Below are positions 1-64,000 of a DNA stretch of 64,000 nucleotides, one piece after another. The stretch lies in NCBI GenBank assembly GCA_963666285.1, contig OY762711.1, one strand, 5' to 3'. The notes beneath the pieces were generated by a model, which was given only the letters and a program-made list of their open reading frames with translations, had not been told where the DNA came from and made no database searches. The number at the start of each line of letters is the position of its first letter. The first letter of the stretch is position 1. Source of the DNA: Sedimentisphaerales bacterium (GTDB lineage Bacteria; Planctomycetota; Phycisphaerae; Sedimentisphaerales; SM23-30). Both the position numbers and the translations under genes were made by a program.

Positions 1-1338
1 CTGTACTGGGCAATACGGAACAAGACCGCCCAAAATGTACTGCTGCTGATCGGCAGTTACGTATTTTACGGCTGGGTGCATCCGTGGTTCTGCCTGCTGA
101 TAGCCGGTTCGACGGTAACGGATTTTGTCTGCGGGCTGAAGATAAAAAGCAGCAGTCATCATAAGAGGTGGCTGGTGATCAGCCTGGTAGTGAACCTTGG
201 ATTGCTGGGTGTATTCAAATATTTTAACTTCTTTATCGATAATGTTTACGAGCTGCTGGCCGGTGTGGGGATTCATGCCAATAGGATGACGCTTCGGATA
301 TTTCTGCCGGTAGGGATATCGTTTTATACCTTTCAGACGCTAAGCTATACAATAGATATTTATAAAGGCAAGCTGGGGCCGAGGAAGAGCTTTTTGGATT
401 TTTCGGTTTTTGTTGCGTTCTTTCCACAGCTGGTGGCCGGGCCGATTGAAAGAGCGTCGAGACTGCTGCCGCAGGTAGAGAGCAGGCGACGGTTCAATCC
501 GGAACAGTTTATGGAGGCGTGGCCGCTGCTGATTTTCGGGTATTTCAAGAAGCTGGTGATCGCGGATAATATCTCGATCTATGTAGATAAGATATTTATG
601 CTGGAGAGCCCTACCCTGCTGCTATTGATAGCGGGAACACTGGGATTTGCGTTGCAGATATTCGCGGATTTTTCGGCATATACCGATATTGCCAGGGCAT
701 GTTCGAAAATGCTTGGTTTTGAGCTAATGGAGAATTTCAAGTCGCCGTACCTGGCGATCTCACCGTCGGATTTCTGGCGAAGGTGGCACATATCGCTGTC
801 GTCATGGATAAGGGATTACCTGTATATCCCGCTGGGCGGTTCGAGGGTTGCCGGTAACTTGAAGTTTTTTTACGTGGTAATGACGACGATGACGCTGGCG
901 GGCCTGTGGCATGGAGCATCATGGCATTTTGTAATATGGGGGATGTATCATGGTCTGCTGCTGTTTTGTTATCATAAGCTTGGATTCGGCGGGAAATGGG
1001 AGCCGAAGAAGCTGTATACCAGGATAGCGGCATGGGCGATAATGTTCGGCTTTACCAATATCGGCTGGCTGCTGTTCAGGACGCCGAATATGGCGTGGCT
1101 GGCGAAGGCAGTTTCAAATGGCGGCGGGCTGAGACCGGATGATTTTTCGATGCTGGCGAGTATCGAGATACTGGCGATGGCGGGCTTTTTCTGGATGTGG
1201 ACGGCGGTAATGTATTCGATGAAAAGCGGGCCAAAATGGCATAAGCCGCTGCATGCGGTGGTATATGGAATTTTGCTGGTAATGTGTATTATATTCTACC
1301 GTCAGCAAGGAGGAGATTTTATATATTTCCAGTTTTAA
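1..1338 (+). CDS. MBOAT family O-acyltransferase (AlgI/DltB-like), 5'-truncated by the window edge
   Basis: Frame is open from base 1 (LYWAIRNKTAQNVLLLIGSYVFYGW...). Motifs LPVGISFYTFQ, FFPQLVAGPIER, FWRRWHISLSSWIRDYLYIPLGG, GLWHGA, and C-terminal FIYFQF. Confidence 0.95.
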   Translation: MYWAIRNKTAQNVLLLIGSYVFYGWVHPWFCLLIAGSTVTDFVCGLKIKSSSHHKRWLVISLVVNLGLLGVFKYFNFFIDNVYELLAGVGIHANRMTLRIFLPVGISFYTFQTLSYTIDIYKGKLGPRKSFLDFSVFVAFFPQLVAGPIERASRLLPQVESRRRFNPEQFMEAWPLLIFGYFKKLVIADNISIYVDKIFMLESPTLLLLIAGTLGFALQIFADFSAYTDIARACSKMLGFELMENFKSPYLAISPSDFWRRWHISLSSWIRDYLYIPLGGSRVAGNLKFFYVVMTTMTLAGLWHGASWHFVIWGMYHGLLLFCYHKLGFGGKWEPKKLYTRIAAWAIMFGFTNIGWLLFRTPNMAWLAKAVSNGGGLRPDDFSMLASIEILAMAGFFWMWTAVMYSMKSGPKWHKPLHAVVYGILLVMCIIFYRQQGGDFIYFQF

Positions 1339-1384
1339 GGAAAAGGTATTTGTGAATTTTTCGCCTTATGGCGAGCTAAATCTT

Positions 1385-2434
1385 ATGGAAAAGAACGGCA
1401 CAATAAGAAAACTGGCATACTGCGTGATGATGACTTCAATCACGTTAGGAGTGGTAGCTATTGCGCTGTTGACATATAAACCGGAAGCTGAATTTCATTC
1501 AGCAGCTTACAGTAAGTCAGACTACCTGGAAAAGATGAAGACCAGTTTGAACTCTGCCAAGCCGGAAGTACTGTTTGTCGGTAATTCGATGCTGGAATGC
1601 GGATTGAATGACAGGCTGTTTTCGCGGCTGACCGGAACAAGGACGATCAAGATGTTTCGGGGCGGATCGGCATCGGCGGTATGGTATCTGTATTTCAAAA
1701 ATATAATCACAAAAATCGAGAATAAGCCAGAGAAAGTGGTACTGTATTTTCGCGATACAATGCTGACTAAGCCTGAATTCCGAACGAAAGAGCAATACCT
1801 TGACTATATCAAGATGCTGACGACAGATGAGGAGCCGGAATTGGAGCTGGTATTGTATAACAACGGCATGTCGATGTCAGACAGTTTTATGCTGCAATAT
1901 TTTCCGTTTGTTTATGAACGGGCAAAGACAAGAGATAAGCTGTCAAACTTGATCCGGGGCAGCTCGATAGAGGCGACAACTCTTTATAGTGCGGGGTATG
2001 CGGACCTGGCACTGAAAAAGACCTTTGAAGAGAGCAATATGGATGAGAGCCTAGTAACAGCGGTCCAGCTGGAAGCGGAGAAGGAGATTGGAAAAGTAAC
2101 GGATGATTTTGAGGTTCTGCTGGAAAGGTCTTTTTTGCCTTACATTATCGAGCTGGTAAAAGAAGCTGATATCGAGTTGATAATGGTAAGGGTAAGGAAG
2201 CGAGTGTATGCAGAAGGACAGCCTGAGCCGCAATATATGAAAGATTATATTGCAGGTTTAAAAAACTACCTGGAGAGCAATAATGTAAGGCTGCTGGACT
2301 ATACCCACTGTAAAGAAATAGATGCTTCCCTGTTTGAAAACGGCGACCATTTATCGAAACAGAAAGGGAAAGATACCTTCACCATAATCCTGGCGAATGA
2401 TTTCAATAAGATATATAAAGCCAAGGGAAAATAA
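1385..2434 (+). CDS. Membrane-anchored SGNH/GDSL-like protein (AlgJ/DltD-like partner of the MBOAT)
   Basis: N-terminal TM helix, FVGNSM (G-x-S block) and NGDHL near the C-terminus; directly downstream of the MBOAT. ATG at 1385 preferred over the track's GTG at 1352. Confidence 0.7.
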   Translation: MEKNGTIRKLAYCVMMTSITLGVVAIALLTYKPEAEFHSAAYSKSDYLEKMKTSLNSAKPEVLFVGNSMLECGLNDRLFSRLTGTRTIKMFRGGSASAVWYLYFKNIITKIENKPEKVVLYFRDTMLTKPEFRTKEQYLDYIKMLTTDEEPELELVLYNNGMSMSDSFMLQYFPFVYERAKTRDKLSNLIRGSSIEATTLYSAGYADLALKKTFEESNMDESLVTAVQLEAEKEIGKVTDDFEVLLERSFLPYIIELVKEADIELIMVRVRKRVYAEGQPEPQYMKDYIAGLKNYLESNNVRLLDYTHCKEIDASLFENGDHLSKQKGKDTFTIILANDFNKIYKAKGK

Positions 2435-2637
2435 AAAACAATTAATCAAGCCGGGCAATGGTCTGCTTGAAAGGCATAAGATAAGGTACCTGGTCCACCT
2501 GTGGCGGATCTTCTACGTAAGAGGCAAAAACAGAAAGCCCCTTTCAGGCGTTCACCAAAGCTACTTATTAACCAGACTACTTGAAAAACGAAAAAGTTAA
2601 CTACTGGAAAGTGTCGATATAGATGCTATAATCCAGT

Positions 2638-3693
2638 ATGACAACATTTATAAATAATTTATGGGAAATAACGACCGAGCTGGCACCATGGCTGCTGTTT
2701 GGCCTGATATTAGCCGGGATACTACATATTTTGCTGCCAAGCAGTTTTGTCCGTAAACACCTTGGCCATGGCGGGATAGGTTCGATAATAAAGGCTGTAG
2801 CGATAGGTGTACCTATGCCGTTATGTTCGTGCGGAGTAATTCCTACTGCGATCGGATTGAAAAAAGACGGAGCTTCGGATGGCCCGGCAGTAGGTTTCCT
2901 GATCAGTACGCCGCAGACCGGACTTGACTCGATATTTGTCTCAGCGGGATTTCTGGGCTGGCCATTTGCGATATTCAAGGTATTGTCAGCTTTTGTTACC
3001 GGACTGATCGGCGGACTGCTGGTAAGTTTTTTTGATAAGCCAAAGGAACAAGATGAAATTGTAGAATCATGCGGCGGAGGATGCTGCAGCGAGGGCCACC
3101 AGGAAAATGTAAAGGAAGAAGTCAGTCCTAAAATCGAAAAGGAGAAATCCAAATTTTCCGAGATGTTGAGGTTTTCGCTGATGCTGCTGAGCGGTATATA
3201 TGTGTGGCTGGTAGTTGGCGTAATTTTGGCGGCGATAATAACAACCGCCCTGCCGGAAGGCAAACTAAGCGAATACGGCTGGACCAGCGGTATAACAGGC
3301 ATGCTGACAATGCTTGCGATCTCACTGCCGATGTATATCTGTGCGACAAGTTCTGTGCCACTGGCGGCATCGCTGGTAATGGCGGGTATGCCTACGGGTT
3401 CGGCACTGGTACTGCTGATGGCAGGTCCGGCAACGAATATAGCGACAATCGGAGCGATAGCTAAGGCGTTCGGCAAAAGAGTAACGACGATATACGTTCT
3501 GACAGTTGCCGTGATGAGCGTTTTGCTGGGTCTAGGTTTTGAAAAGGTAATCCAGGTGAGTAACGAACATATGGGGCATCACCATACACTGCCAGACTGG
3601 ATCAAGACAGGATCAGCGATTGTTCTTATCACCCTGCTAATATGGTTTGCGATAAAAGATTTAATATCACGAACTACCCGACAAAAGTTTTAA
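2638..3693 (+). CDS. ArsP/SO_0444-family permease (putative metal efflux)
   Basis: PLCSCGVIP, ISTPQTGLDSI, MYICATSSVP, LMAGPATN motifs; Cys-rich loop (CGGGCC) and His-rich tail (HMGHHH). Confidence 0.85.
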   Translation: MTTFINNLWEITTELAPWLLFGLILAGILHILLPSSFVRKHLGHGGIGSIIKAVAIGVPMPLCSCGVIPTAIGLKKDGASDGPAVGFLISTPQTGLDSIFVSAGFLGWPFAIFKVLSAFVTGLIGGLLVSFFDKPKEQDEIVESCGGGCCSEGHQENVKEEVSPKIEKEKSKFSEMLRFSLMLLSGIYVWLVVGVILAAIITTALPEGKLSEYGWTSGITGMLTMLAISLPMYICATSSVPLAASLVMAGMPTGSALVLLMAGPATNIATIGAIAKAFGKRVTTIYVLTVAVMSVLLGLGFEKVIQVSNEHMGHHHTLPDWIKTGSAIVLITLLIWFAIKDLISRTTRQKF

Positions 3694-3880
3694 ATAAATA
3701 ACAGATGACCAGAGGTTAGTAAACAGGGATTTTGATTCTATAGTCTGAAATTATTTGTTGAAGCAACCCAAAGTTTTCAAGAACAGCTGAAAATTCAATA
3801 ATGTAGTGGCTACATTTTGGTCACACTTAAAAACAAAAAAAGCTGCTTTATATAAACACTGACTACACAAAGCTTTGCAA

Positions 3881-3954
3881 TACGCCCGACAGGAGTCGAA
3901 CCTGTAACCCTCGGTTTCGAAGACCGATGCTCTATCCAATTGAGCTACGAGCGC
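3881..3954 (-). tRNA. tRNA-Arg (anticodon TCG)
   Basis: Reverse complement GCGCTCGTAGCTCAATTGGATAGAGCATCGGTCTTCGAAACCGAGGGTTACAGGTTCGACTCCTGTCGGGCGTA folds as a cloverleaf; anticodon arm TCGGT-CTTCGAA-ACCGA; no encoded CCA. Confidence 0.96.
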
Positions 3955-3974
3955 TAAAATTTAAAATGAAAAAA

Positions 3975-4045
3975 AGCGGGTGATCGGAATCGAACCGACA
4001 TGACCAGCTTGGAAGGCTGGGGCTTTGCCATTAAGCTACACCCGC
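3975..4045 (-). tRNA. tRNA-Gly (anticodon TCC)
   Basis: Reverse complement GCGGGTGTAGCTTAATGGCAAAGCCCCAGCCTTCCAAGCTGGTCATGTCGGTTCGATTCCGATCACCCGCT; anticodon arm CCAGC-CTTCCAA-GCTGG; no encoded CCA. Confidence 0.96.
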
Positions 4046-4065
4046 AAAATTGCGATAGACGAGGA

Positions 4066-4094
4066 ATTTTAATGGCATTTTAACTTCATGTCAA
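4066..4094 (-). promoter_or_regulatory. Sigma70-type promoter for the tRNA-Gly/tRNA-Arg pair
   Basis: Minus strand TTGACA (4094-4089), 17 nt spacer, TAAAAT (4071-4066), about 20 nt upstream of tRNA-Gly. Confidence 0.75.
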
Positions 4095-4172
4095 GAAAAA
4101 ATTTCATGTAAAATAACTGCCCCAAAAAACTTAAATACAGCAATTTCAGCAGATTACGTTAAAATCAAACCG

Positions 4173-6158
4173 CTAATTTGTGGTATTTTGGAGCCATTGG
4201 TCGACCAGCACAGTCAGGTCGTCGATATTAATGGAGCAATCGCAGGTGAGATCAATATCGCAAACATCGTCATTTTGCCAGTTAAAAGCCAGCACGGAGA
4301 AATCATCGAGGTCGATTTGGCCATTTGAGCTAAAATCGCCATTAAGGGCATATTCATTGAAAACCTGGAGAATCTCGTCGGCATTAAGGGCCCTACTATA
4401 CACTTTAATTTCGTCAATTACTCCATTAAATAAATGCCACATACTACCCTGCCAACTAAAAGCACCTAATGTCGCATTACTTAGCATTGAGGTATTGATC
4501 GAAGCATTATTATTAGAAAAAGAATTTACTTGTTTGCCATTATGATAAAATATAATATCTTTAACACTCGGATTTCCACTATTATTAAGAACAACTGCAA
4601 CATGATGCCATTGTCCGTCATTAACAGTAGTTTCAGAATTTATTGAGCCTCCCCAAATACCAACCCCAAAGGTTCCATCAGAATTAATGCGAAACATCCA
4701 TTTTTCTCCATTTAGTTCATTTCCCCAAGCAGTTATCACAGAAGGTTGGCTTGTACTAGTTTTTATCCAGGCCATACAAGTTCTACTGGATTTACCAGAA
4801 ATTCCTTTAAAATTATTTATTTCGACATAATCATCGTTACCATCAAAATTCAAGCCACCACACTGCTTACCTTTCGTCCATCCATCCTCCTGCATATTGT
4901 AAATGGTACCATCAAAACCTAAATCACCATGGTCGGCAATAACATCCCCACTGCCTTCGTTAAGCTTCCAGTATCCAACCGGTTCAGAAATCGGCTCAAT
5001 AATCATGGAACTGAGTATATCGTTCCATCCAGCATCAACCAGACAATCAACATCCTGCCGAAGAACTATTGAATTACCTTCAAAATTGTCAGCATCAAAT
5101 AAGGTAACCTTAAAACCAGGGCAAATAGCAAGCGAAGAAGCATCATTATCTTTACCACCAGCAGCAATAATATCTGCGGTAGTATATGCCCCTATTCCCA
5201 TCTCTGCGGACCAGCCATCATATAAAGGGCAATGCTGGTAAAGAGTAACAACAGTCTGTTCGGTAATGTCAATACTTAATGCGTTGTTAATAGCAGCGGC
5301 ATAATCAGCAACCGGATAAGTATTTTGGTAATTTAGCATATCGTCAAAGAGCCACATAAATCCACCAGCAATATTGTAAGAGTTATTCCAAGAGGTCATC
5401 TGGCTTTGAACTCCAGAAGGATTTTGGCCATTTGAATAACACCACAAGCCAGGAGTTACGTGAAGACCACCGAAGTAATTGTTCCAGGTTCCAGGACTAT
5501 TATAAGCACCACCTGCATAGCACTGGAGGTCAATACGGTCTATAGCGCCGGGCCTCTGTGCATTAGTCTGGCTAAAAACATCACTCCAGTAACTGGAGCG
5601 AGTGTAGGGACAAAGCGTAACCTTGAAACCAAGATCGTACAGCATAACAGCAAAGGCGACAGAAGAATCCACATCGTATGTAACTTCGTCGTCATAGCTG
5701 ATACCATCAATTGCCGGAATAGTGTCTTTGAGCACCTTGAAGTTTTTATAAAGGGTACTATCCGGACCAGTTCCTTCTGCAGCGATAAGATTTTTAATAT
5801 TTTCAAAGGCGCCGGACCCCCAGGCACCAATAGCAATTTCTATACGGCGAACAGAGGTTTGACCTTCTTTGAAGGCATGAACCTGGGCCGGCCAGTCCGG
5901 ATCACCAACATAAACACCATTATCAACAAGTTTTGGTTCATTATAAACAAGGTCACCATCAGAATGAACATGTATGGTCCAAAGCATAACAGTAGTAAAA
6001 CCAGAATTGCGAATAGTATCCAAATGCTCAGCAGCATTGCTATAAAACGGACCGCCGCCATAAATAATAGATTCTTTAGCCTGGACAGAAGTTAAGGTAA
6101 AAAGTAACACTATTAAATAAACGGGGATAATTTGAGTACAACTACTTTTTTTTCTCAT
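4173..6158 (-). CDS. Secreted modular protein: GH18-like TIM barrel, beta/gamma-crystallin, LamG and dockerin-like tail
   Basis: Signal peptide; DGISYDDE resembles the GH18 DxxDxDxE motif; crystallin-like NDASSL...GFKVTLF...ND.LSS; LamG (FDGNDDYV, VNDGQWHHVAVV, FNGVIDEIKVYSRAL); two EF-hand/dockerin-like repeats at the C-terminus. Confidence 0.75.
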   Translation of the reverse strand: MRKKSSCTQIIPVYLIVLLFTLTSVQAKESIIYGGGPFYSNAAEHLDTIRNSGFTTVMLWTIHVHSDGDLVYNEPKLVDNGVYVGDPDWPAQVHAFKEGQTSVRRIEIAIGAWGSGAFENIKNLIAAEGTGPDSTLYKNFKVLKDTIPAIDGISYDDEVTYDVDSSVAFAVMLYDLGFKVTLCPYTRSSYWSDVFSQTNAQRPGAIDRIDLQCYAGGAYNSPGTWNNYFGGLHVTPGLWCYSNGQNPSGVQSQMTSWNNSYNIAGGFMWLFDDMLNYQNTYPVADYAAAINNALSIDITEQTVVTLYQHCPLYDGWSAEMGIGAYTTADIIAAGGKDNDASSLAICPGFKVTLFDADNFEGNSIVLRQDVDCLVDAGWNDILSSMIIEPISEPVGYWKLNEGSGDVIADHGDLGFDGTIYNMQEDGWTKGKQCGGLNFDGNDDYVEINNFKGISGKSSRTCMAWIKTSTSQPSVITAWGNELNGEKWMFRINSDGTFGVGIWGGSINSETTVNDGQWHHVAVVLNNSGNPSVKDIIFYHNGKQVNSFSNNNASINTSMLSNATLGAFSWQGSMWHLFNGVIDEIKVYSRALNADEILQVFNEYALNGDFSSNGQIDLDDFSVLAFNWQNDDVCDIDLTCDCSINIDDLTVLVDQWLQNTTN

Positions 6159-6443
6159 GTTTTTTCCTTTGCTTCCTGATGCACAATCTCATTATCTATG
6201 AGCTTGTTAATCAAGACATTAACAATACATAATTCTTCTGGGAAACCTCCAACCTGTTTAATTAGAGGCAGTAAGCCTACTCCATGTTTTATCGGCTCTA
6301 AAGGTAAGCAAATCTAGGAGTTATAGACTAAATAGTATCAAAAATCACATTATACGGTCAAGAGAATTCAATATAATCGTTAAAAGATATATTTAAGCAG
6401 AAATGACTGAATAAAAGGTAGGCCCAGGAGGTGCGATAAATAA

Positions 6444-6473
6444 AAAAGGCAGTCATACGCCAGACTGCCATTT
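6444..6473 (-). terminator. Probable intrinsic terminator
   Basis: AAAAAA-GGCAGTC-ATACGCCA-GACTGCC hairpin gives a U-tract on the minus strand, downstream of 6597..7169. Confidence 0.55.
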
Positions 6474-6596
6474 AGGAAAAATTATGAAGATTCTGGTTCA
6501 GGAACCTATGCGAGCTCAAATCTGCTATGTTGGGAGCCGGCAAATTCAATTCATAATTTTGTATTTTCAATTCGCAAGAAAGCGAATGGACACCTA

Positions 6597-7169
6597 TTAC
6601 TTTTTCATACTAAAGAGAGATTGACTCTTCAAAATCGTTTTTTGCTCGGGGAAAGCATGGAAGGCATAAATATGCAGCTCTTCCCAATGTGCTTCATAAT
6701 CAATAAAAGAAAACGGAGCAAGACTATTGTTAGATACTTCCTGCTGAAACGGAACATAAATTCCTCTTTTCCGAGCAATACGAACCAAGTCCAGATGAGT
6801 TTTGCGATAAACACTATCGCTCATTTTCTCTGACAGGAAGCTCATCATATAAATAAACCTCTGGTCACCCCACTTGCACTGATATTTTCTATTACCTTTG
6901 AAAGGCATCCTGCGAACAAGACCACGTGCAGGAAGCATCTGATCGTGGTTAGAGACAGTTTCACACAGGCTATGGCCGTCATTATGAACACTTACAACAT
7001 GATTACACCCGGTAATCCATATGTTTACTTCATAATCACCCTGAAAGAACCTCTGTCCCCTGCAAATATCAAATAACTCCGGGTGCAGCGGCCTGCGAAA
7101 GATATTGAAATCAACAGTATCAACCATCTGATACTGTGCAGTTCTATAAGAATTTATTTTCTCATCCAT
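6597..7169 (-). CDS. Conserved hypothetical protein, DUF2617-like
   Basis: RPLHPELFDI, WITGCNHVV and FHAFPEQ.TILKSQSLF resemble my recollection of DUF2617 proteins; not verified by search. Confidence 0.6.
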   Translation of the reverse strand: MDEKINSYRTAQYQMVDTVDFNIFRRPLHPELFDICRGQRFFQGDYEVNIWITGCNHVVSVHNDGHSLCETVSNHDQMLPARGLVRRMPFKGNRKYQCKWGDQRFIYMMSFLSEKMSDSVYRKTHLDLVRIARKRGIYVPFQQEVSNNSLAPFSFIDYEAHWEELHIYAFHAFPEQKTILKSQSLFSMKK

Positions 7170-7575
7170 AATTTTAGTACAAAACTCAAAAAAAATAACA
7201 AGTTAATATATATAATTTATAAGGACTGTAGCAGTTTTTCTGTCCATTACTTATATATTAATTATAACCATCAGTTACAGCTCCATCAAGCACAAAAACT
7301 GCGATAACAATACTAATAACAAGGATTTACATTTATCGGACGTTAACGTGTTTCATTAGTAATTTCAGGCAAAATAATCATAAGTCCATAACTTACAGGA
7401 AATTCTGCCAATAGAAGCAGAATTCCAACTGGTCCGATAATTTTAAAATAAGATAATTATCGGGCTTTAAAAAAAAACGATTTTTTTTATAATTTTATCT
7501 TAAAGGCCAAGAAACGCCTTAGGCCGCAGGTCGAAATTTGGAGATATTACCATACTCAAGGAAGGATCCGCATAT

Positions 7576-10500
7576 ATGGTAAAGAGAGCAATAACACTAT
7601 TAAGCATTCTGCTTATTCCAGCGCAAGTCCTTTATTCGGAAGTATTTGAGCTAAATCCCGGCGACAAGATCCAGACAGCAGTAGATGCCGCAACTGATGG
7701 CGATACAATAATATTGAACCCAGGATCATATACCGGCACAGGTAACTACAATATAGCCATCAAAGGTAAAACACTTACAATCACTACCCCTAACCCACAA
7801 TCAACCAGCCAGTATACAATTATCAGTGCCGGTGGATCAAGCGGTTCGAGAATATTCAAAATAAACCAGGATGAGGATTCCGAAGATACAAACGTTACCC
7901 TGGAAGGTTTGTACCTGTCAGATGCCACGATTCATGCCGTGATATGCGAGGGACTAGACGGAACCAGACCAGAACTCACCATGAGATATTGCAATGTCAG
8001 CAACAGCGGCAACAGTAATATGACCGGTGGAATTGTAGTAAGAAATAGCGGTACTGTAACCCTAAGCGGATGCGCAATAGAAAATAACGAAACCGGCCGC
8101 CTGGCAGCAGGCATATACGCTGAAAACTGCGAGCAGCTAGAAGTAGTAAAAACAGTTATCAGAAATAATACCTGCACTACAAGCGGCTCAATAGGAGGTG
8201 GAATATACATATATAACAGTACGGCCTATTTTGACTACTGTTTTATATACGGAAACTCGACCATAGCACAAGGCGGAGCAGTCTATATAGACAATTCCGG
8301 TTCCAGCGATCTTGAAATAGCTTTTTATAATTGTGTAATAAGCGGCAATTCAGCGAATAGCGGTGGTGGAATATACTCATATGACGTAGCGAATCCTCAA
8401 TTCATTAATTGCATATTTTATGGTAACAAAAATTATGGGCTGGTCTGTAAAAAGAGTAATAGTGAGACATTGACAGCTGAATTAAAAAACTCAATTATAT
8501 GGGCAAACGAAACAGGTCAAATCTATTCTCCCTTGGTTGATATTGACGTATCATATTGCTTTGTTGAAGACGGATACGAAGACGGACGCCACATTTTTAC
8601 AGAAGACCCAGATTTCAAAGAAGTTGGAGAATGGAACGACGATGGTGATACCTGGACCGACCCTTTCGACAGCAGCAACTCTGCATGGCGGCTGAACTTC
8701 ACCTCACCATGTATTGACAGCGGTGACCCAAACTACCTACCGCTTAGCCCGGAAAGCAAGGATATCGACGGAGACGACAGGTTTATCGGCTTTACCGTTG
8801 ACCCCGGCATAGATGAATACAGTGACACAGACACCGGCAAAGTATATAACTCAACCCAGGATAACTGGTATGGCACAATCGAAGAAGCGATGGCCATGGC
8901 ATATGGCGGAGATGAATTACTACTGTCACCAGGGCTATATAACGAATATATCATACTTACATCTGAACTGAACGGTATCACAATATCTGGCTTCAAGCCG
9001 TATAATGACGACTTCAGACAGGGTACTATTATCGACGGCAGCGGTTATAATGAGCCTGTCATACAGCTATTCGAACAGAGTATTGGTGCTGACACTACAA
9101 TAACCGGACTAACAATAAAAGGTGGAATCGGGTTGTCCGATGCATTGCCAGGCGGTTCAGCCGGCGGTGGGATATACTGCAAATACGCATCTCCTACTAT
9201 CAGCCATTGTCGTATCGAGGAAAACTCAGCTGACATTGGAGGAGGAATAGCAGTAATCCAGGCATCTCCTCGGATAACAGGCTGCATCGTAATAAATAAT
9301 ACTTGCGAGGTAAATGGCTCGGGCATAGCTGTAATAAACAATAGCAGCCCCCAAATATCCAACTGTGCTATTAACGAAAACGTCTCCGGTGTTTACGGAG
9401 ATGTCATAACAGGCGGTCTATATTTCGATGAAACATCATACCCGGAAGATAATATAATAAGAAACTGTCTTTTCCGAGAGAACCAGCCACATGGCCTTTA
9501 TTACGAGAACATAGCAGACCTGGAAATTAACAGTACCATCTTTGACAAAAACACTGACCCAAACTTTGTAGTCGACCTGTTTGCAACAAACGACAATATT
9601 ACACTAAATTATTGTGATTTCGTAAACGGCTGGGATGGTCCCGGAATAGAAAATACAGATAGAACAGTAACATTTAATTCAGACTATAAGCCGGAAGTAT
9701 CATACCACATCGATGATTTCATCAACTCTGGCGACCCGGAATATGAACCCGGAGATGACGTTGTTGACATTGACGGCAATCAAAGGAAACTGCATTGCCG
9801 GATCGATATCGGCCCGTATGAAATTGTAGATATTGTTCAATATAACAGAAAAAATGCTGTTATTTATGACAATGATATATATTGCACTATCCAGGAAGCA
9901 ATTGATGAGGCAGAGCCAGACTCGTATATCTCATTATCAAAAGGAATCTATAAAGAAAATGTAATAATTGACAAGGAGGGAATCACCCTTAAAGGAAGTG
10001 CAGTCAGTACTCCTGAAGATATTGAGGAGATTGTAATCGACGGCAGTTATAAGACAATACCAGACCTGACAGACGTTTCAGACCCGAATGATCCAAACTA
10101 CCAAGGCGCAGCCATAACTCTTGCTTACGGACAAGCAAGCGATACGTTATTGCAGTTTATCACCCTTAAGGGCGGCTGGGGCAGTCTTGACAGCAACGGC
10201 AAGCTAAACGGCGGCGGTATAAGCTCTCAGAATAATGACAACATAAGAATTGAAAACTGTGTAATTAAAAACAGCACAGCTGACAATGGCGGAGGAATAT
10301 ACATAAAAGGCAGTGACATGCTACTAATCCTTGAAAACCTTATTTATGGCAACAGTGCAACCGAAAACGGCGGCGGCATAAATATTGTTGACTGTGAAGA
10401 AAGCTACATAGCTAACTGCCAAATAACAAAAAACCAAAGCGATACAGCTTCAGCTTTTTATTCAAGCGAAAGTAAAACATCTATCGATTTCTGTACAATT

Positions 10501-12345
10501 GCTGACAATACAGCAACCAGTGAAGCATTAATTTTGACAGAAAACCCGCTAGAAGATACAGCTATATCCAATAGCATAATCTACAATAACAGTCCGCAGG
10601 ACTTGAAGTCTTCTGGAAACGAATACGATATTATCGCAGAATACTGCTGTATTCCTGGTTATTTAAATGGAAAGAATAATATCAGTGATAATCCTCTATT
10701 CCTCGATACAGAAAATAATAATTATCAATTGAGTGCATATTCTCCATGTGTAAATGCCGCATACCCGGCACCAGAAGAATACCCTTACACAGAAACTTAT
10801 GAAATGTATTATTATAAAAACACACTGCAGGATACAGGTGAGACAAGAATAGCACAAGCCGGAGAAGTGGGTGCCAATGCTCATTATAATCCCAATTACG
10901 ATATGGGTGCTTATGAGGTGCTTGACCTGACAGAAACCCTGGACCATGATATAACACCAGTGGCATTGTATTATGTAATTGACACCACCGAAGAATTCCA
11001 GGGTAATTTCAGCACAATAAGCGATGCTATTAATTCTGCTTCCCATTTTTATTACAATATAATAGAACTGGAACCCGGATTATACGACGAACAGGTGAGG
11101 ATATCGGTTTCCGGAATAACTATCCGCAGTAAAATGGAATCAAAACATCTGGCCATGCCGCTTACTATTATCAAAGCTGAAGATGATGGTGACCCTGCAA
11201 TTATTCTTGATTCCGGACAAGCATGGGATGTAACACTGGAAGGAATGACTATTGTCGGCGGCGGCGGCGATAAGATCAGTTCAGATCCAAACAGCCCTAC
11301 CGGCGGCGGTGGAATTTATAGCATTGATAATTCCGGACTAAACCTGAAATGGTGCACTATCGCACATAATACCGCAGATCTGGGCGGTGGAATAATGTTG
11401 AAATATTGTGACAGCATCAACATGGAACACTGCCTTATCAATAGTAATACAGCAAGCCGCAGACGCGGCGGCGGCATATACCTGGAAAACTGCTTTGATA
11501 TAGATATGAACTACTGCACGATAACATCCAATACGAGCAGCACCGGCGAAGACACTGACACTGACTATACCCAGACAGGCGGCATATATCTTGAAGGGAC
11601 ATATTCAAATGTTAATATAAAGAATAGTATAATATGGAGCAACACCCCTACCAACGTCAACAAACTGGGCCAGGATGACAGCGACATAACGTATGCAAAC
11701 TGTGTTATCCCGGATGCAGAAGGAACAGATATAATAGAGACTAATCCATATTTCGGTAATGCCAGTATTAAGGAATTTCATTTGCGATCACCCGCAGGAA
11801 GATATATGACCTGGTACCGACAATGGACAAAAGATGCAAATACCAACGTCAATAAAAGTCCGGCTATAGATGCTGCGGATGGGACAAGCGAAGAACTGGC
11901 GACTGAATTATTCCCGGCAGGAGCAAACACCAACATTGGAGTTTACGGAGCAAGCCCGGAAGCCTCACTAAGCTACAAACAAGACGTTACTGATTTTGAC
12001 ATTGCTGACATAAACGGTGACTATATTATTGATTATATCGACCTGATTGCCCTTAGTGAAAACTGGCTAAACGTAGACTGTTTCACTAATATAGACAGGG
12101 ATAATGACTGCCTGGTGAGCATGACAGACCTTATCCAGATTGCGGCAAACTGGCAGACAGCAGATGAATTTGGCCAGGCCAATATAAATAATGATGAAGC
12201 TGTAGATATTTCAGACTTTGCTATTCTAACGGAAAACTGGCATAGTTCCGAGACTAACAATACTGCGGACCGTAATCAGGACGGAATTGTTGACCTGACA
12301 GACCTGGAAATAGTAGTCAGTCAATGGCTGGCAACCCAGGAATAA
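7576..12345 (+). CDS. Large secreted right-handed parallel beta-helix repeat protein with four C-terminal dockerin-like repeats
   Basis: Signal peptide; four modules opening with IQ.A(I/V)D.A..GD.I.L.PG.Y-like sequences and containing GGGI(Y) and NxA repeats; SPCID.G motifs; four D.N.D..VD..D...W repeats. Confidence 0.85.
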   Translation: MVKRAITLLSILLIPAQVLYSEVFELNPGDKIQTAVDAATDGDTIILNPGSYTGTGNYNIAIKGKTLTITTPNPQSTSQYTIISAGGSSGSRIFKINQDEDSEDTNVTLEGLYLSDATIHAVICEGLDGTRPELTMRYCNVSNSGNSNMTGGIVVRNSGTVTLSGCAIENNETGRLAAGIYAENCEQLEVVKTVIRNNTCTTSGSIGGGIYIYNSTAYFDYCFIYGNSTIAQGGAVYIDNSGSSDLEIAFYNCVISGNSANSGGGIYSYDVANPQFINCIFYGNKNYGLVCKKSNSETLTAELKNSIIWANETGQIYSPLVDIDVSYCFVEDGYEDGRHIFTEDPDFKEVGEWNDDGDTWTDPFDSSNSAWRLNFTSPCIDSGDPNYLPLSPESKDIDGDDRFIGFTVDPGIDEYSDTDTGKVYNSTQDNWYGTIEEAMAMAYGGDELLLSPGLYNEYIILTSELNGITISGFKPYNDDFRQGTIIDGSGYNEPVIQLFEQSIGADTTITGLTIKGGIGLSDALPGGSAGGGIYCKYASPTISHCRIEENSADIGGGIAVIQASPRITGCIVINNTCEVNGSGIAVINNSSPQISNCAINENVSGVYGDVITGGLYFDETSYPEDNIIRNCLFRENQPHGLYYENIADLEINSTIFDKNTDPNFVVDLFATNDNITLNYCDFVNGWDGPGIENTDRTVTFNSDYKPEVSYHIDDFINSGDPEYEPGDDVVDIDGNQRKLHCRIDIGPYEIVDIVQYNRKNAVIYDNDIYCTIQEAIDEAEPDSYISLSKGIYKENVIIDKEGITLKGSAVSTPEDIEEIVIDGSYKTIPDLTDVSDPNDPNYQGAAITLAYGQASDTLLQFITLKGGWGSLDSNGKLNGGGISSQNNDNIRIENCVIKNSTADNGGGIYIKGSDMLLILENLIYGNSATENGGGINIVDCEESYIANCQITKNQSDTASAFYSSESKTSIDFCTIADNTATSEALILTENPLEDTAISNSIIYNNSPQDLKSSGNEYDIIAEYCCIPGYLNGKNNISDNPLFLDTENNNYQLSAYSPCVNAAYPAPEEYPYTETYEMYYYKNTLQDTGETRIAQAGEVGANAHYNPNYDMGAYEVLDLTETLDHDITPVALYYVIDTTEEFQGNFSTISDAINSASHFYYNIIELEPGLYDEQVRISVSGITIRSKMESKHLAMPLTIIKAEDDGDPAIILDSGQAWDVTLEGMTIVGGGGDKISSDPNSPTGGGGIYSIDNSGLNLKWCTIAHNTADLGGGIMLKYCDSINMEHCLINSNTASRRRGGGIYLENCFDIDMNYCTITSNTSSTGEDTDTDYTQTGGIYLEGTYSNVNIKNSIIWSNTPTNVNKLGQDDSDITYANCVIPDAEGTDIIETNPYFGNASIKEFHLRSPAGRYMTWYRQWTKDANTNVNKSPAIDAADGTSEELATELFPAGANTNIGVYGASPEASLSYKQDVTDFDIADINGDYIIDYIDLIALSENWLNVDCFTNIDRDNDCLVSMTDLIQIAANWQTADEFGQANINNDEAVDISDFAILTENWHSSETNNTADRNQDGIVDLTDLEIVVSQWLATQE

Positions 12346-12434
12346 GTAAAAACAAAGTCGTGAACCGAACTAACACATAACAGAAAACAATTAATAAGAA
12401 CAAAAATAGCGGCTACATTGCCATCCCGACTAAT

Positions 12435-13619
12435 ATGAATTTTGACATAACAAACGAAATATTTATAACCTGTGGAATCGGACTAAGTAAATACCTTGAA
12501 GGTGAGCTTGATTCCCTGGGATTTGACATATTAAAAGAAACCGGTACCGGCGTTACAGTTGAAGGTACACTATACGATGCAATGCTTCTTAATTTGTATC
12601 TTCGTTCGGCACTAAACGTATTTTACCTGCTGGACGAGTTTGAGTGTAACGGCTGCGAACAGCTGTATCGAATAACAAAAGAGCTGCCCTGGGAAAATAT
12701 TATACCAGCCAACAGCTATTTTTCCGTTACCAGCCGGGTAGACCACAAATCTGTAAAGAATACAATGTATCCGAACCTTAAGATCAAGGATGCAGTTGTA
12801 GATCGGATATTTGACAGGCTAAGCGAGCGGCCAAATTCCGGTCCGGACCGCCATAAGGTAGTGTTATATTTATTCTGGAAAGATAATATTGCCTCACTAT
12901 ACCTTAACACCTCCGGCAAGAAAATATCTGATCGCGGCTACCGGCGGATCCCTCATAAAGCGCCGCTGCGAGAAAACCTAGCATGGGCAATGATAAAAGA
13001 ATCCGGCTATGACGGCAGTGTACCATTTGTTGCCCCGATGTGTGGAAGTGGTACATTAGCAATTGAAGCTGCGTTAATAGCTTCCGGGCGTATACCGGGG
13101 CTTCTTAGAGATAATTATAGTTTTATGCACTATAAGGATTTTGACAATGAACACTGGCAGAATATGAGACTGAAGGCGAAAAAAGCCGGCAGTAAAAACA
13201 AACCGGCACCAATTATCGCAACCGATATAGATCCACTGGCGGTAGAAGCAGCCCAAAAGAATGCGATGACAGCCGGAGTAGAGCAATATATCGAGTTTAA
13301 GACCTGTGATTTTGCCGAAACTTCGATGCCTGAACAGCCGGGCATAATCATGCTGAACCCTGAATACGGTAAACGACTGGGCGATATCAAAAAGCTGGAA
13401 CCAGAGTATAAGCGTTTGGGCGATTTTTTCAAATCCAACTGTCCCGGCTATATGGGCTATATTTTTACCGGCAACCCACAACTGGCTAAGAAAGTTGGGC
13501 TAAAGACCAAACGTAAGATCCCATTTTTTAATGCAGATATGGAATGCCGACTGCTGGAATATGAGCTGTATTCTGGAACGCGAAAAACTACTCTTCAGGA
13601 TGCATCCGATGAACAATAA
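12435..13619 (+). CDS. THUMP-domain class I SAM-dependent rRNA methyltransferase (RlmL/YpsC-like)
   Basis: RGYR, APLRENLA, PMCGSGTLAIEAA, DID and NPEYG motifs. Confidence 0.9.
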   Translation: MNFDITNEIFITCGIGLSKYLEGELDSLGFDILKETGTGVTVEGTLYDAMLLNLYLRSALNVFYLLDEFECNGCEQLYRITKELPWENIIPANSYFSVTSRVDHKSVKNTMYPNLKIKDAVVDRIFDRLSERPNSGPDRHKVVLYLFWKDNIASLYLNTSGKKISDRGYRRIPHKAPLRENLAWAMIKESGYDGSVPFVAPMCGSGTLAIEAALIASGRIPGLLRDNYSFMHYKDFDNEHWQNMRLKAKKAGSKNKPAPIIATDIDPLAVEAAQKNAMTAGVEQYIEFKTCDFAETSMPEQPGIIMLNPEYGKRLGDIKKLEPEYKRLGDFFKSNCPGYMGYIFTGNPQLAKKVGLKTKRKIPFFNADMECRLLEYELYSGTRKTTLQDASDEQ

Positions 13620-13645
13620 TTGATACGATTATCAATACCGATTTT

Positions 13646-14425
13646 TTACAATTTATATGATATGCCGGTAAAAATTGAAAGGGAATGATCATCATCAACC
13701 AGCGGGCTATCAGAGATTTCATCAGCCATAAACGTTATTCCAACGGCATTAAACCATGACCATCTATCGTTAATTTTATAGTTCAGGCTGGCTCCTAATA
13801 GATAATTAAAACCGCCGCCGGCGTTATATGCCGGGCGACCAGAGCGAGCTTCATCATTTCTTACCCCGAAATAATAATCGTTTAGATTTTCACTTCTCCA
13901 GCTTGCACCCGCTGTCAGGTTTAAGGATAGATTTTCATTATTGAATATCGCAGGTATGCGTTCAGATATACTCAAGCTCAGTTCATAACCATCATGCTCG
14001 GACATAACATCTGTCATCGCATCGAAACTAACAGCATATTTACCCATGAAACTATATTCAGCTAATATTCCCGCCTCTAATGTCGGACGCCTTGGATCCA
14101 TACCATCATAATAGTCACTCTCATCATCATCGATATATTCCAGCCTGCCACCGATCTGAGCAGCAAGTTTGAAACCTTCCCGGCTTCCAATCAGCCATTT
14201 ACCAGCAGTTAAACCTTTCAGATAATAGTCTTCCGACAAATATACGACATTGGGTACAGGAATAACCCTGGTATCTTCATCCTTATAGACAGAATCAGAA
14301 AATACCGCACCTGCGCCAATGGCAAAATAAGGCAAATCATTATTTTTTGATTCGGCTTCATCCTGCGCAATCCCGTGTGATGAACAAACACAAACCATAA
14401 CAGCTATTAAAATTTTATTTATCAT
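13646..14425 (-). CDS. MipA/OmpV family outer membrane protein
   Basis: Signal peptide, GAGA...YK, DYYFGV, DEISDSPLVD and a terminal GISYKL beta-strand. Confidence 0.88.
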   Translation of the reverse strand: MINKILIAVMVCVCSSHGIAQDEAESKNNDLPYFAIGAGAVFSDSVYKDEDTRVIPVPNVVYLSEDYYLKGLTAGKWLIGSREGFKLAAQIGGRLEYIDDDESDYYDGMDPRRPTLEAGILAEYSFMGKYAVSFDAMTDVMSEHDGYELSLSISERIPAIFNNENLSLNLTAGASWRSENLNDYYFGVRNDEARSGRPAYNAGGGFNYLLGASLNYKINDRWSWFNAVGITFMADEISDSPLVDDDHSLSIFTGISYKL

Positions 14426-14452
14426 ATTCTACACACTCCAATATAAATTATG

Positions 14453-15169
14453 CTATTTACTCTTAAATTTCGCATCTTCAGATAGTTCACCAAGATCTTT
14501 TAACGCGTTAAATGCAGCAAGCTGCTCAGCCTCTTTTTTACTTGGCCCCCAGGCAGAATCAAATCTTCTGCGGTCGATGATAACCCCAACCTCGAAACAT
14601 TTGCTATGGTCAGGGCCTTTCTCATCAAGAATCTCATAATAAGGAGTTGAGCCAAACATTCGCTGGGAATACTGCTGCAGCATGCTCTTGTAGTTGTCCT
14701 GCGGCTTGCGGGCGTCAGCATTGTCCAGCAGATCGCCCATACATTTGATAATAAACTTTCGGCTGCTCTCGTAGCCACCATCAAGATAAATTGCACCAAT
14801 CACCGATTCAAAAGCTCCCGCGGAACAGGACATTGGCAAAGTCCGCTGACTGGTCATCCCCTTGCCCATAACCATATAGTCGGTAAGATTTATATCCTGG
14901 GCCACTCTCGCACAAGTTCGGCGTGAGACAAGCATACTCTTTACCTTGGTAAGTTCACCCTCGAGATATTCTGGAAATCGGTTGAACAACTCTTCGCAAA
15001 CCGTTACACCCAGTATCGCATCACCAAGGAATTCTAGTCTTTCATTACTATCTAGCCGCCTATCGGAAGCAGATGCATGACGCAATGCTTTTTCCAATAG
15101 TGAAACATCTTTGAATTGATAATCAATAACCTCTTGAAACAGGTCTATTTTATTTGTTTCAGTATCCAT
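14453..15169 (-). CDS. rnc: Ribonuclease III
   Basis: NERLEFLGDAILG signature, FESVIGAIYLDGG, dsRBD (NYKSMLQ...GPDH...SKKEAEQLAA). Start placed at ATG 15169 (MDTETN...) rather than 15235. Confidence 0.97.
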   Translation of the reverse strand: MDTETNKIDLFQEVIDYQFKDVSLLEKALRHASASDRRLDSNERLEFLGDAILGVTVCEELFNRFPEYLEGELTKVKSMLVSRRTCARVAQDINLTDYMVMGKGMTSQRTLPMSCSAGAFESVIGAIYLDGGYESSRKFIIKCMGDLLDNADARKPQDNYKSMLQQYSQRMFGSTPYYEILDEKGPDHSKCFEVGVIIDRRRFDSAWGPSKKEAEQLAAFNALKDLGELSEDAKFKSK

Positions 15170-15782
15170 TATTTCTAACTCCGGATTCTGACTCTTGACC
15201 TGTAACGGAAAAGGCCTGGAATAGCCCCTTGGCATAATAAAAATTATACCCAGGCCTGTTGCGTTAAAAGTCGTTCGTCATATGCAAAAAACTCACTGGC
15301 GGTCAAGCCAATATTATCAACAAAATATTACTAACATAGCAAAGCTTTGTCAATCTTTTTGAACTATTCACTATTTTCGGCAAAAAACACTGCCCAACTT
15401 TCACATAAAACTACTAAAGTGCAAAAAGCGAGATAACCATTTATTTTACAAACAGTTAAGTAAATACCGAGCTTACAAAAATGTCAATATAAAGCTATTA
15501 TCAACTTAGGAGCAAATACCAAAAATGATAAAAACGGGAACATTTACAGCTAATATCGGTCTAATAGAATCATACAATAAAATCCATATCAGCAAAAACA
15601 TTATCAGCTATATAGCTCAAACTAATCAATGGGAACCTGAATGGACTTTGGCACCAGATTACACTAAAGTGACGGCTGGCAACTATATTTGAATAAAAAA
15701 CAATTGATACCTCAGGTTTATACTGATAGAATAATTTTGTGTTTATGATTCTTATTTTAATTTTGGCTTCGAGAAAACTAAT

Positions 15783-17021
15783 ATGAAAAGACTGTTAACA
15801 ATTGCATTATTATTACTAACGTTTTTTGAGGCAGGTTCTCTATCTGCAGCCCTTCCGGAGGGAAAAATCAATCTGCAAGTTCTTTATGTTGGTTTGCCCG
15901 ATACTGACCGTACCAAAAGCTTCAAATCTCTACTGGAAGAGCATTTCACCAAAGTAGCTATTGCCGATTATAACACATTCCAGGAAAGCCAGACGGCAGG
16001 TGCAGATGTGGTTATCCTGGACAAAGACGGTGTAGAGTGGAAAGAGCTGAACATATCATTATCTGACGAATACAGTAAGCCTACTATAACAATCGGCACT
16101 CCGGGTGCTTTCTGGTGTCACCATAAAAACCTTAAAATAAGGTATATGTGAAACTGTTTAAGAGATGCGGCTCATGTTGAGTCGCTTGAGCATGCTGTTT
16201 TTAACCAGCCATATAAAATTAAATTTGAATGGGAAACTGTCAACACCCCGGAATCTTATAAGAAACACAAGCCGGACAATGTAACGCTGGGCGAAAAGAT
16301 GAAAATCTGGCAGATTCAGGATTCCGGGAAAGGTGCCGGCAGCGGCGGAACCGTATCATATGCAATTGAACCGGGAATAGACAGCATAGATGCCGAGCAG
16401 ATAATGTATGGATATGCACCGGGCAAGGCATATACTGCAACCGCTATCCTACGACATGGCAATTTCCTGCAATGGGGATACAGCTGCGAACCGGCTAGAA
16501 TGACCGAATCCGGGAGACGGCTGTTTATTAACTGTATTGTATATATTGCTAATTTTAACGGTAAGAAACCTTTTGTTACCAACCAATGCCAATCTCCGGA
16601 TAAAGTAATAACTTATATTGGATATCGAATAACAGGCAATCGCAGTCTGGATGTATATTGCCCAAAGGAAATGATTGATAAGTTTTCGCCCTCTGAACTG
16701 ATAAAAGAATACAAAAACAATAAAAGCATGTTCTATAAAGACGAAAACAACCTCTACTGTATTGATTATGAGCTTAAAGAACTTGGCTTTCCGAGCAATA
16801 GCGAAATTAACAATCTGGATATTTTTATCGACATGCTAAAAGACAATGAAAAAGCACAAACCGGGAAAAAAATGCTGCAGCGATATACCGGCAAAGAGTT
16901 TGATACATATAAAGACGCAAAAGAATGGCTCGACACAAACCGGGAATACCTGTTGTTTATACCAAGGTGTAATTATAAATTTGTTGTGCTGCCGGACAAA
17001 GTGGAAAAACTGCTAAAATAA
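15783..17021 (+). CDS. Putative secreted selenoprotein (412 aa, in-frame TGA at codon 123, U-x-C motif); joins track ORFs 15783..16151 and 16299..17021
   Basis: Both ORFs are in the same frame; the only stop between them is TGA 16149-16151; readthrough gives ...IRYM-U-NCLRDAAHVESLEHAVFNQPY...; a hairpin follows the TGA; N-terminal signal peptide. Confidence 0.75.
16167..16185 (+). promoter_or_regulatory. Candidate bacterial SECIS element
   Basis: GCGGCTCA-TGT-TGAGTCGC forms an 8-bp stem with one G-U pair and a G-containing apical loop 23 nt after the UGA. Confidence 0.6.
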
Positions 17022-17047
17022 GTTAATTATAAAAGGGGATTGCAGTT

Positions 17048-17692
17048 ATGGGATATATAATAGTAATAATAATTACAATAGTGTTAAGTATCGTGGTAAT
17101 GTCTGGATGCAAGAAAGATGATGAACATACTAACACTAAACCATACAATTCCCAGACAGTGGAACCAGTCAGAATCAAAGACATTGAGATTACTAGAGAG
17201 AAAATATCAAAAAAATTAGCAAATCTTAAGGCACCGTTAAAAAGAGAACAAATAATAACCGCCATGTGCTATGCAGTAGCAGCACCTCCTAAAACAGCTG
17301 AATATATCTGCCCTGAATGCGGCTATAAAACTCAATATTCCTATGATGCGAGCGAATCTAATACCGGTAACCGTTATAACACTATCACAACAATTGCCTG
17401 GGAAATTGATACTTGCCGCAGGTATATTGAGATGATTAATCAAACCGAAATATCACTTGACGAATCGCAGTTTTGTTCACACTGTTCGCCAGAAATAAAT
17501 GAGCCCAAACTGGTTCTGGTAATCGAATATCCCGACCTGAAATATCGTTACGAGAATATACAATCAGCAGACCTTGAGCTGATATTAGACTTTTTAACCG
17601 GCAAAGAACTTGATGATGAAAACCAGCCAATATATGACAAGAAAAAACATTTGAGTGAATTATTAGGTATTGAACCAGAGGGGAAAAAATGA
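17048..17692 (+). CDS. Cys-rich lipoprotein of unknown function (AMCY, CPxCG, FCxHC), paralog 1
   Basis: Lipobox VVMSG-C; TAMCYAVAAPPKTAEYICPECG; ISLDESQFCSHCSP; clear similarity to the next gene. Confidence 0.8.
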   Translation: MGYIIVIIITIVLSIVVMSGCKKDDEHTNTKPYNSQTVEPVRIKDIEITREKISKKLANLKAPLKREQIITAMCYAVAAPPKTAEYICPECGYKTQYSYDASESNTGNRYNTITTIAWEIDTCRRYIEMINQTEISLDESQFCSHCSPEINEPKLVLVIEYPDLKYRYENIQSADLELILDFLTGKELDDENQPIYDKKKHLSELLGIEPEGKK

Positions 17693-18447
17693 TTTATATA
17701 ATCGGTTTTATCGCTACTGTTTTTTTGAGCATAATAATATTTTCCGGATGTAAAACTAATACAAACCCCAATACCCATCGCAATAGGGATACAAACACCA
17801 CATTAGCTAAACCAGAAAATAACAATTCTTTCACAATAATAGAAATAGCAAAAAAACTTAAAAATCTTAAAGAACCTTCTGAATACCGAGAAACAAGATC
17901 TGCTATGTGTTACTACACAGCAGGTCCACCAACTGCTTCTGAATATATTTGTCCTACCTGTGGCAACAAAACATTATATACCTTAGAAGATTATCAAGAT
18001 AGAATCAATTCTTCTCTTGCTATCGATAATAATTTAACTCTATATAACATCACCACAATGATTGGAGGAGAAATTGCATCTTGTCATCGCTATATTGAAA
18101 TAATCAGCAAACCAGAGATATCATTAGATGAATCTCAATTTTGTTTACATTGTTCCCCTGGAACAGTAACTCCTCAACTGGTACTAGTAATCAAATACTC
18201 CCAAAAAGAACATCGTTATGCCGGAGTAACCAGTGAAGATTTCAATCTTCTTTCTAAGTTTTTTGAAGGTAGTGAATTATATTATGAAGACTGCCATGTG
18301 TTGGATTGTAAAAAACATTTGGCGAAATTATTAGGCGTCGATCTTTTATTGTTATCAGAAGAAAGAGAGTTGCAAAGCCAGAATTCTACTATCGAAGATT
18401 TCAATAAGCACTTAAATGAAATGTTAAAATTCAAGGAAACAGAATAG
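17689..18447 (+). CDS. Cys-rich lipoprotein of unknown function (AMCY, CPxCG, FCxHC), paralog 2
   Basis: Lipobox IIFSG-C; SAMCYYTAGPPTASEYICPTCG; ISLDESQFCLHCSP; ATGA overlap with the previous gene. Confidence 0.8.
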   Translation: MIYIIGFIATVFLSIIIFSGCKTNTNPNTHRNRDTNTTLAKPENNNSFTIIEIAKKLKNLKEPSEYRETRSAMCYYTAGPPTASEYICPTCGNKTLYTLEDYQDRINSSLAIDNNLTLYNITTMIGGEIASCHRYIEIISKPEISLDESQFCLHCSPGTVTPQLVLVIKYSQKEHRYAGVTSEDFNLLSKFFEGSELYYEDCHVLDCKKHLAKLLGVDLLLLSEERELQSQNSTIEDFNKHLNEMLKFKETE

Positions 18448-18450
18448 ATA

Positions 18451-19545
18451 ATGAATAGTTCCAGGCGTTTAGCGAAATCGTTTTTACCGTCAGCTGCGGT
18501 ACTGGAGCTGACATATAAATGTAATCATAATTGTCTTTTTTGCAGTTGTCCGTGGCTGGACGATAAGAATGATTTTGACATTCGTGAAGAGCTTAACCTT
18601 AATCAGTGGAAAGAAATAATTGACAAGTCATGCGACATGGGAATAACCAGTTTTTCATTTACCGGCGGTGATCCACTAATGAAAGATTGCGTAATTGAAA
18701 TTATAGAATATACTGCCAATAAAGAAGTTGAATACATCAAATCAGAAAATGGCATTCTTACCACTTCACACGCCAAGCCTAATATGTATCTAATTACAAA
18801 CGGCAAAGCTATGACAGATGAAATACTTGATCTATGTTTGAAACATAATATGGATATCGGCATGTCACTTCCAGGTTTAGAAAGTTTTAAGACTCATACC
18901 GGGGGGGATGTCGATACTATACTAAACTGGTTCAAAAAAGCCAACCAGAAAGGTGTCACTACCACAGTTGGCATAACAGTAACGGCATTAAATATAGATG
19001 AACTGTTCGAAACAATATCAACAGCATTTATTGCCGGGGCCGATCGCCTGCTGCTTAACAGATTTCTTCCAGGTGGAAGAGGTATAAAACATGCAGATAA
19101 ATTATCAATTACAGCCGACCAGATCGTCCAAATGCTGGATACCGCAGAAGAGGTATTAAAACTTGCCAATCGATATGGAAGCGTAGGGACAGAGCTGCCA
19201 AAATGTATTATAGGCGAAAAAGAATATAAAAGATTAGAAGTTGGAACGACATGTGCTGCCGCTCGCGGTTTTTTTGTTATCGACCCATCAGGATATATTC
19301 GCAACTGTAATCATTCTCCTATTCGACTGCAGCATTATACTAATATTAACGATACCAAACTAGACCCCTATTGGAAATTTTTTACTACAAGAAAATATCT
19401 GCCAAAGAGCTGCCTGGGATGTAAATATATGCATTGCTGTGATGGAGGATGCCGGGAAGCTGCCCATATAATAGGCGGAAATATCGATTCATTAGACCCG
19501 GTATTAATCGTCAAAGACGGTAAAACCCAACCATACTGGCAATAA
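18451..19545 (+). CDS. Radical SAM/SPASM domain protein
   Basis: CNHNCLFC (CxxxCxxC), FTGGDP; SPASM cysteines CAAARG...GYIRNC...CLGCKYMHCCDGGC. Confidence 0.93.
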   Translation: MNSSRRLAKSFLPSAAVLELTYKCNHNCLFCSCPWLDDKNDFDIREELNLNQWKEIIDKSCDMGITSFSFTGGDPLMKDCVIEIIEYTANKEVEYIKSENGILTTSHAKPNMYLITNGKAMTDEILDLCLKHNMDIGMSLPGLESFKTHTGGDVDTILNWFKKANQKGVTTTVGITVTALNIDELFETISTAFIAGADRLLLNRFLPGGRGIKHADKLSITADQIVQMLDTAEEVLKLANRYGSVGTELPKCIIGEKEYKRLEVGTTCAAARGFFVIDPSGYIRNCNHSPIRLQHYTNINDTKLDPYWKFFTTRKYLPKSCLGCKYMHCCDGGCREAAHIIGGNIDSLDPVLIVKDGKTQPYWQ

Positions 19546-19591
19546 TTGGACAAAACTAACACCAACAATAAAGACAGACTTCCGCAAATCA

Positions 19592-21862
19592 TCAGATCAG
19601 ATTTCTACGACGGCGGATGACCCATTCGAAAGTAAGAATAACCAGAAATGCGATAAGGAAGATATAGCGGTCTTCTATGAGAGCAACCTCAGTAGTAACG
19701 GCTTTCTGGAGAACCTTGTCGCTGATAAGCATAATCAGCTTATCGATCTCCGCTTCTTTATAGTATGCCCCGCCGCTGCGGTTGGCCAGATCATTCAAGA
19801 AGGCATGGTCAACAGCAAGATCTGCACCTTCGTTCAGTATCCGGCCAACAGAAAGTGATTTTTCATACCGTTCGAGAACGGTATCATCTTTTTCGGCAAG
19901 CTGAGTTTTGGGCAATACGGCACTCAACTCAAAAATATAATCGCCCGGCTTTGTGAGATCGAATCCTAAGCTATACTGCCTGGAATCGGCAGTTCCTGCC
20001 GGAACAATATCCACCTTTTGCAGCTCGCCTCCGAAACTGACCTGACCACGCAAATGGAGCGAACCCGGCTGATAGTTACCGGCAACAGTAACAACGGCCT
20101 CTGCCCGTTCACCTGGATTATAATATTCCTTATCCCATCTAACCGAAAGAATCCGGCCGGCACCTTCTTTGCCGGTAAGAGCACGAACACTCTGACGCCA
20201 GAGCAGGCCAAAACAATATCGCATATTTTCATTCTGGCGGGTCCACTTCCAAAATGTATTGGTCATAATCGCCATGACTTGGCCCTGACCAAAACGGTTG
20301 ATAGCTACAAGCGGCACTTTTTTTTCTGAAACAGATACACTCATCAGTTCAGTAGCAGCCGGTTTCAGCCGACCGGTTAAATTAGCACTTTCTACATTCA
20401 CAGTCTGCTCTCGCTGCAGGCGATCAACTACACCGCTCATTATAGAATGGGTCTGAGCATAACCCGGAATGCTGACAGGGAACCGACCGCGTAAAAAAGT
20501 ACCTTCTGCCTTGGGGCCAACCCGAAACGGGAACAGCTCGGTAAGTTCAGAGCCGGAGTAGCTACCGGCATCAAAGGAATCCGGACCGCCCAGGAAAATA
20601 ACCGCACCACCAGCCGACACATAATCCTTAATCGCTCTAACTGCTGAGATCGACCAGCTATCGGCAGAGATTGATCCGATAATAATACAGTTGTATAATT
20701 GGAGGTTGGCAAGCTCAGTAGGAAAACCACTTTCCAGAAATGTATCGCTGGTATTCCGCTGGCCCTGGATGACGAACTGACTTTCACCGCCGCTTATGCC
20801 GAGACGGAACAAAGCAGTAAGTGATATTGACGGATCGTCACTGAGTTCACGACGTACGGCACGAAATTCCCAGCCGACCTCATGGGCGTAGAACAGCACA
20901 TTGATCTCTTTATGCTCAACCTCAACGGTGAACTCGCGAATATTATTGAGCAGGGTAAGCTCTCTAACACCGCTGTTTAAGCGAATGCGAAACCGCCGGA
21001 CACCTACACTGTCATTATCGGCGATAGAATATTTCTCACGTTCACGCCCACCGCTTAGATTGATAAGACGGCGTTCCTTGATAAACCATTTTTCGCCATC
21101 ATATTCTTCCAGCAGCAGTTCAGTTTTGCCAAAATCACTTAATGAGCCAGCACCAACAGCGAACATATCGACTGTTATCTCAAAGTTGCTGCCCTTCTCG
21201 ATAGTTGCCGGGCAATCAACATCGTCAATTGCGGCATCCGGCATATCTGGCATTTCACTGCCAACACCAACGATGTACATTGGCGAGTCCGGCATAACAA
21301 CACTGTCAACGACCTCATCACCACCATCAGTGAGCATAATGAAAGCATCTGCAACAGTAGCGGAATCGTTGCTGCACAGTTCAATGAGAACCTGACCAAT
21401 ATCGGTATTTCTTACCGCTTGCCCATGAATAATATCAGCAGCACTACTATCAAGCAGAGTATCAGTGAAAATGTAACGGTCATAGTCAGCATACTCCTTA
21501 ACAGCATCGATGATTTTTTCGCCAAGCCCTTCCGCCCTTCTGAGCCTGGGCAACTCACCGGAATCTGTAACATCCATTGATGATGAAACATCAGTCAATA
21601 GAACAATGCGGGTAGGATTCTCCGGTCGTCTGATAGTAAGCCAGAGCGGGTCAAACAGGGCAAATAGCAAACATAAACCGCCAAGCACCCGTAAGATCAG
21701 AAATATAATTGAAGAGTTCTGTTCAAATCTTTGACGCAGCCTCTGCCAATATAGCCAGCAGAATAAACCTGCCAAAGCAAGAATCAGCATAACCAATGCC
21801 GGGTTATACTCTCGCCAGTGAAGCATGGCAAGCAGATTAATGTTTTCGGTAGATACCTTCAT
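19592..21862 (-). CDS. Membrane protein with vWA-like and class I glutamine amidotransferase-like domains
   Basis: N-terminal TM helices, DVSSSM (MIDAS-like), LTDG, YVSAGGAVIFLGG, RFGQGQV...WKW, LNDLANRSGG, C-terminal TM ending EWVIRRR. Confidence 0.8.
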   Translation of the reverse strand: MKVSTENINLLAMLHWREYNPALVMLILALAGLFCWLYWQRLRQRFEQNSSIIFLILRVLGGLCLLFALFDPLWLTIRRPENPTRIVLLTDVSSSMDVTDSGELPRLRRAEGLGEKIIDAVKEYADYDRYIFTDTLLDSSAADIIHGQAVRNTDIGQVLIELCSNDSATVADAFIMLTDGGDEVVDSVVMPDSPMYIVGVGSEMPDMPDAAIDDVDCPATIEKGSNFEITVDMFAVGAGSLSDFGKTELLLEEYDGEKWFIKERRLINLSGGREREKYSIADNDSVGVRRFRIRLNSGVRELTLLNNIREFTVEVEHKEINVLFYAHEVGWEFRAVRRELSDDPSISLTALFRLGISGGESQFVIQGQRNTSDTFLESGFPTELANLQLYNCIIIGSISADSWSISAVRAIKDYVSAGGAVIFLGGPDSFDAGSYSGSELTELFPFRVGPKAEGTFLRGRFPVSIPGYAQTHSIMSGVVDRLQREQTVNVESANLTGRLKPAATELMSVSVSEKKVPLVAINRFGQGQVMAIMTNTFWKWTRQNENMRYCFGLLWRQSVRALTGKEGAGRILSVRWDKEYYNPGERAEAVVTVAGNYQPGSLHLRGQVSFGGELQKVDIVPAGTADSRQYSLGFDLTKPGDYIFELSAVLPKTQLAEKDDTVLERYEKSLSVGRILNEGADLAVDHAFLNDLANRSGGAYYKEAEIDKLIMLISDKVLQKAVTTEVALIEDRYIFLIAFLVILTFEWVIRRRRNLI

Positions 21863-21877
21863 ATTAAGTATGACCTA

Positions 21878-22726
21878 TCATTCCATCTTATCCAACTGTG
21901 CCAGGAAGAAATCTCTTCCCCATAGTTCCAGTGAAGGCTGCTCAGCAACTCTTACAAATCGGCGGACATCATCAGCGGTCTTTTGCCAGTCCATCGACTC
22001 GATCTTTTGGGCCAGTTCTGTAAAACACCAATCATTATCAACTTCCAAATTCTGTCCCTTCCATGGCCCCGCCTGGTTAAGGGCTGACGACAAAAATCTA
22101 CAGTTAACTTTGACCTTCTGGCTAGTGTACCATATAAAATCATACCAGTCTCTGCCTTTGATATATTCACGACAAAGCAGTGCATGAACCTTGCCGGCAA
22201 ACAAACTGGGCTTATCCTGAACGATAACAGAAGAAGCAAAAGGAAAGTCCAGGTATTTGATCTCATATTCACTGCCTGACGGCGGATTGGTATCGACCTC
22301 GAACTTAATCCTAATTTTTCCAGGCGGTCCGGTCATGCCGGAATAACCAAGCTGTAAAACTTTACCCAGCGAATCATCCTTAAGAAAAGCTTTCTGTACC
22401 GTTACTCCTGCTTTAGTGCGATCAACTATATCGATCTCATAGCCATAAGCTGCCAGCTCATCTGTCAGTGACTGCAGATGCGGGTTAAGCTCAAAATCAA
22501 CAGCAGGCTCTTTCAATATAAAATCCATATCCTCGGAAAACCTGTTTAAGCCATAGAATATTCTCAGACACGTGCCACCTTGAAATGCCGCATGTTTGAA
22601 AAAATCAGTTCTGCCAAGTGCAGCCAGAGACACTTCCTGGGTAATCTCACGAATCGCCTGCTGCTCTTCAATTTCAGATTTACAATTATATGAGTTTAAC
22701 CTGTCCTGAATAAATTTAACACTCAC
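21878..22726 (-). CDS. abiEii: Type IV TA toxin, AbiEii-family nucleotidyltransferase
   Basis: AFQGGTCLRIFYGLNRFSEDMDF, KVHALL.R and KGRDWYD motifs. Confidence 0.92.
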   Translation of the reverse strand: MSVKFIQDRLNSYNCKSEIEEQQAIREITQEVSLAALGRTDFFKHAAFQGGTCLRIFYGLNRFSEDMDFILKEPAVDFELNPHLQSLTDELAAYGYEIDIVDRTKAGVTVQKAFLKDDSLGKVLQLGYSGMTGPPGKIRIKFEVDTNPPSGSEYEIKYLDFPFASSVIVQDKPSLFAGKVHALLCREYIKGRDWYDFIWYTSQKVKVNCRFLSSALNQAGPWKGQNLEVDNDWCFTELAQKIESMDWQKTADDVRRFVRVAEQPSLELWGRDFFLAQLDKME

Positions 22727-23361
22727 AGCTTCAACTCCTTTCTTAATGTTTTTAGAAAGGTTTTTACTCGACTGCTTTTATAATTATTATCAAGAGTTTT
22801 AAAATCTTCTGCTGATAGCTGTTCCAGATATTCAGGCTCGACCCGCAAACTCTCTATTGCAGGGGCGATGCCCTGCCAGCTGCACTTATGCACATATACA
22901 TAATCTGCAAGAGCTTTGAGCGGTGCTGCAACCATAAACAGCTTGCCGTTTTCATCTGTTTTATGATCTACACCGGAATAGAACACCTTCTGCGGCACCC
23001 GACTATAACTGAAACGTCCTAACGGCGTATCGAACTCCTTGCTGAGTTTATAGCATACACTTGTTACAGTATAAACCGCTTCCGGGATCCAACCATGGAA
23101 ACTCAATGCTGATTCCAGACTGATATACGATGGGCCGTAGATATGCTGAGCGACTACATACGGATTTAGCCTTTTTTTCTGCAATGCGTCCGATAAACAA
23201 TACAGCCCCCTGCGAATATTGACAATATCCCCCGCTGCCATTGCTCGTTTGGTCTGGGCATGACGCTGATTATCGCCGCCAGGAGCTAAAATTGCCAGTT
23301 CCGGCACAGAAACCACACCTTCAGGACCAAACTCTACCAGTTTTCTCGTTAATTTATTCAT
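22723..23361 (-). CDS. abiEi: Type IV TA antitoxin, AbiEi-family transcriptional regulator
   Basis: IRRGLY, PSYISLESALSFHGWIPE, KALADY; 4-bp overlap with the AbiEii gene. Confidence 0.9.
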   Translation of the reverse strand: MNKLTRKLVEFGPEGVVSVPELAILAPGGDNQRHAQTKRAMAAGDIVNIRRGLYCLSDALQKKRLNPYVVAQHIYGPSYISLESALSFHGWIPEAVYTVTSVCYKLSKEFDTPLGRFSYSRVPQKVFYSGVDHKTDENGKLFMVAAPLKALADYVYVHKCSWQGIAPAIESLRVEPEYLEQLSAEDFKTLDNNYKSSRVKTFLKTLRKELKL

Positions 23362-23392
23362 CTTAGATCGATATTATGCATATTTTCAACAG

Positions 23393-23487
23393 AAACTGTC
23401 ACTTTTCGACAGTTTTTAAACTATAAATCATAATATCGACCAAGTCAAGCTGTTTTCCCAGAAGAAACTGTCGTTTTTCGACAGTTT
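23393..23487 (-). promoter_or_regulatory. abiE promoter flanked by two 23-bp inverted-repeat operators
   Basis: AAACTGTC-N7-GACAGTTT at 23393-23415 and 23465-23487; between them, minus-strand TTGACT (23448-23443), 17 nt, TATAGT (23425-23420). Confidence 0.8.
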
Positions 23488-23721
23488 TTCAAAAAATAAA
23501 GATATAATTCATGTAAACATCATATATTTTCCGAACAAATCAAATCGGTTCAGAAAGAATTTGCAGAATTAAAATGAAAACAAAAAAGGCTTCATCAATC
23601 ATTGAAACTCTTGAAAATAATGATTATGTTACTATAAAACAAATAACTGAAGGGTCAAATAAGGATAAAATATATTTTGATATAATGTTCTGGGATTAGA
23701 GAATATCAACATATACTTATT

Positions 23722-23757
23722 AAAAAAAGGCATCCCAATATAAATCGGGACACCTTG
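23722..23757 (-). terminator. Probable terminator after gcvPB
   Basis: A-tract followed by an imperfect GG.ATCCC...GGGA.ACC hairpin; U-tract on the minus strand. Confidence 0.5.
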
Positions 23758-23817
23758 ATAATTTATTACAATAACTTGTCAAACTATTGCTGAGCTTATA
23801 CCTAGTTATACCAAGAA

Positions 23818-25269
23818 TCACAAGCTGGCAATATTCGGCTTCCTGGCAGCCAGAACATCATCGAGTCTGCTGACAGGAGTAGTCTTTGGCGTATCAAGAA
23901 CAGCTTGTGGGTTATCCTGAACCTGTTTGGCAATATCAATCATTGCTTCTATAAATTCATCAATAACTTCCTTGCTCTCGGTTTCGGTCGGCTCGATCAT
24001 AAGAGCTTCTTTAACAATCAACGGGAAGTACATTGTCGGAGGATGGAAACCACGGTCGATCAGTGCCTTGGCAACATCCATCGCATGAACGCCATTTGCA
24101 TTCTGGCGGGATGCACTAAAGACACATTCATGCTTACAGGTCTGACCGAAAGGCAGATCGTAATAATCCTTGAGACGCTCCTTGATATAGTTTGCGTTCA
24201 GAACGGCATTTTCGCTGACACGTCGCAGGCCTTTAGCACCAAGGCGGAGGATGTAGGCATAGGCACGAAGTACAATACCGAAGTTTCCGTAGAACGGCGC
24301 AATATACCCGATAGAGTCAGGGAGATCGTATTGCAGGTAAAACGCACCATCTTCATGCTTGCGAACAACGGCAATCGGCAGGAACTGCTCAAGCTTTTCG
24401 CAGACACCGACAGGACCGGCACCAGGACCGCCGCCGCCGTGAGGAGTGGCAAAGGTTTTGTGCAGGTTTAAATGCACAACATCGAACCCGATATCCCCGG
24501 GACGAACTTTACCGACAATAGCGTTAAGGTTAGCACCGTCGTAATAAGCCAGACCGTCAACGCTATGGATAAGGTCGCAAATTTCATTAACGTGCGGGTT
24601 GAACAGTCCGAGAGTATTTGGGCAGGTGAGCATTAGCCCGGCAACCTTGTCGTTAATGGCCTCTTTAAGAAGTTTGAGGTCCATAACGCCGTTTTCGTCG
24701 GAAGGGATAGTCTTTACCTTGTAGCCGGCAATAGAAGCACTGGCAGGATTTGTGCCGTGGGCACTGTCGGGAATAATAATTGTATCTTTGTGAGTATTAC
24801 CCTGCTTACGATGATAGGCTGCTATGATCATTATGCCGGTAAGTTCGCCGTGTGAGCCTGCCATCGGCTGCATAGTGAATGCTTTCATACCGCAAATTTC
24901 ACTAAGCATCTTGTCCATATCGTACAGAACCTGAAGAGCACCCTGGGTAAGAGCACCACCAGACCGCAGCTGAGGTAATAACGGATGTAGATCGGCAAAG
25001 TCCGACATACCGGCGATAACCTCTGTCATCTTGGGGTTATACTTCATAGTACAGCTGCCTAGCGGATAGAAATTGGTATCTACACCAAAGTTCATGCGTG
25101 ACAACGCGGTAAAATGACGAACAACATCGCATTCGCCAAGTTCGGGCAGCTCAGCATCAGCTTTCCTGAGATATTTTTCATCCAAATGCTTGATCGCCTT
25201 TGGTACACCGGTAAGATCAAACCGGGTAGCACGGCGTCCTTCTACACTTTTTTCGAATATAAGTTTCAT
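23818..25269 (-). CDS. gcvPB: Glycine dehydrogenase (decarboxylating) subunit 2
   Basis: YPLGSCTMKYNP, SAHGTNPASA, HLNLHKTFATPHGGGGPG, IEPTETESKE. Confidence 0.97.
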   Translation of the reverse strand: MKLIFEKSVEGRRATRFDLTGVPKAIKHLDEKYLRKADAELPELGECDVVRHFTALSRMNFGVDTNFYPLGSCTMKYNPKMTEVIAGMSDFADLHPLLPQLRSGGALTQGALQVLYDMDKMLSEICGMKAFTMQPMAGSHGELTGIMIIAAYHRKQGNTHKDTIIIPDSAHGTNPASASIAGYKVKTIPSDENGVMDLKLLKEAINDKVAGLMLTCPNTLGLFNPHVNEICDLIHSVDGLAYYDGANLNAIVGKVRPGDIGFDVVHLNLHKTFATPHGGGGPGAGPVGVCEKLEQFLPIAVVRKHEDGAFYLQYDLPDSIGYIAPFYGNFGIVLRAYAYILRLGAKGLRRVSENAVLNANYIKERLKDYYDLPFGQTCKHECVFSASRQNANGVHAMDVAKALIDRGFHPPTMYFPLIVKEALMIEPTETESKEVIDEFIEAMIDIAKQVQDNPQAVLDTPKTTPVSRLDDVLAARKPNIASL

Positions 25270-25295
25270 CTATTACATTTAACCTTATTATATTA

Positions 25296-25476
25296 GTGCG
25301 GTTTCGCACATTGACTGTTCAACATTACACGCAAAGGTCGGAACAGGGCCTTGTGAATGAAAACCTTTTCATTTAATTGTATTATCGAGCTATTTCTCGA
25401 AAGTATATTAAATTCAACATGTTGCAAGAAGGCCATTTAAGCCGTTTTTTGCAACTTAAAAATTGCGAAATTAAAC
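25296..25476. mobile_element. Possible MITE-like insertion between gcvPA and gcvPB
   Basis: Imperfect terminal inverted repeats GTGCGGTTTCGCA / TGCGAAATTAAAC (9 of 13 match), flanked on both sides by TATTA; internal hairpin. Confidence 0.35.
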
Positions 25477-25492
25477 TATTACTATTTGAATC

Positions 25493-26824
25493 TTAGAGTA
25501 CACTTTCGAGTGCTTCGGCAAGCATGCCGATTTCCTGTTTGGTACGTTTTTCGGTAACGGCTATTAACAAAGTATTATCCATATCTTCATAGTAGCGATA
25601 GAGCGGAAAACCGGCTGCAAATCCGCGTTCGATCAGTTCGCCGGCAACATCAGCGGCATTCCTGGGCAATTCAACAACAAATTCGTTAAAGAACCAGCGG
25701 TTACGAAAACGAGGACTGACACCGGGGACGGCACAGATACGCTCAAAGGCATACGCTGCCTTGTCATAGCAGTTCATCGCCAGCTCCTTGAAGCCATTCT
25801 TACCAACAAGTGACATATATATAGTAGAGGCAAGAGCACAAAGCGATTCGTTCGAGCAGATATTGGAATTTGCCTTTTCTCGTCGAATATGCTGTTCACG
25901 GGCCTGTAAGGTAAGAACGAAACCATCACGCCCTTCACTATCGACAGTACGACCGCAAATACGCCCCGGCATACTGCGAACATATTTCATTTTGGTTGCC
26001 ATGAATCCAAGGTACGGTCCGCCAAAACTGAGAGGAATACCAAGCGACTGACCTTCACCGGTGACAATATCAACATCCATTTCGCCGGGAGTCTTAATCA
26101 AACCAAGTGAAACCGGATAACAAGAACTGACAAGCAAGGCTTTTTTGGCATGAACCGTTTCTGCTATATCAGTAAAATCGTCTATCAGGCCGAAGAAGTT
26201 CGGGTTCTGAACGATAACCGCTGCTGTTTTGTCGTCAAGCTCAGCTTCGATCGCTTCACGAGAAGCACGACCATCTTCATTTTTGACTGTTACCAGTTCA
26301 ATCTGAAGATTGCGGGTATAACTCTCAAGCATAACACGATAGATCGGGTTGACAGTATCATCGAGAATGATTTTGCCGCGTTTGGTAATCCGCATTGCCA
26401 TCATCATCGCTTCGTAAAGAGCGGTACCGCCATCATAGATAGACGCGTTCGACGCTTCCATATTGGTAAGCCGACATATCATTGACTGATATTCATAGAT
26501 AGCCTGCAGAGTACCCTGGCTAAGTTCCGGCTGATACGGGGTATAGGCGGTATAAAACTCACCACGATTCAGACACGCGTTTACCGCAGCGGGTATAAAA
26601 TGGTCATAAAACCCGCCGCCAATAAAACAGGTAAGATGCGAATGGTTTTTATCCGCCAGCTTAGCGAGCTGCTGGGTAATCTGCAGTTCGGACTTAGCCT
26701 TTGGAATATTGACATCTTCAACGAGCAACTCGGCAGGAATATCAGCAAAGAGATCTTCCATCTTGATGCCGAGATAATCCAGCATCTCCTGACGCTGTTT
26801 CTTTGTATTTTGTATATATGGCAT
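25493..26824 (-). CDS. gcvPA: Glycine dehydrogenase (decarboxylating) subunit 1
   Basis: EFYTAYTPYQPELSQGTLQ, GEGQSLG, GGPYLG, REQHIRREKA.SNICSN. Confidence 0.97.
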   Translation of the reverse strand: MPYIQNTKKQRQEMLDYLGIKMEDLFADIPAELLVEDVNIPKAKSELQITQQLAKLADKNHSHLTCFIGGGFYDHFIPAAVNACLNRGEFYTAYTPYQPELSQGTLQAIYEYQSMICRLTNMEASNASIYDGGTALYEAMMMAMRITKRGKIILDDTVNPIYRVMLESYTRNLQIELVTVKNEDGRASREAIEAELDDKTAAVIVQNPNFFGLIDDFTDIAETVHAKKALLVSSCYPVSLGLIKTPGEMDVDIVTGEGQSLGIPLSFGGPYLGFMATKMKYVRSMPGRICGRTVDSEGRDGFVLTLQAREQHIRREKANSNICSNESLCALASTIYMSLVGKNGFKELAMNCYDKAAYAFERICAVPGVSPRFRNRWFFNEFVVELPRNAADVAGELIERGFAAGFPLYRYYEDMDNTLLIAVTEKRTKQEIGMLAEALESVL

Positions 26825-26946
26825 ATTGAAATTCAGATATTAGGTTTTAGGTATTTAGTATCAGGATAGATGCTGCTCATGTACCCCAGGTTCTGAGTAA
26901 ACGCAAAGCAAATATCTAACCTATACGTTATAGAATTAAAATCAAA

Positions 26947-27324
26947 TTACAGTGTTTTTAGATAGTCCTGGTATGCTTCATAATCCATCAGATCTTCGCC
27001 GCCACTGTGTACATCAAACTTACAAATCCAGCCTTCACCAAACGGATCATCATTGACCTTTTCCGGATTCTCATCCAGAGATTCATTAACTTCTGTAACT
27101 TTGCCGTTCACAGGTGAGTATATGTCGCTGGCAGCTTTTGAGCTTTCGATAGTAGTCAATTCAACACCGGCTTCAGCTTCGGCACCAATTTCAGGAAGCT
27201 CAACATAAACTATATCGCCAAGTTCGCTGACAGCAAAATCGGTAATACCCATTACTGCTTTCTGATCTTTAATCAAAACCCACTCATGTTCCTTTGAATA
27301 CAGCATCTTCGTCTTATCAAGCAT
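26947..27324 (-). CDS. gcvH: Glycine cleavage system H protein
   Basis: YSKEHEW, GITDFA..LGDIVYVELP, IESSKAASDIYSPVNG (lipoyl-lysine). Confidence 0.97.
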   Translation of the reverse strand: MLDKTKMLYSKEHEWVLIKDQKAVMGITDFAVSELGDIVYVELPEIGAEAEAGVELTTIESSKAASDIYSPVNGKVTEVNESLDENPEKVNDDPFGEGWICKFDVHSGGEDLMDYEAYQDYLKTL

Positions 27325-27385
27325 AATTAAAAACTCCTTAAAATTATTGAATAATTTGTTCCTAAGTAATTATTATTATAGACTT

Positions 27386-28588
27386 TTAATATTTCATAAA
27401 TCTTTTTGTAGTAACACCAGACAGGTCAGGTTCGTATTTATCACCGACAATACATTTGGCAACACGTCCCTGCTTGATATGCCTATCATTCCGGGCTACA
27501 TAATAGCCCCCCACCACATCGCCTGCCTTGAGTGCACCGACCTGCGCCAGAGCCAGGGCAATCTGTTTGTCTTCTATCTTGACGCTGCTGAGAATTGCTC
27601 CGACACAAATTCCATCTTCGGTAAGTATGCCGTCATTTTCACGAACCGGCCTTACCCCGCGACTTCCGTCAAGTTCGAGACGATAGATTTTCATCTCAAA
27701 ATTTTCCGCTCGTTTACGAAAACCTTCGCAACCAACAAACCATTCTTTATTAAGGTCAACAGCCCAGCCGTAACCAGCCTGGAAAGGAGAAATAGCATGT
27801 TCACCTTCGAGTTCATGACCGTAGAGCGGCAGCCCGGCTTCAATACGCAAGCTGTCGCGAGAGCCAAGCCCGCAAGGCACAGCCCCGGCAGCAATAACAG
27901 CGTCCCAAAGATCGCCACATATATCCGGATGAACCAGAAATTCGTACCCTACCTTTGACCCGGTATAACCCGTACTGCAAACATAAACACTGCCACCTAA
28001 AATATCAATCTTACAAAATTCAAAAGAACCCAGTGACTGGAATTTAGCCTTCTGTTCGGCATCAGAAATAAGTCCGGCGATAATTTTCTGAGAGTCTACC
28101 CCCTGAACGGGCATTACCAGACAACGGTCCGAGCCGCTGACATCAGCCCGAAGATCACGTACTGTCGGCAAAGTATCAAGCCTGCCAGCAAGCAAATCAG
28201 CTGCTTTAGCCAGATGAGCCTGGACATTAGTATCATTTGCAGCATTAACAACCATGAGAAACCGCTCAGAAGATTCACGATATACAATCAGGTCGTCAAT
28301 CGCCCTGCCTTCGGTATCAGGCATAAAAGAATATTGTGCCTGACCGTCAGAAAGATTATTTATATTGTTTGCAGTAAGCAAATTAAGAAATTCTGCCGCT
28401 GTCGGGCCGGTAAAATCCAGAACGCCCATATGAGTGCAGTCAAATATGCCTGCAGAATTGCGAACTGCTTCGTGTTCGGCCTTGATTGAACTATACCAAA
28501 GAGGCATCATATATCCGGCAAAATCCGCCATATTACGGCCACCGGTGAGAGCGATATGTTTTCCGTAAAGCTTTGTCTTTAATGGCAT
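27386..28588 (-). CDS. gcvT: Glycine cleavage system aminomethyltransferase T
   Basis: FAGYMMPLWY, EHEAVR..AGIFD.THMG, VVNAAN, TGYTG, GLGSRDSLRIEAGLPLYGHE. Confidence 0.95.
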   Translation of the reverse strand: MPLKTKLYGKHIALTGGRNMADFAGYMMPLWYSSIKAEHEAVRNSAGIFDCTHMGVLDFTGPTAAEFLNLLTANNINNLSDGQAQYSFMPDTEGRAIDDLIVYRESSERFLMVVNAANDTNVQAHLAKAADLLAGRLDTLPTVRDLRADVSGSDRCLVMPVQGVDSQKIIAGLISDAEQKAKFQSLGSFEFCKIDILGGSVYVCSTGYTGSKVGYEFLVHPDICGDLWDAVIAAGAVPCGLGSRDSLRIEAGLPLYGHELEGEHAISPFQAGYGWAVDLNKEWFVGCEGFRKRAENFEMKIYRLELDGSRGVRPVRENDGILTEDGICVGAILSSVKIEDKQIALALAQVGALKAGDVVGGYYVARNDRHIKQGRVAKCIVGDKYEPDLSGVTTKRFMKY

Positions 28589-28639
28589 TATAATTTTCCT
28601 TCTGTCTCACTTAAGATTAAGTATCTCAAGTCTGGGAAT

Positions 28640-28685
28640 AAAAAAAGCACAGTAAACATACTTATGCTAAATATGCTTACTGTGC
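28640..28685 (-). terminator. Riboswitch expression-platform terminator upstream of gcvT
   Basis: Minus strand GCACAGTAAGCATA-loop-TATGTTTACTGTGC-TTTTTTT, directly after aptamer 2. Confidence 0.8.
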
Positions 28686-28920
28686 CTCTGTCCTGTGACC
28701 TGAGATATTTTAACCTGTGAAACTAAACCCATCCATAAGGCCCTATTATATAATTACTTATAATCTGGTTCCAGGTTATCCTTCGGTTTCCGCATCCGGC
28801 GAAATCTCCAGAGTACCATCATCATAGAATCCATTTGCCTGAGAGTTTTACAGACAATTGCCTGCTTGCACCTTCGGCGGTCAGCCATACTTTTGTAAAG
28901 CGACTCTCTCTCCTATGATT
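28686..28920 (-). ncRNA. Tandem glycine riboswitch
   Basis: Aptamer 1 ATCATAGGAGAGA...CCGAAGG...CTCTCAGGC...CTATGAT and aptamer 2 CTCTGGAGA...ACCGAAGGA...TCTCAGGT...GGACAGAG on the minus strand, upstream of gcvT. Confidence 0.92.
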
Positions 28921-29140
28921 CAACTGGCATTACAACAAGTTGTATCTGCGGCTATATTAGCGGAAACATTACGCTTTTTCAAATGAAATGAAAGATTTTG
29001 ACAGTTATTTTAATTCACAGGCATAAAACTAATATAAATGCATATTAATAGGAATAAGCGTAAATCGTTTTTCTGAAACAATTAAAAAGTGATTAATTAA
29101 CTTTAAAACAGAAATAATTTCGGAGCAAGAACAAAGAAAC

Positions 29141-29602
29141 TCAATTACCCGGAATATTAGTGCTGCTAAAGATAATGTTCTGATGGTTCATAGAAAGGAG
29201 TGCATCATAGACATTCATCATATGCTGCCATGATGTTGAGGCGGAATCAATCAGCATAACCGGGTCCTGCTGATTTCTTCTTCGCTGAGCCATAACCCGC
29301 TTAAGAGTATCTGAGAAATCTGAGAAATCATCTTCCTGCTTATCGATAATGACAGCCTGTCCGGCAAAAGCAATCCGGCAATTACCATCATCAAGAGTAC
29401 TGACAAGTATCTGAAAAGGCTCAACTTCACTGATAACCGAACTGGAAGATTCGGCGGGCAACTCTGCCGACATAAAACCTTCCTGCTGGCGAAAGTTGAC
29501 TGTCATAATAAAAAAGATAAGCAGAAGAAAAACAACATCAATCAACGGAACCAGGCGAGCCTGGGAAGAAAAATTAGATTTTCGCGGCTTAAACTTCTTC
29601 AT
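29141..29602 (-). CDS. exbD: Biopolymer transporter ExbD/TolR family protein
   Basis: PLIDVVFLLLIFFIM transmembrane signature. Confidence 0.88.
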   Translation of the reverse strand: MKKFKPRKSNFSSQARLVPLIDVVFLLLIFFIMTVNFRQQEGFMSAELPAESSSSVISEVEPFQILVSTLDDGNCRIAFAGQAVIIDKQEDDFSDFSDTLKRVMAQRRRNQQDPVMLIDSASTSWQHMMNVYDALLSMNHQNIIFSSTNIPGN

Positions 29603-29680
29603 CTTATTTCCAGGCTAAATAATAAGGCTTCGTTATATAAAATAAGAGTTACAGAATACCAATTTATCTCAACTGCCTTA

Positions 29681-30910
29681 TTACGGATAACAGAAACCCA
29701 TCAAATTATCAAAATGCTCAGAATCAATAGTAGAGTCAAAATCTTCTCTATTCAATTCTGACATATCAACGCCACCAAAGCTTTTAACACGACAGCCCTG
29801 ATCGCAACCCAGAGTCTTAACCTTTTGGATAACATCCGGCGGCATAGGATCGCCAAATTCGTCAAAAGCTTCAACAATTATTGGATTAAACGGTTTCTTA
29901 TCATTATACTTAACCACAACAGCCCATGTGCCTTTCTCCAGAAGAAGTTTGGCACCGATTGGAAACGGCTGAACAATACCGGAAAATACTTTTAGAATAA
30001 CCGGGTCATAAAACCTGCTCATTGATGTATTGAGCATTTCATTAAGTACCAGAGCCGGATGCCTGGCCTGTTTATAAACTTTATCGCAAATAGCCGAACT
30101 ATAAGCATCGGCAACCCTGACAATTTTGGCAAAGATATTTATCTTTTTACCTTCTAGCCCTTCGGGGTACCCTGAACCATCCATATTTTCATGATGAGTC
30201 TTGATCACGAGCTTCACCATAGGATCTACCTGTTCCGGAAGCATATCAGCCCCCTTGAAGGGATGATAACGGACCAGCTCTTTTTCTTCATCGGTAAGAG
30301 GTTCTTTCTTATTATACAGATACGAAATTGGAGTCATACCAATATCGTGCAGAAAAGATGCTAATGCGAGCGGATTCAAATTAAAGGCATTGCTCAAAGA
30401 CTTTGCCGCTGATAATCTTTCACGTTCGCTTTTAATATAATTCTTGATTGTATTGCCAATTAACACACTAAGATAAAACACATTGGCACAATGTTCCTGC
30501 AGATAATCATCCCAGTTTCCAGATTTATCGATAACAGCACAAGCTACAGGATTCGTGAGTATATAATCCATTGTTTCCTGTATAGTAGACTGAAGACCTG
30601 ACACATGGTTTCCATCCAATGTAACACCATCTCGCAACTGTCCGCTTACTTTTGAAGCAAGTTTTGAGATCCTGCTTCGAGCCGCCTGGGAGACTTCATA
30701 GTCAGCAGAGTCGTTGGCAAAATCAACCGCTCCATCAAGCATTGGATCCTTGATATGAACCGAGATATCGGGCATCAGCCTTTTCAAACCTGCAATATCA
30801 CGGTCAGAAATAACTCTATTAAAAGCGAGTAGAACGCTATAATTATTCATAACATTCTTCGCAAGCTGCATTCCCGGCTCAAGTTCTTCTACTTTGAGAA
30901 TAATAGGCAT
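29681..30910 (-). CDS. HD-GYP domain phosphodiesterase
   Basis: LHDIG, HHENMDGSGYPEGL, KIVRVADAY motifs. Confidence 0.9.
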   Translation of the reverse strand: MPIILKVEELEPGMQLAKNVMNNYSVLLAFNRVISDRDIAGLKRLMPDISVHIKDPMLDGAVDFANDSADYEVSQAARSRISKLASKVSGQLRDGVTLDGNHVSGLQSTIQETMDYILTNPVACAVIDKSGNWDDYLQEHCANVFYLSVLIGNTIKNYIKSERERLSAAKSLSNAFNLNPLALASFLHDIGMTPISYLYNKKEPLTDEEKELVRYHPFKGADMLPEQVDPMVKLVIKTHHENMDGSGYPEGLEGKKINIFAKIVRVADAYSSAICDKVYKQARHPALVLNEMLNTSMSRFYDPVILKVFSGIVQPFPIGAKLLLEKGTWAVVVKYNDKKPFNPIIVEAFDEFGDPMPPDVIQKVKTLGCDQGCRVKSFGGVDMSELNREDFDSTIDSEHFDNLMGFCYP

Positions 30911-30947
30911 ATAATCACCTGCTTTTAACTTGCTATACTGCCAATCA

Positions 30948-32966
30948 TCAGGTATCTAAGTCAGTATTTTCATTATCATCAAATTCATCATTATTATCAG
31001 TATTTTCAGCATCAAGTTTCTGACGTTCAGACTCTAGTAATTCAGAAACAGTAGGACGGTCAAGCACCTCACCGTTGATAATCATGTGAACTTCATCACC
31101 ATCAATAGTTTCATATTTTTCGAGAGCCTTACACAGTTCTTCTATGGCATCGCGATTATCTTCGATCATCTGCTTAACCTCTCGATAGGCACTATCCATA
31201 ATACCACGAATTTCCTGGTCAATCTCCAAGGCTGTCTGTTCGGAATAATCTCTGGACAACATCATTTCTCCATGAAGTCCTGGCTGATTTGGCATGCCAT
31301 AATGGACAAACCCGAGCTTTTCACTCATTCCCCATTCAGTAACCATTGCCTTGACAAGCGAAGTTGCCTGACGAATATCGCCCTGGGCACCATTGGAAAT
31401 ATCACCACAGAAGACCTCTTCTGCTATTCTACCTCCAAGACATACCTTGATATAATCATCACAATAGGCCTTGTTATAATAATGCCTGTCTTTTTCCGGC
31501 AGAGAGAAAGTAACACCACCCATCTGGCCGCGAGGGATAACACTTACTTTATGGATAGGGTCAGTGTTTTTAAGTAACGCCTGAACAAGAGCATGACCTG
31601 CTTCATGATATGCAGTAATTTTACGCTCTTTCTGATCAACAACTTTGCTGCGATTAGCACGACCCCAGCGTACTTTATCTCTAGCCTCTTCGAGATTAGA
31701 CATTTCGACGGCATCTTTTTCTTCCAAGGTGGCCTGTATTGCGGCCTCATTAATAATAGCTTCCAAATCAGCACCGCTAAACATTGGAGTAGCACGTGCC
31801 AGCCTGTCCAGGTCAACATCAGCAGCCATTTTAATTTTACGGGCGTGAACTTCCAGAATGCCCTTCCTGCCTTTTACATCGGGTAATGAGACATACACCT
31901 GCCGGTCAAAACGTCCCGGCCTGGTAAGAGCATTGTCAAGTACATCGGCACGGTTAGTAGCAGCAATAACAATTACCTGATCGTCAGTGCTAAAACCATC
32001 CATTTCGACAAGAATCGCGTTCAGAGTCTGCTCTCTTTCGTCATTACCGCCACCGGCAATACCTGCTCCACGTTTACGGCCAACAGCATCTATTTCATCG
32101 AGAAATATTATACAAGGAGAATTTTCCTTGGCCTGTTTGAATAAATCACGAACGCGTGAAGCACCGACACCAACAAACATTTCAACAAAATCACTTCCAG
32201 AAATACTAAAGAAAGGTACATCAGCTTCACCCGCAATAGCTTTGGCCATAAGAGTCTTACCACAGCCCGGCTCACCAATCAGCAGAATACCCCTTGGAAT
32301 ACGTCCGCCCAATCTCTGGAACTTACGCGGATTTCTCAGAAACTGAATAATTTCCTGAACTTCGTCCTTGGCTTCATCAATTCCGGCAACATCCTTGAAA
32401 GTAACTTTTGATTGTTCCCGACTGTGCACGGTATGTCGACTGCGTCCAAAGTTGCCAAGTAACCCGCCGCCGCCTCGCATCTGCCGGAAGACAAAGAAAT
32501 ACATAAAACCAAGCAGCAGGAGCCATGGCAGCATAAAGCCCAGCATTTCCTTAAACATGCTAGGTTCCTTTGGAGTGACAGGTATTCCCTTTTCCACGGC
32601 TTTAGATATGACAAACTCTACCAGTTCATGCGGCACGTTTACTACAAAATGCTTCTCTTCAGGATTATGTCCGGAAACATCATCTTTAAGGACACCATAA
32701 ACTTTGTATTCCTGGTACTCCAGAGACGCAATAGGAGTATTTACATTATTGATCCTATTAATTAATTCAGTGAGAGTGATCTCAACTCCTTTAGAACCCA
32801 TATCACTAAAAAGTGAGGTAATCAACATAACTAGTATGATAAATACAAACATCAGGTTCATCCCGCCACCTGGTGTCTTCATACCAAATATGTTATTCGG
32901 CTTCTTACCATCTTTTTTCGGGTCGTTATTATTTTCCTGGTTATTATTTTCTTTTTCAGGGGCCAT
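30948..32966 (-). CDS. ftsH: ATP-dependent zinc metalloprotease FtsH
   Basis: Two TM helices, Walker [23 protein letters not shown] and HEAGH. Confidence 0.98.
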
Positions 32967-33077
32967 TAGCCATAAGCCTTTCTACTTTTATATATATCAG
33001 TATAGTTTTCTATATCGTTTTTGCACTAATCAAAATTCAGTCTATGTCATAGCAATACATAAAAAGAATAAGGAACT

Positions 33078-33593
33078 TTACCAGCCCTGCTCCATACTTT
33101 CCACAATCTCAACAGCTATTTTATTTACTGCTTCCTGAGAAGCTACCTGCAAACTATCATTTTGCAGGGAAGAATAATGTCCGCTGAAACGAAATCTCTG
33201 GCGATCAATAAGCAGCTTACCGGTTCGAAGATCTTTCCAGGTTACTTCAGCAGTTACAATCAGCTGTTCCTGCATAGGTCGGTCCAAACGACGCTGGTGA
33301 GACAGAACTCGTTCTGAAACGTCGAGAATCTTTCCATATATTACAGAATCAGCATCTTTTTTATTTGCCCGTATTTTATACGGGGTGTTTGCCGCAATAC
33401 GCTGAACCAGAGCATTTGTAAGCTCAAATTCAATTCCTTTACGAAAGCTCAAAGAGTCAAACATTTCAACGCAGACAGTATCGATTTTGTCATCAAACAG
33501 GCTGGCAGTAGAATAACCTTTTTCAGGGTCAACAGAATCACATCCTGCCAAAGAAACAAAGATCAATAAACAAATTATTTTAATTATTTTCAT
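33078..33593 (-). CDS. lptE: LPS assembly lipoprotein LptE family
   Basis: Lipobox LAG-C, IEFELTNAL, ADSVIYGKI, VTWKDLRTGK; adjacent to bamD. Confidence 0.75.
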   Translation of the reverse strand: MKIIKIICLLIFVSLAGCDSVDPEKGYSTASLFDDKIDTVCVEMFDSLSFRKGIEFELTNALVQRIAANTPYKIRANKKDADSVIYGKILDVSERVLSHQRRLDRPMQEQLIVTAEVTWKDLRTGKLLIDRQRFRFSGHYSSLQNDSLQVASQEAVNKIAVEIVESMEQGW

Positions 33594-33608
33594 TATATCT
33601 GTATTCTA

Positions 33609-34550
33609 TTAAGAGTCTTGCTCACAGTTTTCTTCAGCATCCTGGATCAATCTTATTGCATTCTGCCCATATTCCGATTCAGGAGCCATTTCCAAAACAT
33701 TTTGCCAATATAAAACAGCCTGTTTAGTTTTACCGGTCCTATAGTAAAAATCGGCTATTTCATACTCCTTCTTAACCTTCTCAAGCCTAATCCAGGCTAA
33801 AGTATCCTCTACTGCATTATCTTTTGCTCTTTCGGGGAATCTAAGTAAAAACTGTTTATAATGCACAGCAGCTTCATCAAGGCATACGTCATCATAAAAA
33901 CAGCCCTGATATTGACTTTTCAGGGATTCAGCCAACATATACAAAGCCCTTGGGAAATGACAACTTTGACTATAGGATATAGTTATTCTCTGGTATTCCT
34001 GCTCAGATTCGAAATACTTGCCTCTCTCGTAAAAATGGTCGGCCCTAAGCATAATTGCCATGGCGGCAGCCTTTGATCCAGGCCAGCGAGAATCAATATC
34101 ATCTAAAATTTTTAATCCTTCCAACCTGGCTGAAGTCCGGAAAAATTTCCAGAAGGTACGCTTTTGACCGGCGAGGAATAACTTGCTAATTTCCATCTCA
34201 CGGTTGATAATATAAGCGAAATAACTGGTAGCACCAAACTGATTTAACAAATCTTCATATTTCAGATATGACTGATAGTAGTGTTTTTTGTCATAAAGTG
34301 CGTCTGCGTAAGTTTTTAGAGCAACTTCAAGATAGAGGGAATTAGGATTTTCCTTTATCCATCTCTTTGACAAACTGCATACCTTATTTATTTTTCCCTC
34401 ATTATACAGGTCAACAATTTTGGTCAGTTCTTCCGGCATCTGATCCTGATTAGTATTCATGGAGGGCTTACCACAACCTCCTGACATCAGCACCATCATA
34501 AGTACTGACAGTATACAAAAATGTTTCAAAATGCCGGATATATTATTCAT
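33609..34550 (-). CDS. bamD: Outer membrane protein assembly factor BamD-like TPR lipoprotein
   Basis: Lipobox SGG-C, TPR-like repeats, FLLRFP, KEYEIADFYYR. Confidence 0.78.
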   Translation of the reverse strand: MNNISGILKHFCILSVLMMVLMSGGCGKPSMNTNQDQMPEELTKIVDLYNEGKINKVCSLSKRWIKENPNSLYLEVALKTYADALYDKKHYYQSYLKYEDLLNQFGATSYFAYIINREMEISKLFLAGQKRTFWKFFRTSARLEGLKILDDIDSRWPGSKAAAMAIMLRADHFYERGKYFESEQEYQRITISYSQSCHFPRALYMLAESLKSQYQGCFYDDVCLDEAAVHYKQFLLRFPERAKDNAVEDTLAWIRLEKVKKEYEIADFYYRTGKTKQAVLYWQNVLEMAPESEYGQNAIRLIQDAEENCEQDS

Positions 34551-35059
34551 ATGCTAACCTTTCATAAGTCACAGCGATGAAATTGTCACCAAAAAGCCAG
34601 ACAATACATAAGACTAAATTCACACAACAAAAATCACCAGAAACTCTGGATATATAAAACCATATGTATTAACAATTTCTGCCGAATTGTAGATTATAAT
34701 CGAGCTTCTCATATAATTCAACAATAAGCCAGCTCAAGGATTACGAAGAAATTCAAAACTCTGTTCCACCAAATTATTACTTTTTAAGCCAAAAAACAGT
34801 TATACGGACTATTTATCGTCAAAATTGCAGTATGGACAATAAAAATGGGAATATTTCTTATTTTTTCCCAACCATGACAAAAATTACGAGTATAATTAGT
34901 GCCAGCCAGGAGCTAAAACATGCTCACCAATGGAAAAACACATTTTGATTGATTATAATCTTCAAACAACACAAAATAATGTTCGTAGATAATATAAGAG
35001 CTGAAAACAAGCGTTTTCTCTCATTTTTTTAACCTCCCACCCAAGCAGGAGTTGCAACA

Positions 35060-36118
35060 ATGAATAAAGTTTTATCAATGATAATATCCATTGCACTATG
35101 TGCCGGCTATGCTACAGCCGGAGGTGAAGGCTGGATAAACGACTTTGAAGCTGCCAAAAAACAGGCGGCAAAAGAAAAAAAAGACATTCTAATCGACTTC
35201 ACCGGGTCAGACTGGTGCGGATGGTGCATAAAACTTCGCGATGAAGTTTTCAGCAAGGAACATTTTAAGAAAGAGGCACCAAAAAAGTTTATTCTCCTGG
35301 AAATTGATTTCCCCAAAGATAAATCCAAGCTTACCGAAGAAATTATCAAGCAAAATGACTTGATGGCAAAAGAATTCAAAATCAGAGGATATCCTACAAT
35401 TGTACTGACAAATGCCAAGGGCGAACCTTATGCTTCGACAGGATACCGGGAAGGCGGCCCGGAAAAATACATTGAACACCTGAATGAATTTCACAATCAA
35501 AACGCCGAATTCCAGGAAATAATAGCCAAGTCAGAAAAAGCCGAAACAAATGCAGAAAAAGCTAAGCTAATTGACCAGGCTGTAAGCCTGTTGGATGAAG
35601 AAACTTTATCAAAATATTACGGCAAATATCAGGATATGATCATCGAACTTGATGCTGACAACTCACTAAAACTAAGAAATAAATACCTGTTTAAAAAAGA
35701 GCTGCCAGAGCTGTTTGAACTCCAGGATGATCCGGAAAAATTCATAACGAGAGCGGATGAACTGATAAAAGAACTTCAGCTGGAAGGTGAAGACCTGGAA
35801 TTCATCAACGATGCAAAAATAGAGATACAAATTCAGGCTAAAATTAAAACTCTGGCCGGTCTGCAGGAAGAGCCTGAAAAGCTGCTCAAAGGAGTTGATG
35901 ATATCATTGCAGATCTAAAACTGGAAGGTAAGTACAAACAGCAAATGATTACACAAAAGGCAATGATTAACCTGCACCTGCAAAAGGATATGGATGCAGC
36001 TATTGCCAATATTGAAAATGCCATTGAAGTTTCACCTGACTCTGAAGATGCAAAAATGCTGGAAGAGTTCAAGAATAAGATCATAGAAGAAAAGAATAAC
36101 GCAAGCAGCGAAGGTTAA
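35060..36118 (+). CDS. Exported thioredoxin-family protein with helical C-terminus
   Basis: Signal peptide; DFTGSDWCGWCIKL; GYPT cis-Pro loop. Confidence 0.9.
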   Translation: MNKVLSMIISIALCAGYATAGGEGWINDFEAAKKQAAKEKKDILIDFTGSDWCGWCIKLRDEVFSKEHFKKEAPKKFILLEIDFPKDKSKLTEEIIKQNDLMAKEFKIRGYPTIVLTNAKGEPYASTGYREGGPEKYIEHLNEFHNQNAEFQEIIAKSEKAETNAEKAKLIDQAVSLLDEETLSKYYGKYQDMIIELDADNSLKLRNKYLFKKELPELFELQDDPEKFITRADELIKELQLEGEDLEFINDAKIEIQIQAKIKTLAGLQEEPEKLLKGVDDIIADLKLEGKYKQQMITQKAMINLHLQKDMDAAIANIENAIEVSPDSEDAKMLEEFKNKIIEEKNNASSEG

Positions 36119-36173
36119 TTGCACCAGGCAAAAGGCAGGAGTCTAAATCTTTTCTGCTTTTAATCACATCAAC

Positions 36174-36209
36174 AAAAAGGCAGGTAATCATCTTACCCGC
36201 CTTTTTTTT
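36174..36209. terminator. Bidirectional terminator between the thioredoxin gene and lon
   Basis: AAAAAGGCAGGTAA-TCATC-TTACCCGCCTTTTTTTT. Confidence 0.75.
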
Positions 36210-36231
36210 CTTATTTTCAATGAATAATCAT

Positions 36232-38988
36232 CTATAACTCCAAGGCAATTTTAAGAACCTGATCAGCATTGCGAACAAATTCAAACTTCAGGGCCTTGGA
36301 AACTTCTTTTGGCACTTCTGCCAGGTCTTTTTTATTACGTTCCGGTAAAATCACTGTCTTTATCCCAGCTTCGCGGGCTGCCAGCAGTTTTTCTTTCAAA
36401 CCGCCAATCGGCATAGCAAGCCCTCTAAGGGTAATTTCGCCGGTCATAGCAACGTCACTTTGGACAGGAATACCGGTAAGCAGTGAAGCCATTGAAGTAA
36501 ACATAGCCAAACCTGCAGATGGACCATCTTTCGGGACAGCACCAGCCGGGACATGAATATGAATATCACGCTGATCCATTGTCTCAATATCACTCAGTAT
36601 AGCTTTTAACTCGGCAAAAGGTGTTGTCCGCCTAACCCTGGTTTCCAAAGCCATACTCTTAAGCACACTTAACGCTGCTCTGGCAGACTCTTTCATAACA
36701 TCGCCGAGCTGTCCGGTCAGAATCAACTGCCCTTTACCTGGCAGCAGGGTAGATTCAATAAATAATATCTCACCTCCAACCGGAGTATACGCCAATCCGG
36801 TAGCAACACCGGGAGTACTGGTACGAAGTGCAAGCTCAGACTCGTACCTGGTTGGCCCAAGAATATCACTCAACTGCTTGACACTAATAGTAGCGCTCTT
36901 ACGCTTACCTTCGGCAATCTCAGCAGCAGTTGACCTGCAAACCGTAGCAATCTCTCTTTCAAGATTTCTAACACCCGCTTCCCGAGTATACTTATCAATT
37001 ATCAAATGTAAGGCATCTTCCTTCAAAGTAAATGTCTTATCAGTAAGCCCGTTTTCTTTCATCTGGCGGGGAACAAGATATTTTTTACCTATATTAAGTT
37101 TTTCAGACGCGGTATAACCAGGTATCTCGATAACTTCAAGTCGATCTTTAAGGGCATGCGGAACAGCTTCCATATAATTTGCAGTACCAATAAACATGAC
37201 TTTGGAAAGGTCAAAAGGCTGGTCAATAAAGTGGTCGGTAAAAGTATTATTCTGCTGTGGATCCAGCACTTCCAGTAATGCTGATGCCGGATCACCTCTA
37301 AAATCGGCACCAATCTTATCGAGCTCGTCCAACATGAATACTGGATTATTACTGCCGCATTTTCTTATTTCCTGGATTACTCTGCCGGGAAGCGAGCCAA
37401 TATAAGTACGGCGATGACCGCGAATATCTGCCTCATCACGAATACCTCCAAGAGACATGCGGATAAATTTTCGGCCCATACTGCGTGCGATACTTCGTCC
37501 CAGAGAGGTCTTGCCAACACCGGGAGGTCCGGCAAAACACAGTATCGGGCTGCGACCTTCAGGATTCAGTTTACGAACGGCAAGAAACTCCAAAATGCGT
37601 TTCTTAACATTCTTTAATCCAAAATGGTCGGCGTTTAATATTCTGCGAGCACGCGCAATATTCAGATTATCTTCGGTTGACTCATCCCAGGGCAGTTCAC
37701 ATAACCATTCGAGATAATTGCTCAAAACGCTAAATTCAGGACTCATTACCGGTATCTGACTAAGACGCTGTAACTCGCGCATAGCTTCGAATTCAATATC
37801 TTCCGGCATAGATGCTTCACGAATCTGCTCTTCCAGCTCGATTACTTCGGCAGACCTACCTTCGTCCTGCCCAAGCTCTTTTTGTATTGCTTTAAGCTGC
37901 TCCTGAAGGAAATATTCTCTCTGATTCTTGTCAATTGCCTGATGAACCTTACTCTGAATCTTTTCGCTCAACTCCAACATTTCCAGCTGGTTTGCCATTG
38001 AAACAGAAAGCTTGTTCAAACGCTCCTTGATGTCTATTGCTTCAAGAACCCCCTGCTTTTCTTCCTGGGAGAAATGAATATTTCCAGCCAGAAAATCCGC
38101 CAGAGGTCCGGGATCATCAATATTCTGCATGATAACATGCACTTCTTCAGGAATATTAGGTGATAATTGAAGAATACGTTCAGCCATATTCTTGATATTA
38201 TTAAGCTGAGCTTCAACTTCAATTGAGACATTGCCTTTCTCAGGCGGCAGCGGTTCTATTTCAGCCTGAAGATAGGGTTCAGATGTAATCCATTTTTTAA
38301 CTTTGAATCTCATCAAACCATGAACAACAACTGTTTTATTACCATCAGGCATATTAATAGTCTTTAATACAGCAACAATAGTACCGGTCGCATAAACATC
38401 ATTAAAGCCCGGATCATCTGTATCCTGATCTACCTGGGTGATAACTCCAAATACTTTCTCGCTGCCTTCCTGTTCTGTCAAATCCTTGAGCAAAGCCTGG
38501 CTCTGAGGCCTACCTACGCCCAAAGGAACAACAATTCCGGGGAAAAGTACAATATTTCTTAACGCCATAATCCCAATTGTACTTGGAATAATATACCTGT
38601 GTATCTCATCAGGCTGCTCATCATTAGCACCGTTGCCATTACCATTAATCTTTCGATGCTCGACAACAGCTTCAACTTTTTTATCTTTTGCCTGATGAGT
38701 GCTCTTGCTACTGACAACCTTTACACTGTTCTGAGTCTCAATCATATTAGAACTCAGGTCAATGTCTTCAATTTCTGAATCAGATGTATCAACCTGTGAG
38801 GTCATGTCAAAAATATTGAAATTATTTTTTTTGTCTGATTCAGATTCGGACTTACCATTTTTGGTATCATTCTGACTGTCTTCTACTGCCTGATTGGCAG
38901 TTTCATCTGCCGCCAAAGACTCATTATCTGACTTTTCAGCAGGCTTAACGGTACTTTTTTTAGTTTTTTTTGTCTTCTTTTCAGTCAT
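36232..38988 (-). CDS. lon: Lon protease (endopeptidase La) with an N-terminal low-complexity extension
   Basis: GPPGVGKTS, DEADIRGHRRTYIG, PKDGPSAG, TGEITLRG and GGLKEK. Confidence 0.98.
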   Translation of the reverse strand: MTEKKTKKTKKSTVKPAEKSDNESLAADETANQAVEDSQNDTKNGKSESESDKKNNFNIFDMTSQVDTSDSEIEDIDLSSNMIETQNSVKVVSSKSTHQAKDKKVEAVVEHRKINGNGNGANDEQPDEIHRYIIPSTIGIMALRNIVLFPGIVVPLGVGRPQSQALLKDLTEQEGSEKVFGVITQVDQDTDDPGFNDVYATGTIVAVLKTINMPDGNKTVVVHGLMRFKVKKWITSEPYLQAEIEPLPPEKGNVSIEVEAQLNNIKNMAERILQLSPNIPEEVHVIMQNIDDPGPLADFLAGNIHFSQEEKQGVLEAIDIKERLNKLSVSMANQLEMLELSEKIQSKVHQAIDKNQREYFLQEQLKAIQKELGQDEGRSAEVIELEEQIREASMPEDIEFEAMRELQRLSQIPVMSPEFSVLSNYLEWLCELPWDESTEDNLNIARARRILNADHFGLKNVKKRILEFLAVRKLNPEGRSPILCFAGPPGVGKTSLGRSIARSMGRKFIRMSLGGIRDEADIRGHRRTYIGSLPGRVIQEIRKCGSNNPVFMLDELDKIGADFRGDPASALLEVLDPQQNNTFTDHFIDQPFDLSKVMFIGTANYMEAVPHALKDRLEVIEIPGYTASEKLNIGKKYLVPRQMKENGLTDKTFTLKEDALHLIIDKYTREAGVRNLEREIATVCRSTAAEIAEGKRKSATISVKQLSDILGPTRYESELALRTSTPGVATGLAYTPVGGEILFIESTLLPGKGQLILTGQLGDVMKESARAALSVLKSMALETRVRRTTPFAELKAILSDIETMDQRDIHIHVPAGAVPKDGPSAGLAMFTSMASLLTGIPVQSDVAMTGEITLRGLAMPIGGLKEKLLAAREAGIKTVILPERNKKDLAEVPKEVSKALKFEFVRNADQVLKIALEL

Positions 38989-39257
38989 AATTATTATAAA
39001 ATCTTTATTTTCAGTAACTTATAAATTTAAAACACATATAATTACTTTTATGCAAAACACATACCATAATTATACATAATAAGAGATCATTAACACCACC
39101 TATAACAAATAATAATAATTATCGGTCTGCAACCAAACATAAGAACAAAAATATATTTCTATGATATAACTTGATTTAGACAATAGCGATCATATAATTA
39201 TTTAATTGAAAGTAAAGAATGGGGAAAGTTAAATAGCTGCCGGATATCCTTAAAATT

Positions 39258-40775
39258 ATGCTCAATAAACTACTTCACAATTTACTTACCGCATCAATAA
39301 TAATTACAGCAACATTCAATTCATCTTATGCAAAACCTTCCCTAATAAACCAGTCAGAACTGTCAGAGATTATTGCTGATGCCGCTCAGATCGGAATTGA
39401 GCAGCCACAGGAAATAATAGATATTAAGTCTCAACTCGATAACTTAGAAATAATTCAGCAGGAAAAGATCAAAGAACTCGGCATTGCCGGAATTACCCAT
39501 ACCGCCCGAAGTACTCTAATCCAAAAACTAAATTTAGAGTTAGCGGAAATTGAGAAAGAAATAAATAGAACTGAAGACAATCTCCTTAAGGCCTGCCTGC
39601 ATTATTCGATAATGATTTCACAAACTTGTCAGGAAATTGAATCGGAATATATAAATACTTCTAAAACCTATAGACCTGAATCAAATGAATTCCAAAAAAT
39701 TAAATCCAGGCTTTCAGCCGGTAAAAGACTAAAACAAAAATTTCAATCATATCAAATCCTATATCAGGCAAGACAAATATTAACTTCACCGCAAAAAAAC
39801 CTTTTTGACAGTATCACCGCGTACGCCAGATTGCTGTCTCTGGACCCAGGAAACAATGAAGCAATTGAATATTGCCAGGAAATGCTAAAATGGGACAGTT
39901 CGGATGACAATATTTTTTTACTGGATAATATTGACCAGTTAAGCAGCGATACAATTAACACTCTATATAACAACGGTATTGAAATTACTAAATACGGCAG
40001 CCAAGGTATTGAACTTTGCTGGATACCGTCAGGCAGCTATTCCAAAGAGGCAATCCAACAAACAGGTATAGTAAAGAAGAAAGCAAATTCAGAAATAATC
40101 ATCACTAAAGGTTTCTGGCTGAGCAAGTATGAAATAACCGTAGGCCAGTACCTGGAATTCTTAAACAGTGTAGAAACATTTGATAATAATGCCAATTACT
40201 TCAGGAATAGAGCTGAAACTGAGATAATCAATCTTAAGCTAGACAAATACAACTGTTACCAAACAACAAATGACATTTTCCTAGGTAATGCTAACAAACC
40301 TATGATTATGGTAAGCTATAACGATGCAATAGCATTCTGTAAATGGTTAAGCGACCTGGATGGGAAACAATATACTTTACCAACTGAAGCCGAATGGGAA
40401 CTGGCTGCTCGGACCACCTTTGAGACAAAATGGCATTTTGGCGACGATATTCAAATGCTTGATAACTATGCATGCTACGGCAAACTCAGCCAGCTTGCTA
40501 CCGAAGAAGTAGGAAAATTAAAACCTAATCTTTACGGCCTATACGACATATACGGCAATACCTGGGAATGGTGTCGAGACTGGTATGGTAACAACCCATT
40601 CTCGCCAGGAACAATCACTGACCCACAGGGATTAAAATTCAGCAATGAAAAAGTCATTCGTGGCGGAAGCTGGCAAAGCACACCTGATATGTGCAGTTCA
40701 TCCGGCAGAAGCTCGGCAAACCCGGAACTCAAAGATAAAGCGATTGGTTTTCGCATAATGCAAATCATGAAGTAA
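39258..40775 (+). CDS. Exported FGE-sulfatase (SUMF1/EgtB/PvdO-like) domain protein with coiled-coil N-terminus
   Basis: YEITVGQY, LPTEAEWE.AAR, PNLYGLYDIYGNTWEWC.DWY, RGGSW, IGFR. Confidence 0.88.
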   Translation: MLNKLLHNLLTASIIITATFNSSYAKPSLINQSELSEIIADAAQIGIEQPQEIIDIKSQLDNLEIIQQEKIKELGIAGITHTARSTLIQKLNLELAEIEKEINRTEDNLLKACLHYSIMISQTCQEIESEYINTSKTYRPESNEFQKIKSRLSAGKRLKQKFQSYQILYQARQILTSPQKNLFDSITAYARLLSLDPGNNEAIEYCQEMLKWDSSDDNIFLLDNIDQLSSDTINTLYNNGIEITKYGSQGIELCWIPSGSYSKEAIQQTGIVKKKANSEIIITKGFWLSKYEITVGQYLEFLNSVETFDNNANYFRNRAETEIINLKLDKYNCYQTTNDIFLGNANKPMIMVSYNDAIAFCKWLSDLDGKQYTLPTEAEWELAARTTFETKWHFGDDIQMLDNYACYGKLSQLATEEVGKLKPNLYGLYDIYGNTWEWCRDWYGNNPFSPGTITDPQGLKFSNEKVIRGGSWQSTPDMCSSSGRSSANPELKDKAIGFRIMQIMK

Positions 40776-40799
40776 TCAAATACAAATCGGGGAATTGGC

Positions 40800-41945
40800 A
40801 TGCACGCTCCTTCAATATATATACATATTCCATTTTGCAGCAAAAAATGCAGATATTGTAACTTTTATTCGGCACCACCATACAATGACCATCAAATTGA
40901 TTCATTATTGAATGCCGAACTCAAGGAACTCCCTGAAAAACTGGAAGGTTTTGATGGATGTGAAATTCCCAGTATATACATCGGAGGAGGAACTCCTTCC
41001 CTGCTGCAGGAAGAACTTCCCAATTTCATAAAAAACATCCAGTCAACTTTCGACGAGCTTAACCTGAAATACGCTCATAGCGAATTTACTGTCGAAATCA
41101 ATCCCGGTGATGTAGACAGGGATTTTTTTGGCCGAATACGCTCACTTGGTGTCAACAGGTTAAGTATCGGAGCTCAATCATTTGACGACAAAGAATTGAA
41201 AATGCTTGGCCGCAGACATGACTCTGCTGACGTTTATACAGCTGTAACCGCGGCAAGAACCTGTGACTTTGAAAACATATCAATCGATCTGATCTTTGCT
41301 TTGCCATTCCAGACAATTGAAAAATGGAGAGAAAACATCAATAAGGCAATCGAGCTGGTACCTAACCATATCTCTGCATACAGCTTAACTTGGGAAGATG
41401 GCACAGAAATGACTATTGCCAGAAACACAGGTAAACTAACTGAAGCAACAGACCAGCTTGACCGGGAAATGTATTACACAGCAGTTGACCTTTTAAAACA
41501 GGACGGCATGAGCCAATATGAAATTTCAAATTTTTCTTTACCCGGCTTTGAATGCATTCATAATTTGCGATATTGGGATGATAAAGATTATATTGGCATC
41601 GGCCCTTCAGCAGGAAGCCATATAGGTAACACAAGATGGACTAACATAGCAAATACAAAAGAATATATAGGTAGAGTTAATGACAGGGACGATACTTATG
41701 AAGAAATTGATAGTTCAGATTTAATTACTCAAGCCAGGCAGGCTGCGGTTCTTGGACTAAGAAAATCTACCGGTATAGACATCCTGGAATTCAGAGAAAG
41801 ATTCAATATTAATATTGAAGAAATGTACATCACCAAAATTGAAAAACATATAACAAATAACCTCCTGGAGATATCAAAAGGACATATCAGACTCACCAGA
41901 AAAGGTCTTTCATATTGCGATTCGGTCGCAGAAGATTTTGTGTGA
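40800..41945 (+). CDS. hemW: Radical SAM heme chaperone HemW (HemN-like)
   Basis: YIHIPFCSKKCRYCNF, GGGTPS, YEISNF and the HNLRYW (HNxxYW) motif. Confidence 0.9.
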   Translation: MHAPSIYIHIPFCSKKCRYCNFYSAPPYNDHQIDSLLNAELKELPEKLEGFDGCEIPSIYIGGGTPSLLQEELPNFIKNIQSTFDELNLKYAHSEFTVEINPGDVDRDFFGRIRSLGVNRLSIGAQSFDDKELKMLGRRHDSADVYTAVTAARTCDFENISIDLIFALPFQTIEKWRENINKAIELVPNHISAYSLTWEDGTEMTIARNTGKLTEATDQLDREMYYTAVDLLKQDGMSQYEISNFSLPGFECIHNLRYWDDKDYIGIGPSAGSHIGNTRWTNIANTKEYIGRVNDRDDTYEEIDSSDLITQARQAAVLGLRKSTGIDILEFRERFNINIEEMYITKIEKHITNNLLEISKGHIRLTRKGLSYCDSVAEDFV

Positions 41946-41974
41946 TTTTCTCTATAACTTTAATCAGCTATAAG

Positions 41975-42005
41975 AAAAAGGGCTCCTCTGTTATAAGGAG
42001 CCCTC
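41975..42005. terminator. Terminator hairpin between hemW and the LamG gene
   Basis: AAAA-GGGCTCCT-CTGTTATA-AGGAGCCC. Confidence 0.6.
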
Positions 42006-42035
42006 GAAATCATAAGCAAGAATCAATGAGACCAT

Positions 42036-44180
42036 TTACTGCAGATACGGCCATTCACAATTTGCATCTGCAGGATTATTACAGCGGAGCCAGTCAGCGG
42101 CAACAGCTGCAAAATCATAGATATCTATATAACAGTCAGCCACACCTTCCGGACCACTAATATCAGAAGCAATACCAAGCCCGTCAGCAATTACTTCCGT
42201 ACAAGATGGAATATCAACCACAATAATAACATCATCGGCATCCGTAGATACCGTATCATCTGCTGTCAGACGTAAAGTATAATTACCTTCCACGTTAGGG
42301 AAAGTCACCATAGGATCTTCAATAGTAGTGTCATCAAAAACAACATCTGTTAATTCAACACCAGCCGGCACACTTACGACAGACCAGACCAGAGACGCAG
42401 CATAAGGTACGCCATCATCTACAACCAGGGTGCCATCCATTGGTACCGGTAAACCTTTCAAATTAACTACCTGATCTTCTCCGGCTGAAACAACAACAGC
42501 ACGATCACCTTCTGCCGCAAGAGCTTCAACTTCAAGAGCAGTCATTGGATAGTTAAATACTTTGATATCATCAATCAGCCCCTTCCATGGACGGTCTGCG
42601 TCACCACGGTTAGCTATCTGTATGGTTGGATAATCGTCACCTTTAGCAAATAAGCTGCCTTGTGCAACAGCGGCAGTAGCCGCCAATTGGCCATCAACAT
42701 AAATATATGCTTCAGAAGCAACACCATCATAAATACCAACAACATGGTGCCATGACCCATCGAAAGGATTAATATCCCTGGCAAACAGGTCGAGTCCAAC
42801 ATCATGACATACCAGGTTAAATGCTGTATCATTTACACCTAATCTCCAGCCATCCAGACCATTACCAACTATCATTGGAGCATAAATAGAAGTATCAGCA
42901 TTATTAACCCATGCCGCAACTGTCATACCTGTTGACAAGTCGTTAAAGTTTGGATCGTTGGCATTGTAAGCATTTGGAACTTCCCAATATTTATCACCCG
43001 TTGCCAGATCTACAGCATCCGAGGAAACAGGAATCATATTACCCGGAACCAGATTTGGATCCAGCTCTCCTGGACGATAGTAAGTTCCATTGAAACCATT
43101 GCCGGTTACATCCGGAAGCAAATCACCTGAGATACCATCAAAATTCCAATGAGCTATCATTGAGTTATCTGCATCATCACGAACATAAACTGTTGTTCTG
43201 TCTGATGATGTTGTTTCGCCATCGGTTACTGTAATTTCCAGAACATAAGTACCTTTAGCAAAAAATGTAACATCTGTATTTACACTTGCAACGTCTGCAA
43301 ACTGTACATTTGAAGGACCACTTATCGCTGCCCAGGTTACATTCAGTTCACTGTCAGGGTCATAAGCTGTTGCAGAAAGACTGACAGGCTCACCAACATT
43401 TGCTATTAAATCATTTCCACCACTAACAAACGGAGGACGATTAAATGTCGCACCTGACATCATATAAACTGCATTCAAAAACAGGGTTGTACCTGCATCT
43501 GTAAAGTTGTAGGCTCCGCGATTGCTGTCTCTAACATCTCCGGAAGCAAGAGCCATACGAGGGCCGGCGGCATAAACATCAACACCGGTAAAGAATTCCT
43601 GCCCGGTTTCCCAATATGCAATCCAGACATAAGGTTCGTTATCAAAATTGCGATGGGCGATCAGCTTACCGTTTCCAACACTTGAAGTTGGCAGTATTGT
43701 AGTATCATTTGCAGCCAATTGTACAACATTATCCTCACTAAGAGTAACACCATTGAAAAGTTTATCATACATTGGATCATCAGTAGACAATGTCACCTTT
43801 GTTGACGCACTTGTAGTAAATGTCGAAGTTGAATCTAACCAATGCCAGCGATTATCCCGCCAAAGCCAGGCGGTAAGATTTATCATTGGACTGGTAATAC
43901 TATTCCAAAGAGCAACTTCATTCGGACTGCTTGCGTAATCGCCACTGCCTGTATCACGACCGATAATAACCAGGTCATATGTATTGGCCAGGTCAACCTT
44001 TTCCAGGGTTAAATCAACTGCCTGATCAAGCCTGTCGACAACATAGCCTTCAGCCTCAAGCACATCAATATACCCCTGATCAAAAGCAGTTCCACTAGAA
44101 ACCCAAAGAATACTCTCAGCCCTCACTGTACCTGCAATGCAGAATAACATTGCCATCAATAAAAAAAGAATTCGCTTCAT
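42036..44180 (-). CDS. Secreted PKD/K319L-like plus LamG domain protein with dockerin-like tail
   Basis: Signal peptide; two Ig/PKD-like units (W..ISGP...F...GTYVL..TV.DG); LamG (DGSWHHVVG, YVDG, GLIDDIKVFN); C-terminal DCYIDIYDFAAVAADWL. Confidence 0.82.
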   Translation of the reverse strand: MKRILFLLMAMLFCIAGTVRAESILWVSSGTAFDQGYIDVLEAEGYVVDRLDQAVDLTLEKVDLANTYDLVIIGRDTGSGDYASSPNEVALWNSITSPMINLTAWLWRDNRWHWLDSTSTFTTSASTKVTLSTDDPMYDKLFNGVTLSEDNVVQLAANDTTILPTSSVGNGKLIAHRNFDNEPYVWIAYWETGQEFFTGVDVYAAGPRMALASGDVRDSNRGAYNFTDAGTTLFLNAVYMMSGATFNRPPFVSGGNDLIANVGEPVSLSATAYDPDSELNVTWAAISGPSNVQFADVASVNTDVTFFAKGTYVLEITVTDGETTSSDRTTVYVRDDADNSMIAHWNFDGISGDLLPDVTGNGFNGTYYRPGELDPNLVPGNMIPVSSDAVDLATGDKYWEVPNAYNANDPNFNDLSTGMTVAAWVNNADTSIYAPMIVGNGLDGWRLGVNDTAFNLVCHDVGLDLFARDINPFDGSWHHVVGIYDGVASEAYIYVDGQLAATAAVAQGSLFAKGDDYPTIQIANRGDADRPWKGLIDDIKVFNYPMTALEVEALAAEGDRAVVVSAGEDQVVNLKGLPVPMDGTLVVDDGVPYAASLVWSVVSVPAGVELTDVVFDDTTIEDPMVTFPNVEGNYTLRLTADDTVSTDADDVIIVVDIPSCTEVIADGLGIASDISGPEGVADCYIDIYDFAAVAADWLRCNNPADANCEWPYLQ

Positions 44181-44318
44181 CTCACTAAGCCTTTCTCAAA
44201 AAAAAGTTAATAATACCTCTGGTTAAAATACGGAAACATTCCTTTGCTTAACATATGATAATGCAGTATGCAAAAAATAAGACTTATCGCATAAACACAA
44301 ACAATGATTTCATTAGTG

Positions 44319-44346
44319 ATATGCGACTAAAAGTGAGAGTGTGCCA
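44319..44346 (-). promoter_or_regulatory. Putative ECF-sigma promoter upstream of the LamG/PKD gene
   Basis: Minus strand TGGCAC-N16-GCATAT; the same motif and spacing recur upstream of the ECF sigma gene. Confidence 0.65.
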
Positions 44347-44480
44347 CAATTATTATATTTTTACCACAATGTGAATATTAGACAACCAAAGTTCAGATAC
44401 AGTCAACTCCTGCACTTCATTTTATTCTCAGTTAACCACAACACTGTGCAGAACAATCGGCAACGTCCAATAACCATAAT

Positions 44481-46220
44481 TCAATAGTTGATACTATCTG
44501 CCTCTAAAGTAATAACAGGATCGACCAAATGCAGAAAATCATTTCCAACTGCCGGAAACTCATAATTTTCCGGCAATGACTCAATACCATCTGTCACGAT
44601 AAATGTCAGAAACCGGTCCCGGCCTGACAAATCTATATCAATATTAATAGTCCCGGTATCAACCTTAAGTGATTTAACCTGATATCGAACCTCTCCGTCA
44701 ACCAAGACCCAAAAATCAACACATGGTATCTGTTCAACATTATTTTTTGCTTCCGTAATTCCGCCATAAGCCTTAAAGCGGCCAAGCTTCATGCCGTGAA
44801 CAGAATTACGAATTGCTTCAAGATCGAAAGTTATTCCTCCATTGCTGTGAAGCACCATGATATTATTATCATTATACTCGACACCATTTTGAACAAAATC
44901 AGGAATAGTCTCGTGCCAATTGCCAATATCACCACGGTAAGCTACCGTTTCATGTGTATATATGCCACTTGTCTTCGGGCATAAAAAACGATAACCATCA
45001 GATGATATTTTCACATTACCACCTTCCTTATCAGGTACAAACACTCCATCTATATATCTCGAAAATGGTACAGAATGATACTCAGAATCCGAAGCTCTGC
45101 CATCCTGTTTAACTTTTGTGATATATGAACCTGTCTTATAATCAATGCCGCCAAACTCTTTAACATTACCAAAACCATCTCCACCGCTAATATAATCTGT
45201 AAGTTTCAAACTTTCACCTCTCCAGACTAAATTAGATCTTGAATCTATCCTTCTCACAAATTTTTGTGAATCGTAAGCAAGTTCACCTATTTCACCTTCT
45301 ACACCTGTTACTTTTCTTGCTGATCCTTCTTCCAAAGTTACAGCACTTAGCGATTCTTTGCTACCGGAACCTAACGCAACTTTCCCCTTAAGGACATACA
45401 GTTCGGAAACTTTGTTTGAATATGATTCAACACCAAACTCAGTGCCAAGGTCAACAATTGTAGAATTAGGCGTTTTAACCGTAAAACCTATCGCAGCTTT
45501 TGGAACATTCGCATAAATCCTGCCATGCTTCATCTCCAGCCTGCAATCATTTTTCACTATAAACTCTGTTGGTGCTTCAATTGTTACAAAGGTATTATTG
45601 TCAAATAATATTTCAGCAAATCCTTTGTTTAACCGGAACACATGGTTTTCACCAACAACGAACCGATATCCTCTTTCTAAATCTATATTTTCCCATTGTG
45701 CATCTAAAGTTGAAACAAGTGTAGCGGTTTCATACCCCGGCTTTGGTGAAAAGATTATCAAACTGAACACAATAACCACAGCCGCTGCCAAAGCATAGTA
45801 ATATAATTTAGACTGCTTTTTGATTTCCTGTTTTGATTGAGTTTCTTTGATCGTATCATTGGGTTCTGGCTGAAATTGCTTTGGCAATTCAACTTCTGGA
45901 ACAGTGCTTTCTCCCCTTGCCAGTTTCAACAAAACATTTATATCAAGTTCTTCATTGTTTTCATCTTTTTGGAAATTTGCAATATCAGCATGATCAAATT
46001 TAATATCATTTTCCTGGCTGCCAAACAAAATACCTGAATTATTATAGTCACTAAAAGCAGTGTATATAGTAAGCATTTTTAGAAAACACTCTCTAGCTTT
46101 TGAATTACATTTAAGCTGAGCTTCTAAATATTCAAACTGGTCATCAGAAACCTTGCCATCAAAAGTCAGCACGATCAACTGTACCATCTCATCTAAATAA
46201 TTGTTATGTTTATCTGTCAT
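44481..46220 (-). CDS. FecR-family anti-sigma factor with C-terminal NPCBM/NEW2 domain
   Basis: Single TM helix; GFTVKTP...VDLGTEFGV...VLKGKV (FecR); LHSNGGITFDL, VLVDG, RFLTFIVTDG. Confidence 0.88.
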   Translation of the reverse strand: MTDKHNNYLDEMVQLIVLTFDGKVSDDQFEYLEAQLKCNSKARECFLKMLTIYTAFSDYNNSGILFGSQENDIKFDHADIANFQKDENNEELDINVLLKLARGESTVPEVELPKQFQPEPNDTIKETQSKQEIKKQSKLYYYALAAAVVIVFSLIIFSPKPGYETATLVSTLDAQWENIDLERGYRFVVGENHVFRLNKGFAEILFDNNTFVTIEAPTEFIVKNDCRLEMKHGRIYANVPKAAIGFTVKTPNSTIVDLGTEFGVESYSNKVSELYVLKGKVALGSGSKESLSAVTLEEGSARKVTGVEGEIGELAYDSQKFVRRIDSRSNLVWRGESLKLTDYISGGDGFGNVKEFGGIDYKTGSYITKVKQDGRASDSEYHSVPFSRYIDGVFVPDKEGGNVKISSDGYRFLCPKTSGIYTHETVAYRGDIGNWHETIPDFVQNGVEYNDNNIMVLHSNGGITFDLEAIRNSVHGMKLGRFKAYGGITEAKNNVEQIPCVDFWVLVDGEVRYQVKSLKVDTGTINIDIDLSGRDRFLTFIVTDGIESLPENYEFPAVGNDFLHLVDPVITLEADSINY

Positions 46221-46229
46221 TACTCACCA

Positions 46230-46769
46230 TTAAATTTCCATCCCCATACATTGAAGCAAAGTTGAATGTATTTTTGCAATATTCCTGTAAAAGGTTCTCA
46301 GAGACATACCGAATCTTGTTGCAATCTTTTGAGCTGTTAAACTATCTTCATACTTAAGCTTAAGTAAATTTGAATCTTTTAAAGGAAGCTTTTTAATACA
46401 TTCTCTTAAAGTCTCAAGTTGAGAATCATATTGCTGCATTTGGCTACCGGCTTGATCATTTATTGCTTCTAATGTCTCATGTGAAAATTGAATAGGATTA
46501 TTCTTGTGTTTTCTTCTAAAACCGGAAATAACATATTTGGTAACAGTAAAAGCCCATGCTAAAAACTCGGTGCCGGGTTCATAAGTATCAAATTTCTGCC
46601 AGAGAATGGAAATAGCCTCCTGCATAATATCGTCAGCATCAGATTTATTAGGCCATCTACTCAAGATATATGCATAAATTCGCCCCTGAACAGGAGTTAA
46701 TAAATAAAGAAAATATTCAGGCCCTTTTTTGTCCTGAAACTTATCTTTATCTTGGCTGTTATCAAACAA
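46230..46769 (-). CDS. ECF sigma-70 factor (Planctomycete/Verrucomicrobia type)
   Basis: RIYAYI...DADDIMQE...LWQKFD.Y.PGT.FLAWA; C-terminal HTH (L..CIKKLP...LL.LKY). Confidence 0.92.
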   Translation of the reverse strand: MFDNSQDKDKFQDKKGPEYFLYLLTPVQGRIYAYILSRWPNKSDADDIMQEAISILWQKFDTYEPGTEFLAWAFTVTKYVISGFRRKHKNNPIQFSHETLEAINDQAGSQMQQYDSQLETLRECIKKLPLKDSNLLKLKYEDSLTAQKIATRFGMSLRTFYRNIAKIHSTLLQCMGMEI

Positions 46770-46953
46770 AACTAATCCTTTACGAATCGGAAGAAGTTAT
46801 AATATATTATATATTGCATAAAATGATTCGAATTTAGCAGATAAGCAAAAAATATTACTGCAATAATCAAATACATCTACTCCGCACCATGAAATTTCAG
46901 GACGGCAATGCGATGCACTTAAGCTTTCGTATCATTCTGGCATTTCATTATTT

Positions 46954-46981
46954 ATATGCTTGATCAATGCAAAATGTGCCA
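46954..46981 (-). promoter_or_regulatory. Putative autoregulatory ECF promoter
   Basis: Minus strand TGGCAC-N16-GCATAT, identical boxes and spacing to 44319-44346. Confidence 0.65.
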
Positions 46982-47113
46982 ATAAAAAAATAATGAATAA
47001 ATTCCCCAATAGAACGCTCTACAGCAACTAAAATATAAATAATTGCAAAAAAAAGACTTACCACCATTACCCTTAAGCCGCAAATACAATTATTTCATTA
47101 TCTATAATAAAAA

Positions 47114-50100
47114 TTATTTTATACTTAGCCACCCTTGAGCAAATTCAGTAAGATCATTAAAATCTATACCACCGCTGCGGTCGATATCGGCCCCATCACA
47201 CCTGAACCAGCTGGCTGAACAATCCGAATTAAGCCAGTTCGCAGCAAGATAACTCATATCTGCAATATCTACCTTGCAATCGCCATCAAAATCGACATTT
47301 GATCCACTGGTTGTAAATGACCAGACAGGTCCGGAGATATAATCACCACAATCATTACTGACATCTACTTTCCAGTAATATTGCATATCAGTCTCAAGAA
47401 CTCCAGGATCAAATATCTTAAACCTGTACCCTTCTGCGGCCAGGTTTACAGGTGGATTAACTGTATCCAGGTAGATATCATAGCTCAAATCAGAAATACC
47501 AAGCCTGACAGCATTGGCAATCAGCCTGGCATAATTATCATCATATGAATAAAAATCCCAACCCAGCAATATTGCCATACCGTGTCCCATATAGTTGGAA
47601 ACAGCAACAGGTTTGCCCTGATAACTAATCAGTATCTCATTTTCTGTTGAATCATAAGCTACAGTACCAATACTACTTACAAAGGATTGATCCATATTTT
47701 CTGTCAATAAATTATCCGAAGCCTTCTCAATTTCCATGCCACCAATAATTGCAGGCTGGTCGGCCAGAACCTGCATCATCCCAGCTGAGTTCATTAACTC
47801 ATAAGCACCCCAGAAATAATCACATGCGATTACTATTCCACCTCGCTCGACAAATTCATTAAGTATTTCTGACCAGCTTTCGCCAAGTGCAGAAGCTACA
47901 GAAACAATTGTATTTTGCTGCTCAGGTATAATGAATACCTGATTGGATTCTAATAACTGCCCAAGTAAGATCGGATCTTCCTCATCTGTCAGTGTTACGG
48001 AAAAATCTGTAAAATACTGTGCAACAGCATTTAATGTATTTTCAACCTCACCTCCAACAGTATTGTTGGCATACTTAACAAACATAAGTACGTTAACAGT
48101 AGCGTCCGGAATATCGATAAATGCCTTTGTTGGTAATGCACTAACAGTTGGTATGCCCTTCTCAGATTCGCAGGTAAGTTTTTTATCCAGAATACTTTGC
48201 TGCAACTCAACAGAACGAGTTTCACTATATGCCAGCGAAGATTTCGTTTCAACAACCGGAACATCCCACATCAGCGGCAGGTTAACCGGGCGGCACACGC
48301 TCTGATCTTCCGGCATAACCGGCTCAGGCTCCAGAATTTCTTCACAACTATGGATAAGAATATCAACTGTTGCTGTATTGGAGACCGTCATCATGTCAGA
48401 GGTGGAATTATAGCAATACCACTGGAATTGATCTGAAGATAGAGCATCTCGATCAGCAGAATACAGTAAGATATTGTCATTACCCAAACCATAAGGAACT
48501 GTATCTATCAAAGTCTGTCCAACATATAAATCACCATATTCAGGTAAAGATGAAATAATGTATTCATCTGCAAATTCAGCTTCCAGCAACACTGCCGCAG
48601 ACTGGCCGGCCCACACATCAATTGTGCTGTCAAGTGCGATCGGATTATTCGCTATACAAGATGAACTGCTGCTAAAGTCAGTTTCAACAAAGGATGATGG
48701 TATGCCCTGACCTTCAGAGAAACCGACACCAACCAACTCAGAATTGCCATCAACATCCAGCCAGTGAATTTTTATTACACCGTTAAAAAACAGTTCCGTT
48801 TGAAAAGTGTAATCGTTATTATCCCAGTCCCATACTTGATTAAAAGTAATAACAACCCTGTCATCCAACTGGTTGTAATAAACTTCGCCACCAAAATCCG
48901 GGTTAAGGTCAGCGTAGAACATGGAAATCCTGGGAACTGCGAAATGTTCAGAATAAGAAAAGGCCGGAACAGTACTACCACTTCCAAAAGTAATGTTACC
49001 ATTAGCACTTACATAAAAATATGAATAACCAGTTCCATAGTGTAATACCTGTTTACTATCACTAAGAACAATTTCCTGATAAATATCATCATTATTACCA
49101 GAGTAATTTAATATCCTGGTTCCCGCATTGGGGTCATTTGGCAGATCAGTCAGAGAATCAATACAAACGGAATAGCCTCCTTCAGAATCATCCGGAGTAA
49201 AAGTAGCACTCAAACCTGAAAGATCTGATTCACCTGCTAAAAACGATTCGGTAATATAATCTACGGGAGGGAGAACCTCTATTGTAATAGAAGCAATATT
49301 AGAGCTACTATCACCATCGTTAGCATACCAATTGAAATAATCAATACCTTCAACGTAATCATCTATTTGATAAGTTAAGATGTTATTAAAACCTAACGAA
49401 TATGGTACAGTAGTAATTTCTACTTCACCATCGTAGAGTTTACCAATAACCGGCAATTCTGTGATAACATATTCCAGCTCCTGCGGAGTACCATCATCAT
49501 AAGCACTTAGAATAATACTTTGTGACATTACCTGGTTAACAGTTAAATAGATATCAAGAGCAATAGGAGCAATTGGACCTACCTGCTGACATTGCTGATA
49601 TCTATTCAAGTTACTTTCCAGAAATACTTCAGGAATTACACCATTGGACAGTCCAACCAGCCCATCACCAGCTTCTATATTTATCCAGGTTATCTTTATA
49701 ACCCCACTAAAAAACAGCAGCAGCTGAAAACTGTTTACATTGCCAGTCTGGCTACCACTGCTATTTAATTCACCGATATCTTCATATGTTACTACCAGCT
49801 TTTCATCATCAATTAAATAGCTGATTCTAGTAACACCTGATATTGGACAGAGATCATCAAAAAATGCCGAAATTCTTGGCATATTAAAATGTGAGGAAAC
49901 AGATTCAGTAAACTCGGTATCAGCAACAAATGTCAGGTAACCATTTGATCCTACATAAATTGCATTATACAGCTGCCCAAAAAACGGGAAATTATGATCA
50001 TTCAACAATATCTCACGGGCATCATCGTCATTAAGAGATATCTCAGTAGAACCGGATGGATCAACTTCAAAATCAACTGTATCCCGGACACAGGCCAGAT

Positions 50101-51793
50101 AAAAACTGTTAGCATTACCGGGGGTAAATACAATAGTTTTACCGTTAAGGTCAAAGCTGTTATCTCCAATGCCGGTAAAGGTTTCAGTTAAATAATCAGT
50201 ATATCCAAGGGCCATCAGAATTGTGATATGTCTTACAAGATTGTTACTATCTATAATTTCAATATTTGCAGTATATATACCATCACTCATCGAAGCTGTT
50301 GTTTCAGGATTTATACTGACAGTAATATCCTCAGAATCCCCGGCAACCAAAGTTCCTGATACCGGACTGACAGAAAGCCATGAAACCGGGACAGAGGCCT
50401 GCCAGGAAAGCTCCTCTGTTGTTTCGTTCGCAAAGACATATTCAACATTAGATTGCGAAAATGGGCCACCGGCCTGACCAAAGAAGATATAATCATCTAC
50501 CGGGCTAATATCCAGCCCAACCGGAGACTCCTGAATGATTTTTTCACAGAATGTGTACAGATCATAATAATTCCAGTACGAGCCATATCTTAAAGACGAA
50601 CTCCGGCAGCCGCTTATCCAGCTGTCAGATGCAATGGTTTCATAATAAGCAAGAAAATCTTCCCAACTTGTAGCATCTAAAAACTGCATATTGCTAGAGT
50701 TATAATCAGTTTCCGGACCACCGGAAGGGAAATTAACAGATAAACCATGCGCTCCCTGATAGGAAGCACCATGCATTTCTGCAATAGTAATATTACTCAA
50801 AGCCGTTTCGACATTTGAAGCATCCAGCAGGCATAATTCCGGATTGCTCATACCATTAGCAATAAGACTGTCAGAAAAATCATTTACCGCGGTTAATAGC
50901 GTATCAACGCCTGAAAGATCAAAAGCAGCCAAAGTTTCACCAGTTAAATATGACTGATAATAACGGTTTACAATCACAGAACCTAATTCAGGTGTGGTGA
51001 TAAAGGGATTAGTTTGTAAATCTTCGAAGATAGTGTCATAGGGCCAACCATCAGCGGGTATTTCAGCTGGAGAACCGATAAAGTAATCAACCACATCTTT
51101 GTATTCAGAAATCACTTCAACCATAGCCATGAGACACGCATCCATGCCTAAGACATCGATATTTATAAGTTCTTCTGTTTTAAGCTCTTCCAGAACTACC
51201 CTGATCTCTGCCAGAGATAATTCATCCTGACTGGTAGAATCTAGACAAATAGCTTTGGCAGGGTCTTCCTCAATCTTGGGTAAACCCAGCCCTCGCGATA
51301 AACTGTAGGCTGCAGCCTGACTTACATAGTAATCGGCCCAGCCGTTACCATGGTTCCATAGAACAAGAGCGGTTCTGGTTGACGGGAAACTGGCAGCACC
51401 CCAGGAGATAAAATCTTTCAGATTTTGCGGGTCGCCCATATTTATTTCGCCGAGATCCTCACCCCATGAGCTGCCGGGGGTATCGCCGAATTGCACATAC
51501 CCCCTGCGGGTAGTAGTCCAATTGTCATATGAGTAGCTGTAACTACCTATCCTATCAAGCATTACCACAATATTTATATTGGTATCACTGCCAATAGAAG
51601 ACATTTCGATAAAATCCAAGAGTGCATATTCTTCAAGGTCATTGTCGCCATCGACATAGATAAGGAAAGTCCATTCTTTCAAAGGTGCCGGGTTGGTTGG
51701 TGAATATTGCGCATATATATGCCCAGATATGCAGAGCAACAATATCATCACCCAGAAAGTATTGTTAATAAGAGATTTACAGGCTGTTCTCAT
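47114..51793 (-). CDS. Large secreted clostripain-family (C11) cysteine peptidase with BACON/Ig-like, two NIDO-like, GATase-like and dockerin-like domains
   Basis: WTFLIY.DGDNDLE, EINMGDP, LWNHGNGW (catalytic His), MDACLMA (catalytic Cys); two FPFFG/YV.SNG..TF...PRIS.F..DL units; C-terminal dockerin-like pair. Confidence 0.85.
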   Translation of the reverse strand: MRTACKSLINNTFWVMILLLCISGHIYAQYSPTNPAPLKEWTFLIYVDGDNDLEEYALLDFIEMSSIGSDTNINIVVMLDRIGSYSYSYDNWTTTRRGYVQFGDTPGSSWGEDLGEINMGDPQNLKDFISWGAASFPSTRTALVLWNHGNGWADYYVSQAAAYSLSRGLGLPKIEEDPAKAICLDSTSQDELSLAEIRVVLEELKTEELINIDVLGMDACLMAMVEVISEYKDVVDYFIGSPAEIPADGWPYDTIFEDLQTNPFITTPELGSVIVNRYYQSYLTGETLAAFDLSGVDTLLTAVNDFSDSLIANGMSNPELCLLDASNVETALSNITIAEMHGASYQGAHGLSVNFPSGGPETDYNSSNMQFLDATSWEDFLAYYETIASDSWISGCRSSSLRYGSYWNYYDLYTFCEKIIQESPVGLDISPVDDYIFFGQAGGPFSQSNVEYVFANETTEELSWQASVPVSWLSVSPVSGTLVAGDSEDITVSINPETTASMSDGIYTANIEIIDSNNLVRHITILMALGYTDYLTETFTGIGDNSFDLNGKTIVFTPGNANSFYLACVRDTVDFEVDPSGSTEISLNDDDAREILLNDHNFPFFGQLYNAIYVGSNGYLTFVADTEFTESVSSHFNMPRISAFFDDLCPISGVTRISYLIDDEKLVVTYEDIGELNSSGSQTGNVNSFQLLLFFSGVIKITWINIEAGDGLVGLSNGVIPEVFLESNLNRYQQCQQVGPIAPIALDIYLTVNQVMSQSIILSAYDDGTPQELEYVITELPVIGKLYDGEVEITTVPYSLGFNNILTYQIDDYVEGIDYFNWYANDGDSSSNIASITIEVLPPVDYITESFLAGESDLSGLSATFTPDDSEGGYSVCIDSLTDLPNDPNAGTRILNYSGNNDDIYQEIVLSDSKQVLHYGTGYSYFYVSANGNITFGSGSTVPAFSYSEHFAVPRISMFYADLNPDFGGEVYYNQLDDRVVITFNQVWDWDNNDYTFQTELFFNGVIKIHWLDVDGNSELVGVGFSEGQGIPSSFVETDFSSSSSCIANNPIALDSTIDVWAGQSAAVLLEAEFADEYIISSLPEYGDLYVGQTLIDTVPYGLGNDNILLYSADRDALSSDQFQWYCYNSTSDMMTVSNTATVDILIHSCEEILEPEPVMPEDQSVCRPVNLPLMWDVPVVETKSSLAYSETRSVELQQSILDKKLTCESEKGIPTVSALPTKAFIDIPDATVNVLMFVKYANNTVGGEVENTLNAVAQYFTDFSVTLTDEEDPILLGQLLESNQVFIIPEQQNTIVSVASALGESWSEILNEFVERGGIVIACDYFWGAYELMNSAGMMQVLADQPAIIGGMEIEKASDNLLTENMDQSFVSSIGTVAYDSTENEILISYQGKPVAVSNYMGHGMAILLGWDFYSYDDNYARLIANAVRLGISDLSYDIYLDTVNPPVNLAAEGYRFKIFDPGVLETDMQYYWKVDVSNDCGDYISGPVWSFTTSGSNVDFDGDCKVDIADMSYLAANWLNSDCSASWFRCDGADIDRSGGIDFNDLTEFAQGWLSIK

Positions 51794-52159
51794 AATTATC
51801 CGCCACGAGCGAGTAAAAATCTGCGCTCGTATCTTTGCTATATTGATTTTACAGTAATTGCCGGCAACAAGTCAACAATAGTTATGCACACTTAAATCCT
51901 GGTCACAAAGTAACCAATTACTGCCTTAATTATTTAATTACATATACTTATAATTTTATTACATAATATAAGCGTAAAGTTAACAGGCTTAGTTTTTATC
52001 GGGTAAACTATTGGTGCATTTTAGCTTACAACATATATCTACAGCGATATTATAGTCCGGCGAAATAAATTGTATTAGTTATAACGATTATAACTCTATT
52101 GATGAAAGAGCGTTGCAAACCATACAATCGTAACAATCAAATTTATTTTGATAATTTAT

Positions 52160-52201
52160 TTGCAAGTTCGACAAATGTCGTATATATTCTAAACATGTAG
52201 A
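52160..52201 (+). promoter_or_regulatory. blaI-like promoter with overlapping BlaI/CopY-type operator palindromes
   Basis: TTGCAA (52160-52165), 17 nt, TATATT (52183-52188); CGACA-AA-TGTCG lies in the spacer and CTAAA-CA-TGTAG just downstream, both resembling the TACA-NN-TGTA BlaI/CopY box. Confidence 0.65.
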
Positions 52202-52327
52202 ATGTGTGTTTGAGTGAAGAGTATAAATTGAATATTTAAGAGTTATGGGACCCGTCTGCAGCGGGACAATTTATAATTATAATATATTTATTTACAAATA
52301 CTTATAATCATTAAACGGAAAGATAAT

Positions 52328-52723
52328 ATGACAAAACCAACTGAAGAAAAACAAGGCAAATATGAGCTAACCGAGGCGGAATGGTCTATTATGCGGCATA
52401 TCTGGGATAACGGTGCCAGTACTGCGGGTATGGTGCAGGAGGCATTGGAAAAGAGTAAAGGCTGGGCGTACAGTACAGTAAAGACAACGATGGACCGTAT
52501 GGTAAAGAAAAATTTACTATTTACCGAGCGTATCCGCAACCTGCAATTGTTTAAGGCGTGTATCAGCCGGGAGCAGGCACAAAAAGGAGAGTTTCAAAAG
52601 ATGCTCTCACGAGCGTTTAACGGTGCTTTAACGCCAATGATGCAGTTTCTTCTGGAGAATGAAGAGATATCGAAGAACGAACTGGATGAGTTAAGGCAGA
52701 TGATAGAAGATAAGAAAAGTTAA
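52328..52723 (+). CDS. BlaI/MecI/CopY family transcriptional repressor
   Basis: LTEAEWSIMRHIW, WAYSTVKTTMDRMVKK, F.G...P.M.FL, EL.ELRQMI. Confidence 0.93.
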   Translation: MTKPTEEKQGKYELTEAEWSIMRHIWDNGASTAGMVQEALEKSKGWAYSTVKTTMDRMVKKNLLFTERIRNLQLFKACISREQAQKGEFQKMLSRAFNGALTPMMQFLLENEEISKNELDELRQMIEDKKS

Positions 52724-52746
52724 ATAAATAAGTGAAGAATTAAGAT

Positions 52747-52780
52747 GTCGCTCCGCCTGAGGCGGATTTCATTCTGCGAC
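52747..52780. repeat. Small palindromic (REP-like) hairpin between blaI and the giant ORF
   Basis: GTCGC-TCCGCC-TGA-GGCGGA-...-GCGAC; related cores at 2494-2508 and 63674-63688. Confidence 0.5.
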
Positions 52781-52901
52781 CGTGTATTAATTCGCCTAGT
52801 AACGCCACTTACAAATTATTTGTGTAACGGAAATGAGTTTTCAACGTCTGGATATATAGACATAAAGCTATAAAATTAAGATACTTAAGAAAGGTCGGAA
52901 C

Positions 52902-55900
52902 ATGGACATTACAACCATGATCAATGAATTGGGCCAATGGTTCTGTAAAGAAAACTTTGCTATGCTGGTTCAGTCGAGCGTGTTAATAGCAGTACTAATG
53001 CTGCTGGATCTAGTTATCAAGAAACGAGTTAGAGCGGTTATTCGATATTGCATCTGGATGCTGGTACTGGTGAAGCTGGTACTGCCGACGAGCATATCTA
53101 TGCCTACCGGTTTAGGGTACTGGATAAGCGACCAATGGTCGATGGAAGCCAGAACAGTCGAACAGCCGAACAGTCGAGAAGAAATTTCAAAAGAAGGGAC
53201 ACGGGAGGATAGCGAAGCAATTGCGGCGGCGGACAGTATGGTCACAGATGGTGTACGGGTGGTACGCAACGGCGCGAAGCGTAACGGCGAAGAGTTAACT
53301 GAAACGGCGGATAGCGGCGGTATAGCGGCTAACAGCGGAAAGGTATCGAATGGTAACGGCGATGCAGCGGCGGAAGACCAAATAAGTGGAGTGACAGGCT
53401 TACGGGATATTAATATTTTGCAAAATGACGTAAGTGCAGAAAAAAAATCAGCGGGCCTACCAGATGGGATGAAGTCTGAAGTAAGAAGTCTGAAGTCTGA
53501 AAATGAAGAAATTAAGAATTCAGAATTTAAAAATCAGGAAGAAGAAGAAAAGGGATATGGGATAAGGGATAAGGGATTAGGGAATGTGCTCGCTAACGCT
53601 CGGTTAATTAATAATGAAGAAGCAACCACGAAAAAGGGGACGGAGAATCTGAAGTCTGAAGTAGGAAGTCTGAAGTCTGAAAATGAAGAAAAACAGTTAG
53701 CGGCCGGGAATCAAATAACCTGGCAGGGCTGGATATTTATGGGCTGGTCGGTTGGTGTGCTGGTGCTGGTGAGTGTGCTGGTGCAGCGGTTCTGGTTTGT
53801 TAAGAGCCTGGTAGCGCAGAGTGAGCCGGTGAAGGCCGAGCGTATAAGGCAATTGATGGCTGAATGCCGGGAGCTGGTCAGAGTAAGCAGTAAAGTAGAG
53901 CTAAGGCTGACACGTAATATGATGAGTCCGGCGGCGTGCGGATTGTGGAAGCCTGTGATACTTATGCCGGAAGAGCTGCTGGAGAAATTGAGTAAGGACC
54001 AGCTGAAAGCGGTACTGCTGCATGAGCTGTCGCATATCAAGCGAGGCGACCTGTGGGTGAACCTGGCACAGACACTTTTGCAGATAGTGTACTTCTTTAA
54101 CCCCCTGCTCTGGATCGCAAATGCGATAATTCGCAATGTGCGAGAGAAAGCGGTAGATGAGTTGGTGATCGCGAAGCTAGAAGGTGATGCCGGGATGTAC
54201 AGCAGTACACTGGTTGATATAGCCGAGATCGCATTTTCCCGACCGCATTTCAGTTTGAGGCTGGTCGGGGTAGTCGAGTCCAAGAAGGCGTTGAAAGACC
54301 GTATAAAGCATATCTTATCGAGGAAGTTTCCCAAATCAGCCAGATTGGGTGCGGCGGGTATTGTGAGTATAATTGTACTGGCGGCGGTGCTGCTGCCGAT
54401 GGCGAGCGGGCAAGGTGCACAGGATAAATATATCTTTGAATATGGAGATGGCCATAAAATCGAGCTGGTCGGAATATGCAGCTGGCCGCCAAACGGCAAC
54501 AAATGGCATAGTCCGGATGGTATGCCGCTGGATATAAAGATCCAGACCTCTGACAGCAGCGGTATAGAATCGGATGAGCCCGGCTATCAGCTGGCGTTCA
54601 GGTCTGACAAGGGAGCAGCGTTCAAGTTAGAGTATATCAAAGGCTGCAGAGCGAAAAGTGAGCTTGGCGTATTTGACAAAAATGAAATAACAGCTTTTAA
54701 GGCTCATATCAATGGCAATTTAAATAAAACCAATATTAGAATCGCGGTACCGGATGGCAACTGGGAAACGTCATGTTCGAGCAGATCGATAACAGGTACG
54801 AGCGGCCATAAAGTAGATGGTAAGCCGTTAATATTCGGCGGGATGCAGTCCGGCGATAATATGATTATTACCTGCAGTGATAATGTAGGCTATAAAAAAG
54901 CGAGCAGGATAGTTGTAATTGACAAAAGCGGAAAGATAGTTGACGGAAAATCAATCGCGGATACCGGTTTTAATAATGTTCGACAGCGGACAATAGAATA
55001 TAAGAACATTGGACCTGCCGATATTGATAAGATCGAATTTATGACATGTTCGTATAAGACACATACGTTTAAGAATGTGGTTTTGAAATCGATACCCAAG
55101 AATCTTCAGTTCAGAATCGAGGGAACTGTAACTGATGCAGATACGGGCGATCCGATTGCCGGTGCAAAGGTAGGCGATGTTTCAGGCTATAACAGCGGCA
55201 GGTTTTCTACTACGACAGACGAAAACGGTAAATACGAATACCTGACATATTATGAAGAGCATAATATTGTTGCGAAAGCAGCCGGTTATGAAACTAAGCA
55301 GGAGATACTGCTGACGAAGCTGATCGGGAAAGAAGATAAAAAGACTATTGATTTTAATCTGAAGGATGAAAGAAAACAGGGATCAGGGATCGGGGATAAG
55401 GGATTAGGGAAAGTGCTCGCTAACGCTCGGTTAATTAATAATGAAGAAGCAACCACGAAAAAGGGGACGGAGAATCTGAAGTCTGAAGTAGGAAGTCTGA
55501 AGTCTGAAAGTGAAGAAATTAAGAATTCAGAATTAAAAATTAAGGAAGAAGAAGAAGAAGAAGAAGAAGAAAAGGGATATGGGATAAGGGATAAGGGATT
55601 AGGGAATGTGCTCGCTGACGCTCGGTTAATTAATAATGAAGAAGCAACCACGAAAAAGGGAATGGACAATCTGAAGTCTGAAGTAGGAAGTCTGAAGTCT
55701 GAAAAAGAATATATTAAGAAAGAAGAAAATAACCCAAAAGAAAGTGAAGAGCTAAGAACTAAGTATACTTTGTCAGAATTATTAAAAAATATACAAAATG
55801 CTGATAATGTTAGAAGTCAGCTACTATCGAATTCACAAGGTAAAGCATTGATCAATATCACATTAAGTAAAATGGCTACCAACGGGAAAGGTAAGCTACA

Positions 55901-58900
55901 GGATGAGTCTGTCAAGAAGTTTGATACAGACGACTATAGCTGCGTTATTGACAAAAACGGTAATTTCACCATAGACTGGTACCAGAGCGTTGTCAAAAGA
56001 AGGTTTGATTTACATTCTGTCGATCAACTAAACAATACAACACAGGCTAAGCCACTATGGTCAAATGTTGACGCACGCACTTTTATTGACCCTAATAAAT
56101 GGATAGTTTATGATGCGATAAAAGATGAATGTTCTGCAAAAAACGCAAAAGCACGAGCTAAGCATGCAACAAATCCGCTATCGATAATATTTGATTTTGA
56201 TATTGAACGACTTTACAGCGTAAACCTTCATTCTCAAATCCGAAACATTGTCCTCTTGTATGCAAATAATGGAACTAAGCCTAAAATAGCTGCTGAGACC
56301 GTTAACGGTATACCCTGTATTAAGATTTCAATCTTTAAAGAAGCTGAAAATGATAATGGCAACATAATGAATAAGCTAATTGAGTTCTGGGTTTCACCGG
56401 AGATGGGACATTCGCTGATTAAATATAGATTTTCTATGGGCAAATGGTCCCAAGGAATAGACCTCCCCCTTTGGCAAAGTTATGATGCAAGCTATATAGA
56501 GTCCAAAGAAAATCATGGAGTGTGGCTGCTTAATAAGCTGGAAATGTCACATAAAGATATTACGATGGGCAATATTGAAACTCTTCGGGTAGAGTTTGTT
56601 GAGACAGAGATTGATACTGCTATTTCTGGTGAAGTATTTACTACCAAGGGTTTGGGCGTAACAGATAAGACTAAGTTTGTTGATAAATTGATGGAAGAGA
56701 AAGAAAGTCAGAGATATGGCGAAGAAATTAAGAAAGAAGAATTAAAAATTAAGAAAGAAGAAGAAGAAAAGGGATATGGGAAGGAAAACATAAAGGATGA
56801 AGTATCAAGTATCAAGTATAAAAAGAATTCAAACACGAAAGACGGAAAAGATGCGGAAATGGGGACGGACCCCATTAATTCATTGGATATTAAACAAGAA
56901 TGGAAAACAATTGCAGAATCATATAAAGTGAATTCCAATATTCCGGTGCAAGTTGCTTCAGTGGCAACGGATTACGGACAGGTAGTCTTTGGAAATGCGT
57001 ACAGTAAAGATGATGGAGCCTGGATATCAACAACTGACGATATTGACAGAAATATTTGTGAGGTACGCATTGTCGCAATCGATATCGATGGTAATATATT
57101 ACTTCAAAATGGCGGAGGAAGCAGCACTGTAAACAAAACAAATACACTGCAATGTCGATTTGACACTGAATTGAGCAAAGTCAGTCTTTTTGAAATTCAG
57201 ATCAGGAATAATGAAACCACAAAAGATGCAGAAGCTGAAATTAATATAGAAACGATTAAGGGATGGGTAATAGATTATTATAAAGATTATGACCTGGAGC
57301 ATCCGAGTGATCGAATATTGAAAAGAAGATTCCTCGAATGGAATGAACCGGCAGTTGACAGCAGCAACCGACATCTGATAAATTGCACGGTTGAAGAGAC
57401 AAGCCGGAAAAGCGGAGATGATATTATAGTTATCAAGGGCGAGGACTTTACCTTTAACCCGGACGGCAGTTGTGCATCGAAGAAGAAAACAAACACAAAT
57501 TCACTATTTGATTATATCGCGAGCGATATTGTCGGTAGATACATAAGAAACAATATAGATGATGGCTATAGCTGGAAAAGTTATGTTGAGAAAGGAAATT
57601 TAGGAACAGATGAAAATGGTAACTATACATATAGGATTAAATATGAGTTGAGATATAATGATAGCAGCTATTCTTATACATATTTCACGAAAACATTTAC
57701 GGTGAATCCGGATTACGAGATAATTGCGATTGAAGAACTGCCGAAGGAGCTGACCAGTTATGATAAACGCAGGATTGCGAACATGGTGAGTGAATACAGA
57801 GAGAAGATGAGGAAAAGGGATATTGCCGGGATACTTGAGATGCTGGTGATTGAGGATGATAAACATCTGGAGATGGTTAAGCAATATCTTGAAGAAACTT
57901 TATACGGGAAATGGTCAGATTGGAATTTTTATTCAGAAGAGAATAATAAGTTCGTTGACGTTTATGAAGATGGTAATAATAACTTTGAAGCCTGGACACT
58001 GACTAAATCTTTGGATGATAAATGGACTATAGGAGTGATACCGGTAAGGTATAAGAATGGGGAATTTAAGCTTGACAACTTTAACAAGGAAACAATAGAA
58101 AAGTGTAAAATAATTAAGACAACAGATATAGACAGTATGGGCAAGATATTGCAGCAGAAGAATGCCGAGGGATGGGTTCATGCCGAAGGAAAAGAACTGA
58201 AGAAGCTTTATCTGGATAAGATAACTCATGAACAGAGAAGCCTGGCGACATTAAGCGTTGCTGATAAGTACAAATTAGAGATGATGAGATTTTGTACAAG
58301 AGAAGAAATTGAGAAACGGTTGAACGAACTTGAGAGTATGACACCGGAAGAGCTGAAGGAGAAAATGATATCGGAAGCCCTACTACGACCAGCTCAGAAC
58401 AAAGCGGCAAGAGGAGAGAAGTCTGAAGTAAGAAGTCTGAAGGCTGAAAGTGAAGAAATTAAGAATTCAGAATTAAAAATTAAGGAAGAAGAAGAAAAGG
58501 GATATGGGGTGGAAAACATAAAGGATGAAGTATCAAGTATCAAGTATAAAAAGAATTCAAACACGAAAGACGGAAAAGATGCGGAAATGGGGACGGACCC
58601 CTTTAATTCAACCTATCTGCAAAATTCCGGCAGTATATGGGATCTGCACAAGACAGACAGGATGCAGGATATCTTTATGCTTGACCTGGAAACGGGGCTG
58701 AAAGCGAAGCTTAAAGATATCGCTGATATCGAACAGCTGAAAAGGACACAAGAATCATTCAACGCAGGTGATATCTATTATTGCTATGATCAACAGCCAT
58801 GGCTGGGGATAGTTCAAGAAGCACATTTCGCGAATGGAAATATAGAATTTGACCCGGCTTTGAAAAGGACAGTAATCAGCGGGTTAAACAATATTATTGT

Positions 58901-61900
58901 TATAACTAAAGATAACAGGACGTTCGATATAAACTTCAGCTATTCAGATGAGAATGGCTGTATGATAAAATACCGAGAGATAGCGGCAGGTGAACCGATG
59001 CCGAAGATTAAGTTCAAGGCGCAGGTTAGCACAGAAATTCGGTTTGCCGCTATTGACAATAAGGCCGTGCCAGGTTATGACAATTCAGACTGCAGCATAG
59101 TCAGTAAAGATGAATATGAAGAGATTATCGAAAAAACTAAAAAGGATAGTAAAGGCAGGTTAATTACAGCACCTAACGTAACATTATTTGACGGGGAAAA
59201 AACGGACATTTCGTTATCGACTGAAATATTTCGCCAACTAGGATATGATAATATGGATATCCGGTTTACTCCTTATGTAATGGATAATAATATAGTATCT
59301 CTTGCGGTCAAATTCAATCGGGAAATAGACAGCGGCAGACGGGCCGAAATACAAAAATATGTCAGGTTTGAAGCTGGTCAATATGGCGTACTGCCTCTAA
59401 AGAATATTATCGGGATTGATTACCTGATGATTGTCAATTGTCAGATTATTGAGCCTGACGATGGCAGCAACGGTAATCATGGCAGCTGGGAAAAAGATAA
59501 AAAGGAGAAAAGTGATCCCCTATTCGATAGAGAGTACCTGGGCGAGTGGAAGATGCCAGAGCTAGATATTAAAGAGGGAAAGAAAATTAAAAGCTTAAGG
59601 CTGAACATAAAAGATAACGGTACTATGACGATCAGATATATCGATATGAATGGAGATACAATATTACTTGATGCAGATTATGATGTTCAGGATGGCATGG
59701 TCATAGCCGGGAACGGGGATAATATCTACGTAAGATGCTATTTCAAAGATGATATATTTTCAGCTGAGATGCCTGAATTTGATATGACAGTACTGTTGGA
59801 ACAAGTGATGCCGGAAGCTAATTTAAAGACTGACGGCGAAGAAATTAAGAATTCAGAATTAAAAATTGAGGAAAATATAAAGGATGAAGTATCAAGTATA
59901 AAGTATAAAAAGAATTCAAATACGAAAGATGGAAAAGATGCGGAAATGGGGACGGACCCCATTAATTCACTGGATATTAAACAAGGATGGAAAACAATTG
60001 CAGAATCATATAAAGTGAATTCCAATATTCCGGTGCAAGTTGCTTCAGTGGCAACGGATTACGGACAGGTAGTCTTTGGAAATGCGTACAGTAAAGATGA
60101 TGGAGCCTGGATATCAACAACTGACGATATTGACAGAAATATTTTTGAGGTACGCATTGTCGCAATCGATATCGATGGCAATATATTACTTCAAAATGGC
60201 GGAGGAAGCAGCACTGTAAACAAAACAAATACACTGCAATGTCGATTTGACACTGAATTGAGCAAAGTCAGTCTTTTTGAAATTCAGATCAGGAATAACG
60301 TAGAAATGGGGACGGACCCCATTAATTCAACGTTCAAAACAGTTGTACTTAAAAATTCAATCCAGGCGATCAATTTAAGTAATAATCAGAAAACATATGA
60401 TTTTTATGTACTGGATATGGCAAGCGGAAATGTGAAAGAGTACGAAAATGTACAAGATTTCAATCATTTGACAAATATCCTGAATAGCGTCGGCAAAGGA
60501 GATATGGCGTTTGTATTTACTAAAGACAGATGTATGCCGGTAATCAACTGGGTTCGGAATGCTCGGCCTGTTGAAAAAGCCGATGAAAGACAGAGCCACT
60601 ACTTCTACAGTGCGAAGTGGTATCCGGACGATAATATAATTACCAATGAAGGCAAACGATATTATGTATATTTCAAGGATTGCGATGAAAACGGGTGTGA
60701 GATATATTACAGGGAGATCATGCCGGGAGAATCGCTGCCGAAAAATGTCGAGAGAGAATATGTCAATGAAAATAACGAGATAGTATCAATAGAGATGGAA
60801 CTGTTCAGTCTGAATGGAACTGAATACAGTATAGACACAGAAAGGATAATTAAAAACGGCGACGAGCTGGATGAGACCCAGATAAGTTTTCTGCGGAAGA
60901 TCTCAGAAAGTGGAAAAGTGAATTTCTGGGAAAAGCTGCCAAAGATAAAAGCGTTTAAGACAGAAAAGGTAGATATGAGCTCACTAGGGGCAATATTGCC
61001 AGCCGACAAATTCCAAATAGACAAGCTGACCGTCATCCCAAATGATATAAACGGCGGAAGTTTATGCCTGGATATTGATCTTGCCGGTTCGTTTCATGCC
61101 GTCGACTATACAGGCGATAACAAAACAGATGCGATAATGAGTTCGTTCACACGCAAGGTTACGAATATTATGCCTGAAAACAAGGCGGCATTGCTGGAGC
61201 TGTGCGGAGTAAATGGCATTCATTATTTCATGCTGGTTAAAATGCAAAATGCAGGCAGTGATCTGAAGGATGAAAATGAAGAAATTAAGAATTCAGAATT
61301 AAAAATTGAGGAAGAAGAAGAAGAAGAAAAGGGATATGGGATAAGGGATAAGGGATTAGGGAATGTGCTCGCTGACGCTCGGTTAATTAATAATGAAGAA
61401 GCAACCACGAAAAAGGGGACGGACCCCATTAATTCCTTTACCCCCTCCTGGATTGGACTGCCAGAAGGGTGGGACAGAGATAAGGCCTGGAAAGAGATAA
61501 CCAGCTACCTGGAAAATAATATAAAAAGAGATTTGCCGGAAAGTAATATAAGTTATTTCAATGATGACATAAAGCATGGACCGGTTGAAATATCGTACCA
61601 TACACAAAAATATCAAGTTGAAAGTCCGGTATCTAAGGCAAGAATTGATACAGAGAAACAAACAGAAACAGGCCCTCAGCCAGACGGACTGATAATCAGG
61701 ATATATCTAACTGAAAATATTGAACAGATGGTAAGGCCGCAAACTCTGGATAAAACTTTCTGGAAAGTTGATTTCCTGAAAATATATCTGCCTGAACTTA
61801 AATTGTTCCTGATGGCCAACATATCATACGGCAATCAAACCGACCAGACACTTCTCAGTAAATATAGAAATTTAAACGGAATAATGGCTAACATTATCGA

Positions 61901-64000
61901 AAGTACGCAAACCACAAAAATCACAGAAGTGGATAACCAAAGGTACGATACAGTTGATAAAAAATATATGGATAAGATGGCGGGTGAGGTTTTGTTCTGC
62001 GGTGAGTATAAGCATATAAGCCGGAGACGTGAGATAGAGACGCCCAGCACACTGCTTGTAACTCGAGGGGCAGACGGAGAGATAAACGCTTTGGCGTATA
62101 TGCCGTGGATGGGCAGCTATGACATGGCGGTTGGTGATAAAGAAGGTAAGCTGTCGGGCTATTTTACGTGGCGGGCAGAGTCGGAAGGTAAGCCCGGGTT
62201 CGATACGGAGCTGGAGCTGGGTGATGGCAAGGCGGTATTGAACCGGCACGGGATACGTGAAGACAAGGTAAATGTGGAGTTGAGTGTGGCGGAAGGAGCG
62301 AGGTTTAGCCCAAATAGCAGGCCGGACAGCTATTGTGCAGATAATATATTTATGCGCGGGCTGGATATAGCAGTTGAAACGAGTAAGGAATTTGAAGTTT
62401 ACGACTGGGATAACAGCGGCGAGGCGATGGCGAGCTATACGATAGAGGTGTATAATGCCGGGAAAGAAGAGGTTGTGGTGCCGGCGGGCACGTTTGAGGC
62501 GAACCATTATGTGCTGACGCAGACCAGTACCGGAAATACGTGGTATAAGAAACAAAACGGACATATTACCGATTATTGGGTGATGGATGACGGGATAATT
62601 GTGCGGGTGCTTCGACACAGGGAGCCGTATGAAATACAGTTAATGAAAAATGAAAGAATACAGGGATCAGGTTTCAGAGGTCAGGGATCAGGGAAGGTGC
62701 TCGCTGACGCTCGAGCTAATAATACTGTATCTAAAGGGGAATATGAGATATGCGGTACTGTAACAACAGAAATGTCAGAAGGTCGCTGGGAAGAGTTTTT
62801 TGCCAGAATGGATGCCGCCAAGACAGAAAAAGAGCTGAATGATATTGTAACGTCAGAGAGGCAGCCAGGAAAAGAACCAGCGGCAAATGTTGAGGTAAAA
62901 CTAATCGGCCGGTATGGGAATAAACCGTTTGAGCGAATAACATCAACCGATAATAATGGCAATTACTGGTTCAAAGACCTGCCGATCGGCAGTTACAGAA
63001 TATCATGCCAAGATAACATTGTTTATAATCGAACCGGCAGTATAGTGACAATGGTCGGTGAAGGAGATAAACCGATAGAGTTTGTTTTGTCCGGTAAGAA
63101 GAGAGCCGAGATGGATATCGAACTTCGTGATAATAACCTGCTGACTGTAACAGGGAGAGTACTTGATCAAAAAGGCAGGCCAATCACAAATGCTGTTGTA
63201 ACCGGGACAAGTACCCCACTTGAAAATGGCGGGATAGGCGAAACAAGCGAACAAACGAGGATTTTCAGTCCGCAGATAATAACCGGCAAAACTGATGCCG
63301 AGGGCAGGTATCAGCTGGCAGGGTTTGAAGCAGCCCATTATATAAACGTATTTCGCAGTTTGATCAATACGAATAAGGATGCACGCGGACCATATAAATT
63401 CTTTGCTGATATTACGGTACGGGCGGATGGGTATGTGCCGGCTGAGAGGAAAGCGTACAGAGTTCCGCTGGCAGGTGAAGAACAGCTATATCGTGCCAGG
63501 CGGCTGCTGAAAGCATATGAGAAATTGGATACTGATGCCAAAGTGAAGGAAAACCCTGAGCCGGTATGGCCGTTTGCGAAATGTGAAGGTTCAAAGCTGG
63601 TTGGTGTAGATATAGTAATGAAGTCTGAAAGAATAAGTGAAGAACTAAGAACTAAGAGTGAAGAGTTCAGGAATCCCCCTACGGCGGAAGCTAATTTAAA
63701 GACTGACGGCGAAGAAATTAAGAATTCAGAATTAAAAATTAAGAAAGAAGAAAATGCAAATACAGCAGTTGGAAATGATGAGCTAGTCGTTGAAGATGCG
63801 GAAAAAGAGACGGTCAGCATAAATTCCAGTTTAATTTTTTCAGAATCTGCATATGACAAGATGAAAAAAGAGCTGGTTCAGGAGACCGCGGAAAATACAA
63901 AAGAGTCTTCTATCGATCAATTTGTCGGTATCTGGGAAAATCCGGGATTTATCGGTAACGATGAAGGAAGGCCAAAGTACACATACTTACTGATAATATA
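52902..64000 (+). CDS. Giant BlaR1/MecR1-like M56 peptidase with a multi-cassette C-terminal region (>3699 aa, runs off the window; absent from the ORF track)
   Basis: SD AAGAAAGG then ATG 52902: MDITTMINELGQWFC...RVRAVIRYCIWMLVLVKLVLP; SPAACGLWKPVILMP; HELSHIKRGD at 54021; YFFNPLLW; REKAVDE; LKDRIKHIL; final TM helix; later carboxypeptidase-regulatory-like domains. Frame checked by hand at about 10 points to the window end; the track lists no + ORF here, consistent with no stop. Confidence 0.88.
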   Translation, partial: MDITTMINELGQWFCKENFAMLVQSSVLIAVLMLLDLVIKKRVRAVIRYCIWMLVLVKLVLPTSISMPTGLGYWISDQWSMEARTVEQPNSREEISKEGTREDSEAIAAADSMVTDGVRVVRNGAKRNGEELTETADSGGIAANSGKVSNGNGDAAAEDQISGVTGLRDINILQNDVSAEKKSAGLPDGMKSEVRSLKSENEEIKNSEFKNQEEEEKGYGIRDKGLGNVLANARLINNEEATTKKGTENLKSEVGSLKSENEEKQLAAGNQITWQGWIFMGWSVGVLVLVSVLVQRFWFVKSLVAQSEPVKAERIRQLMAECRELVRVSSKVELRLTRNMMSPAACGLWKPVILMPEELLEKLSKDQLKAVLLHELSHIKRGDLWVNLAQTLLQIVYFFNPLLWIANAIIRNVREKAVDELVIAKLEGDAGMYSSTLVDIAEIAFSRPHFSLRLVGVVESKKALKDRIKHILSRKFPKSARLGAAGIVSIIVLAAVLLPMASGQGAQDKYIFEYGDGHKIELVGICSWPPNGNKWHSPDGMPLDIKIQTSDSSGIESDEPGYQLAFRSDKGAAFKLEYIKGCRAKSELGVFDKNEITAFKAHINGNLNKTNIRIAVPDGNWETSCSSRSITGTSGHKVDGKPLIFGGMQSGDNMIITCSDNVGYKKASRIVVIDKSGKIVDGKSIADTGFNNVRQRTIEYKNIGPADIDKIEFMTCSYKTHTFKNVVLKSIPKNLQFRIEGTVTDADTGDPIAGAKVGDVSGYNSGRFSTTTDENGKYEYLTYYEEHNIVAKAAGYETKQEILLTKLIGKEDKKTIDFNLKDERKQGSGIGDKGLGKVLANARLINNEEATTKKGTENLKSEVGSLKSESEEIKNSELKIKEEEEEEEEEKGYGIRDKGLGNVLADARLINNEEATTKKGMDNLKSEVGSLKSEKEYIKKEENNPKESEELRTKYTLSELLKNIQNADNVRSQLLSNSQGKALINITLSKMATNGKGKLQDESVKKFDTDDYSCVIDKNGNFTIDWYQSVVKRRFDLHSVDQLNNTTQAKPLWSNVDARTFIDPNKWIVYDAIKDECSAKNAKARAKHATNPLSIIFDFDIERLYSVNLHSQIRNIVLLYANNGTKPKIAAETVNGIPCIKISIFKEAENDNGNIMNKLIEFWVSPEMGHSLIKYRFSMGKWSQGIDLPLWQSYDASYIESKENHGVWLLNKLEMSHKDITMGNIETLRVEFVETEIDTAISGEVFTTKGLGVTDKTKFVDKLMEEKESQRYGEEIKKEELKIKKEEEEKGYGKENIKDEVSSIKYKKNSNTKDGKDAEMGTDPINSLDIKQEWKTIAESYKVNSNIPVQVASVATDYGQVVFGNAYSKDDGAWISTTDDIDRNICEVRIVAIDIDGNILLQNGGGSSTVNKTNTLQCRFDTELSKVSLFEIQIRNNETTKDAEAEINIETIKGWVIDYYKDYDLEHPSDRILKRRFLEWNEPAVDSSNRHLINCTVEETSRKSGDDIIVIKGEDFTFNPDGSCASKKKTNTNSLFDYIASDIVGRYIRNNIDDGYSWKSYVEKGNLGTDENGNYTYRIKYELRYNDSSYSYTYFTKTFTVNPDYEIIAIEELPKELTSYDKRRIANMVSEYREKMRKRDIAGILEMLVIEDDKHLEMVKQYLEETLYGKWSDWNFYSEENNKFVDVYEDGNNNFEAWTLTKSLDDKWTIGVIPVRYKNGEFKLDNFNKETIEKCKIIKTTDIDSMGKILQQKNAEGWVHAEGKELKKLYLDKITHEQRSLATLSVADKYKLEMMRFCTREEIEKRLNELESMTPEELKEKMISEALLRPAQNKAARGEKSEVRSLKAESEEIKNSELKIKEEEEKGYGVENIKDEVSSIKYKKNSNTKDGKDAEMGTDPFNSTYLQNSGSIWDLHKTDRMQDIFMLDLETGLKAKLKDIADIEQLKRTQESFNAGDIYYCYDQQPWLGIVQEAHFANGNIEFDPALKRTVISGLNNIIVITKDNRTFDINFSYSDENGCMIKYREIAAGEPMPKIKFKAQVSTEIRFAAIDNKAVPGYDNSDCSIVSKDEYEEIIEKTKKDSKGRLITAPNVTLFDGEKTDISLSTEIFRQLGYDNMDIRFTPYVMDNNIVSLAVKFNREIDSGRRAEIQKYVRFEAGQYGVLPLKNIIGIDYLMIVNCQIIEPDDGSNGNHGSWEKDKKEKSDPLFDREYLGEWKMPELDIKEGKKIKSLRLNIKDNGTMTIRYIDMNGDTILLDADYDVQDGMVIAGNGDNIYVRCYFKDDIFSAEMPEFDMTVLLEQVMPEANLKTDGEEIKNSELKIEENIKDEVSSIKYKKNSNTKDGKDAEMGTDPINSLDIKQGWKTIAESYKVNSNIPVQVASVATDYGQVVFGNAYSKDDGAWISTTDDIDRNIFEVRIVAIDIDGNILLQNGGGSSTVNKTNTLQCRFDTELSKVSLFEIQIRNNVEMGTDPINSTFKTVVLKNSIQAINLSNNQKTYDFYVLDMASGNVKEYENVQDFNHLTNILNSVGKGDMAFVFTKDRCMPVINWVRNARPVEKADERQSHYFYSAKWYPDDNIITNEGKRYYVYFKDCDENGCEIYYREIMPGESLPKNVEREYVNENNEIVSIEMELFSLNGTEYSIDTERIIKNGDELDETQISFLRKISESGKVNFWEKLPKIKAFKTEKVDMSSLGAILPADKFQIDKLTVIPNDINGGSLCLDIDLAGSFHAVDYTGDNKTDAIMSSFTRKVTNIMPENKAALLELCGVNGIHYFMLVKMQNAGSDLKDENEEIKNSELKIEEEEEEEKGYGIRDKGLGNVLADARLINNEEATTKKGTDPINSFTPSWIGLPEGWDRDKAWKEITSYLENNIKRDLPESNISYFNDDIKHGPVEISYHTQKYQVESPVSKARIDTEKQTETGPQPDGLIIRIYLTENIEQMVRPQTLDKTFWKVDFLKIYLPELKLFLMANISYGNQTDQTLLSKYRNLNGIMANIIESTQTTKITEVDNQRYDTVDKKYMDKMAGEVLFCGEYKHISRRREIETPSTLLVTRGADGEINALAYMPWMGSYDMAVGDKEGKLSGYFTWRAESEGKPGFDTELELGDGKAVLNRHGIREDKVNVELSVAEGARFSPNSRPDSYCADNIFMRGLDIAVETSKEFEVYDWDNSGEAMASYTIEVYNAGKEEVVVPAGTFEANHYVLTQTSTGNTWYKKQNGHITDYWVMDDGIIVRVLRHREPYEIQLMKNERIQGSGFRGQGSGKVLADARANNTVSKGEYEICGTVTTEMSEGRWEEFFARMDAAKTEKELNDIVTSERQPGKEPAANVEVKLIGRYGNKPFERITSTDNNGNYWFKDLPIGSYRISCQDNIVYNRTGSIVTMVGEGDKPIEFVLSGKKRAEMDIELRDNNLLTVTGRVLDQKGRPITNAVVTGTSTPLENGGIGETSEQTRIFSPQIITGKTDAEGRYQLAGFEAAHYINVFRSLINTNKDARGPYKFFADITVRADGYVPAERKAYRVPLAGEEQLYRARRLLKAYEKLDTDAKVKENPEPVWPFAKCEGSKLVGVDIVMKSERISEELRTKSEEFRNPPTAEANLKTDGEEIKNSELKIKKEENANTAVGNDELVVEDAEKETVSINSSLIFSESAYDKMKKELVQETAENTKESSIDQFVGIWENPGFIGNDEGRPKYTYLLII
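53471..63755 (+). repeat. Dispersed in-frame linker repeats inside the giant ORF (8 blocks plus one isolated palindrome)
   Basis: Blocks at about 53471-53690, 55356-55763, 56718-56882, 58418-58610, 59812-59969, 61261-61436, 62647-62725 and 63620-63755, plus a lone palindrome at 60303-60329. Shared parts: AAGTCTG/AAGAATT/GGGATAA heptamers, (GAA)n, GTGCTCGCTRACGCTCG and GGGGACGGACCCC. Confidence 0.92.
56782..60298 (+). repeat. 430-bp near-identical direct repeat (56782-57211 and 59869-60298)
   Basis: Offset 3087 bp; about 8 substitutions counted by eye; the antisense ORFs 56890..57147 and 59977..60234 are near-identical. Confidence 0.92.

Follow-up and report, generated by a model that had tools for sequence, protein, structure and literature searches.

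An apparent pair of broken genes from a Sedimentisphaerales bacterium is almost certainly, judging from the sequence, a single gene for an exported selenoprotein in which an in-frame UGA is read as selenocysteine (Sec). The gene lies at 15783-17021 on the forward strand of the window, by which we mean the whole 64,000-nucleotide stretch of contig OY762711.1 that was analysed. It forms one 412-codon frame whose sole TGA is codon 123 (16149-16151), in the context Y-M-U-N-C-L. Insertion of Sec at codon 123 through SelB and a SECIS hairpin is predicted with very high confidence from the sequence evidence. The protein itself is predicted, with a probability of about 0.6 and in part from structure models, to be an exported thiol/selenol oxidoreductase that is recharged by DsbD. 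The recoding mechanism is a known one; as far as tested, the family, the position of Sec on its fold and the proposed link to DsbD are new.

Reading frame and SECIS hairpin

Translation table 11 splits the frame into two ORFs, at 15783-16151 (122 aa) and 16299-17021 (240 aa). A preliminary description of this DNA had merged them into a 412-aa protein with one UGA and a frame open to 17021, and the same frame was obtained when the sequence was re-read; it is matched over its full length by homologues. No ATG, GTG or TTG start was found between the UGA and 16299, so with a true stop 49 conserved codons (124-172) would go untranslated. These codons have an in-frame coding score of 0.139, against 0.114 and 0.104 in the rest of the gene, and the other five frames score negative. 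The signal peptide that had also been proposed was judged by eye (M-K-R, a hydrophobic core and S-L-S-A) and by hydropathy; it is probably cleavable, spans approximately residues 1-22 (15783-15848, forward strand), and has counterparts in the N-termini of homologues. Upstream, a weak sigma-70-like promoter match (15704-15732, forward strand; a consensus match only, 10/12 with an extended TG) carries little weight, since 27 such sites were found where 16.9 were expected.

The UGA is followed by an in-frame hairpin, GCGGCUCA-UGU-UGAGUCGC, at 16167-16185 on the forward strand. Its loop (16175-16177) begins 23 nt past the UGA, as the preliminary description had it, and holds a G in loop position 2 (16176), above an 8-bp stem with a folding energy of -10.5 kcal/mol. 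The bacterial SECIS consensus model sets four constraints, with a spacing of 16-37 nt, and the hairpin satisfies all four as they are given in the consulted parts of PMC13188914. The stability is modest (z -2.44 for 16152-16195, where 5 of 200 shuffles were equally stable, and z -1.49 for 16149-16200), and 73 of the 4054 in-frame TGAs of the source genome pass the same hairpin filter. Taken alone, the hairpin is weak evidence; in the sequence comparisons, it exceeds chance through its conservation.

That conservation centres on the loop. The G located 25 nt after the UGA is invariant in 92/92 distinct Sec sites, though codon 132, to which it belongs, may be Gly, Ala or Val, and in the Cys forms a residue with a G-first codon occupies the position in just 35/83. 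The stem occurs in three registers, with loops of 3, 5 or 6 nt and a constant loop start at +23. It has at least five stacked pairs in 79/92 Sec sites, and at 13/92 an uninterrupted 5-pair stem was absent in all three registers. Covariation was evaluated in 65 sequences, chosen as those that share the register of the window hairpin together with their near kin: of 520 stem cells, 97.9% are paired, against 28-54% in slid controls, and two-sided changes were observed in three of the eight stem pairs (17 cells). The shuffle control overstates the signal, since the window sequence itself supplied the structure and the 65 sequences are kin.

Conservation of the Sec/Cys site

Homologues were found to carry either TGA or Cys at codon 123, the pattern for which the preliminary description had proposed looking. 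It had named a genome without Sec machinery, or homologues with Trp and no conserved TGA, as signs of a nonsense mutation or sequencing error; both were looked for, and neither was observed. In metagenomes, TGA at the site with Cys at +2 was found in 79/79 kept loci (from the best 80 of 206 confirmed matches), all close kin of one another, and in these 79 the TGA is the only stop inside each alignment. It was also present in 32 loci from 31 other genomes (28 phylum and four class loci). The TGA-bearing loci lie at 24-54% identity.

The class search covered 301 genomes, five of which matched the window protein (P0001). Its family loci, from G261, G159 (two loci) and G223, have TGA at the same codon and Cys at +2 in all four cases. 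Two weak class matches (L014 and L016) are distant domains that lack the motif. When 401 phylum genomes were searched with a profile, 33 of the 110 matches covered the core domain and the others only a fused DsbD_N part. The motif U-x-C was seen in 28 of 29 fetched phylum loci of other genomes, a set that leaves out three core matches and includes one locus (L042) with a frameshift further on. At another locus, L040 (G558:C93), both motif cysteines are lost, in a genome that still has SelA.

Among proteins, 698 library representatives match, and 95 of the 162 homologues taken from the library span the site. Cys stands there in 90/95, C-x-C is present in 89/95, and Trp was found in 0/95. One or both cysteines are lacking in 6/95, with the rest of the protein kept. 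These six and L040, otherwise intact, indicate that the fold has a role without the cysteines. Database proteins are also cut at the site, as expected of a split gene: residue 121-122 is the last in five N-terminal pieces, many C-terminal ones begin at 125-127, and MGD0768239.1 begins just after the motif. Near homologues carry the name Tepidisphaeraceae, and the public name of members is "hypothetical protein". The motifs W-Y-C-L-C-L...A-H...H-P-I-F..P and R-H-G-N-F..W-G, which the preliminary description had ascribed to Bacteroidota relatives, were borne out in proteins from Bacteroidales (P0047) and Flavivirga (P0044), and Flavivirga WP_303308042.1 is a Cys homologue from a named Bacteroidota. 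A contig scan with P0001 returned one weak 35-residue match, which falls short of the site. A contig of sequencing run X4 keeps the TGA with 28 letters on one side and was left out of the counts.

The Sec and Cys forms interleave in a tree of 136 sequences (53 Sec, 78 Cys and five other, with every fourth metagenome locus included), with nine changes between Sec and non-Sec against a mean of 42 when shuffled. The tree was built with FastTree and midpoint-rooted, with weak deep supports; it shows interleaving but no ancestral state.

Protein fold and a proposed link to DsbD

The structure model of the window protein has a pLDDT of 93. Residues 28-260 (15864-16562, forward strand) are modelled as a class I glutamine amidotransferase (GATase)/ThuA-like domain bearing the U-x-C loop, with the best structure match to 4jqs (VIA Z 12.8, rmsd 4.1, 194 aligned), followed by 3rht (Z 12.6), 2gk3 (Z 12.1) and, in Foldseek, the GATase of GMP synthase, 2a9v (E 2.4e-6). 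The fold is common to these structures (rmsd 3.0-4.1, 175-194 aligned), but the window protein is only 8-17% identical to them, has no Pfam match and no Cys-His-Glu triad, and adds a C-terminal domain, a signal peptide and a redox-type motif. The likeness to ThuA is structural only, with no Pfam match to PF06283 for P0001 or 71 homologues; an Atlas feature score of 0.82 for ThuA-like in one homologue is a lead only, and the Atlas clusters nearest a Cys homologue are unnamed and have no common Pfam family. In the model, the UGA (Sec123)-Asn-Cys125 motif (16149-16157, forward strand) sits on the loop that follows the elbow helix.

The C-terminal domain (residues 261-412; 16563-17018, forward strand) is modelled as mainly helical, with a pLDDT of 91.7 and conserved L-x-R-Y-T and W-x-x-W motifs. 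It had no Foldseek match at E<=0.001 and a best VIA Z of 3.6, and this lack of a structural match does not show that its fold is new. Searched by sequence, the PDB gave matches only to the fused DsbD_N part of homologues. In a subgroup with approximately 50% identity to the window protein, the frame closes 138-143 codons past the UGA, so that the GATase-like domain is present and the C-terminal domain is absent (L091, L095-L099, L101, L105, L106, L109, L118, L119, L124 and L129).

Domain fusions connect the family to DsbD. Among 71 scanned homologues, which were picked from 150 and are mostly the longer ones, 33 have a DsbD_N domain, 38 have no DsbD_N match, and six have thioredoxin-like domains. 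The Cys pair of nDsbD is kept in 31 of 34 DsbD_N domains. Sec forms are fused to an nDsbD-like domain as well (L021, L024 and L036-L039). No nDsbD domain is present in the window protein; its source genome (G000) encodes a stand-alone DsbD (C1:774932-776794) with an N-terminal Cys pair. At L029 (G638:C52), an nDsbD-like domain is encoded by its own gene, immediately after that for the U-x-C protein, instead of being fused.

A complex was predicted for the Cys fusion P0019, a relative 35% identical to the window protein, with its core and its nDsbD part folded as a pair. It scored 0.84 against 0.00 for the best of three controls; unlike the controls, it had an alignment of fused rows. Of solved pairs, 116 of 157 reached the score mark, as did 2 of 215 mismatched pairs. 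Contacts agree between the P0019 runs to at least 94%, with a partner pLDDT of at least 87. The lowest-error contacts bring residues 123-126 and K220 together with 573, 577 and 578, which include nDsbD Cys573 and Cys578, and C124, C126 and K220 of P0019 are U123, C125 and K215 of the window protein. The window protein has no counterpart to part of the interface (residues 303-322), an insertion in P0019, and the score may echo solved nDsbD complexes. The evidence for the proposed reduction by nDsbD is made up of the fusions and this predicted docking in a Cys relative. The DsbD clients DsbC, DsbG and CcmG have a thioredoxin fold with C-x-x-C. The family would resemble them in the Cys-to-Cys docking of nDsbD predicted for P0019, whereas the window protein has a GATase-like fold with U/C-x-C, and no thioredoxin Pfam match was found in P0001.

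In the mechanism we propose, SelB on the hairpin at 16167-16185 would deliver Sec-tRNA(Sec) to UGA codon 123, and the protein would leave the cytoplasm by means of its signal peptide. The N-terminal GATase/ThuA-like scaffold, its triad lost, would present U123-x-C125 on the loop that follows the elbow helix, and the two residues would cycle between selenolate/thiol and selenenyl-sulfide. The selenolate would reduce or attack an extracytoplasmic substrate held by conserved polar residues. The pair would then be re-reduced by nDsbD, which is fused in many relatives and would be supplied here in trans by the DsbD of G000. C-x-C is a working redox motif in periplasmic CsgC, as described in the consulted part of PMC3173608, and in exported MauE, according to the part consulted of bioRxiv 10.64898/2026.03.05.709764; the motif is alike in these proteins, but CsgC has an Ig fold and MauE is a membrane protein.

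Seven polar residues are strictly conserved (R43, D80, K118, H137, E205, K215 and R224). On the alignments they point to a substrate-binding site, which a plain disulfide reductase leaves unexplained and which counts against a redox relay. They also suit a different selenoprotein, one in which Sec123 is the nucleophile of a hydrolase, lyase or transferase and Cys125 and nDsbD serve only to protect or rescue it from oxidation. We consider this unlikely, while taking it seriously: amidotransferases and hydrolases with a Cys nucleophile have this fold, the docking of nDsbD suits a rescue role equally, and 2 of the 71 scanned homologues are fused to hydrolase/depolymerase-like domains (P0159 and, below the cut-off, P0067). 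The place of the nucleophile argues the other way. At the GATase elbow, as placed from the secondary structure of the model rather than by residue-level superposition, the two positions after I-G (T106/P107) are variable, and Cys is not among the five commonest residues at either. The stretch that matches the His-x-Glu of the triad reads W-G-(F/Y)-S-x-x-P; a profile alignment set Q-F-H-P-E of the GATase encoded by G000 opposite it, weakly (probability 0.5%). With no conserved elbow Cys and the His-x-Glu stretch replaced, the protein is not an amidotransferase. Cys125, moreover, is conserved as well as the Sec/Cys site, which fits a redox pair better than a lone nucleophile.

The same motif, together with His131 and His137, might instead bind a soft metal or metalloid (Cu, Hg or As) in periplasmic trafficking or detoxification, with nDsbD keeping the ligands reduced. 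His is found at 137 in 122/126 aligned rows and at 131 in 75/112, U-x-C also appears in the row for the SO_0444 Cu/Zn transporter in the catalogue table of PMC13188914, and the ABC binding protein of the sel cluster is distantly SaoX-like (E 8e-12, far below the cut-off). Position 131, however, is not His in 31/83 Cys forms (often Leu, Tyr or Phe) and is Gln in some Sec forms, and no recurring metal-resistance genes were observed beside 112 family loci. We regard metal binding as doubtful, and more so than the nucleophile role, and prefer the DsbD-recharged oxidoreductase.

Comparison with known selenoproteins

P0001 matched zero Pfam and zero NCBIfam families at E<=1. The core of the homologues matched no Pfam model (71 scanned) and no NCBIfam model (54 scanned), nor any selenoprotein model at E<=0.01. 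None of the 119 families in Table 1 of a 2026 catalogue (PMC13188914) fits by the description or motif given in its row; the families of Haft and Tolstoy 2025 were compared as rows of that table, and at least two of its models were in the scanned library. No such family is among those named in the consulted portion of the deep-Sep paper (PMC12013277), and a literature search found no paper on this family. The earlier impression that the protein resembles no recognised selenoprotein family thus holds against Pfam, NCBIfam and Table 1. As far as tested, this is an uncatalogued and widespread selenoprotein family, the comparison having been made through models and catalogue descriptions rather than the sequences of BSepDB (PMC13326102).

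The gene shares with other bacterial SECIS/SelB selenoprotein genes the in-frame UGA, the G in loop position 2, the 23-nt spacing, the SelA, SelB, SelC and SelD machinery and the pairs of Sec and Cys homologues. Its U-x-C motif is common to the catalogued thioredoxin-like Sec.2 (PF13192) and the SO_0444 Cu/Zn efflux transporter (NF033936), as their rows describe them. Sec.2 is, however, a small thioredoxin-fold protein and SO_0444 a membrane transporter, and neither model matches P0001 or the scanned homologues. In a GATase, G-x-U-x-G is the nucleophile elbow. This is the motif in the catalogue's row for a Sec-bearing class I GATase-fold protein (NF004836), whereas the window protein has U-x-C about 17 residues later and its elbow is empty; no match to NF004836 was listed for P0001 or the 54 scanned homologues.

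A common selenoprotein family appears to have been missed, with the core found in 33 of 401 sampled phylum genomes and the Sec forms annotated as two "hypothetical proteins". Its Sec would stand on a scaffold and in a position absent from the catalogue rows, and the family suggests a DsbD client without the thioredoxin fold. The Cys homologues from named, cultured-type Bacteroidota make the chemistry testable without selenium.

Selenium machinery of the source genome

The preliminary description had proposed confirming selA, selB, selC and selD in the genome, and all four were found in G000, which is 97% complete. SelA (E 4e-141) and SelB are present, tRNA-Sec scores 76 bits against a cut-off of 47 and has the anticodon UCA, and SelD occurs twice, one copy having its own in-frame TGA. 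The genes selB, selA, selD and selC are clustered 49-58 kb before the window gene. Across genomes, SelA was found in 32/32 that have the family, against 289/401 in the phylum, with the caveat that the former are kin and not independent. The gene, SelA and the second Sec domain (G-U-x-x-x-C) described below were all without a match in the four closest relatives searched (G273, G297, G008 and G103), so the selenium trait is patchy within the taxonomic family.

The sel cluster (G000:C1:4437891-4446890) has selB-selA behind a 178-aa gene with G-U-G-G-T-C. On its other strand are an ABC transporter, whose binding protein is SsuA-like, a SelD with a Cys-rich N-terminal piece and a C-terminal AhpD-like domain, and then selC. 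The second SelD (G000:C1:1953363-1954280) is itself a selenoprotein, with C-A-G-U-V-G-K.

This machinery bears on how the UGA is decoded. In a few bacteria, tRNAs read UGA as Cys through SelB-like systems. That the codon stands here for another residue (Cys or Trp), or is a true conserved stop that makes two proteins, is nonetheless highly improbable. SelA and SelD are intact, and the tRNA(UCA) is scored as a tRNA-Sec; the sole tRNA-Trp has the anticodon CCA, and TGA terminates ordinary genes in G000. A true stop would cut a single domain mid-way, and in the window copy there is no restart before residue 173. A nonsense mutation or sequencing error is refuted by conservation: at 24-54% identity, 79/79 metagenome loci (from the best 80 of 206) and 32 genome loci have the same TGA.

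Neighbourhood and a putative second Sec domain

No substrate or pathway gene is conserved beside the family at 112 loci, except other Sec genes: selB was found at 11/112 and selA at 6/112. A second in-frame-UGA domain of approximately 95 aa also recurs, with the pattern (Y/F)G-U-x-x-x-(C/S)-x-x-(S/A)-W-R and its own hairpin, whose loop, UGG, lies 21 nt after the UGA. This G-U-x-x-x-C domain is mostly in proteins with signal-like or membrane N-termini. It was observed at 22/79 metagenome loci (from the best 80 of 206), on the opposite strand and upstream in 21, downstream in one, with up to three copies each, and in 16 of the 25 metagenome loci with at least 3 kb of upstream sequence.

Seven copies occur in G000, one of them directly before selA. 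Their TGAs lie outside the window on G000:C1, at 1429006 and 5361320 on the forward strand and at 4460979, approximately 4457574, 4441377, 4259769 and 498566 on the reverse strand; further loci with the domain are among entries L052-L121 and L139-L148. In the class, 51 of 301 genomes matched, with up to 11 matches per genome and nearly always one TGA. No fitting NCBIfam model was found for the three copies tested. We consider the domain, from its sequence, a putative second uncatalogued selenoprotein family, which suggests a large undercount of the selenoproteins of this lineage. As the loci are related, the link with the G-U-x-x-x-C and sel genes may reflect shared descent on a selenium island and not a shared pathway.

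Tentatively, and at somewhat less than even odds, the gene could belong, as one arm, to an extracytoplasmic selenium redox system of planctomycetes that has yet to be described. In such a system, a GATase-fold U-x-C enzyme, as a non-thioredoxin-fold client of DsbD, would work with the G-U-x-x-x-C domain, which is clustered with it and with selA and selB. Sec may then be the old state, with repeated reversion to Cys that includes a large Cys clade with Bacteroidota.

The genes directly downstream were considered as partners and rejected, as they were found beside 0/112 homologous loci and form their own cassette elsewhere. The cassette begins with two paralogous lipoprotein-like, zinc-ribbon-like proteins (17048-17692 and 17689-18447, forward strand), which have an A-M-C-Y motif and two C-x-x-C pairs and matched no family model above the cut-off. 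They are followed by a radical SAM/SPASM gene (18451-19545, forward strand). The three-gene cassette was also seen in G152 and G213, where the radical SAM proteins are 51-56% identical and neither genome matched P0001. The A-M-C-Y pair and the radical SAM protein are possibly an undescribed radical SAM protein-modification system.

Follow-up and report, generated by a model that had tools for sequence, protein, structure and literature searches.

In-frame heptamer repeats of an intergenic class link the domains of a giant BlaR1-family gene in a Sedimentisphaerales bacterium

The window (the whole 64,000-nt stretch of DNA analyzed; all gene features given below lie on its plus strand) carries a blaI-type repressor gene at 52328..52723 (131 aa; PF03965 Penicillinase_R, E = 1.1 × 10−30), which ends 178 nt upstream of a giant gene of the M56/BlaR1 family at 52902..64000 on the same strand. 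As the preliminary description of this DNA had stated, the reading frame from the ATG at 52902 continues past the end of the window (52902..63998 open), and its stop was found in the genome at window-equivalent position 66743, giving a protein of 4,613 aa. The reported M56/BlaR1 membrane peptidase start was likewise recovered (PF05569 at aa 249-471, E = 1.1 × 10−46; HELSH at aa 374, nucleotide 54021). The transducer module (53694..54431; PF05569 and BlaR1 structure 8exs) comprises TM3, a zinc-protease loop (HELSH at 54021-54035) and TM4, and among PDB sequences the N-terminal part of the protein (aa 278-488) matched 8exs alone (residues 106-315, E = 3 × 10−6). Transmembrane segments were placed at aa 21-39, 43-67, 276-304 and 482-500, and nowhere beyond, with a Kyte-Doolittle 19-aa window, a crude measure that also marked an extra hydrophobic stretch within the protease loop (aa 392-410). 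The extramembrane part comprises ∼4,100 aa, in which outer domains are split by repeated linkers. Inverted repeats were listed upstream of blaI, none of them convincing enough as a BlaI operator.

The ectodomain opens with a conserved membrane-proximal module (54432..55367) that is colinear in relatives and consists of a tandem beta-sandwich, here called cassette 1 (54432-55115), followed by a CarboxypepD_reg domain (55116-55367). Alignment and an AlphaFold2 model support the tandem beta-sandwich assignment of cassette 1 (all-beta, pLDDT 84.5), for which a Foldseek search returned weak Ig-like matches only (best E = 8.5 × 10−4, TM-score 0.26). Beyond this module follow cargo 2 (55737..56717; AT-rich, with a weak paralogue at genome C1:5502907-5503635), copy 1 of a duplicated cassette (56883..57212; 110 aa), cargo 3 (57213..58415), cargo 4 (58614..59810; including a secretin-like stretch at ∼59000-59470), copy 2 of the duplicated cassette (59970..60299), a short MGTDPINS linker (60300-60329), cargo 5 (60330..61259), cargo 6 (61437..62648; 6a to 61901, then 6b, which is kept in the orthologue P0020), a CarboxypepD_reg-type block (62730..63631; conserved in the relatives G017, at 35%, and P0020, at 50%) and the start of cargo 7 (63762..64000). 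Outside the window, this is followed by a second copy of the type of domain found at aa 1615-1824, and the protein ends in a conserved C-terminal domain with HEAT-type repeats (approximately aa 4051-4613), the limits of this block varying by orthologue. Cargo 6a belongs to a widespread family of ∼150-aa alpha/beta domains for which Pfam has no model; in fold searches it matched nothing (Foldseek, lowest E = 0.08; VIA-align, highest Z = 6.2, within the noise range).

Several of the domain assignments in the preliminary description could be refined. Its view that the cargo is mostly unrelated stands in general but has to make room for three internal matches, namely the duplicated cassette (56883-57212 versus 59970-60299, 98% aa identity), a domain of cargo 3 (aa 1615-1824, 31% identical to aa 3890-4098) and aa 1906-2035 versus aa 2483-2614 (25-29%). 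The contrast in composition noted by eye is real (GC of 0.363 at 55737-56717 versus 0.491 at 61902-62648, the latter being cargo 6b), with both values falling within the 5-95% range of genes in this genome (0.353-0.500). CarboxypepD_reg domains were detected by Pfam where they had been proposed (aa 739-824, with more stretches in the 3277-3579 region), and the proposed DUF3108-like domain had no Pfam match at E ≤ 0.1. The secretin-like label was upheld indirectly: the giant protein has no PF00263 match of its own, but its aa 2034-2189 align to residues 1318-1495 of P0020, which cover a weak Secretin match (residues 1364-1470, E = 8 × 10−9). No penicillin-binding sensor domain was matched by Pfam in aa 1-3699 (E ≤ 0.1) or in the last 913 aa (E ≤ 0.001). 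A search for close cargo paralogues elsewhere in the genome found none, i.e., there is no silent cassette store.

The linkers that part these domains combine in-frame tandem heptamer arrays (GAAGTCT, GGGATAA, AATTAAG, CAGGGAT, AGTATCA and AGTGAAG) with a short anchor. Each of the five linker peptides quoted earlier was found, in repeated copies, and the DNA of the blocks is 78-100% mutually identical. Tandem Repeats Finder (TRF) placed 20 period-7 arrays in the gene, all purine-rich on the sense strand, with 2.6-7 copies each; the arrays are imperfect (74-100% matches), with perfect runs of at most three units, and those of the GGGATAA type carry five GGG tracts with 4-nt loops. There are nine linker blocks in the one gene, and the frame is held across all nine junctions. 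Block 1 (53469..53693; GAAGTCT, AATTAAG and GGGATAA arrays, anchor and a second GAAGTCT array, by TRF) is inserted into the TM2-TM3 loop, which is longer than in orthologues. Block 2 (55368..55736) is formed by two tandem composite heptamer linkers with a 195-nt period, and block 3 (56718..56882) by an AATTAAG-like array, an AGTATCA array and an MGTDPINS piece, while blocks 4 (58416..58613), 5 (59811..59969) and 6 (61260..61436) were delimited from self-matches and TRF. Linker 7 (62649..62729; CAGGGAT array plus anchor, by TRF) gave the best match to the profile of a dispersed repeat of the genome (E = 7.6 × 10−9), and in linker 8 (63632..63761) an AATTAAG array comes after a full copy of the intergenic 3′-end element, made up of AGTGAAG/AACTAAG heptamers, an anchor and a tail rich in A/T, the whole being read in frame. 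Self-matches of the gene were direct (plus/plus) in 35 of 35 cases, with no palindromic attC-like sites among them.

To place the linkers in their genomic context, period-7 arrays were counted on contig C1 against a crude longest-ORF map (not the output of a gene caller), on which 280 of 333 arrays were intergenic and 85% of the sequence was coding. The 53 arrays within crude ORFs included the 20 of the giant gene and two in a second M56 gene, and most of the others were located in very small ORFs or at the ends of genes; the four larger ORFs of the genome (5,094-11,171 aa) contained none. The same repeat class fills the intergenic gaps of the genome, with 8 GAAGTCT, 8 AATTAAG and 22 GGGATAA arrays outside the giant gene. 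The AGTGAAG-type motif had 41 other matches, 40 of them intergenic, 29 after a gene end and 18 within 45 nt of one. An nhmmer profile of these 41 copies matched linker 8 (E = 7.6 × 10−16; model positions 7-90 of 110, including the non-repeat tail), and a profile of a 20-copy dispersed repeat matched all five CAGGGAT/GGGATAA-plus-anchor linkers (E = 7.6 × 10−9 to 3.6 × 10−4). One intergenic GAAGTCT array bears the same variant unit as that of the gene. Rfam gave no match at E ≤ 1 for seven intergenic repeat loci and none at E ≤ 0.1 for three copies of a 520-nt dispersed repeat; a genome-wide 13-mer count was too noisy for use. The linkers thus belong to a genome-wide class of intergenic heptamer repeats and are not private handles of this gene, and from numbers and context we infer that transfer ran from intergenic DNA into the gene.

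In the reading frame of the gene, every one of the 20 arrays is free of stops, versus a mean of 0.59 of three purine-strand frames open in intergenic arrays (0.30 of three in the same unit families), among which any open frame at all was present in 126 of 280 (12 of 40 in the same unit families). A perfect repeat would place an in-frame stop in 14 of the 20 gene arrays, and all 17 such stops are abolished by one substitution each, counts that are non-independent in that the arrays represent about four copied families.

Giant modular M56 proteins are common in related planctomycetes (1,300-3,650 aa), with shared ends and an unrelated middle. Eight stretches from seven relatives yielded eight M56 ORFs (1,319-3,442 aa), all of which had an HExxH near the N-terminus (aa 256-280 of stop-to-stop frames) and which between them bear CarboxypepD_reg, HEAT, SecDF_P1, LamG and Clp_N domains. 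Likewise, 10 of 18 cargo homologues scanned had an M56 domain, beside very different other domains. Orthologues of 3,236 and 3,442 aa are colinear with the giant protein at their ends and in two internal blocks; colinearity with G017 covers giant aa 6-74, 269-733, 3265-3573 and 4051-4609, and that with P0020 covers aa 1-850 (53.5%), 3019-3574 (50%) and 4131-4613 (66%). Heptamer-type linker peptides occur at the same sites in two orthologues. Period-7 arrays numbered one in the eight ORFs of relatives versus 20 in the giant gene; the relatives are equally modular with almost no arrays, so modularity does not depend on the repeats. Protein searches among proteins of 2,034-6,474 aa recovered the giant itself only, and neither aa 823-3699 against shorter proteins nor copy 2 plus cargo 5 against proteins of 754-2,150 aa found any relative; all three are weak negatives, the searches probably having been swamped by low-complexity words. 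A search of genome and metagenome contig collections with copy 2 plus cargo 5 found no relative either.

Several structural differences coincide with the linkers. The duplicated unit (linker plus cassette; 98.1% nucleotide identity over 430 nt, with the second copy at 59869-60298) has both of its ends in linker sequence and is the only clear recent event within the gene. Starting from linker 8, the giant protein has ∼510 aa where P0020 has just a 32-aa heptamer-type linker. In run X5, which stems from another organism and another study, a contig (record 26) shows a 1,345-nt match at 96% identity to copy 2 plus cargo 5, flanked by linker-like matches and set among different neighbors, with no other match of at least 85% among the pieces listed; this evidence consists of short-read contig matches, in which misjoining at repeats is possible in principle. 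The blaI gene and M56 start of the same organism are only ∼85% identical to those described here and lie on another contig; the two X5 contigs are 8.5 kb and 33 kb long. Finally, linker blocks within the gene are 89-93% identical in nucleotide sequence at sites that orthologues also occupy with diverged peptides, whereas the two linkers of P0020 at the same two sites are, by eye, much less alike, which suggests gene conversion or recent re-spread in the giant gene. Joints found by read placement were not counted as rearrangements, as their short sides (22-43 nt) fall within repeats.

Taken together, we consider it probable, though by no means assured, that this is a real 4,613-aa sensor-protease of the BlaR1 family in which intergenic-type heptamer linkers act as passive homology tracts that aid domain gain and exchange. 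Under this explanation, the N-terminal four-helix zinc-protease would be the BlaR1 transducer module, paired with the BlaI-type repressor, and the ectodomain would be assembled from beta-sandwich and CarboxypepD_reg modules, small alpha/beta domains, a stretch resembling secretin and the C-terminal HEAT-type domain. The protein belongs to a family of planctomycete modular M56 proteins with conserved ends and a freely variable middle. The linkers would be in-frame copies of intergenic heptamer cassettes, translated as flexible spacers rich in E, K, S and G, with selection presumably keeping their arrays open in the frame of the gene. Nearly identical and sharing orientation and frame, they could serve as passive homology tracts, between which domains are duplicated, inserted or exchanged without loss of frame, be it by template switching, gene conversion or ordinary recombination; such changes may have helped the gene to grow with no dedicated enzyme. 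By analogy with BlaR1, an event at the ectodomain would activate the zinc protease, leading to cleavage of BlaI and derepression of the operon.

An alternative that is unlikely but retains a real share of the probability is that of a static multidomain protein, in which the heptamers are tolerated insertions at flexible linkers and the duplicate and indels are ordinary events that end in low-complexity DNA. It agrees with the array-poor modularity of the relatives, and sequencing runs X1 and X3 were 100% identical over the compared parts; a sediment metagenome of an independent study (X4) yielded, at 97-100% identity, pieces of five ectodomain parts, three of them middle cargo (3, 4 and 6b) and the others cassette 1 and CarboxypepD_reg, which together fit a stable gene. 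The placement of both ends of the duplicate, the P0020 indel and the junctions in the X5 organism, all on linkers, argues against it, as does the likeness of linkers within the gene, which by eye far exceeds that of the two in P0020.

An extension of the passive-homology explanation, which we regard as doubtful, is that heptamer cassettes are portable stop-free junctions for the duplication and exchange of domains among giant sensor genes, even across lineages. Exchange across lineages is hinted at because one cassette is 96% identical in the X5 organism versus ∼85% for the conserved start of the gene. If true, such junctions would amount to exon shuffling in bacterial form, intergenic repeats taking the role of introns.

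The preliminary description had read the gene as an integron-like system, in which the linkers are dedicated handles for capturing, duplicating and reordering sensor cassettes within one gene. What survives of this reading is that structural changes (the duplicate, the P0020 indel and the mosaic of the X5 organism) coincide with linkers, in a passive manner, and that orthologues have unrelated sequence in their middle parts. A dedicated system is nevertheless very unlikely: neither a recombinase nor a transposase was present among ORFs of at least 120 aa in 36000-52900 or in two ORFs in the 3.3 kb downstream, the handles are shared with a genome-wide intergenic class, the repeats are all direct and in the same orientation rather than palindromic, several of the same cargo pieces recur in an independent metagenome, and the cargo has neither close paralogues nor a silent store in the genome. 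Pfam scanning of the neighborhood (seven ORFs of at least 120 aa in 36232-51793 plus the two downstream ORFs) identified Lon, FGE-sulfatase, radical SAM, LamG, FecR, ECF sigma factor, C11 peptidase (encoded by a divergent gene) and GH2 matches and one ORF of unknown type. No case of cassette reordering emerged from comparisons of short-read contigs, in which cassette order is not visible.

Phase-variable truncation, in which slippage by one heptamer unit shifts the frame and yields nested shorter receptors cut at domain borders, is slightly more remote still. Simulated changes of +7 or −7 nt at 19 arrays led to a stop after 1-54 codons (within 10 codons in 34 of 38 slips), and coding-region heptanucleotide repeats are reported to drive phase variation of neuO. 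However, the arrays are short and imperfect, which disfavors slippage, and the X1 and X3 differences listed include no 7-nt indel, contigs being prone to drop rare variants; one X1 contig has a 6-nt insertion (GAAGAA). Most improbable of all is an artefact of misassembly across repeats or of adjacent genes misread as one: short-read contigs of the source organism do break at nearly every linker, such that cassette order is not visible from them alone, but the frame has its terminal stop only in 4,614 codons (the remaining plus-strand frames contain 347 and 503 stops) and persists at all nine junctions, the orthologues are colinear as described, and the cargo, by eye, shows neither signal peptides nor start contexts. 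Read-through gene fusion was also rejected as a general origin of linkers, given that block 1 is inserted in a loop within the conserved N-terminal module and that cargo lacks signal peptides by eye.

The giant modular BlaR1-type proteins, numerous in planctomycetes, are apparently unstudied database entries. The gene described here ties the question of how bacteria assemble mosaic proteins of several thousand residues to that of what intergenic heptamer repeats do and how they spread: repeat cassettes of the kind that follows stop codons serve in it as translated linkers at almost all domain borders, and those few structural changes that can be dated have their ends in heptamer linkers. If the link is causal, it would offer a simple and testable route for domain accretion and exchange that needs no dedicated enzymes. 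Otherwise, the gene remains a clear example of a protein that has taken up non-coding repeat DNA, and it cautions against reading repeated linkers in giant genes as the sign of a shuffling machine.

Among known systems, BlaR1/MecR1 with BlaI/MecI (structures 8exp-8ext) share with the giant protein the adjacent BlaI-family repressor, the M56 HExxH between TM3 and TM4, the four transmembrane segments and a sensor side after TM4. In contrast, the giant has no penicillin-binding (class D beta-lactamase-like) sensor domain, its ectodomain is ∼4,100 aa versus ∼250 aa, and against the NCBIfam model blaR1_generic it scores 142 bits (cutoff 400) over model positions 105-332 of 585 only. Integrons resemble it solely in the idea of cassettes parted by repeated junctions; here there is no integrase, attC-type palindrome or promoter-plus-array logic, and all cassettes belong to one polypeptide. 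Cyanobacterial STRR are heptamer simple-sequence repeats of intergenic DNA. Related intergenic repeats include GGGAATC in Xanthomonas and GGGGA(T/C)T in Nostoc, described by Rehm et al. (2015, PMC4692102), and TAACTGA heptamers, described by MacGregor (2015, PMC4679880). Like this bacterial class, the period-7 units of the giant gene are tandem, strand-asymmetric and few per array, and their families also occur in intergenic DNA of the same genome; unlike the intergenic repeats as far as those papers describe them, whole cassettes are read in frame, in nine linker blocks. Rickettsia palindromic elements are inserted in frame in protein genes. They share the principle of a dispersed non-coding repeat that is also translated within genes at tolerant sites, whereas the linkers here are direct heptamer arrays plus a short anchor, without a known mobility mechanism, occur many times per gene and match domain borders. 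The giant Peptidase_M56 proteins of planctomycetes share with it the N-terminal module, the membrane-proximal tandem beta-sandwich, CarboxypepD_reg modules and the C-terminal HEAT-type domain around a variable middle; the present protein differs in being the longest of the M56 proteins compared and the only one of nine genes compared at the DNA level to be packed with heptamer arrays.

From the ATG at position 52902, a single plus-strand frame is open through the end of the window and reaches its stop at window-equivalent position 66743 in the genome, encoding 4,613 amino acids (aa); the window corresponds to 4480001-4544000 of genome contig C1. The preliminary description had followed this frame past 64000; the stop sought downstream was found, and internal stops are absent. 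Because this frame holds the terminal stop only, against 347 and 503 stops in the other two plus frames across the gene, the giant open reading frame (ORF) is selected and not a product of chance. Self-BLAST of the gene returned 35 matches, all direct, with linker blocks 78-100% identical and a 430-nt duplicate (56782-57211 versus 59869-60298; 98.1% identity). Every linker peptide first read by eye was found, each recurring within the giant. The cargo (the ectodomain segments between linkers) is otherwise mostly unrelated, as originally described, apart from that duplicate and two old internal paralogies (25-31%). A contrast in composition, also noted by eye, was measured as GC 0.363 versus 0.491, though both values are within the normal range of genes in this genome. 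Carboxypeptidase-regulatory-like (CarboxypepD_reg) domains were confirmed by Pfam, whereas the DUF3108-like domain had no Pfam support; for the secretin-like segment, homologues showed weak PF00263 matches, but nothing else spoke for it. The overall observation of a giant gene with repeated linkers is confirmed.

The giant forms a BlaI/M56 gene pair with a BlaI-type repressor gene on the same (plus) strand (52328-52723; PF03965, E 1.1e-30). Its N terminus carries a Peptidase_M56 domain (aa 249-471; E 1.1e-46) with a HELSH motif at aa 374 (position 54021) of its translation. The sole solved sequence relative of this part is BlaR1 (8exs; aa 278-488 against residues 106-315), and the NCBIfam BlaR1 model aligned over its transducer half only, with 142 bits where the cut-off is 400. 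Hydropathy predicted four transmembrane (TM) segments (aa 21-39, 43-67, 276-304 and 482-500) with no further one C-terminal to these, so ∼4,100 aa follow TM4, presumably on the side where BlaR1 bears its sensor. The giant is not BlaR1 proper, because the BlaR1 sensor domain was tested for and is absent; rather, it is a Peptidase_M56 family member probably working like BlaR1, in which case an event at the ectodomain would activate the protease and lead to BlaI cleavage. Divergent from blaI lies a gene for a clostripain-family (C11) peptidase of 1,559 aa with a BACON-like domain (47114-51793, minus strand), a possible member of the regulon, and beyond it an ECF sigma factor/FecR anti-sigma pair (44481-46769, minus strand).

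The linkers are made of in-frame heptamer cassettes of intergenic type. Each block is a string of period-7 arrays of 2.6-7 units (Tandem Repeats Finder), the units being GAAGTCT, GGGATAA, AATTAAG, CAGGGAT, AGTATCA and AAGAACT, all purine-rich on the sense strand. On the genome contig C1, 333 period-7 arrays scored at or above the threshold of 36, and 280 of these were intergenic on a crude longest-ORF gene map (85% coding). Among the 53 arrays within crude ORFs, 20 fall in the giant, two in a second M56 gene (C1:6078597-6082385), and most others lie at gene ends or in ORFs of ∼100-200 aa. Four ORFs larger than the giant (C1:2757710-2791225, 3162210-3193796, 160204-177546 and 1876718-1892002; 11,171, 10,528, 5,780 and 5,094 aa) contained none at this threshold.

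Two intergenic families were matched directly to linkers. The AGTGAAG/AACTAAG motif of linker 8 (63632-63761) has 41 other matches in the genome (up to two mismatches), 40 of them intergenic; by row count, 29 come after the end of a gene and 18 are no more than 45 nt away from a stop. A profile of the 41 copies matched linker 8 (E 7.6e-16; model positions 7-90 of 110), taking in the non-repeat anchor and tail. This 3'-end element, represented in the window by linker 8 alone (63632-63713), often begins directly behind a small hairpin. It is built of the heptamers, a short hairpin serving as anchor and a tail rich in A/T, and resembles part of a terminator region. The CAGGGAT/GGGATAA-plus-anchor module, source of the 'GLGNVLANARLIN' peptide, corresponds to an inner portion of a ∼520-nt dispersed non-coding repeat (20 copies, about 0.9 mean agreement with the consensus), whose profile matched all five copies of the module in the giant (E 7.6e-9 to 3.6e-4). 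The repeat itself (for example, C1 ∼712930-713450, or ∼930-1450 of locus L033) is G-rich, C-poor and apparently non-coding, has no Rfam match, and is followed by variable heptamer arrays. Because intergenic repeat families match them genome-wide, the linkers are part of the genome's intergenic repeat repertoire and not sites private to the giant.

All 20 arrays in the giant are open in its frame. Intergenic arrays on C1 have many stops on their purine-rich strand (mean of 0.59 of 3 frames open; any open frame in 126/280), and those of the giant's unit families show a mean of 0.30 of 3 (any in 12/40); the pyrimidine-rich strand is largely open (mean 2.31 of 3). Perfect-consensus versions of the giant's arrays would carry an in-frame stop in 14 of 20 cases (17 stops in total), each stop being removed by one substitution. 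Substitutions at would-be stops amounted to 17/57 against 8% expected (binomial P = 2e-6), a value that overstates independence, since the 20 arrays fall into about four copied families; one intergenic GAAGTCT array bearing the same variant unit as the giant's arrays is a further caveat on this test. The linkers presumably serve as flexible spacers. Slippage is also possible, in that a slip of one unit may cut the receptor short at a domain border: of 38 slips tested across 19 arrays, 34 led to a stop no more than 10 codons later, but the giant's arrays are short and imperfect. On their sense strand, the GGGATAA arrays have five GGG tracts separated by 4-nt loops, a pattern that Rehm et al. 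(PMC4692102) link to G-quadruplexes and that makes these arrays candidates for such structures.

The giant belongs to a wider set of modular proteins. This genome has six M56 genes with open frames of 589 to 4,625 aa, and related genomes of the same family have M56 ORFs of 1,319-3,442 aa that carry CarboxypepD_reg, HEAT, SecDF-P1, LamG, Clp_N and lipocalin-like domains. When giant aa 1905-3000 were used as the query, a full HMMER search returned 48 proteins (E ≤ 0.001). M56 was detected by Pfam in 10 of the 18 scanned, beside ankyrin, LRR, PQQ, HEAT, thioredoxin, SecDF-P1 or secretin domains, and the cargo segments thus belong to domain families found again and again across giant M56 proteins. 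The membrane-proximal cassette 1 (aa 504-738) has a confidently predicted tandem all-beta fold (pLDDT 84.5) with weak, Ig-like structural matches only. This conserved tandem beta-sandwich of ∼230 aa (window 54411-55115 and relatives' loci L025-L031), for which Pfam has no model, directly follows TM4 in most giant M56 proteins, is doubled in two, and is probably a common membrane-proximal module of the family. Cargo 6a (aa 2835-3000) has a confidently predicted alpha/beta fold (pLDDT 86.7), and a predicted-fold search gave no convincing solved relative. In the corresponding ∼150-aa family (window 61404-61901; no Pfam model or clear solved fold), six columns of the alignment are invariant (three Gly, two Pro and one Trp); its members occur as small stand-alone proteins (about 100-350 aa) as well as within giant M56 proteins.

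Comparison with orthologues in related planctomycetes showed the ends and two internal blocks of the giant to be colinear and its middle unrelated. Colinear stretches were aa 6-74, 269-733, 3265-3573 and 4051-4609 with G017, and aa 1-850 (53.5% identity), 3019-3574 (50%) and 4131-4613 (66%) with P0020 (3,236 aa). Insertion is favored over gene fusion as the general origin of the linkers: block 1 occupies the TM2-TM3 loop inside the conserved N-terminal module, a loop of ∼188 aa in the giant versus ∼72 aa in a same-genus orthologue. P0020 and a further orthologue, P0007 (53-55% identical to the giant over the N-terminal part), have heptamer-type peptides, at the protein level, at the giant's sites in this loop and at the border after cassette 1 or CarboxypepD_reg, and the exact peptides SEELRTKSEE and IKNSELKIK are present in P0007. 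The second M56 gene encodes 1,262 aa with three CarboxypepD_reg stretches; its own heptamer arrays, also in frame, lie in the loop joining TM2 to TM3 and beyond TM4. Because orthologues have such peptides at these sites, and linker peptides of the second M56 gene are 42-62% identical to those of the giant whereas its protease domain is only 27% identical, the junction sites appear old and tolerant, with repeat content that turns over or is exchanged.

One recent duplication in the giant is bounded by linkers: the 98% duplicate comprises a linker plus a cassette, with linker-like sequence at both ends. Linker blocks at orthologue-shared sites are 89-93% mutually identical in the giant, whereas those of P0020 at two shared sites are, by eye, much less alike; this homogeneity is consistent with gene conversion or with a re-spread of recent date. 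Where P0020 joins its CarboxypepD_reg block to the C-terminal domain by a 32-aa heptamer-type linker, the giant has linker 8 and about 510 aa of additional cargo. Sequencing run X5, from another organism and another study, includes a contig of 8,554 nt in which the second cassette copy and cargo 5 are matched at 96% (51 of 1,345 nt differ) between linker-like matches; none of the contig's other listed pieces reaches 85% identity to the giant. In that organism, blaI and the start of the M56 gene are located on a 33-kb contig and are only ∼85% identical to their counterparts here. Against a role for linkers, relatives are equally modular with one array in eight ORFs. Runs X1 and X3 were identical to the reference over the parts compared, and X4, a sediment metagenome produced in a third study, contained pieces of five ectodomain parts, three of them middle cargo, at 97-100%. 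Source-organism contigs break at nearly every linker; therefore, the order is supported only by the intact frame and colinearity with orthologues. The linkers had been proposed as integron-like handles, and domain duplication or exchange at these repeats has some support; a dedicated system does not, as no recombinase or transposase was found among ORFs scanned in 36000-52900 or the two scanned in the 3.3 kb downstream. The rest of the genome contains no close paralogue of the cargo and hence no silent cassette store. Linker repetition more probably provides passive substrates for recombination that favor in-frame domain duplication and exchange.

Literature searches confined to open-access texts turned up no account of protein linkers built from heptamer arrays, and none of giant BlaR1-type proteins in planctomycetes. 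The repeats themselves have known counterparts: the giant's linkers belong to the heptamer class of simple-sequence repeats known from Xanthomonas and Nostoc (PMC4692102) and described also for Beggiatoaceae and other bacteria (PMC4679880).

Follow-up and report, generated by a model that had tools for sequence, protein, structure and literature searches.

In integron attC arrays and orphan Rhs/CDI toxin-immunity arrays, exchangeable modules are separated by hairpin sites in direct orientation. Short hairpins also accompany transposase-like enzymes: E. coli TnpA-REP (RAYT) cleaves and recombines REP-bearing single-stranded DNA in vitro (PMC3333891, in the part drawn on here), and TIRtrons, with their TIRYT transposases and families of terminal inverted repeats (TIRs), are described by Di Nocera et al. 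(2013; PMC3733652). TIRYT probably corresponds to TnpA-Y1 subclass 2.1 of Quentin et al. (10.1101/279083), and our literature search found no assayed TIRYT enzyme.

Here we describe such a hairpin inside a giant gene, within a window that is the whole 64,000-nt stretch of DNA analysed. The repeat itself is known, while its role as a module joint is apparently undescribed; a literature search for a cassette role of the hairpin, or for domain shuffling in M56 genes, returned nothing relevant. We propose, at roughly even odds (about 0.5), that the hairpin is a joining point of a TIRYT-type transposase, which would link its outer end to new domain-coding DNA.

Hairpins and linkers in the giant M56 gene

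The gene is an M56/BlaR1-like open reading frame of 4,613 aa (52902..64000; PF05569 E 1e-46 at aa 249-471, above cut-off), which extends 2,743 nt beyond the window end (G000:C1:4532902-4546743, G000 being the host genome) and lies downstream of a BlaI/CopY-type repressor gene (52328..52723; PF03965 E 1e-30, above cut-off). It scores 143 bits against NF000326, below the cut-off of 400. We split it into 19 modules with boundaries set by eye, and traced their paralogy by alignments and inspection; module GC3 spans 0.31-0.64. All features given here are on the plus strand.

Exact GGGGACGGACCCC occurs five times in the window, always on the plus strand, at 56861, 58589, 59948, 60308 and 61415, and allowing up to two mismatches yields six matches against 0.30 expected (maximum 3 in 100 shuffles). 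The copies at 56861, 59948 and 60308 form the perfect AATGGGG-ACGGA-CCCCATT, with a 7-bp AATGGGG/CCCCATT stem, and the arms at 58589 (AAT/TTT) and 61415 (AAA/ATT) are not fully paired. All five are translated as (M/K)GTDP(I/F)NS in a single open frame. An earlier note on this DNA had described the copies, the perfect palindromes and the constant frame correctly; it had overlooked decayed copies at 55658 and 63806.

Repeat-derived coding linkers make up ~12% of the gene. The first (53470..53695), with heptamer arrays and a half hairpin at 53636, is set in the M56 region, inside the variable N-terminal loop, and is not followed by a new domain, and the second (55370..55765) comprises two tandem units with a half hairpin at 55463 and the decayed copy at 55658. 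A linker with heptamer arrays and a NTKDGKDAEM module (56715..56857) leads into hairpin 1 (56858..56881; arms AAT/ATT, outer end TTAATTC) and module A (56882..57209), which corresponds to the second half of a domain that relatives' M56 genes commonly carry. Hairpin 2 (58586..58609, arm-mismatched) stands between a linker at 58415..58585 and module B (58610..59012, end set by eye), whose diverged paralogue is B-prime and whose family also occurs in relatives' M56 genes. Behind the linker at 59812..59944 and hairpin 3 (59945..59968, AAT/ATT) comes module A-prime (59969..60296), a 98-99% copy of A which starts at +21, ends near -11 and has a hairpin on both sides; hairpin 4 (60305..60328, AAT/ATT), without a long upstream linker, then precedes B-prime (60329..60752, end set by eye). 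The linker at 61262..61411 and hairpin 5 (61412..61435, arm-mismatched) are followed by module E0 (61436..61928), a widespread accessory domain whose best homologues begin to align no more than a few residues from where the hairpin ends. Further downstream, a hairpin-less linker (62645..62730) precedes two CarboxypepD-like domains, and another (63620..63826) ends in a decayed hairpin module with its core at 63806.

The four different domains A, B, B-prime and E0 begin 0-1 base beyond TTAATTC, where the earlier note had placed the start of cargo, and the sequence common to copies with differing downstream domains stops at +20 or +21 (first G = 0). This fixed 3' junction at the outer end recurs in Pseudomonas (see below); the 5' junctions are variable, with exact left sharing of 0 to 78 nt. 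The earlier note had the hairpin mark cassette starts; only about 5 of the 19 modules start at an intact hairpin, and most module starts have none.

The TIR and its cognate enzyme

Judged from its sequence, the palindrome is the TIR of TIRYT-type Y1 (HUH) transposase elements, so that the earlier note's view of a RAYT-related repeat is borne out in the TIR/TIRYT class. The metagenome contig L118 carries a Y1 gene bracketed by exact GGGGACGGACCCC hairpins in inverted orientation, with AATT at the element ends. By inspection, its protein contains NHWHLL (HUH motif) and YIEANP (catalytic Tyr), and it is 76% identical to the TIRYT of a congener, which itself matches NF047646 at E 8e-16, below cut-off. 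Of 41 genomes searched, 24 have TIRYT homologues, all three congeners among them, and many carry related TIRs; sister TIR variants flank homologues in relatives. The sister copies GGGGACAG and GGGGTCAG satisfy the TIR motif GGGG[AT][CG]A[CG], which the window copies GGGGACGG match at 7 of 8 positions. Covariation over 31 hairpin copies scored 0.134, equalled in 3 of 500 shuffles, a weak result because the copies were chosen by pattern.

At the same time, two TIRYT queries and family scans of G000 (97% complete) found no TIRYT of the L118 subfamily. The expectation of an HUH/RAYT enzyme in the genome is answered by five Y1_Tnp matches, one of them RAYT-like, but none lies near a hairpin copy and none is a cognate TIRYT. 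The enzyme is thus absent from the genome today as far as we could find, and its action here is something we infer.

As the earlier note had anticipated, hairpin copies exist outside the giant gene: three exact and about four near copies in G000, and copies in two of three congeners. In both G000 and the congeners they occur within other genes and between genes. Three other G000 genes hold hairpins, copies are also found in tolerant loops of ordinary genes with the cargo unchanged, and in other Phycisphaerae hairpins lie within long open frames. No hairpin was found in the viral contigs searched, and no RNA holder is listed for it, which has no bearing on expression.

Could selection maintain the motif for the peptide GTDPINS that it encodes or for a signal in the RNA, or could the repeats be an assembly artefact? 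The single frame of all five copies would fit the former, and a short sense T-run after the stem might avoid termination. On the other hand, two other G000 genes read the hairpin DNA in a different frame and elsewhere it is intergenic, while hairpin 4 is spanned, between the same flanks, by a contig from another organism, and run X1 shows 0 differences in the unique parts listed for it. We regard this set of explanations as largely refuted and very improbable; the common frame would arise because one or two founder linkers were copied and the reading frame must stay open.

Breakpoints in Pseudomonas and exchange among relatives

Rhs/CDI arrays of Pseudomonas offered a second set of junctions. 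Counting, at 21 loci, only alignment ends whose partner lacks the hairpin, we found 12 of 55 alignment starts at +18 to +29 (0.48 expected, maximum 4 in 3,000 draws) and 6 of 95 alignment ends at -7 to -17 (1.07 expected, maximum 7), the breakpoints being non-independent as they come from overlapping and related loci. The hairpin core holds 1 of 150 informative ends, against 1.8 expected. An earlier count of 42/229 was set aside because a shared hairpin lengthens alignments, and locus L151 was omitted from both counts because no oriented hairpin was obtained for it. Between two 99%-identical loci, the differing segment spans from the outer end of one hairpin to just before the next. A Pseudomonas genome with 21-23 hairpin copies gave only two weak TIRYT matches (E 0.002 and 0.009). 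Unrelated DNA starts at the hairpin outer end both here and in Pseudomonas, which makes that end the likely joining point for module swaps.

These counts bear on the earlier idea of a cassette system that is active in this genome, with insertion at cuts made by a resident RAYT in the hairpin loop. The half copies GGGGACGGA at 53636 and 55463 are indeed present and diverge at the loop, but the reading of a sequence switch there does not stand: they are identical for 50 nt leftward and 46 nt rightward and are therefore one duplicated, ambiguous event, resembling a decayed copy in a paralogous M56 gene. The two arm-mismatched copies are what a core crossover would yield; such hairpins account for 2 of 5 in the giant gene against 0 of 36 among the other copies listed (Fisher p 0.012, on copies that are not independent), suggesting that crossovers within the core between existing hairpins probably happen. 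The five Y1_Tnp matches also favour a resident enzyme, but the RAYT-like gene has no hairpin nearby and is unmatched by either TIRYT query. Characterised Y1 enzymes, as the part of PMC8266576 used here describes them, pick sites through guide motifs beside the palindrome, only 1 of the 150 informative Pseudomonas ends lies in the core, and runs X1 and X3 show no clear alternative arrangement among the pieces listed (contigs only). We find loop cutting improbable, and the site at which new DNA is joined appears to be the outer end instead.

Exchange between organisms is suggested by runs X5/X6 of a related organism, in which the block 59934..61278 is 96% identical (51 differences in 1,345 nt) and sits between other linker copies, compared with 79-86% for BlaI, M56 and two other domains. 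The contigs in question have no physical linkage and agree only in depth. Two domains are in swapped order in that organism, and at its right junction the block overlaps by 5 nt within a heptamer linker, where there is no hairpin. In the contig comparison of runs most short joints were repeat-derived and were left out. Elsewhere the A-prime/B-prime block has no protein match among the longer proteins (weak evidence) and is absent from the metagenome contigs searched; of 200 other genomes of the order, 4 match it, over 30-34 nt only. With aa 1290-1900 as query, the giant gene itself was the sole match. Within G000, the cargo DNA has no copies elsewhere except linker repeats and one M56 paralogue match.

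Perhaps, however, the TIR is a passive passenger much like intragenic REPs: having entered a tolerant linker between domains one or two times, it would have spread with its composite linker by duplication and homologous recombination. Long shared linkers would drive the shuffling, and the hairpin would have no special role. Period-7 arrays number 151 on C1, of which 13 lie within called genes and 11 of these in the giant gene, whose linkers therefore collect several intergenic repeat types. (A check for linker modules flanking four-helix-bundle or GxxExxY genes gave 10 PF05635 matches, some with heptamer-like flanks, and no PF13366 match.) The M56-loop linker that no new domain follows, the hairpins in other Phycisphaerae frames and in three other G000 genes, and the failure to find a cognate enzyme all suit a passenger, as do the relatives' M56 genes, 15 of 15 of which lack hairpin and linkers, yet shuffle the same domains. 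What a passenger leaves unexplained is that four domains adjoin the same nucleotide (+20/+21), that A-prime has a hairpin on both sides, and that Pseudomonas breakpoints cluster against hairpin-free partners. We consider it a serious possibility, if not a probable one.

Under the preferred reading, a joining point at the outer end, a Y1 enzyme would nick single-stranded DNA there and rejoin it to another strand, and selection would keep only in-frame joins at domain edges. Existing modules could later be reassorted by recombination in the 60-190 nt shared linkers or the hairpin core, a step that would need no transposase. Counting against the joining point are the missing cognate enzyme, the module starts without hairpins, the hairpin-free shuffling in relatives, the X5/X6 right junction in a linker and the hairpins in ordinary genes without cargo change.

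Comparison with known systems

The host function of RAYT-type transposases and of their repeats has yet to be settled, and the TIRYT class is little studied. A cognate enzyme-hairpin pair, in L118, and a predicted joining position, at the TTAATT outer end instead of the loop, now make this question open to direct test. Should the enzyme join cargo, this would help explain module gain without an integrase in giant modular sensors and orphan toxin-immunity arrays; otherwise the gene is still a case of intergenic mobile repeats turned into coding linkers that offer shared homology for domain exchange. A broader idea, which we hold only tentatively and think rather unlikely, is that TIRYT enzymes together with solo TIR hairpins make up a DNA capture system, integron-like and spanning phyla. 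By joining the outer end to arbitrary fragments, the enzyme would have assembled the orphan Rhs/CDI toxin-immunity arrays of Pseudomonas and, in the present case, a library of exchangeable sensor domains, in frame within one giant gene, the gene itself being traded between species.

As in the TIRtrons of PMC3733652 (in the part used here), the locus has a GGGG-W-C-R-G arm, one base off the consensus GGGGWSAS, a self-complementary TIR, an inverted pair around a Y1 gene (L118) and dispersed solo copies. Unlike TIRtrons, the copies in the giant gene are directly repeated and translated in frame, where the domains of a single gene join, and the cognate gene was not found in G000; that part of PMC3733652 does not describe a cargo-joining role. 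The REP/BIME repeats with TnpA-REP of E. coli, Stenotrophomonas and Marinomonas likewise tie a short hairpin to an HUH Y1 enzyme (PMC3333891, PMC8266576, in the parts consulted), and their in vitro cleavage and strand exchange set a mechanistic precedent for hairpin joining. Unlike them, the hairpin has no conserved GTAG/CGTC tag (GTAG precedes only the 60308 copy, one of five, and the 31-copy alignment has no such conserved column), about a dozen mostly coding copies rather than hundreds, and, unlike a REPtron, no cognate RAYT gene flanked by it in G000. Intragenic REPs and Rickettsia palindromic elements are also palindromic repeats translated in frame in tolerant protein parts (PMC3733652, same part), but those are insertions into one protein, whereas the repeat described here is where unrelated domains abut, and a block bounded by repeats has passed between organisms.

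An M56 membrane peptidase domain encoded behind a repressor gene resembles the BlaI and BlaR1/MecR1 arrangement, although here the peptidase domain is continued by ~4,100 residues of shuffled accessory domains and Pfam finds no penicillin-binding domain (aa 1-3699 and later segments scanned). By inspection, the 24-30 nt hairpin looks unlike attC, and no adjacent recombinase is seen in the window region. Directly oriented hairpins between modules give the locus the layout of integron and Rhs/CDI arrays, with the difference that the modules are fused domains of one open reading frame and the site is a Y1 transposon end instead of attC.

The hairpin and its transposon family

The earlier note described five exact copies of the hairpin (at 56861, 58589, 59948, 60308 and 61415), three with perfect 7-bp stems and all in a common GTDP frame, and all of this is present; chance would give 0.3 matches in the window even allowing two mismatches. 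There are also two decayed copies, at 55658 and 63806. Outside the gene, the source genome (G000) holds three exact and about four near copies, both between genes and within three other genes. The single reading frame holds inside the giant gene (plus strand), but the copies in the three other genes use two frames, and selection on the encoded peptide, an RNA signal or an artefact would be a very unlikely explanation. Two of three congeners carry the hairpin, in many cases in intergenic DNA and as a perfect 27-nt palindrome, three of its four GTDB matches are labelled Sedimentisphaerales, and within Phycisphaerae the motif occurs in 16 of 351 genomes, with many copies inside long open frames.

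A metagenome locus, L118 (738-1500), contains a complete TIRtron, in which a Y1 transposase (TIRYT) gene is bracketed by the exact hairpin in inverted orientation, with ends GGGGACGGACCCC and outer ends AATT. The hairpin and this gene match the TIRtron class described by Di Nocera et al. (PMC3733652), and the element is probably of subclass 2.1 as defined by Quentin et al. (10.1101/279083). The hairpin is thus the terminal inverted repeat (TIR) of a TIRtron, so each in-gene copy is one TIR with its outer end, the TTAATTC side, facing the next domain. Of the 41 genomes searched, 24 have TIRYT-like Y1 genes, and many of these genes lie between related inverted repeats.

By inspection, the left end of the L118 TIRtron cuts into a thioredoxin/DsbA-like frame. 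In congener G001 (L126:6576-9650) a lipoprotein-like gene and a TIRtron are tandemly duplicated together, and in the second copy the TIRYT is broken. In G002 and G001 (L023, L027) TIR hairpins, all oriented with transcription, mark one gene junction after another in an ABC operon that looks MlaE/MlaF-like by inspection. Both L026:6380-6470 (G001) and G000:C1:1575839 have a TIR arm of the GGTGTC type that passes without a gap into one unrelated sequence common to the two, followed in G001 by a transposase-like ORF; TIR ends may be targets of an insertion sequence, or may have been captured by one.

A composite gene and its linkers

The hairpin copies lie in a 4,613-aa ORF that runs from 52902 to 2,743 nt beyond the window end, is preceded by a BlaI-type repressor gene, and encodes an M56 peptidase domain followed by about 19 modules, their boundaries drawn by eye. 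GC3 across the modules ranges from 0.31 to 0.64, and the only Pfam names in this part are CarboxypepD-like, a weak DUF3108-like and HEAT. Upstream of blaI, on the minus strand, are a 1,559-aa clostripain (C11) domain protein with BACON/NIDO-like parts (47114-51793) and an ECF sigma/FecR pair (44481-46769). Relatives yielded 17 M56 genes, of which we compared 15, one of them running off its contig. These 15 have many of the same domains in other orders, and hairpin and linker DNA are absent from all of them, which indicates that domain shuffling occurs throughout the family and can proceed without the hairpin.

Composite linkers make up about 12% of the giant gene and are built from heptamer arrays and further short repeats of kinds scattered through the genome, the hairpin being the final module of its linker, immediately ahead of the next domain. 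Contig C1 carries 151 period-7 arrays, 13 of them inside genes as called by our own script, and 11 of these 13 in the giant gene. Another M56 gene, at a distance of 1.5 Mb (L088, C1:6078597-6082385), has linker modules in common with the first, in the same order, with a decayed hairpin at the linker end. An intergenic stretch at C1:512580-513000, with heptamer arrays, 9-mer-like repeats, REP-like palindromes and a TIR hairpin, is a non-coding counterpart of these linkers. After module A, 57210-57242 reads like a linker minus its hairpin (…GCTGAAATTAAT…) and may represent either an in-frame deletion or an empty site. Elsewhere (C1:45310-46200), tandem four-helix-bundle genes (PF05635; 10 family matches in the genome) are separated by identical repeat-bearing spacers.

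Sequencing runs X5 and X6, both from one sample, yielded an 8,554-nt contig of a related organism that contains window 59934-61278 at 96% identity, flanked by copies of the 63716-63804 linker. Identity is only 79-86% for BlaI, for the M56 region and for a further two domains, whose order is swapped; the contigs that carry these parts have similar depth but are not linked. This pattern points to a recent transfer of the block between organisms. Its left junction lies 14 nt before the hairpin at 59948 and its right junction is a 5-nt overlap within a heptamer linker, which shows that some junctions lie outside hairpins.

Where the DNA switches

With the first G of the core as 0, four different domains in the gene start at +21 or +22, a fixed breakpoint, while exact left-hand sharing among copies varies from 0 to 78 nt. 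A-prime, a 98-99% copy of module A (itself the second half of a common domain), ends about 11 nt short of the next hairpin, and most of the best homologues of module E0 start aligning no more than a few residues from where the hairpin ends. The earlier note also took two half copies as switches at the loop; both are present, but they are not separate switches, since one event was duplicated. Two of the five hairpins in the gene have mismatched arms, as against 0 of 36 other listed copies; crossovers within the core probably occur between existing hairpins.

Pseudomonas offered an independent test: there the hairpin was found in 4 of 401 genomes searched, at what by inspection are junctions of Rhs- and CDI-type toxin-immunity arrays. 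Copies are co-directional within each locus (35/35), a measure of consistency only, as loci were oriented by majority. At L113, L120, L121, L123, L141-L145, L147, L152 and L161-L171 the hairpin punctuates orphan arrays of this type and gene fragments begin directly after it; at L120 it is immediately preceded by 236 nt copied from the neighbouring gene. Between two loci that are 99% identical, the difference is a segment that begins at the outer end of one hairpin and stops just short of the next. The breakpoint count took in only alignment ends whose partner has no hairpin, and the events are not all independent. Of 55 alignment starts, 12 fell at +18 to +29, against 0.48 expected and a maximum of 4 in 3,000 draws; of 95 alignment ends, 6 fell at -7 to -17, against 1.07 expected and a maximum of 7. 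The core contained 1 of 150 breakpoints, where chance would give 1.8. It is thus at the hairpin's edges, and mainly at its outer end, that new DNA abuts it, rather than at the loop proposed earlier. A resident system cutting at the loop is unlikely: G000 does have five Y1_Tnp matches (three alike and IS200-type, one with a stop, one RAYT-like), but none is close to a hairpin copy. At L004:459-773, regularly spaced direct repeats resembling a CRISPR array lie beside a broken IS200-type gene.

How the joins may have arisen

Our preferred reading, at roughly 50%, is that a TIRYT present in the lineage, though not found in G000, linked the outer end to new DNA, that in-frame joins at domain edges survived, and that modules would now be reassorted by recombination in shared linkers. 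Several observations count against a joining role: two TIRYT queries gave no match in G000, most modules lack a hairpin, and hairpins also sit harmlessly within ordinary genes. In a membrane protein gene (L090:2721-2765; G000:C1:1090738) the hairpin fills a loop with no length change relative to three orthologues, two of which have hairpin-like remnants; in a radical SAM gene, the orthologous site has different in-frame variants, one species having GGGGACGGACCCC and the other GGTGTCAGACACC (L024:4946-4990 in G002; L025 in G001), and the hairpin is followed by sequence resembling the TIR of another TIRYT group (GGTGACTGTCCCC). A less likely but substantial alternative is that the hairpin is a passive passenger. 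In Pseudomonas, only weak matches to a cognate enzyme were seen in a fragmented draft genome with 21-23 hairpin copies, and no close TIRYT was found in genome G201.

Our literature search, with subscription journals outside its scope, turned up neither a report of a cargo-joining role for TIRs nor a description of repeat-linked M56 domain shuffling. The L118 TIRtron is a good reagent for assays. Cleavage and strand exchange of the kind invoked here for a TIRYT are carried out in vitro by E. coli TnpA-REP (PMC3333891), and Y1 enzymes select their sites via motifs beside the stem (PMC8266576). The repeat itself is of a known kind.
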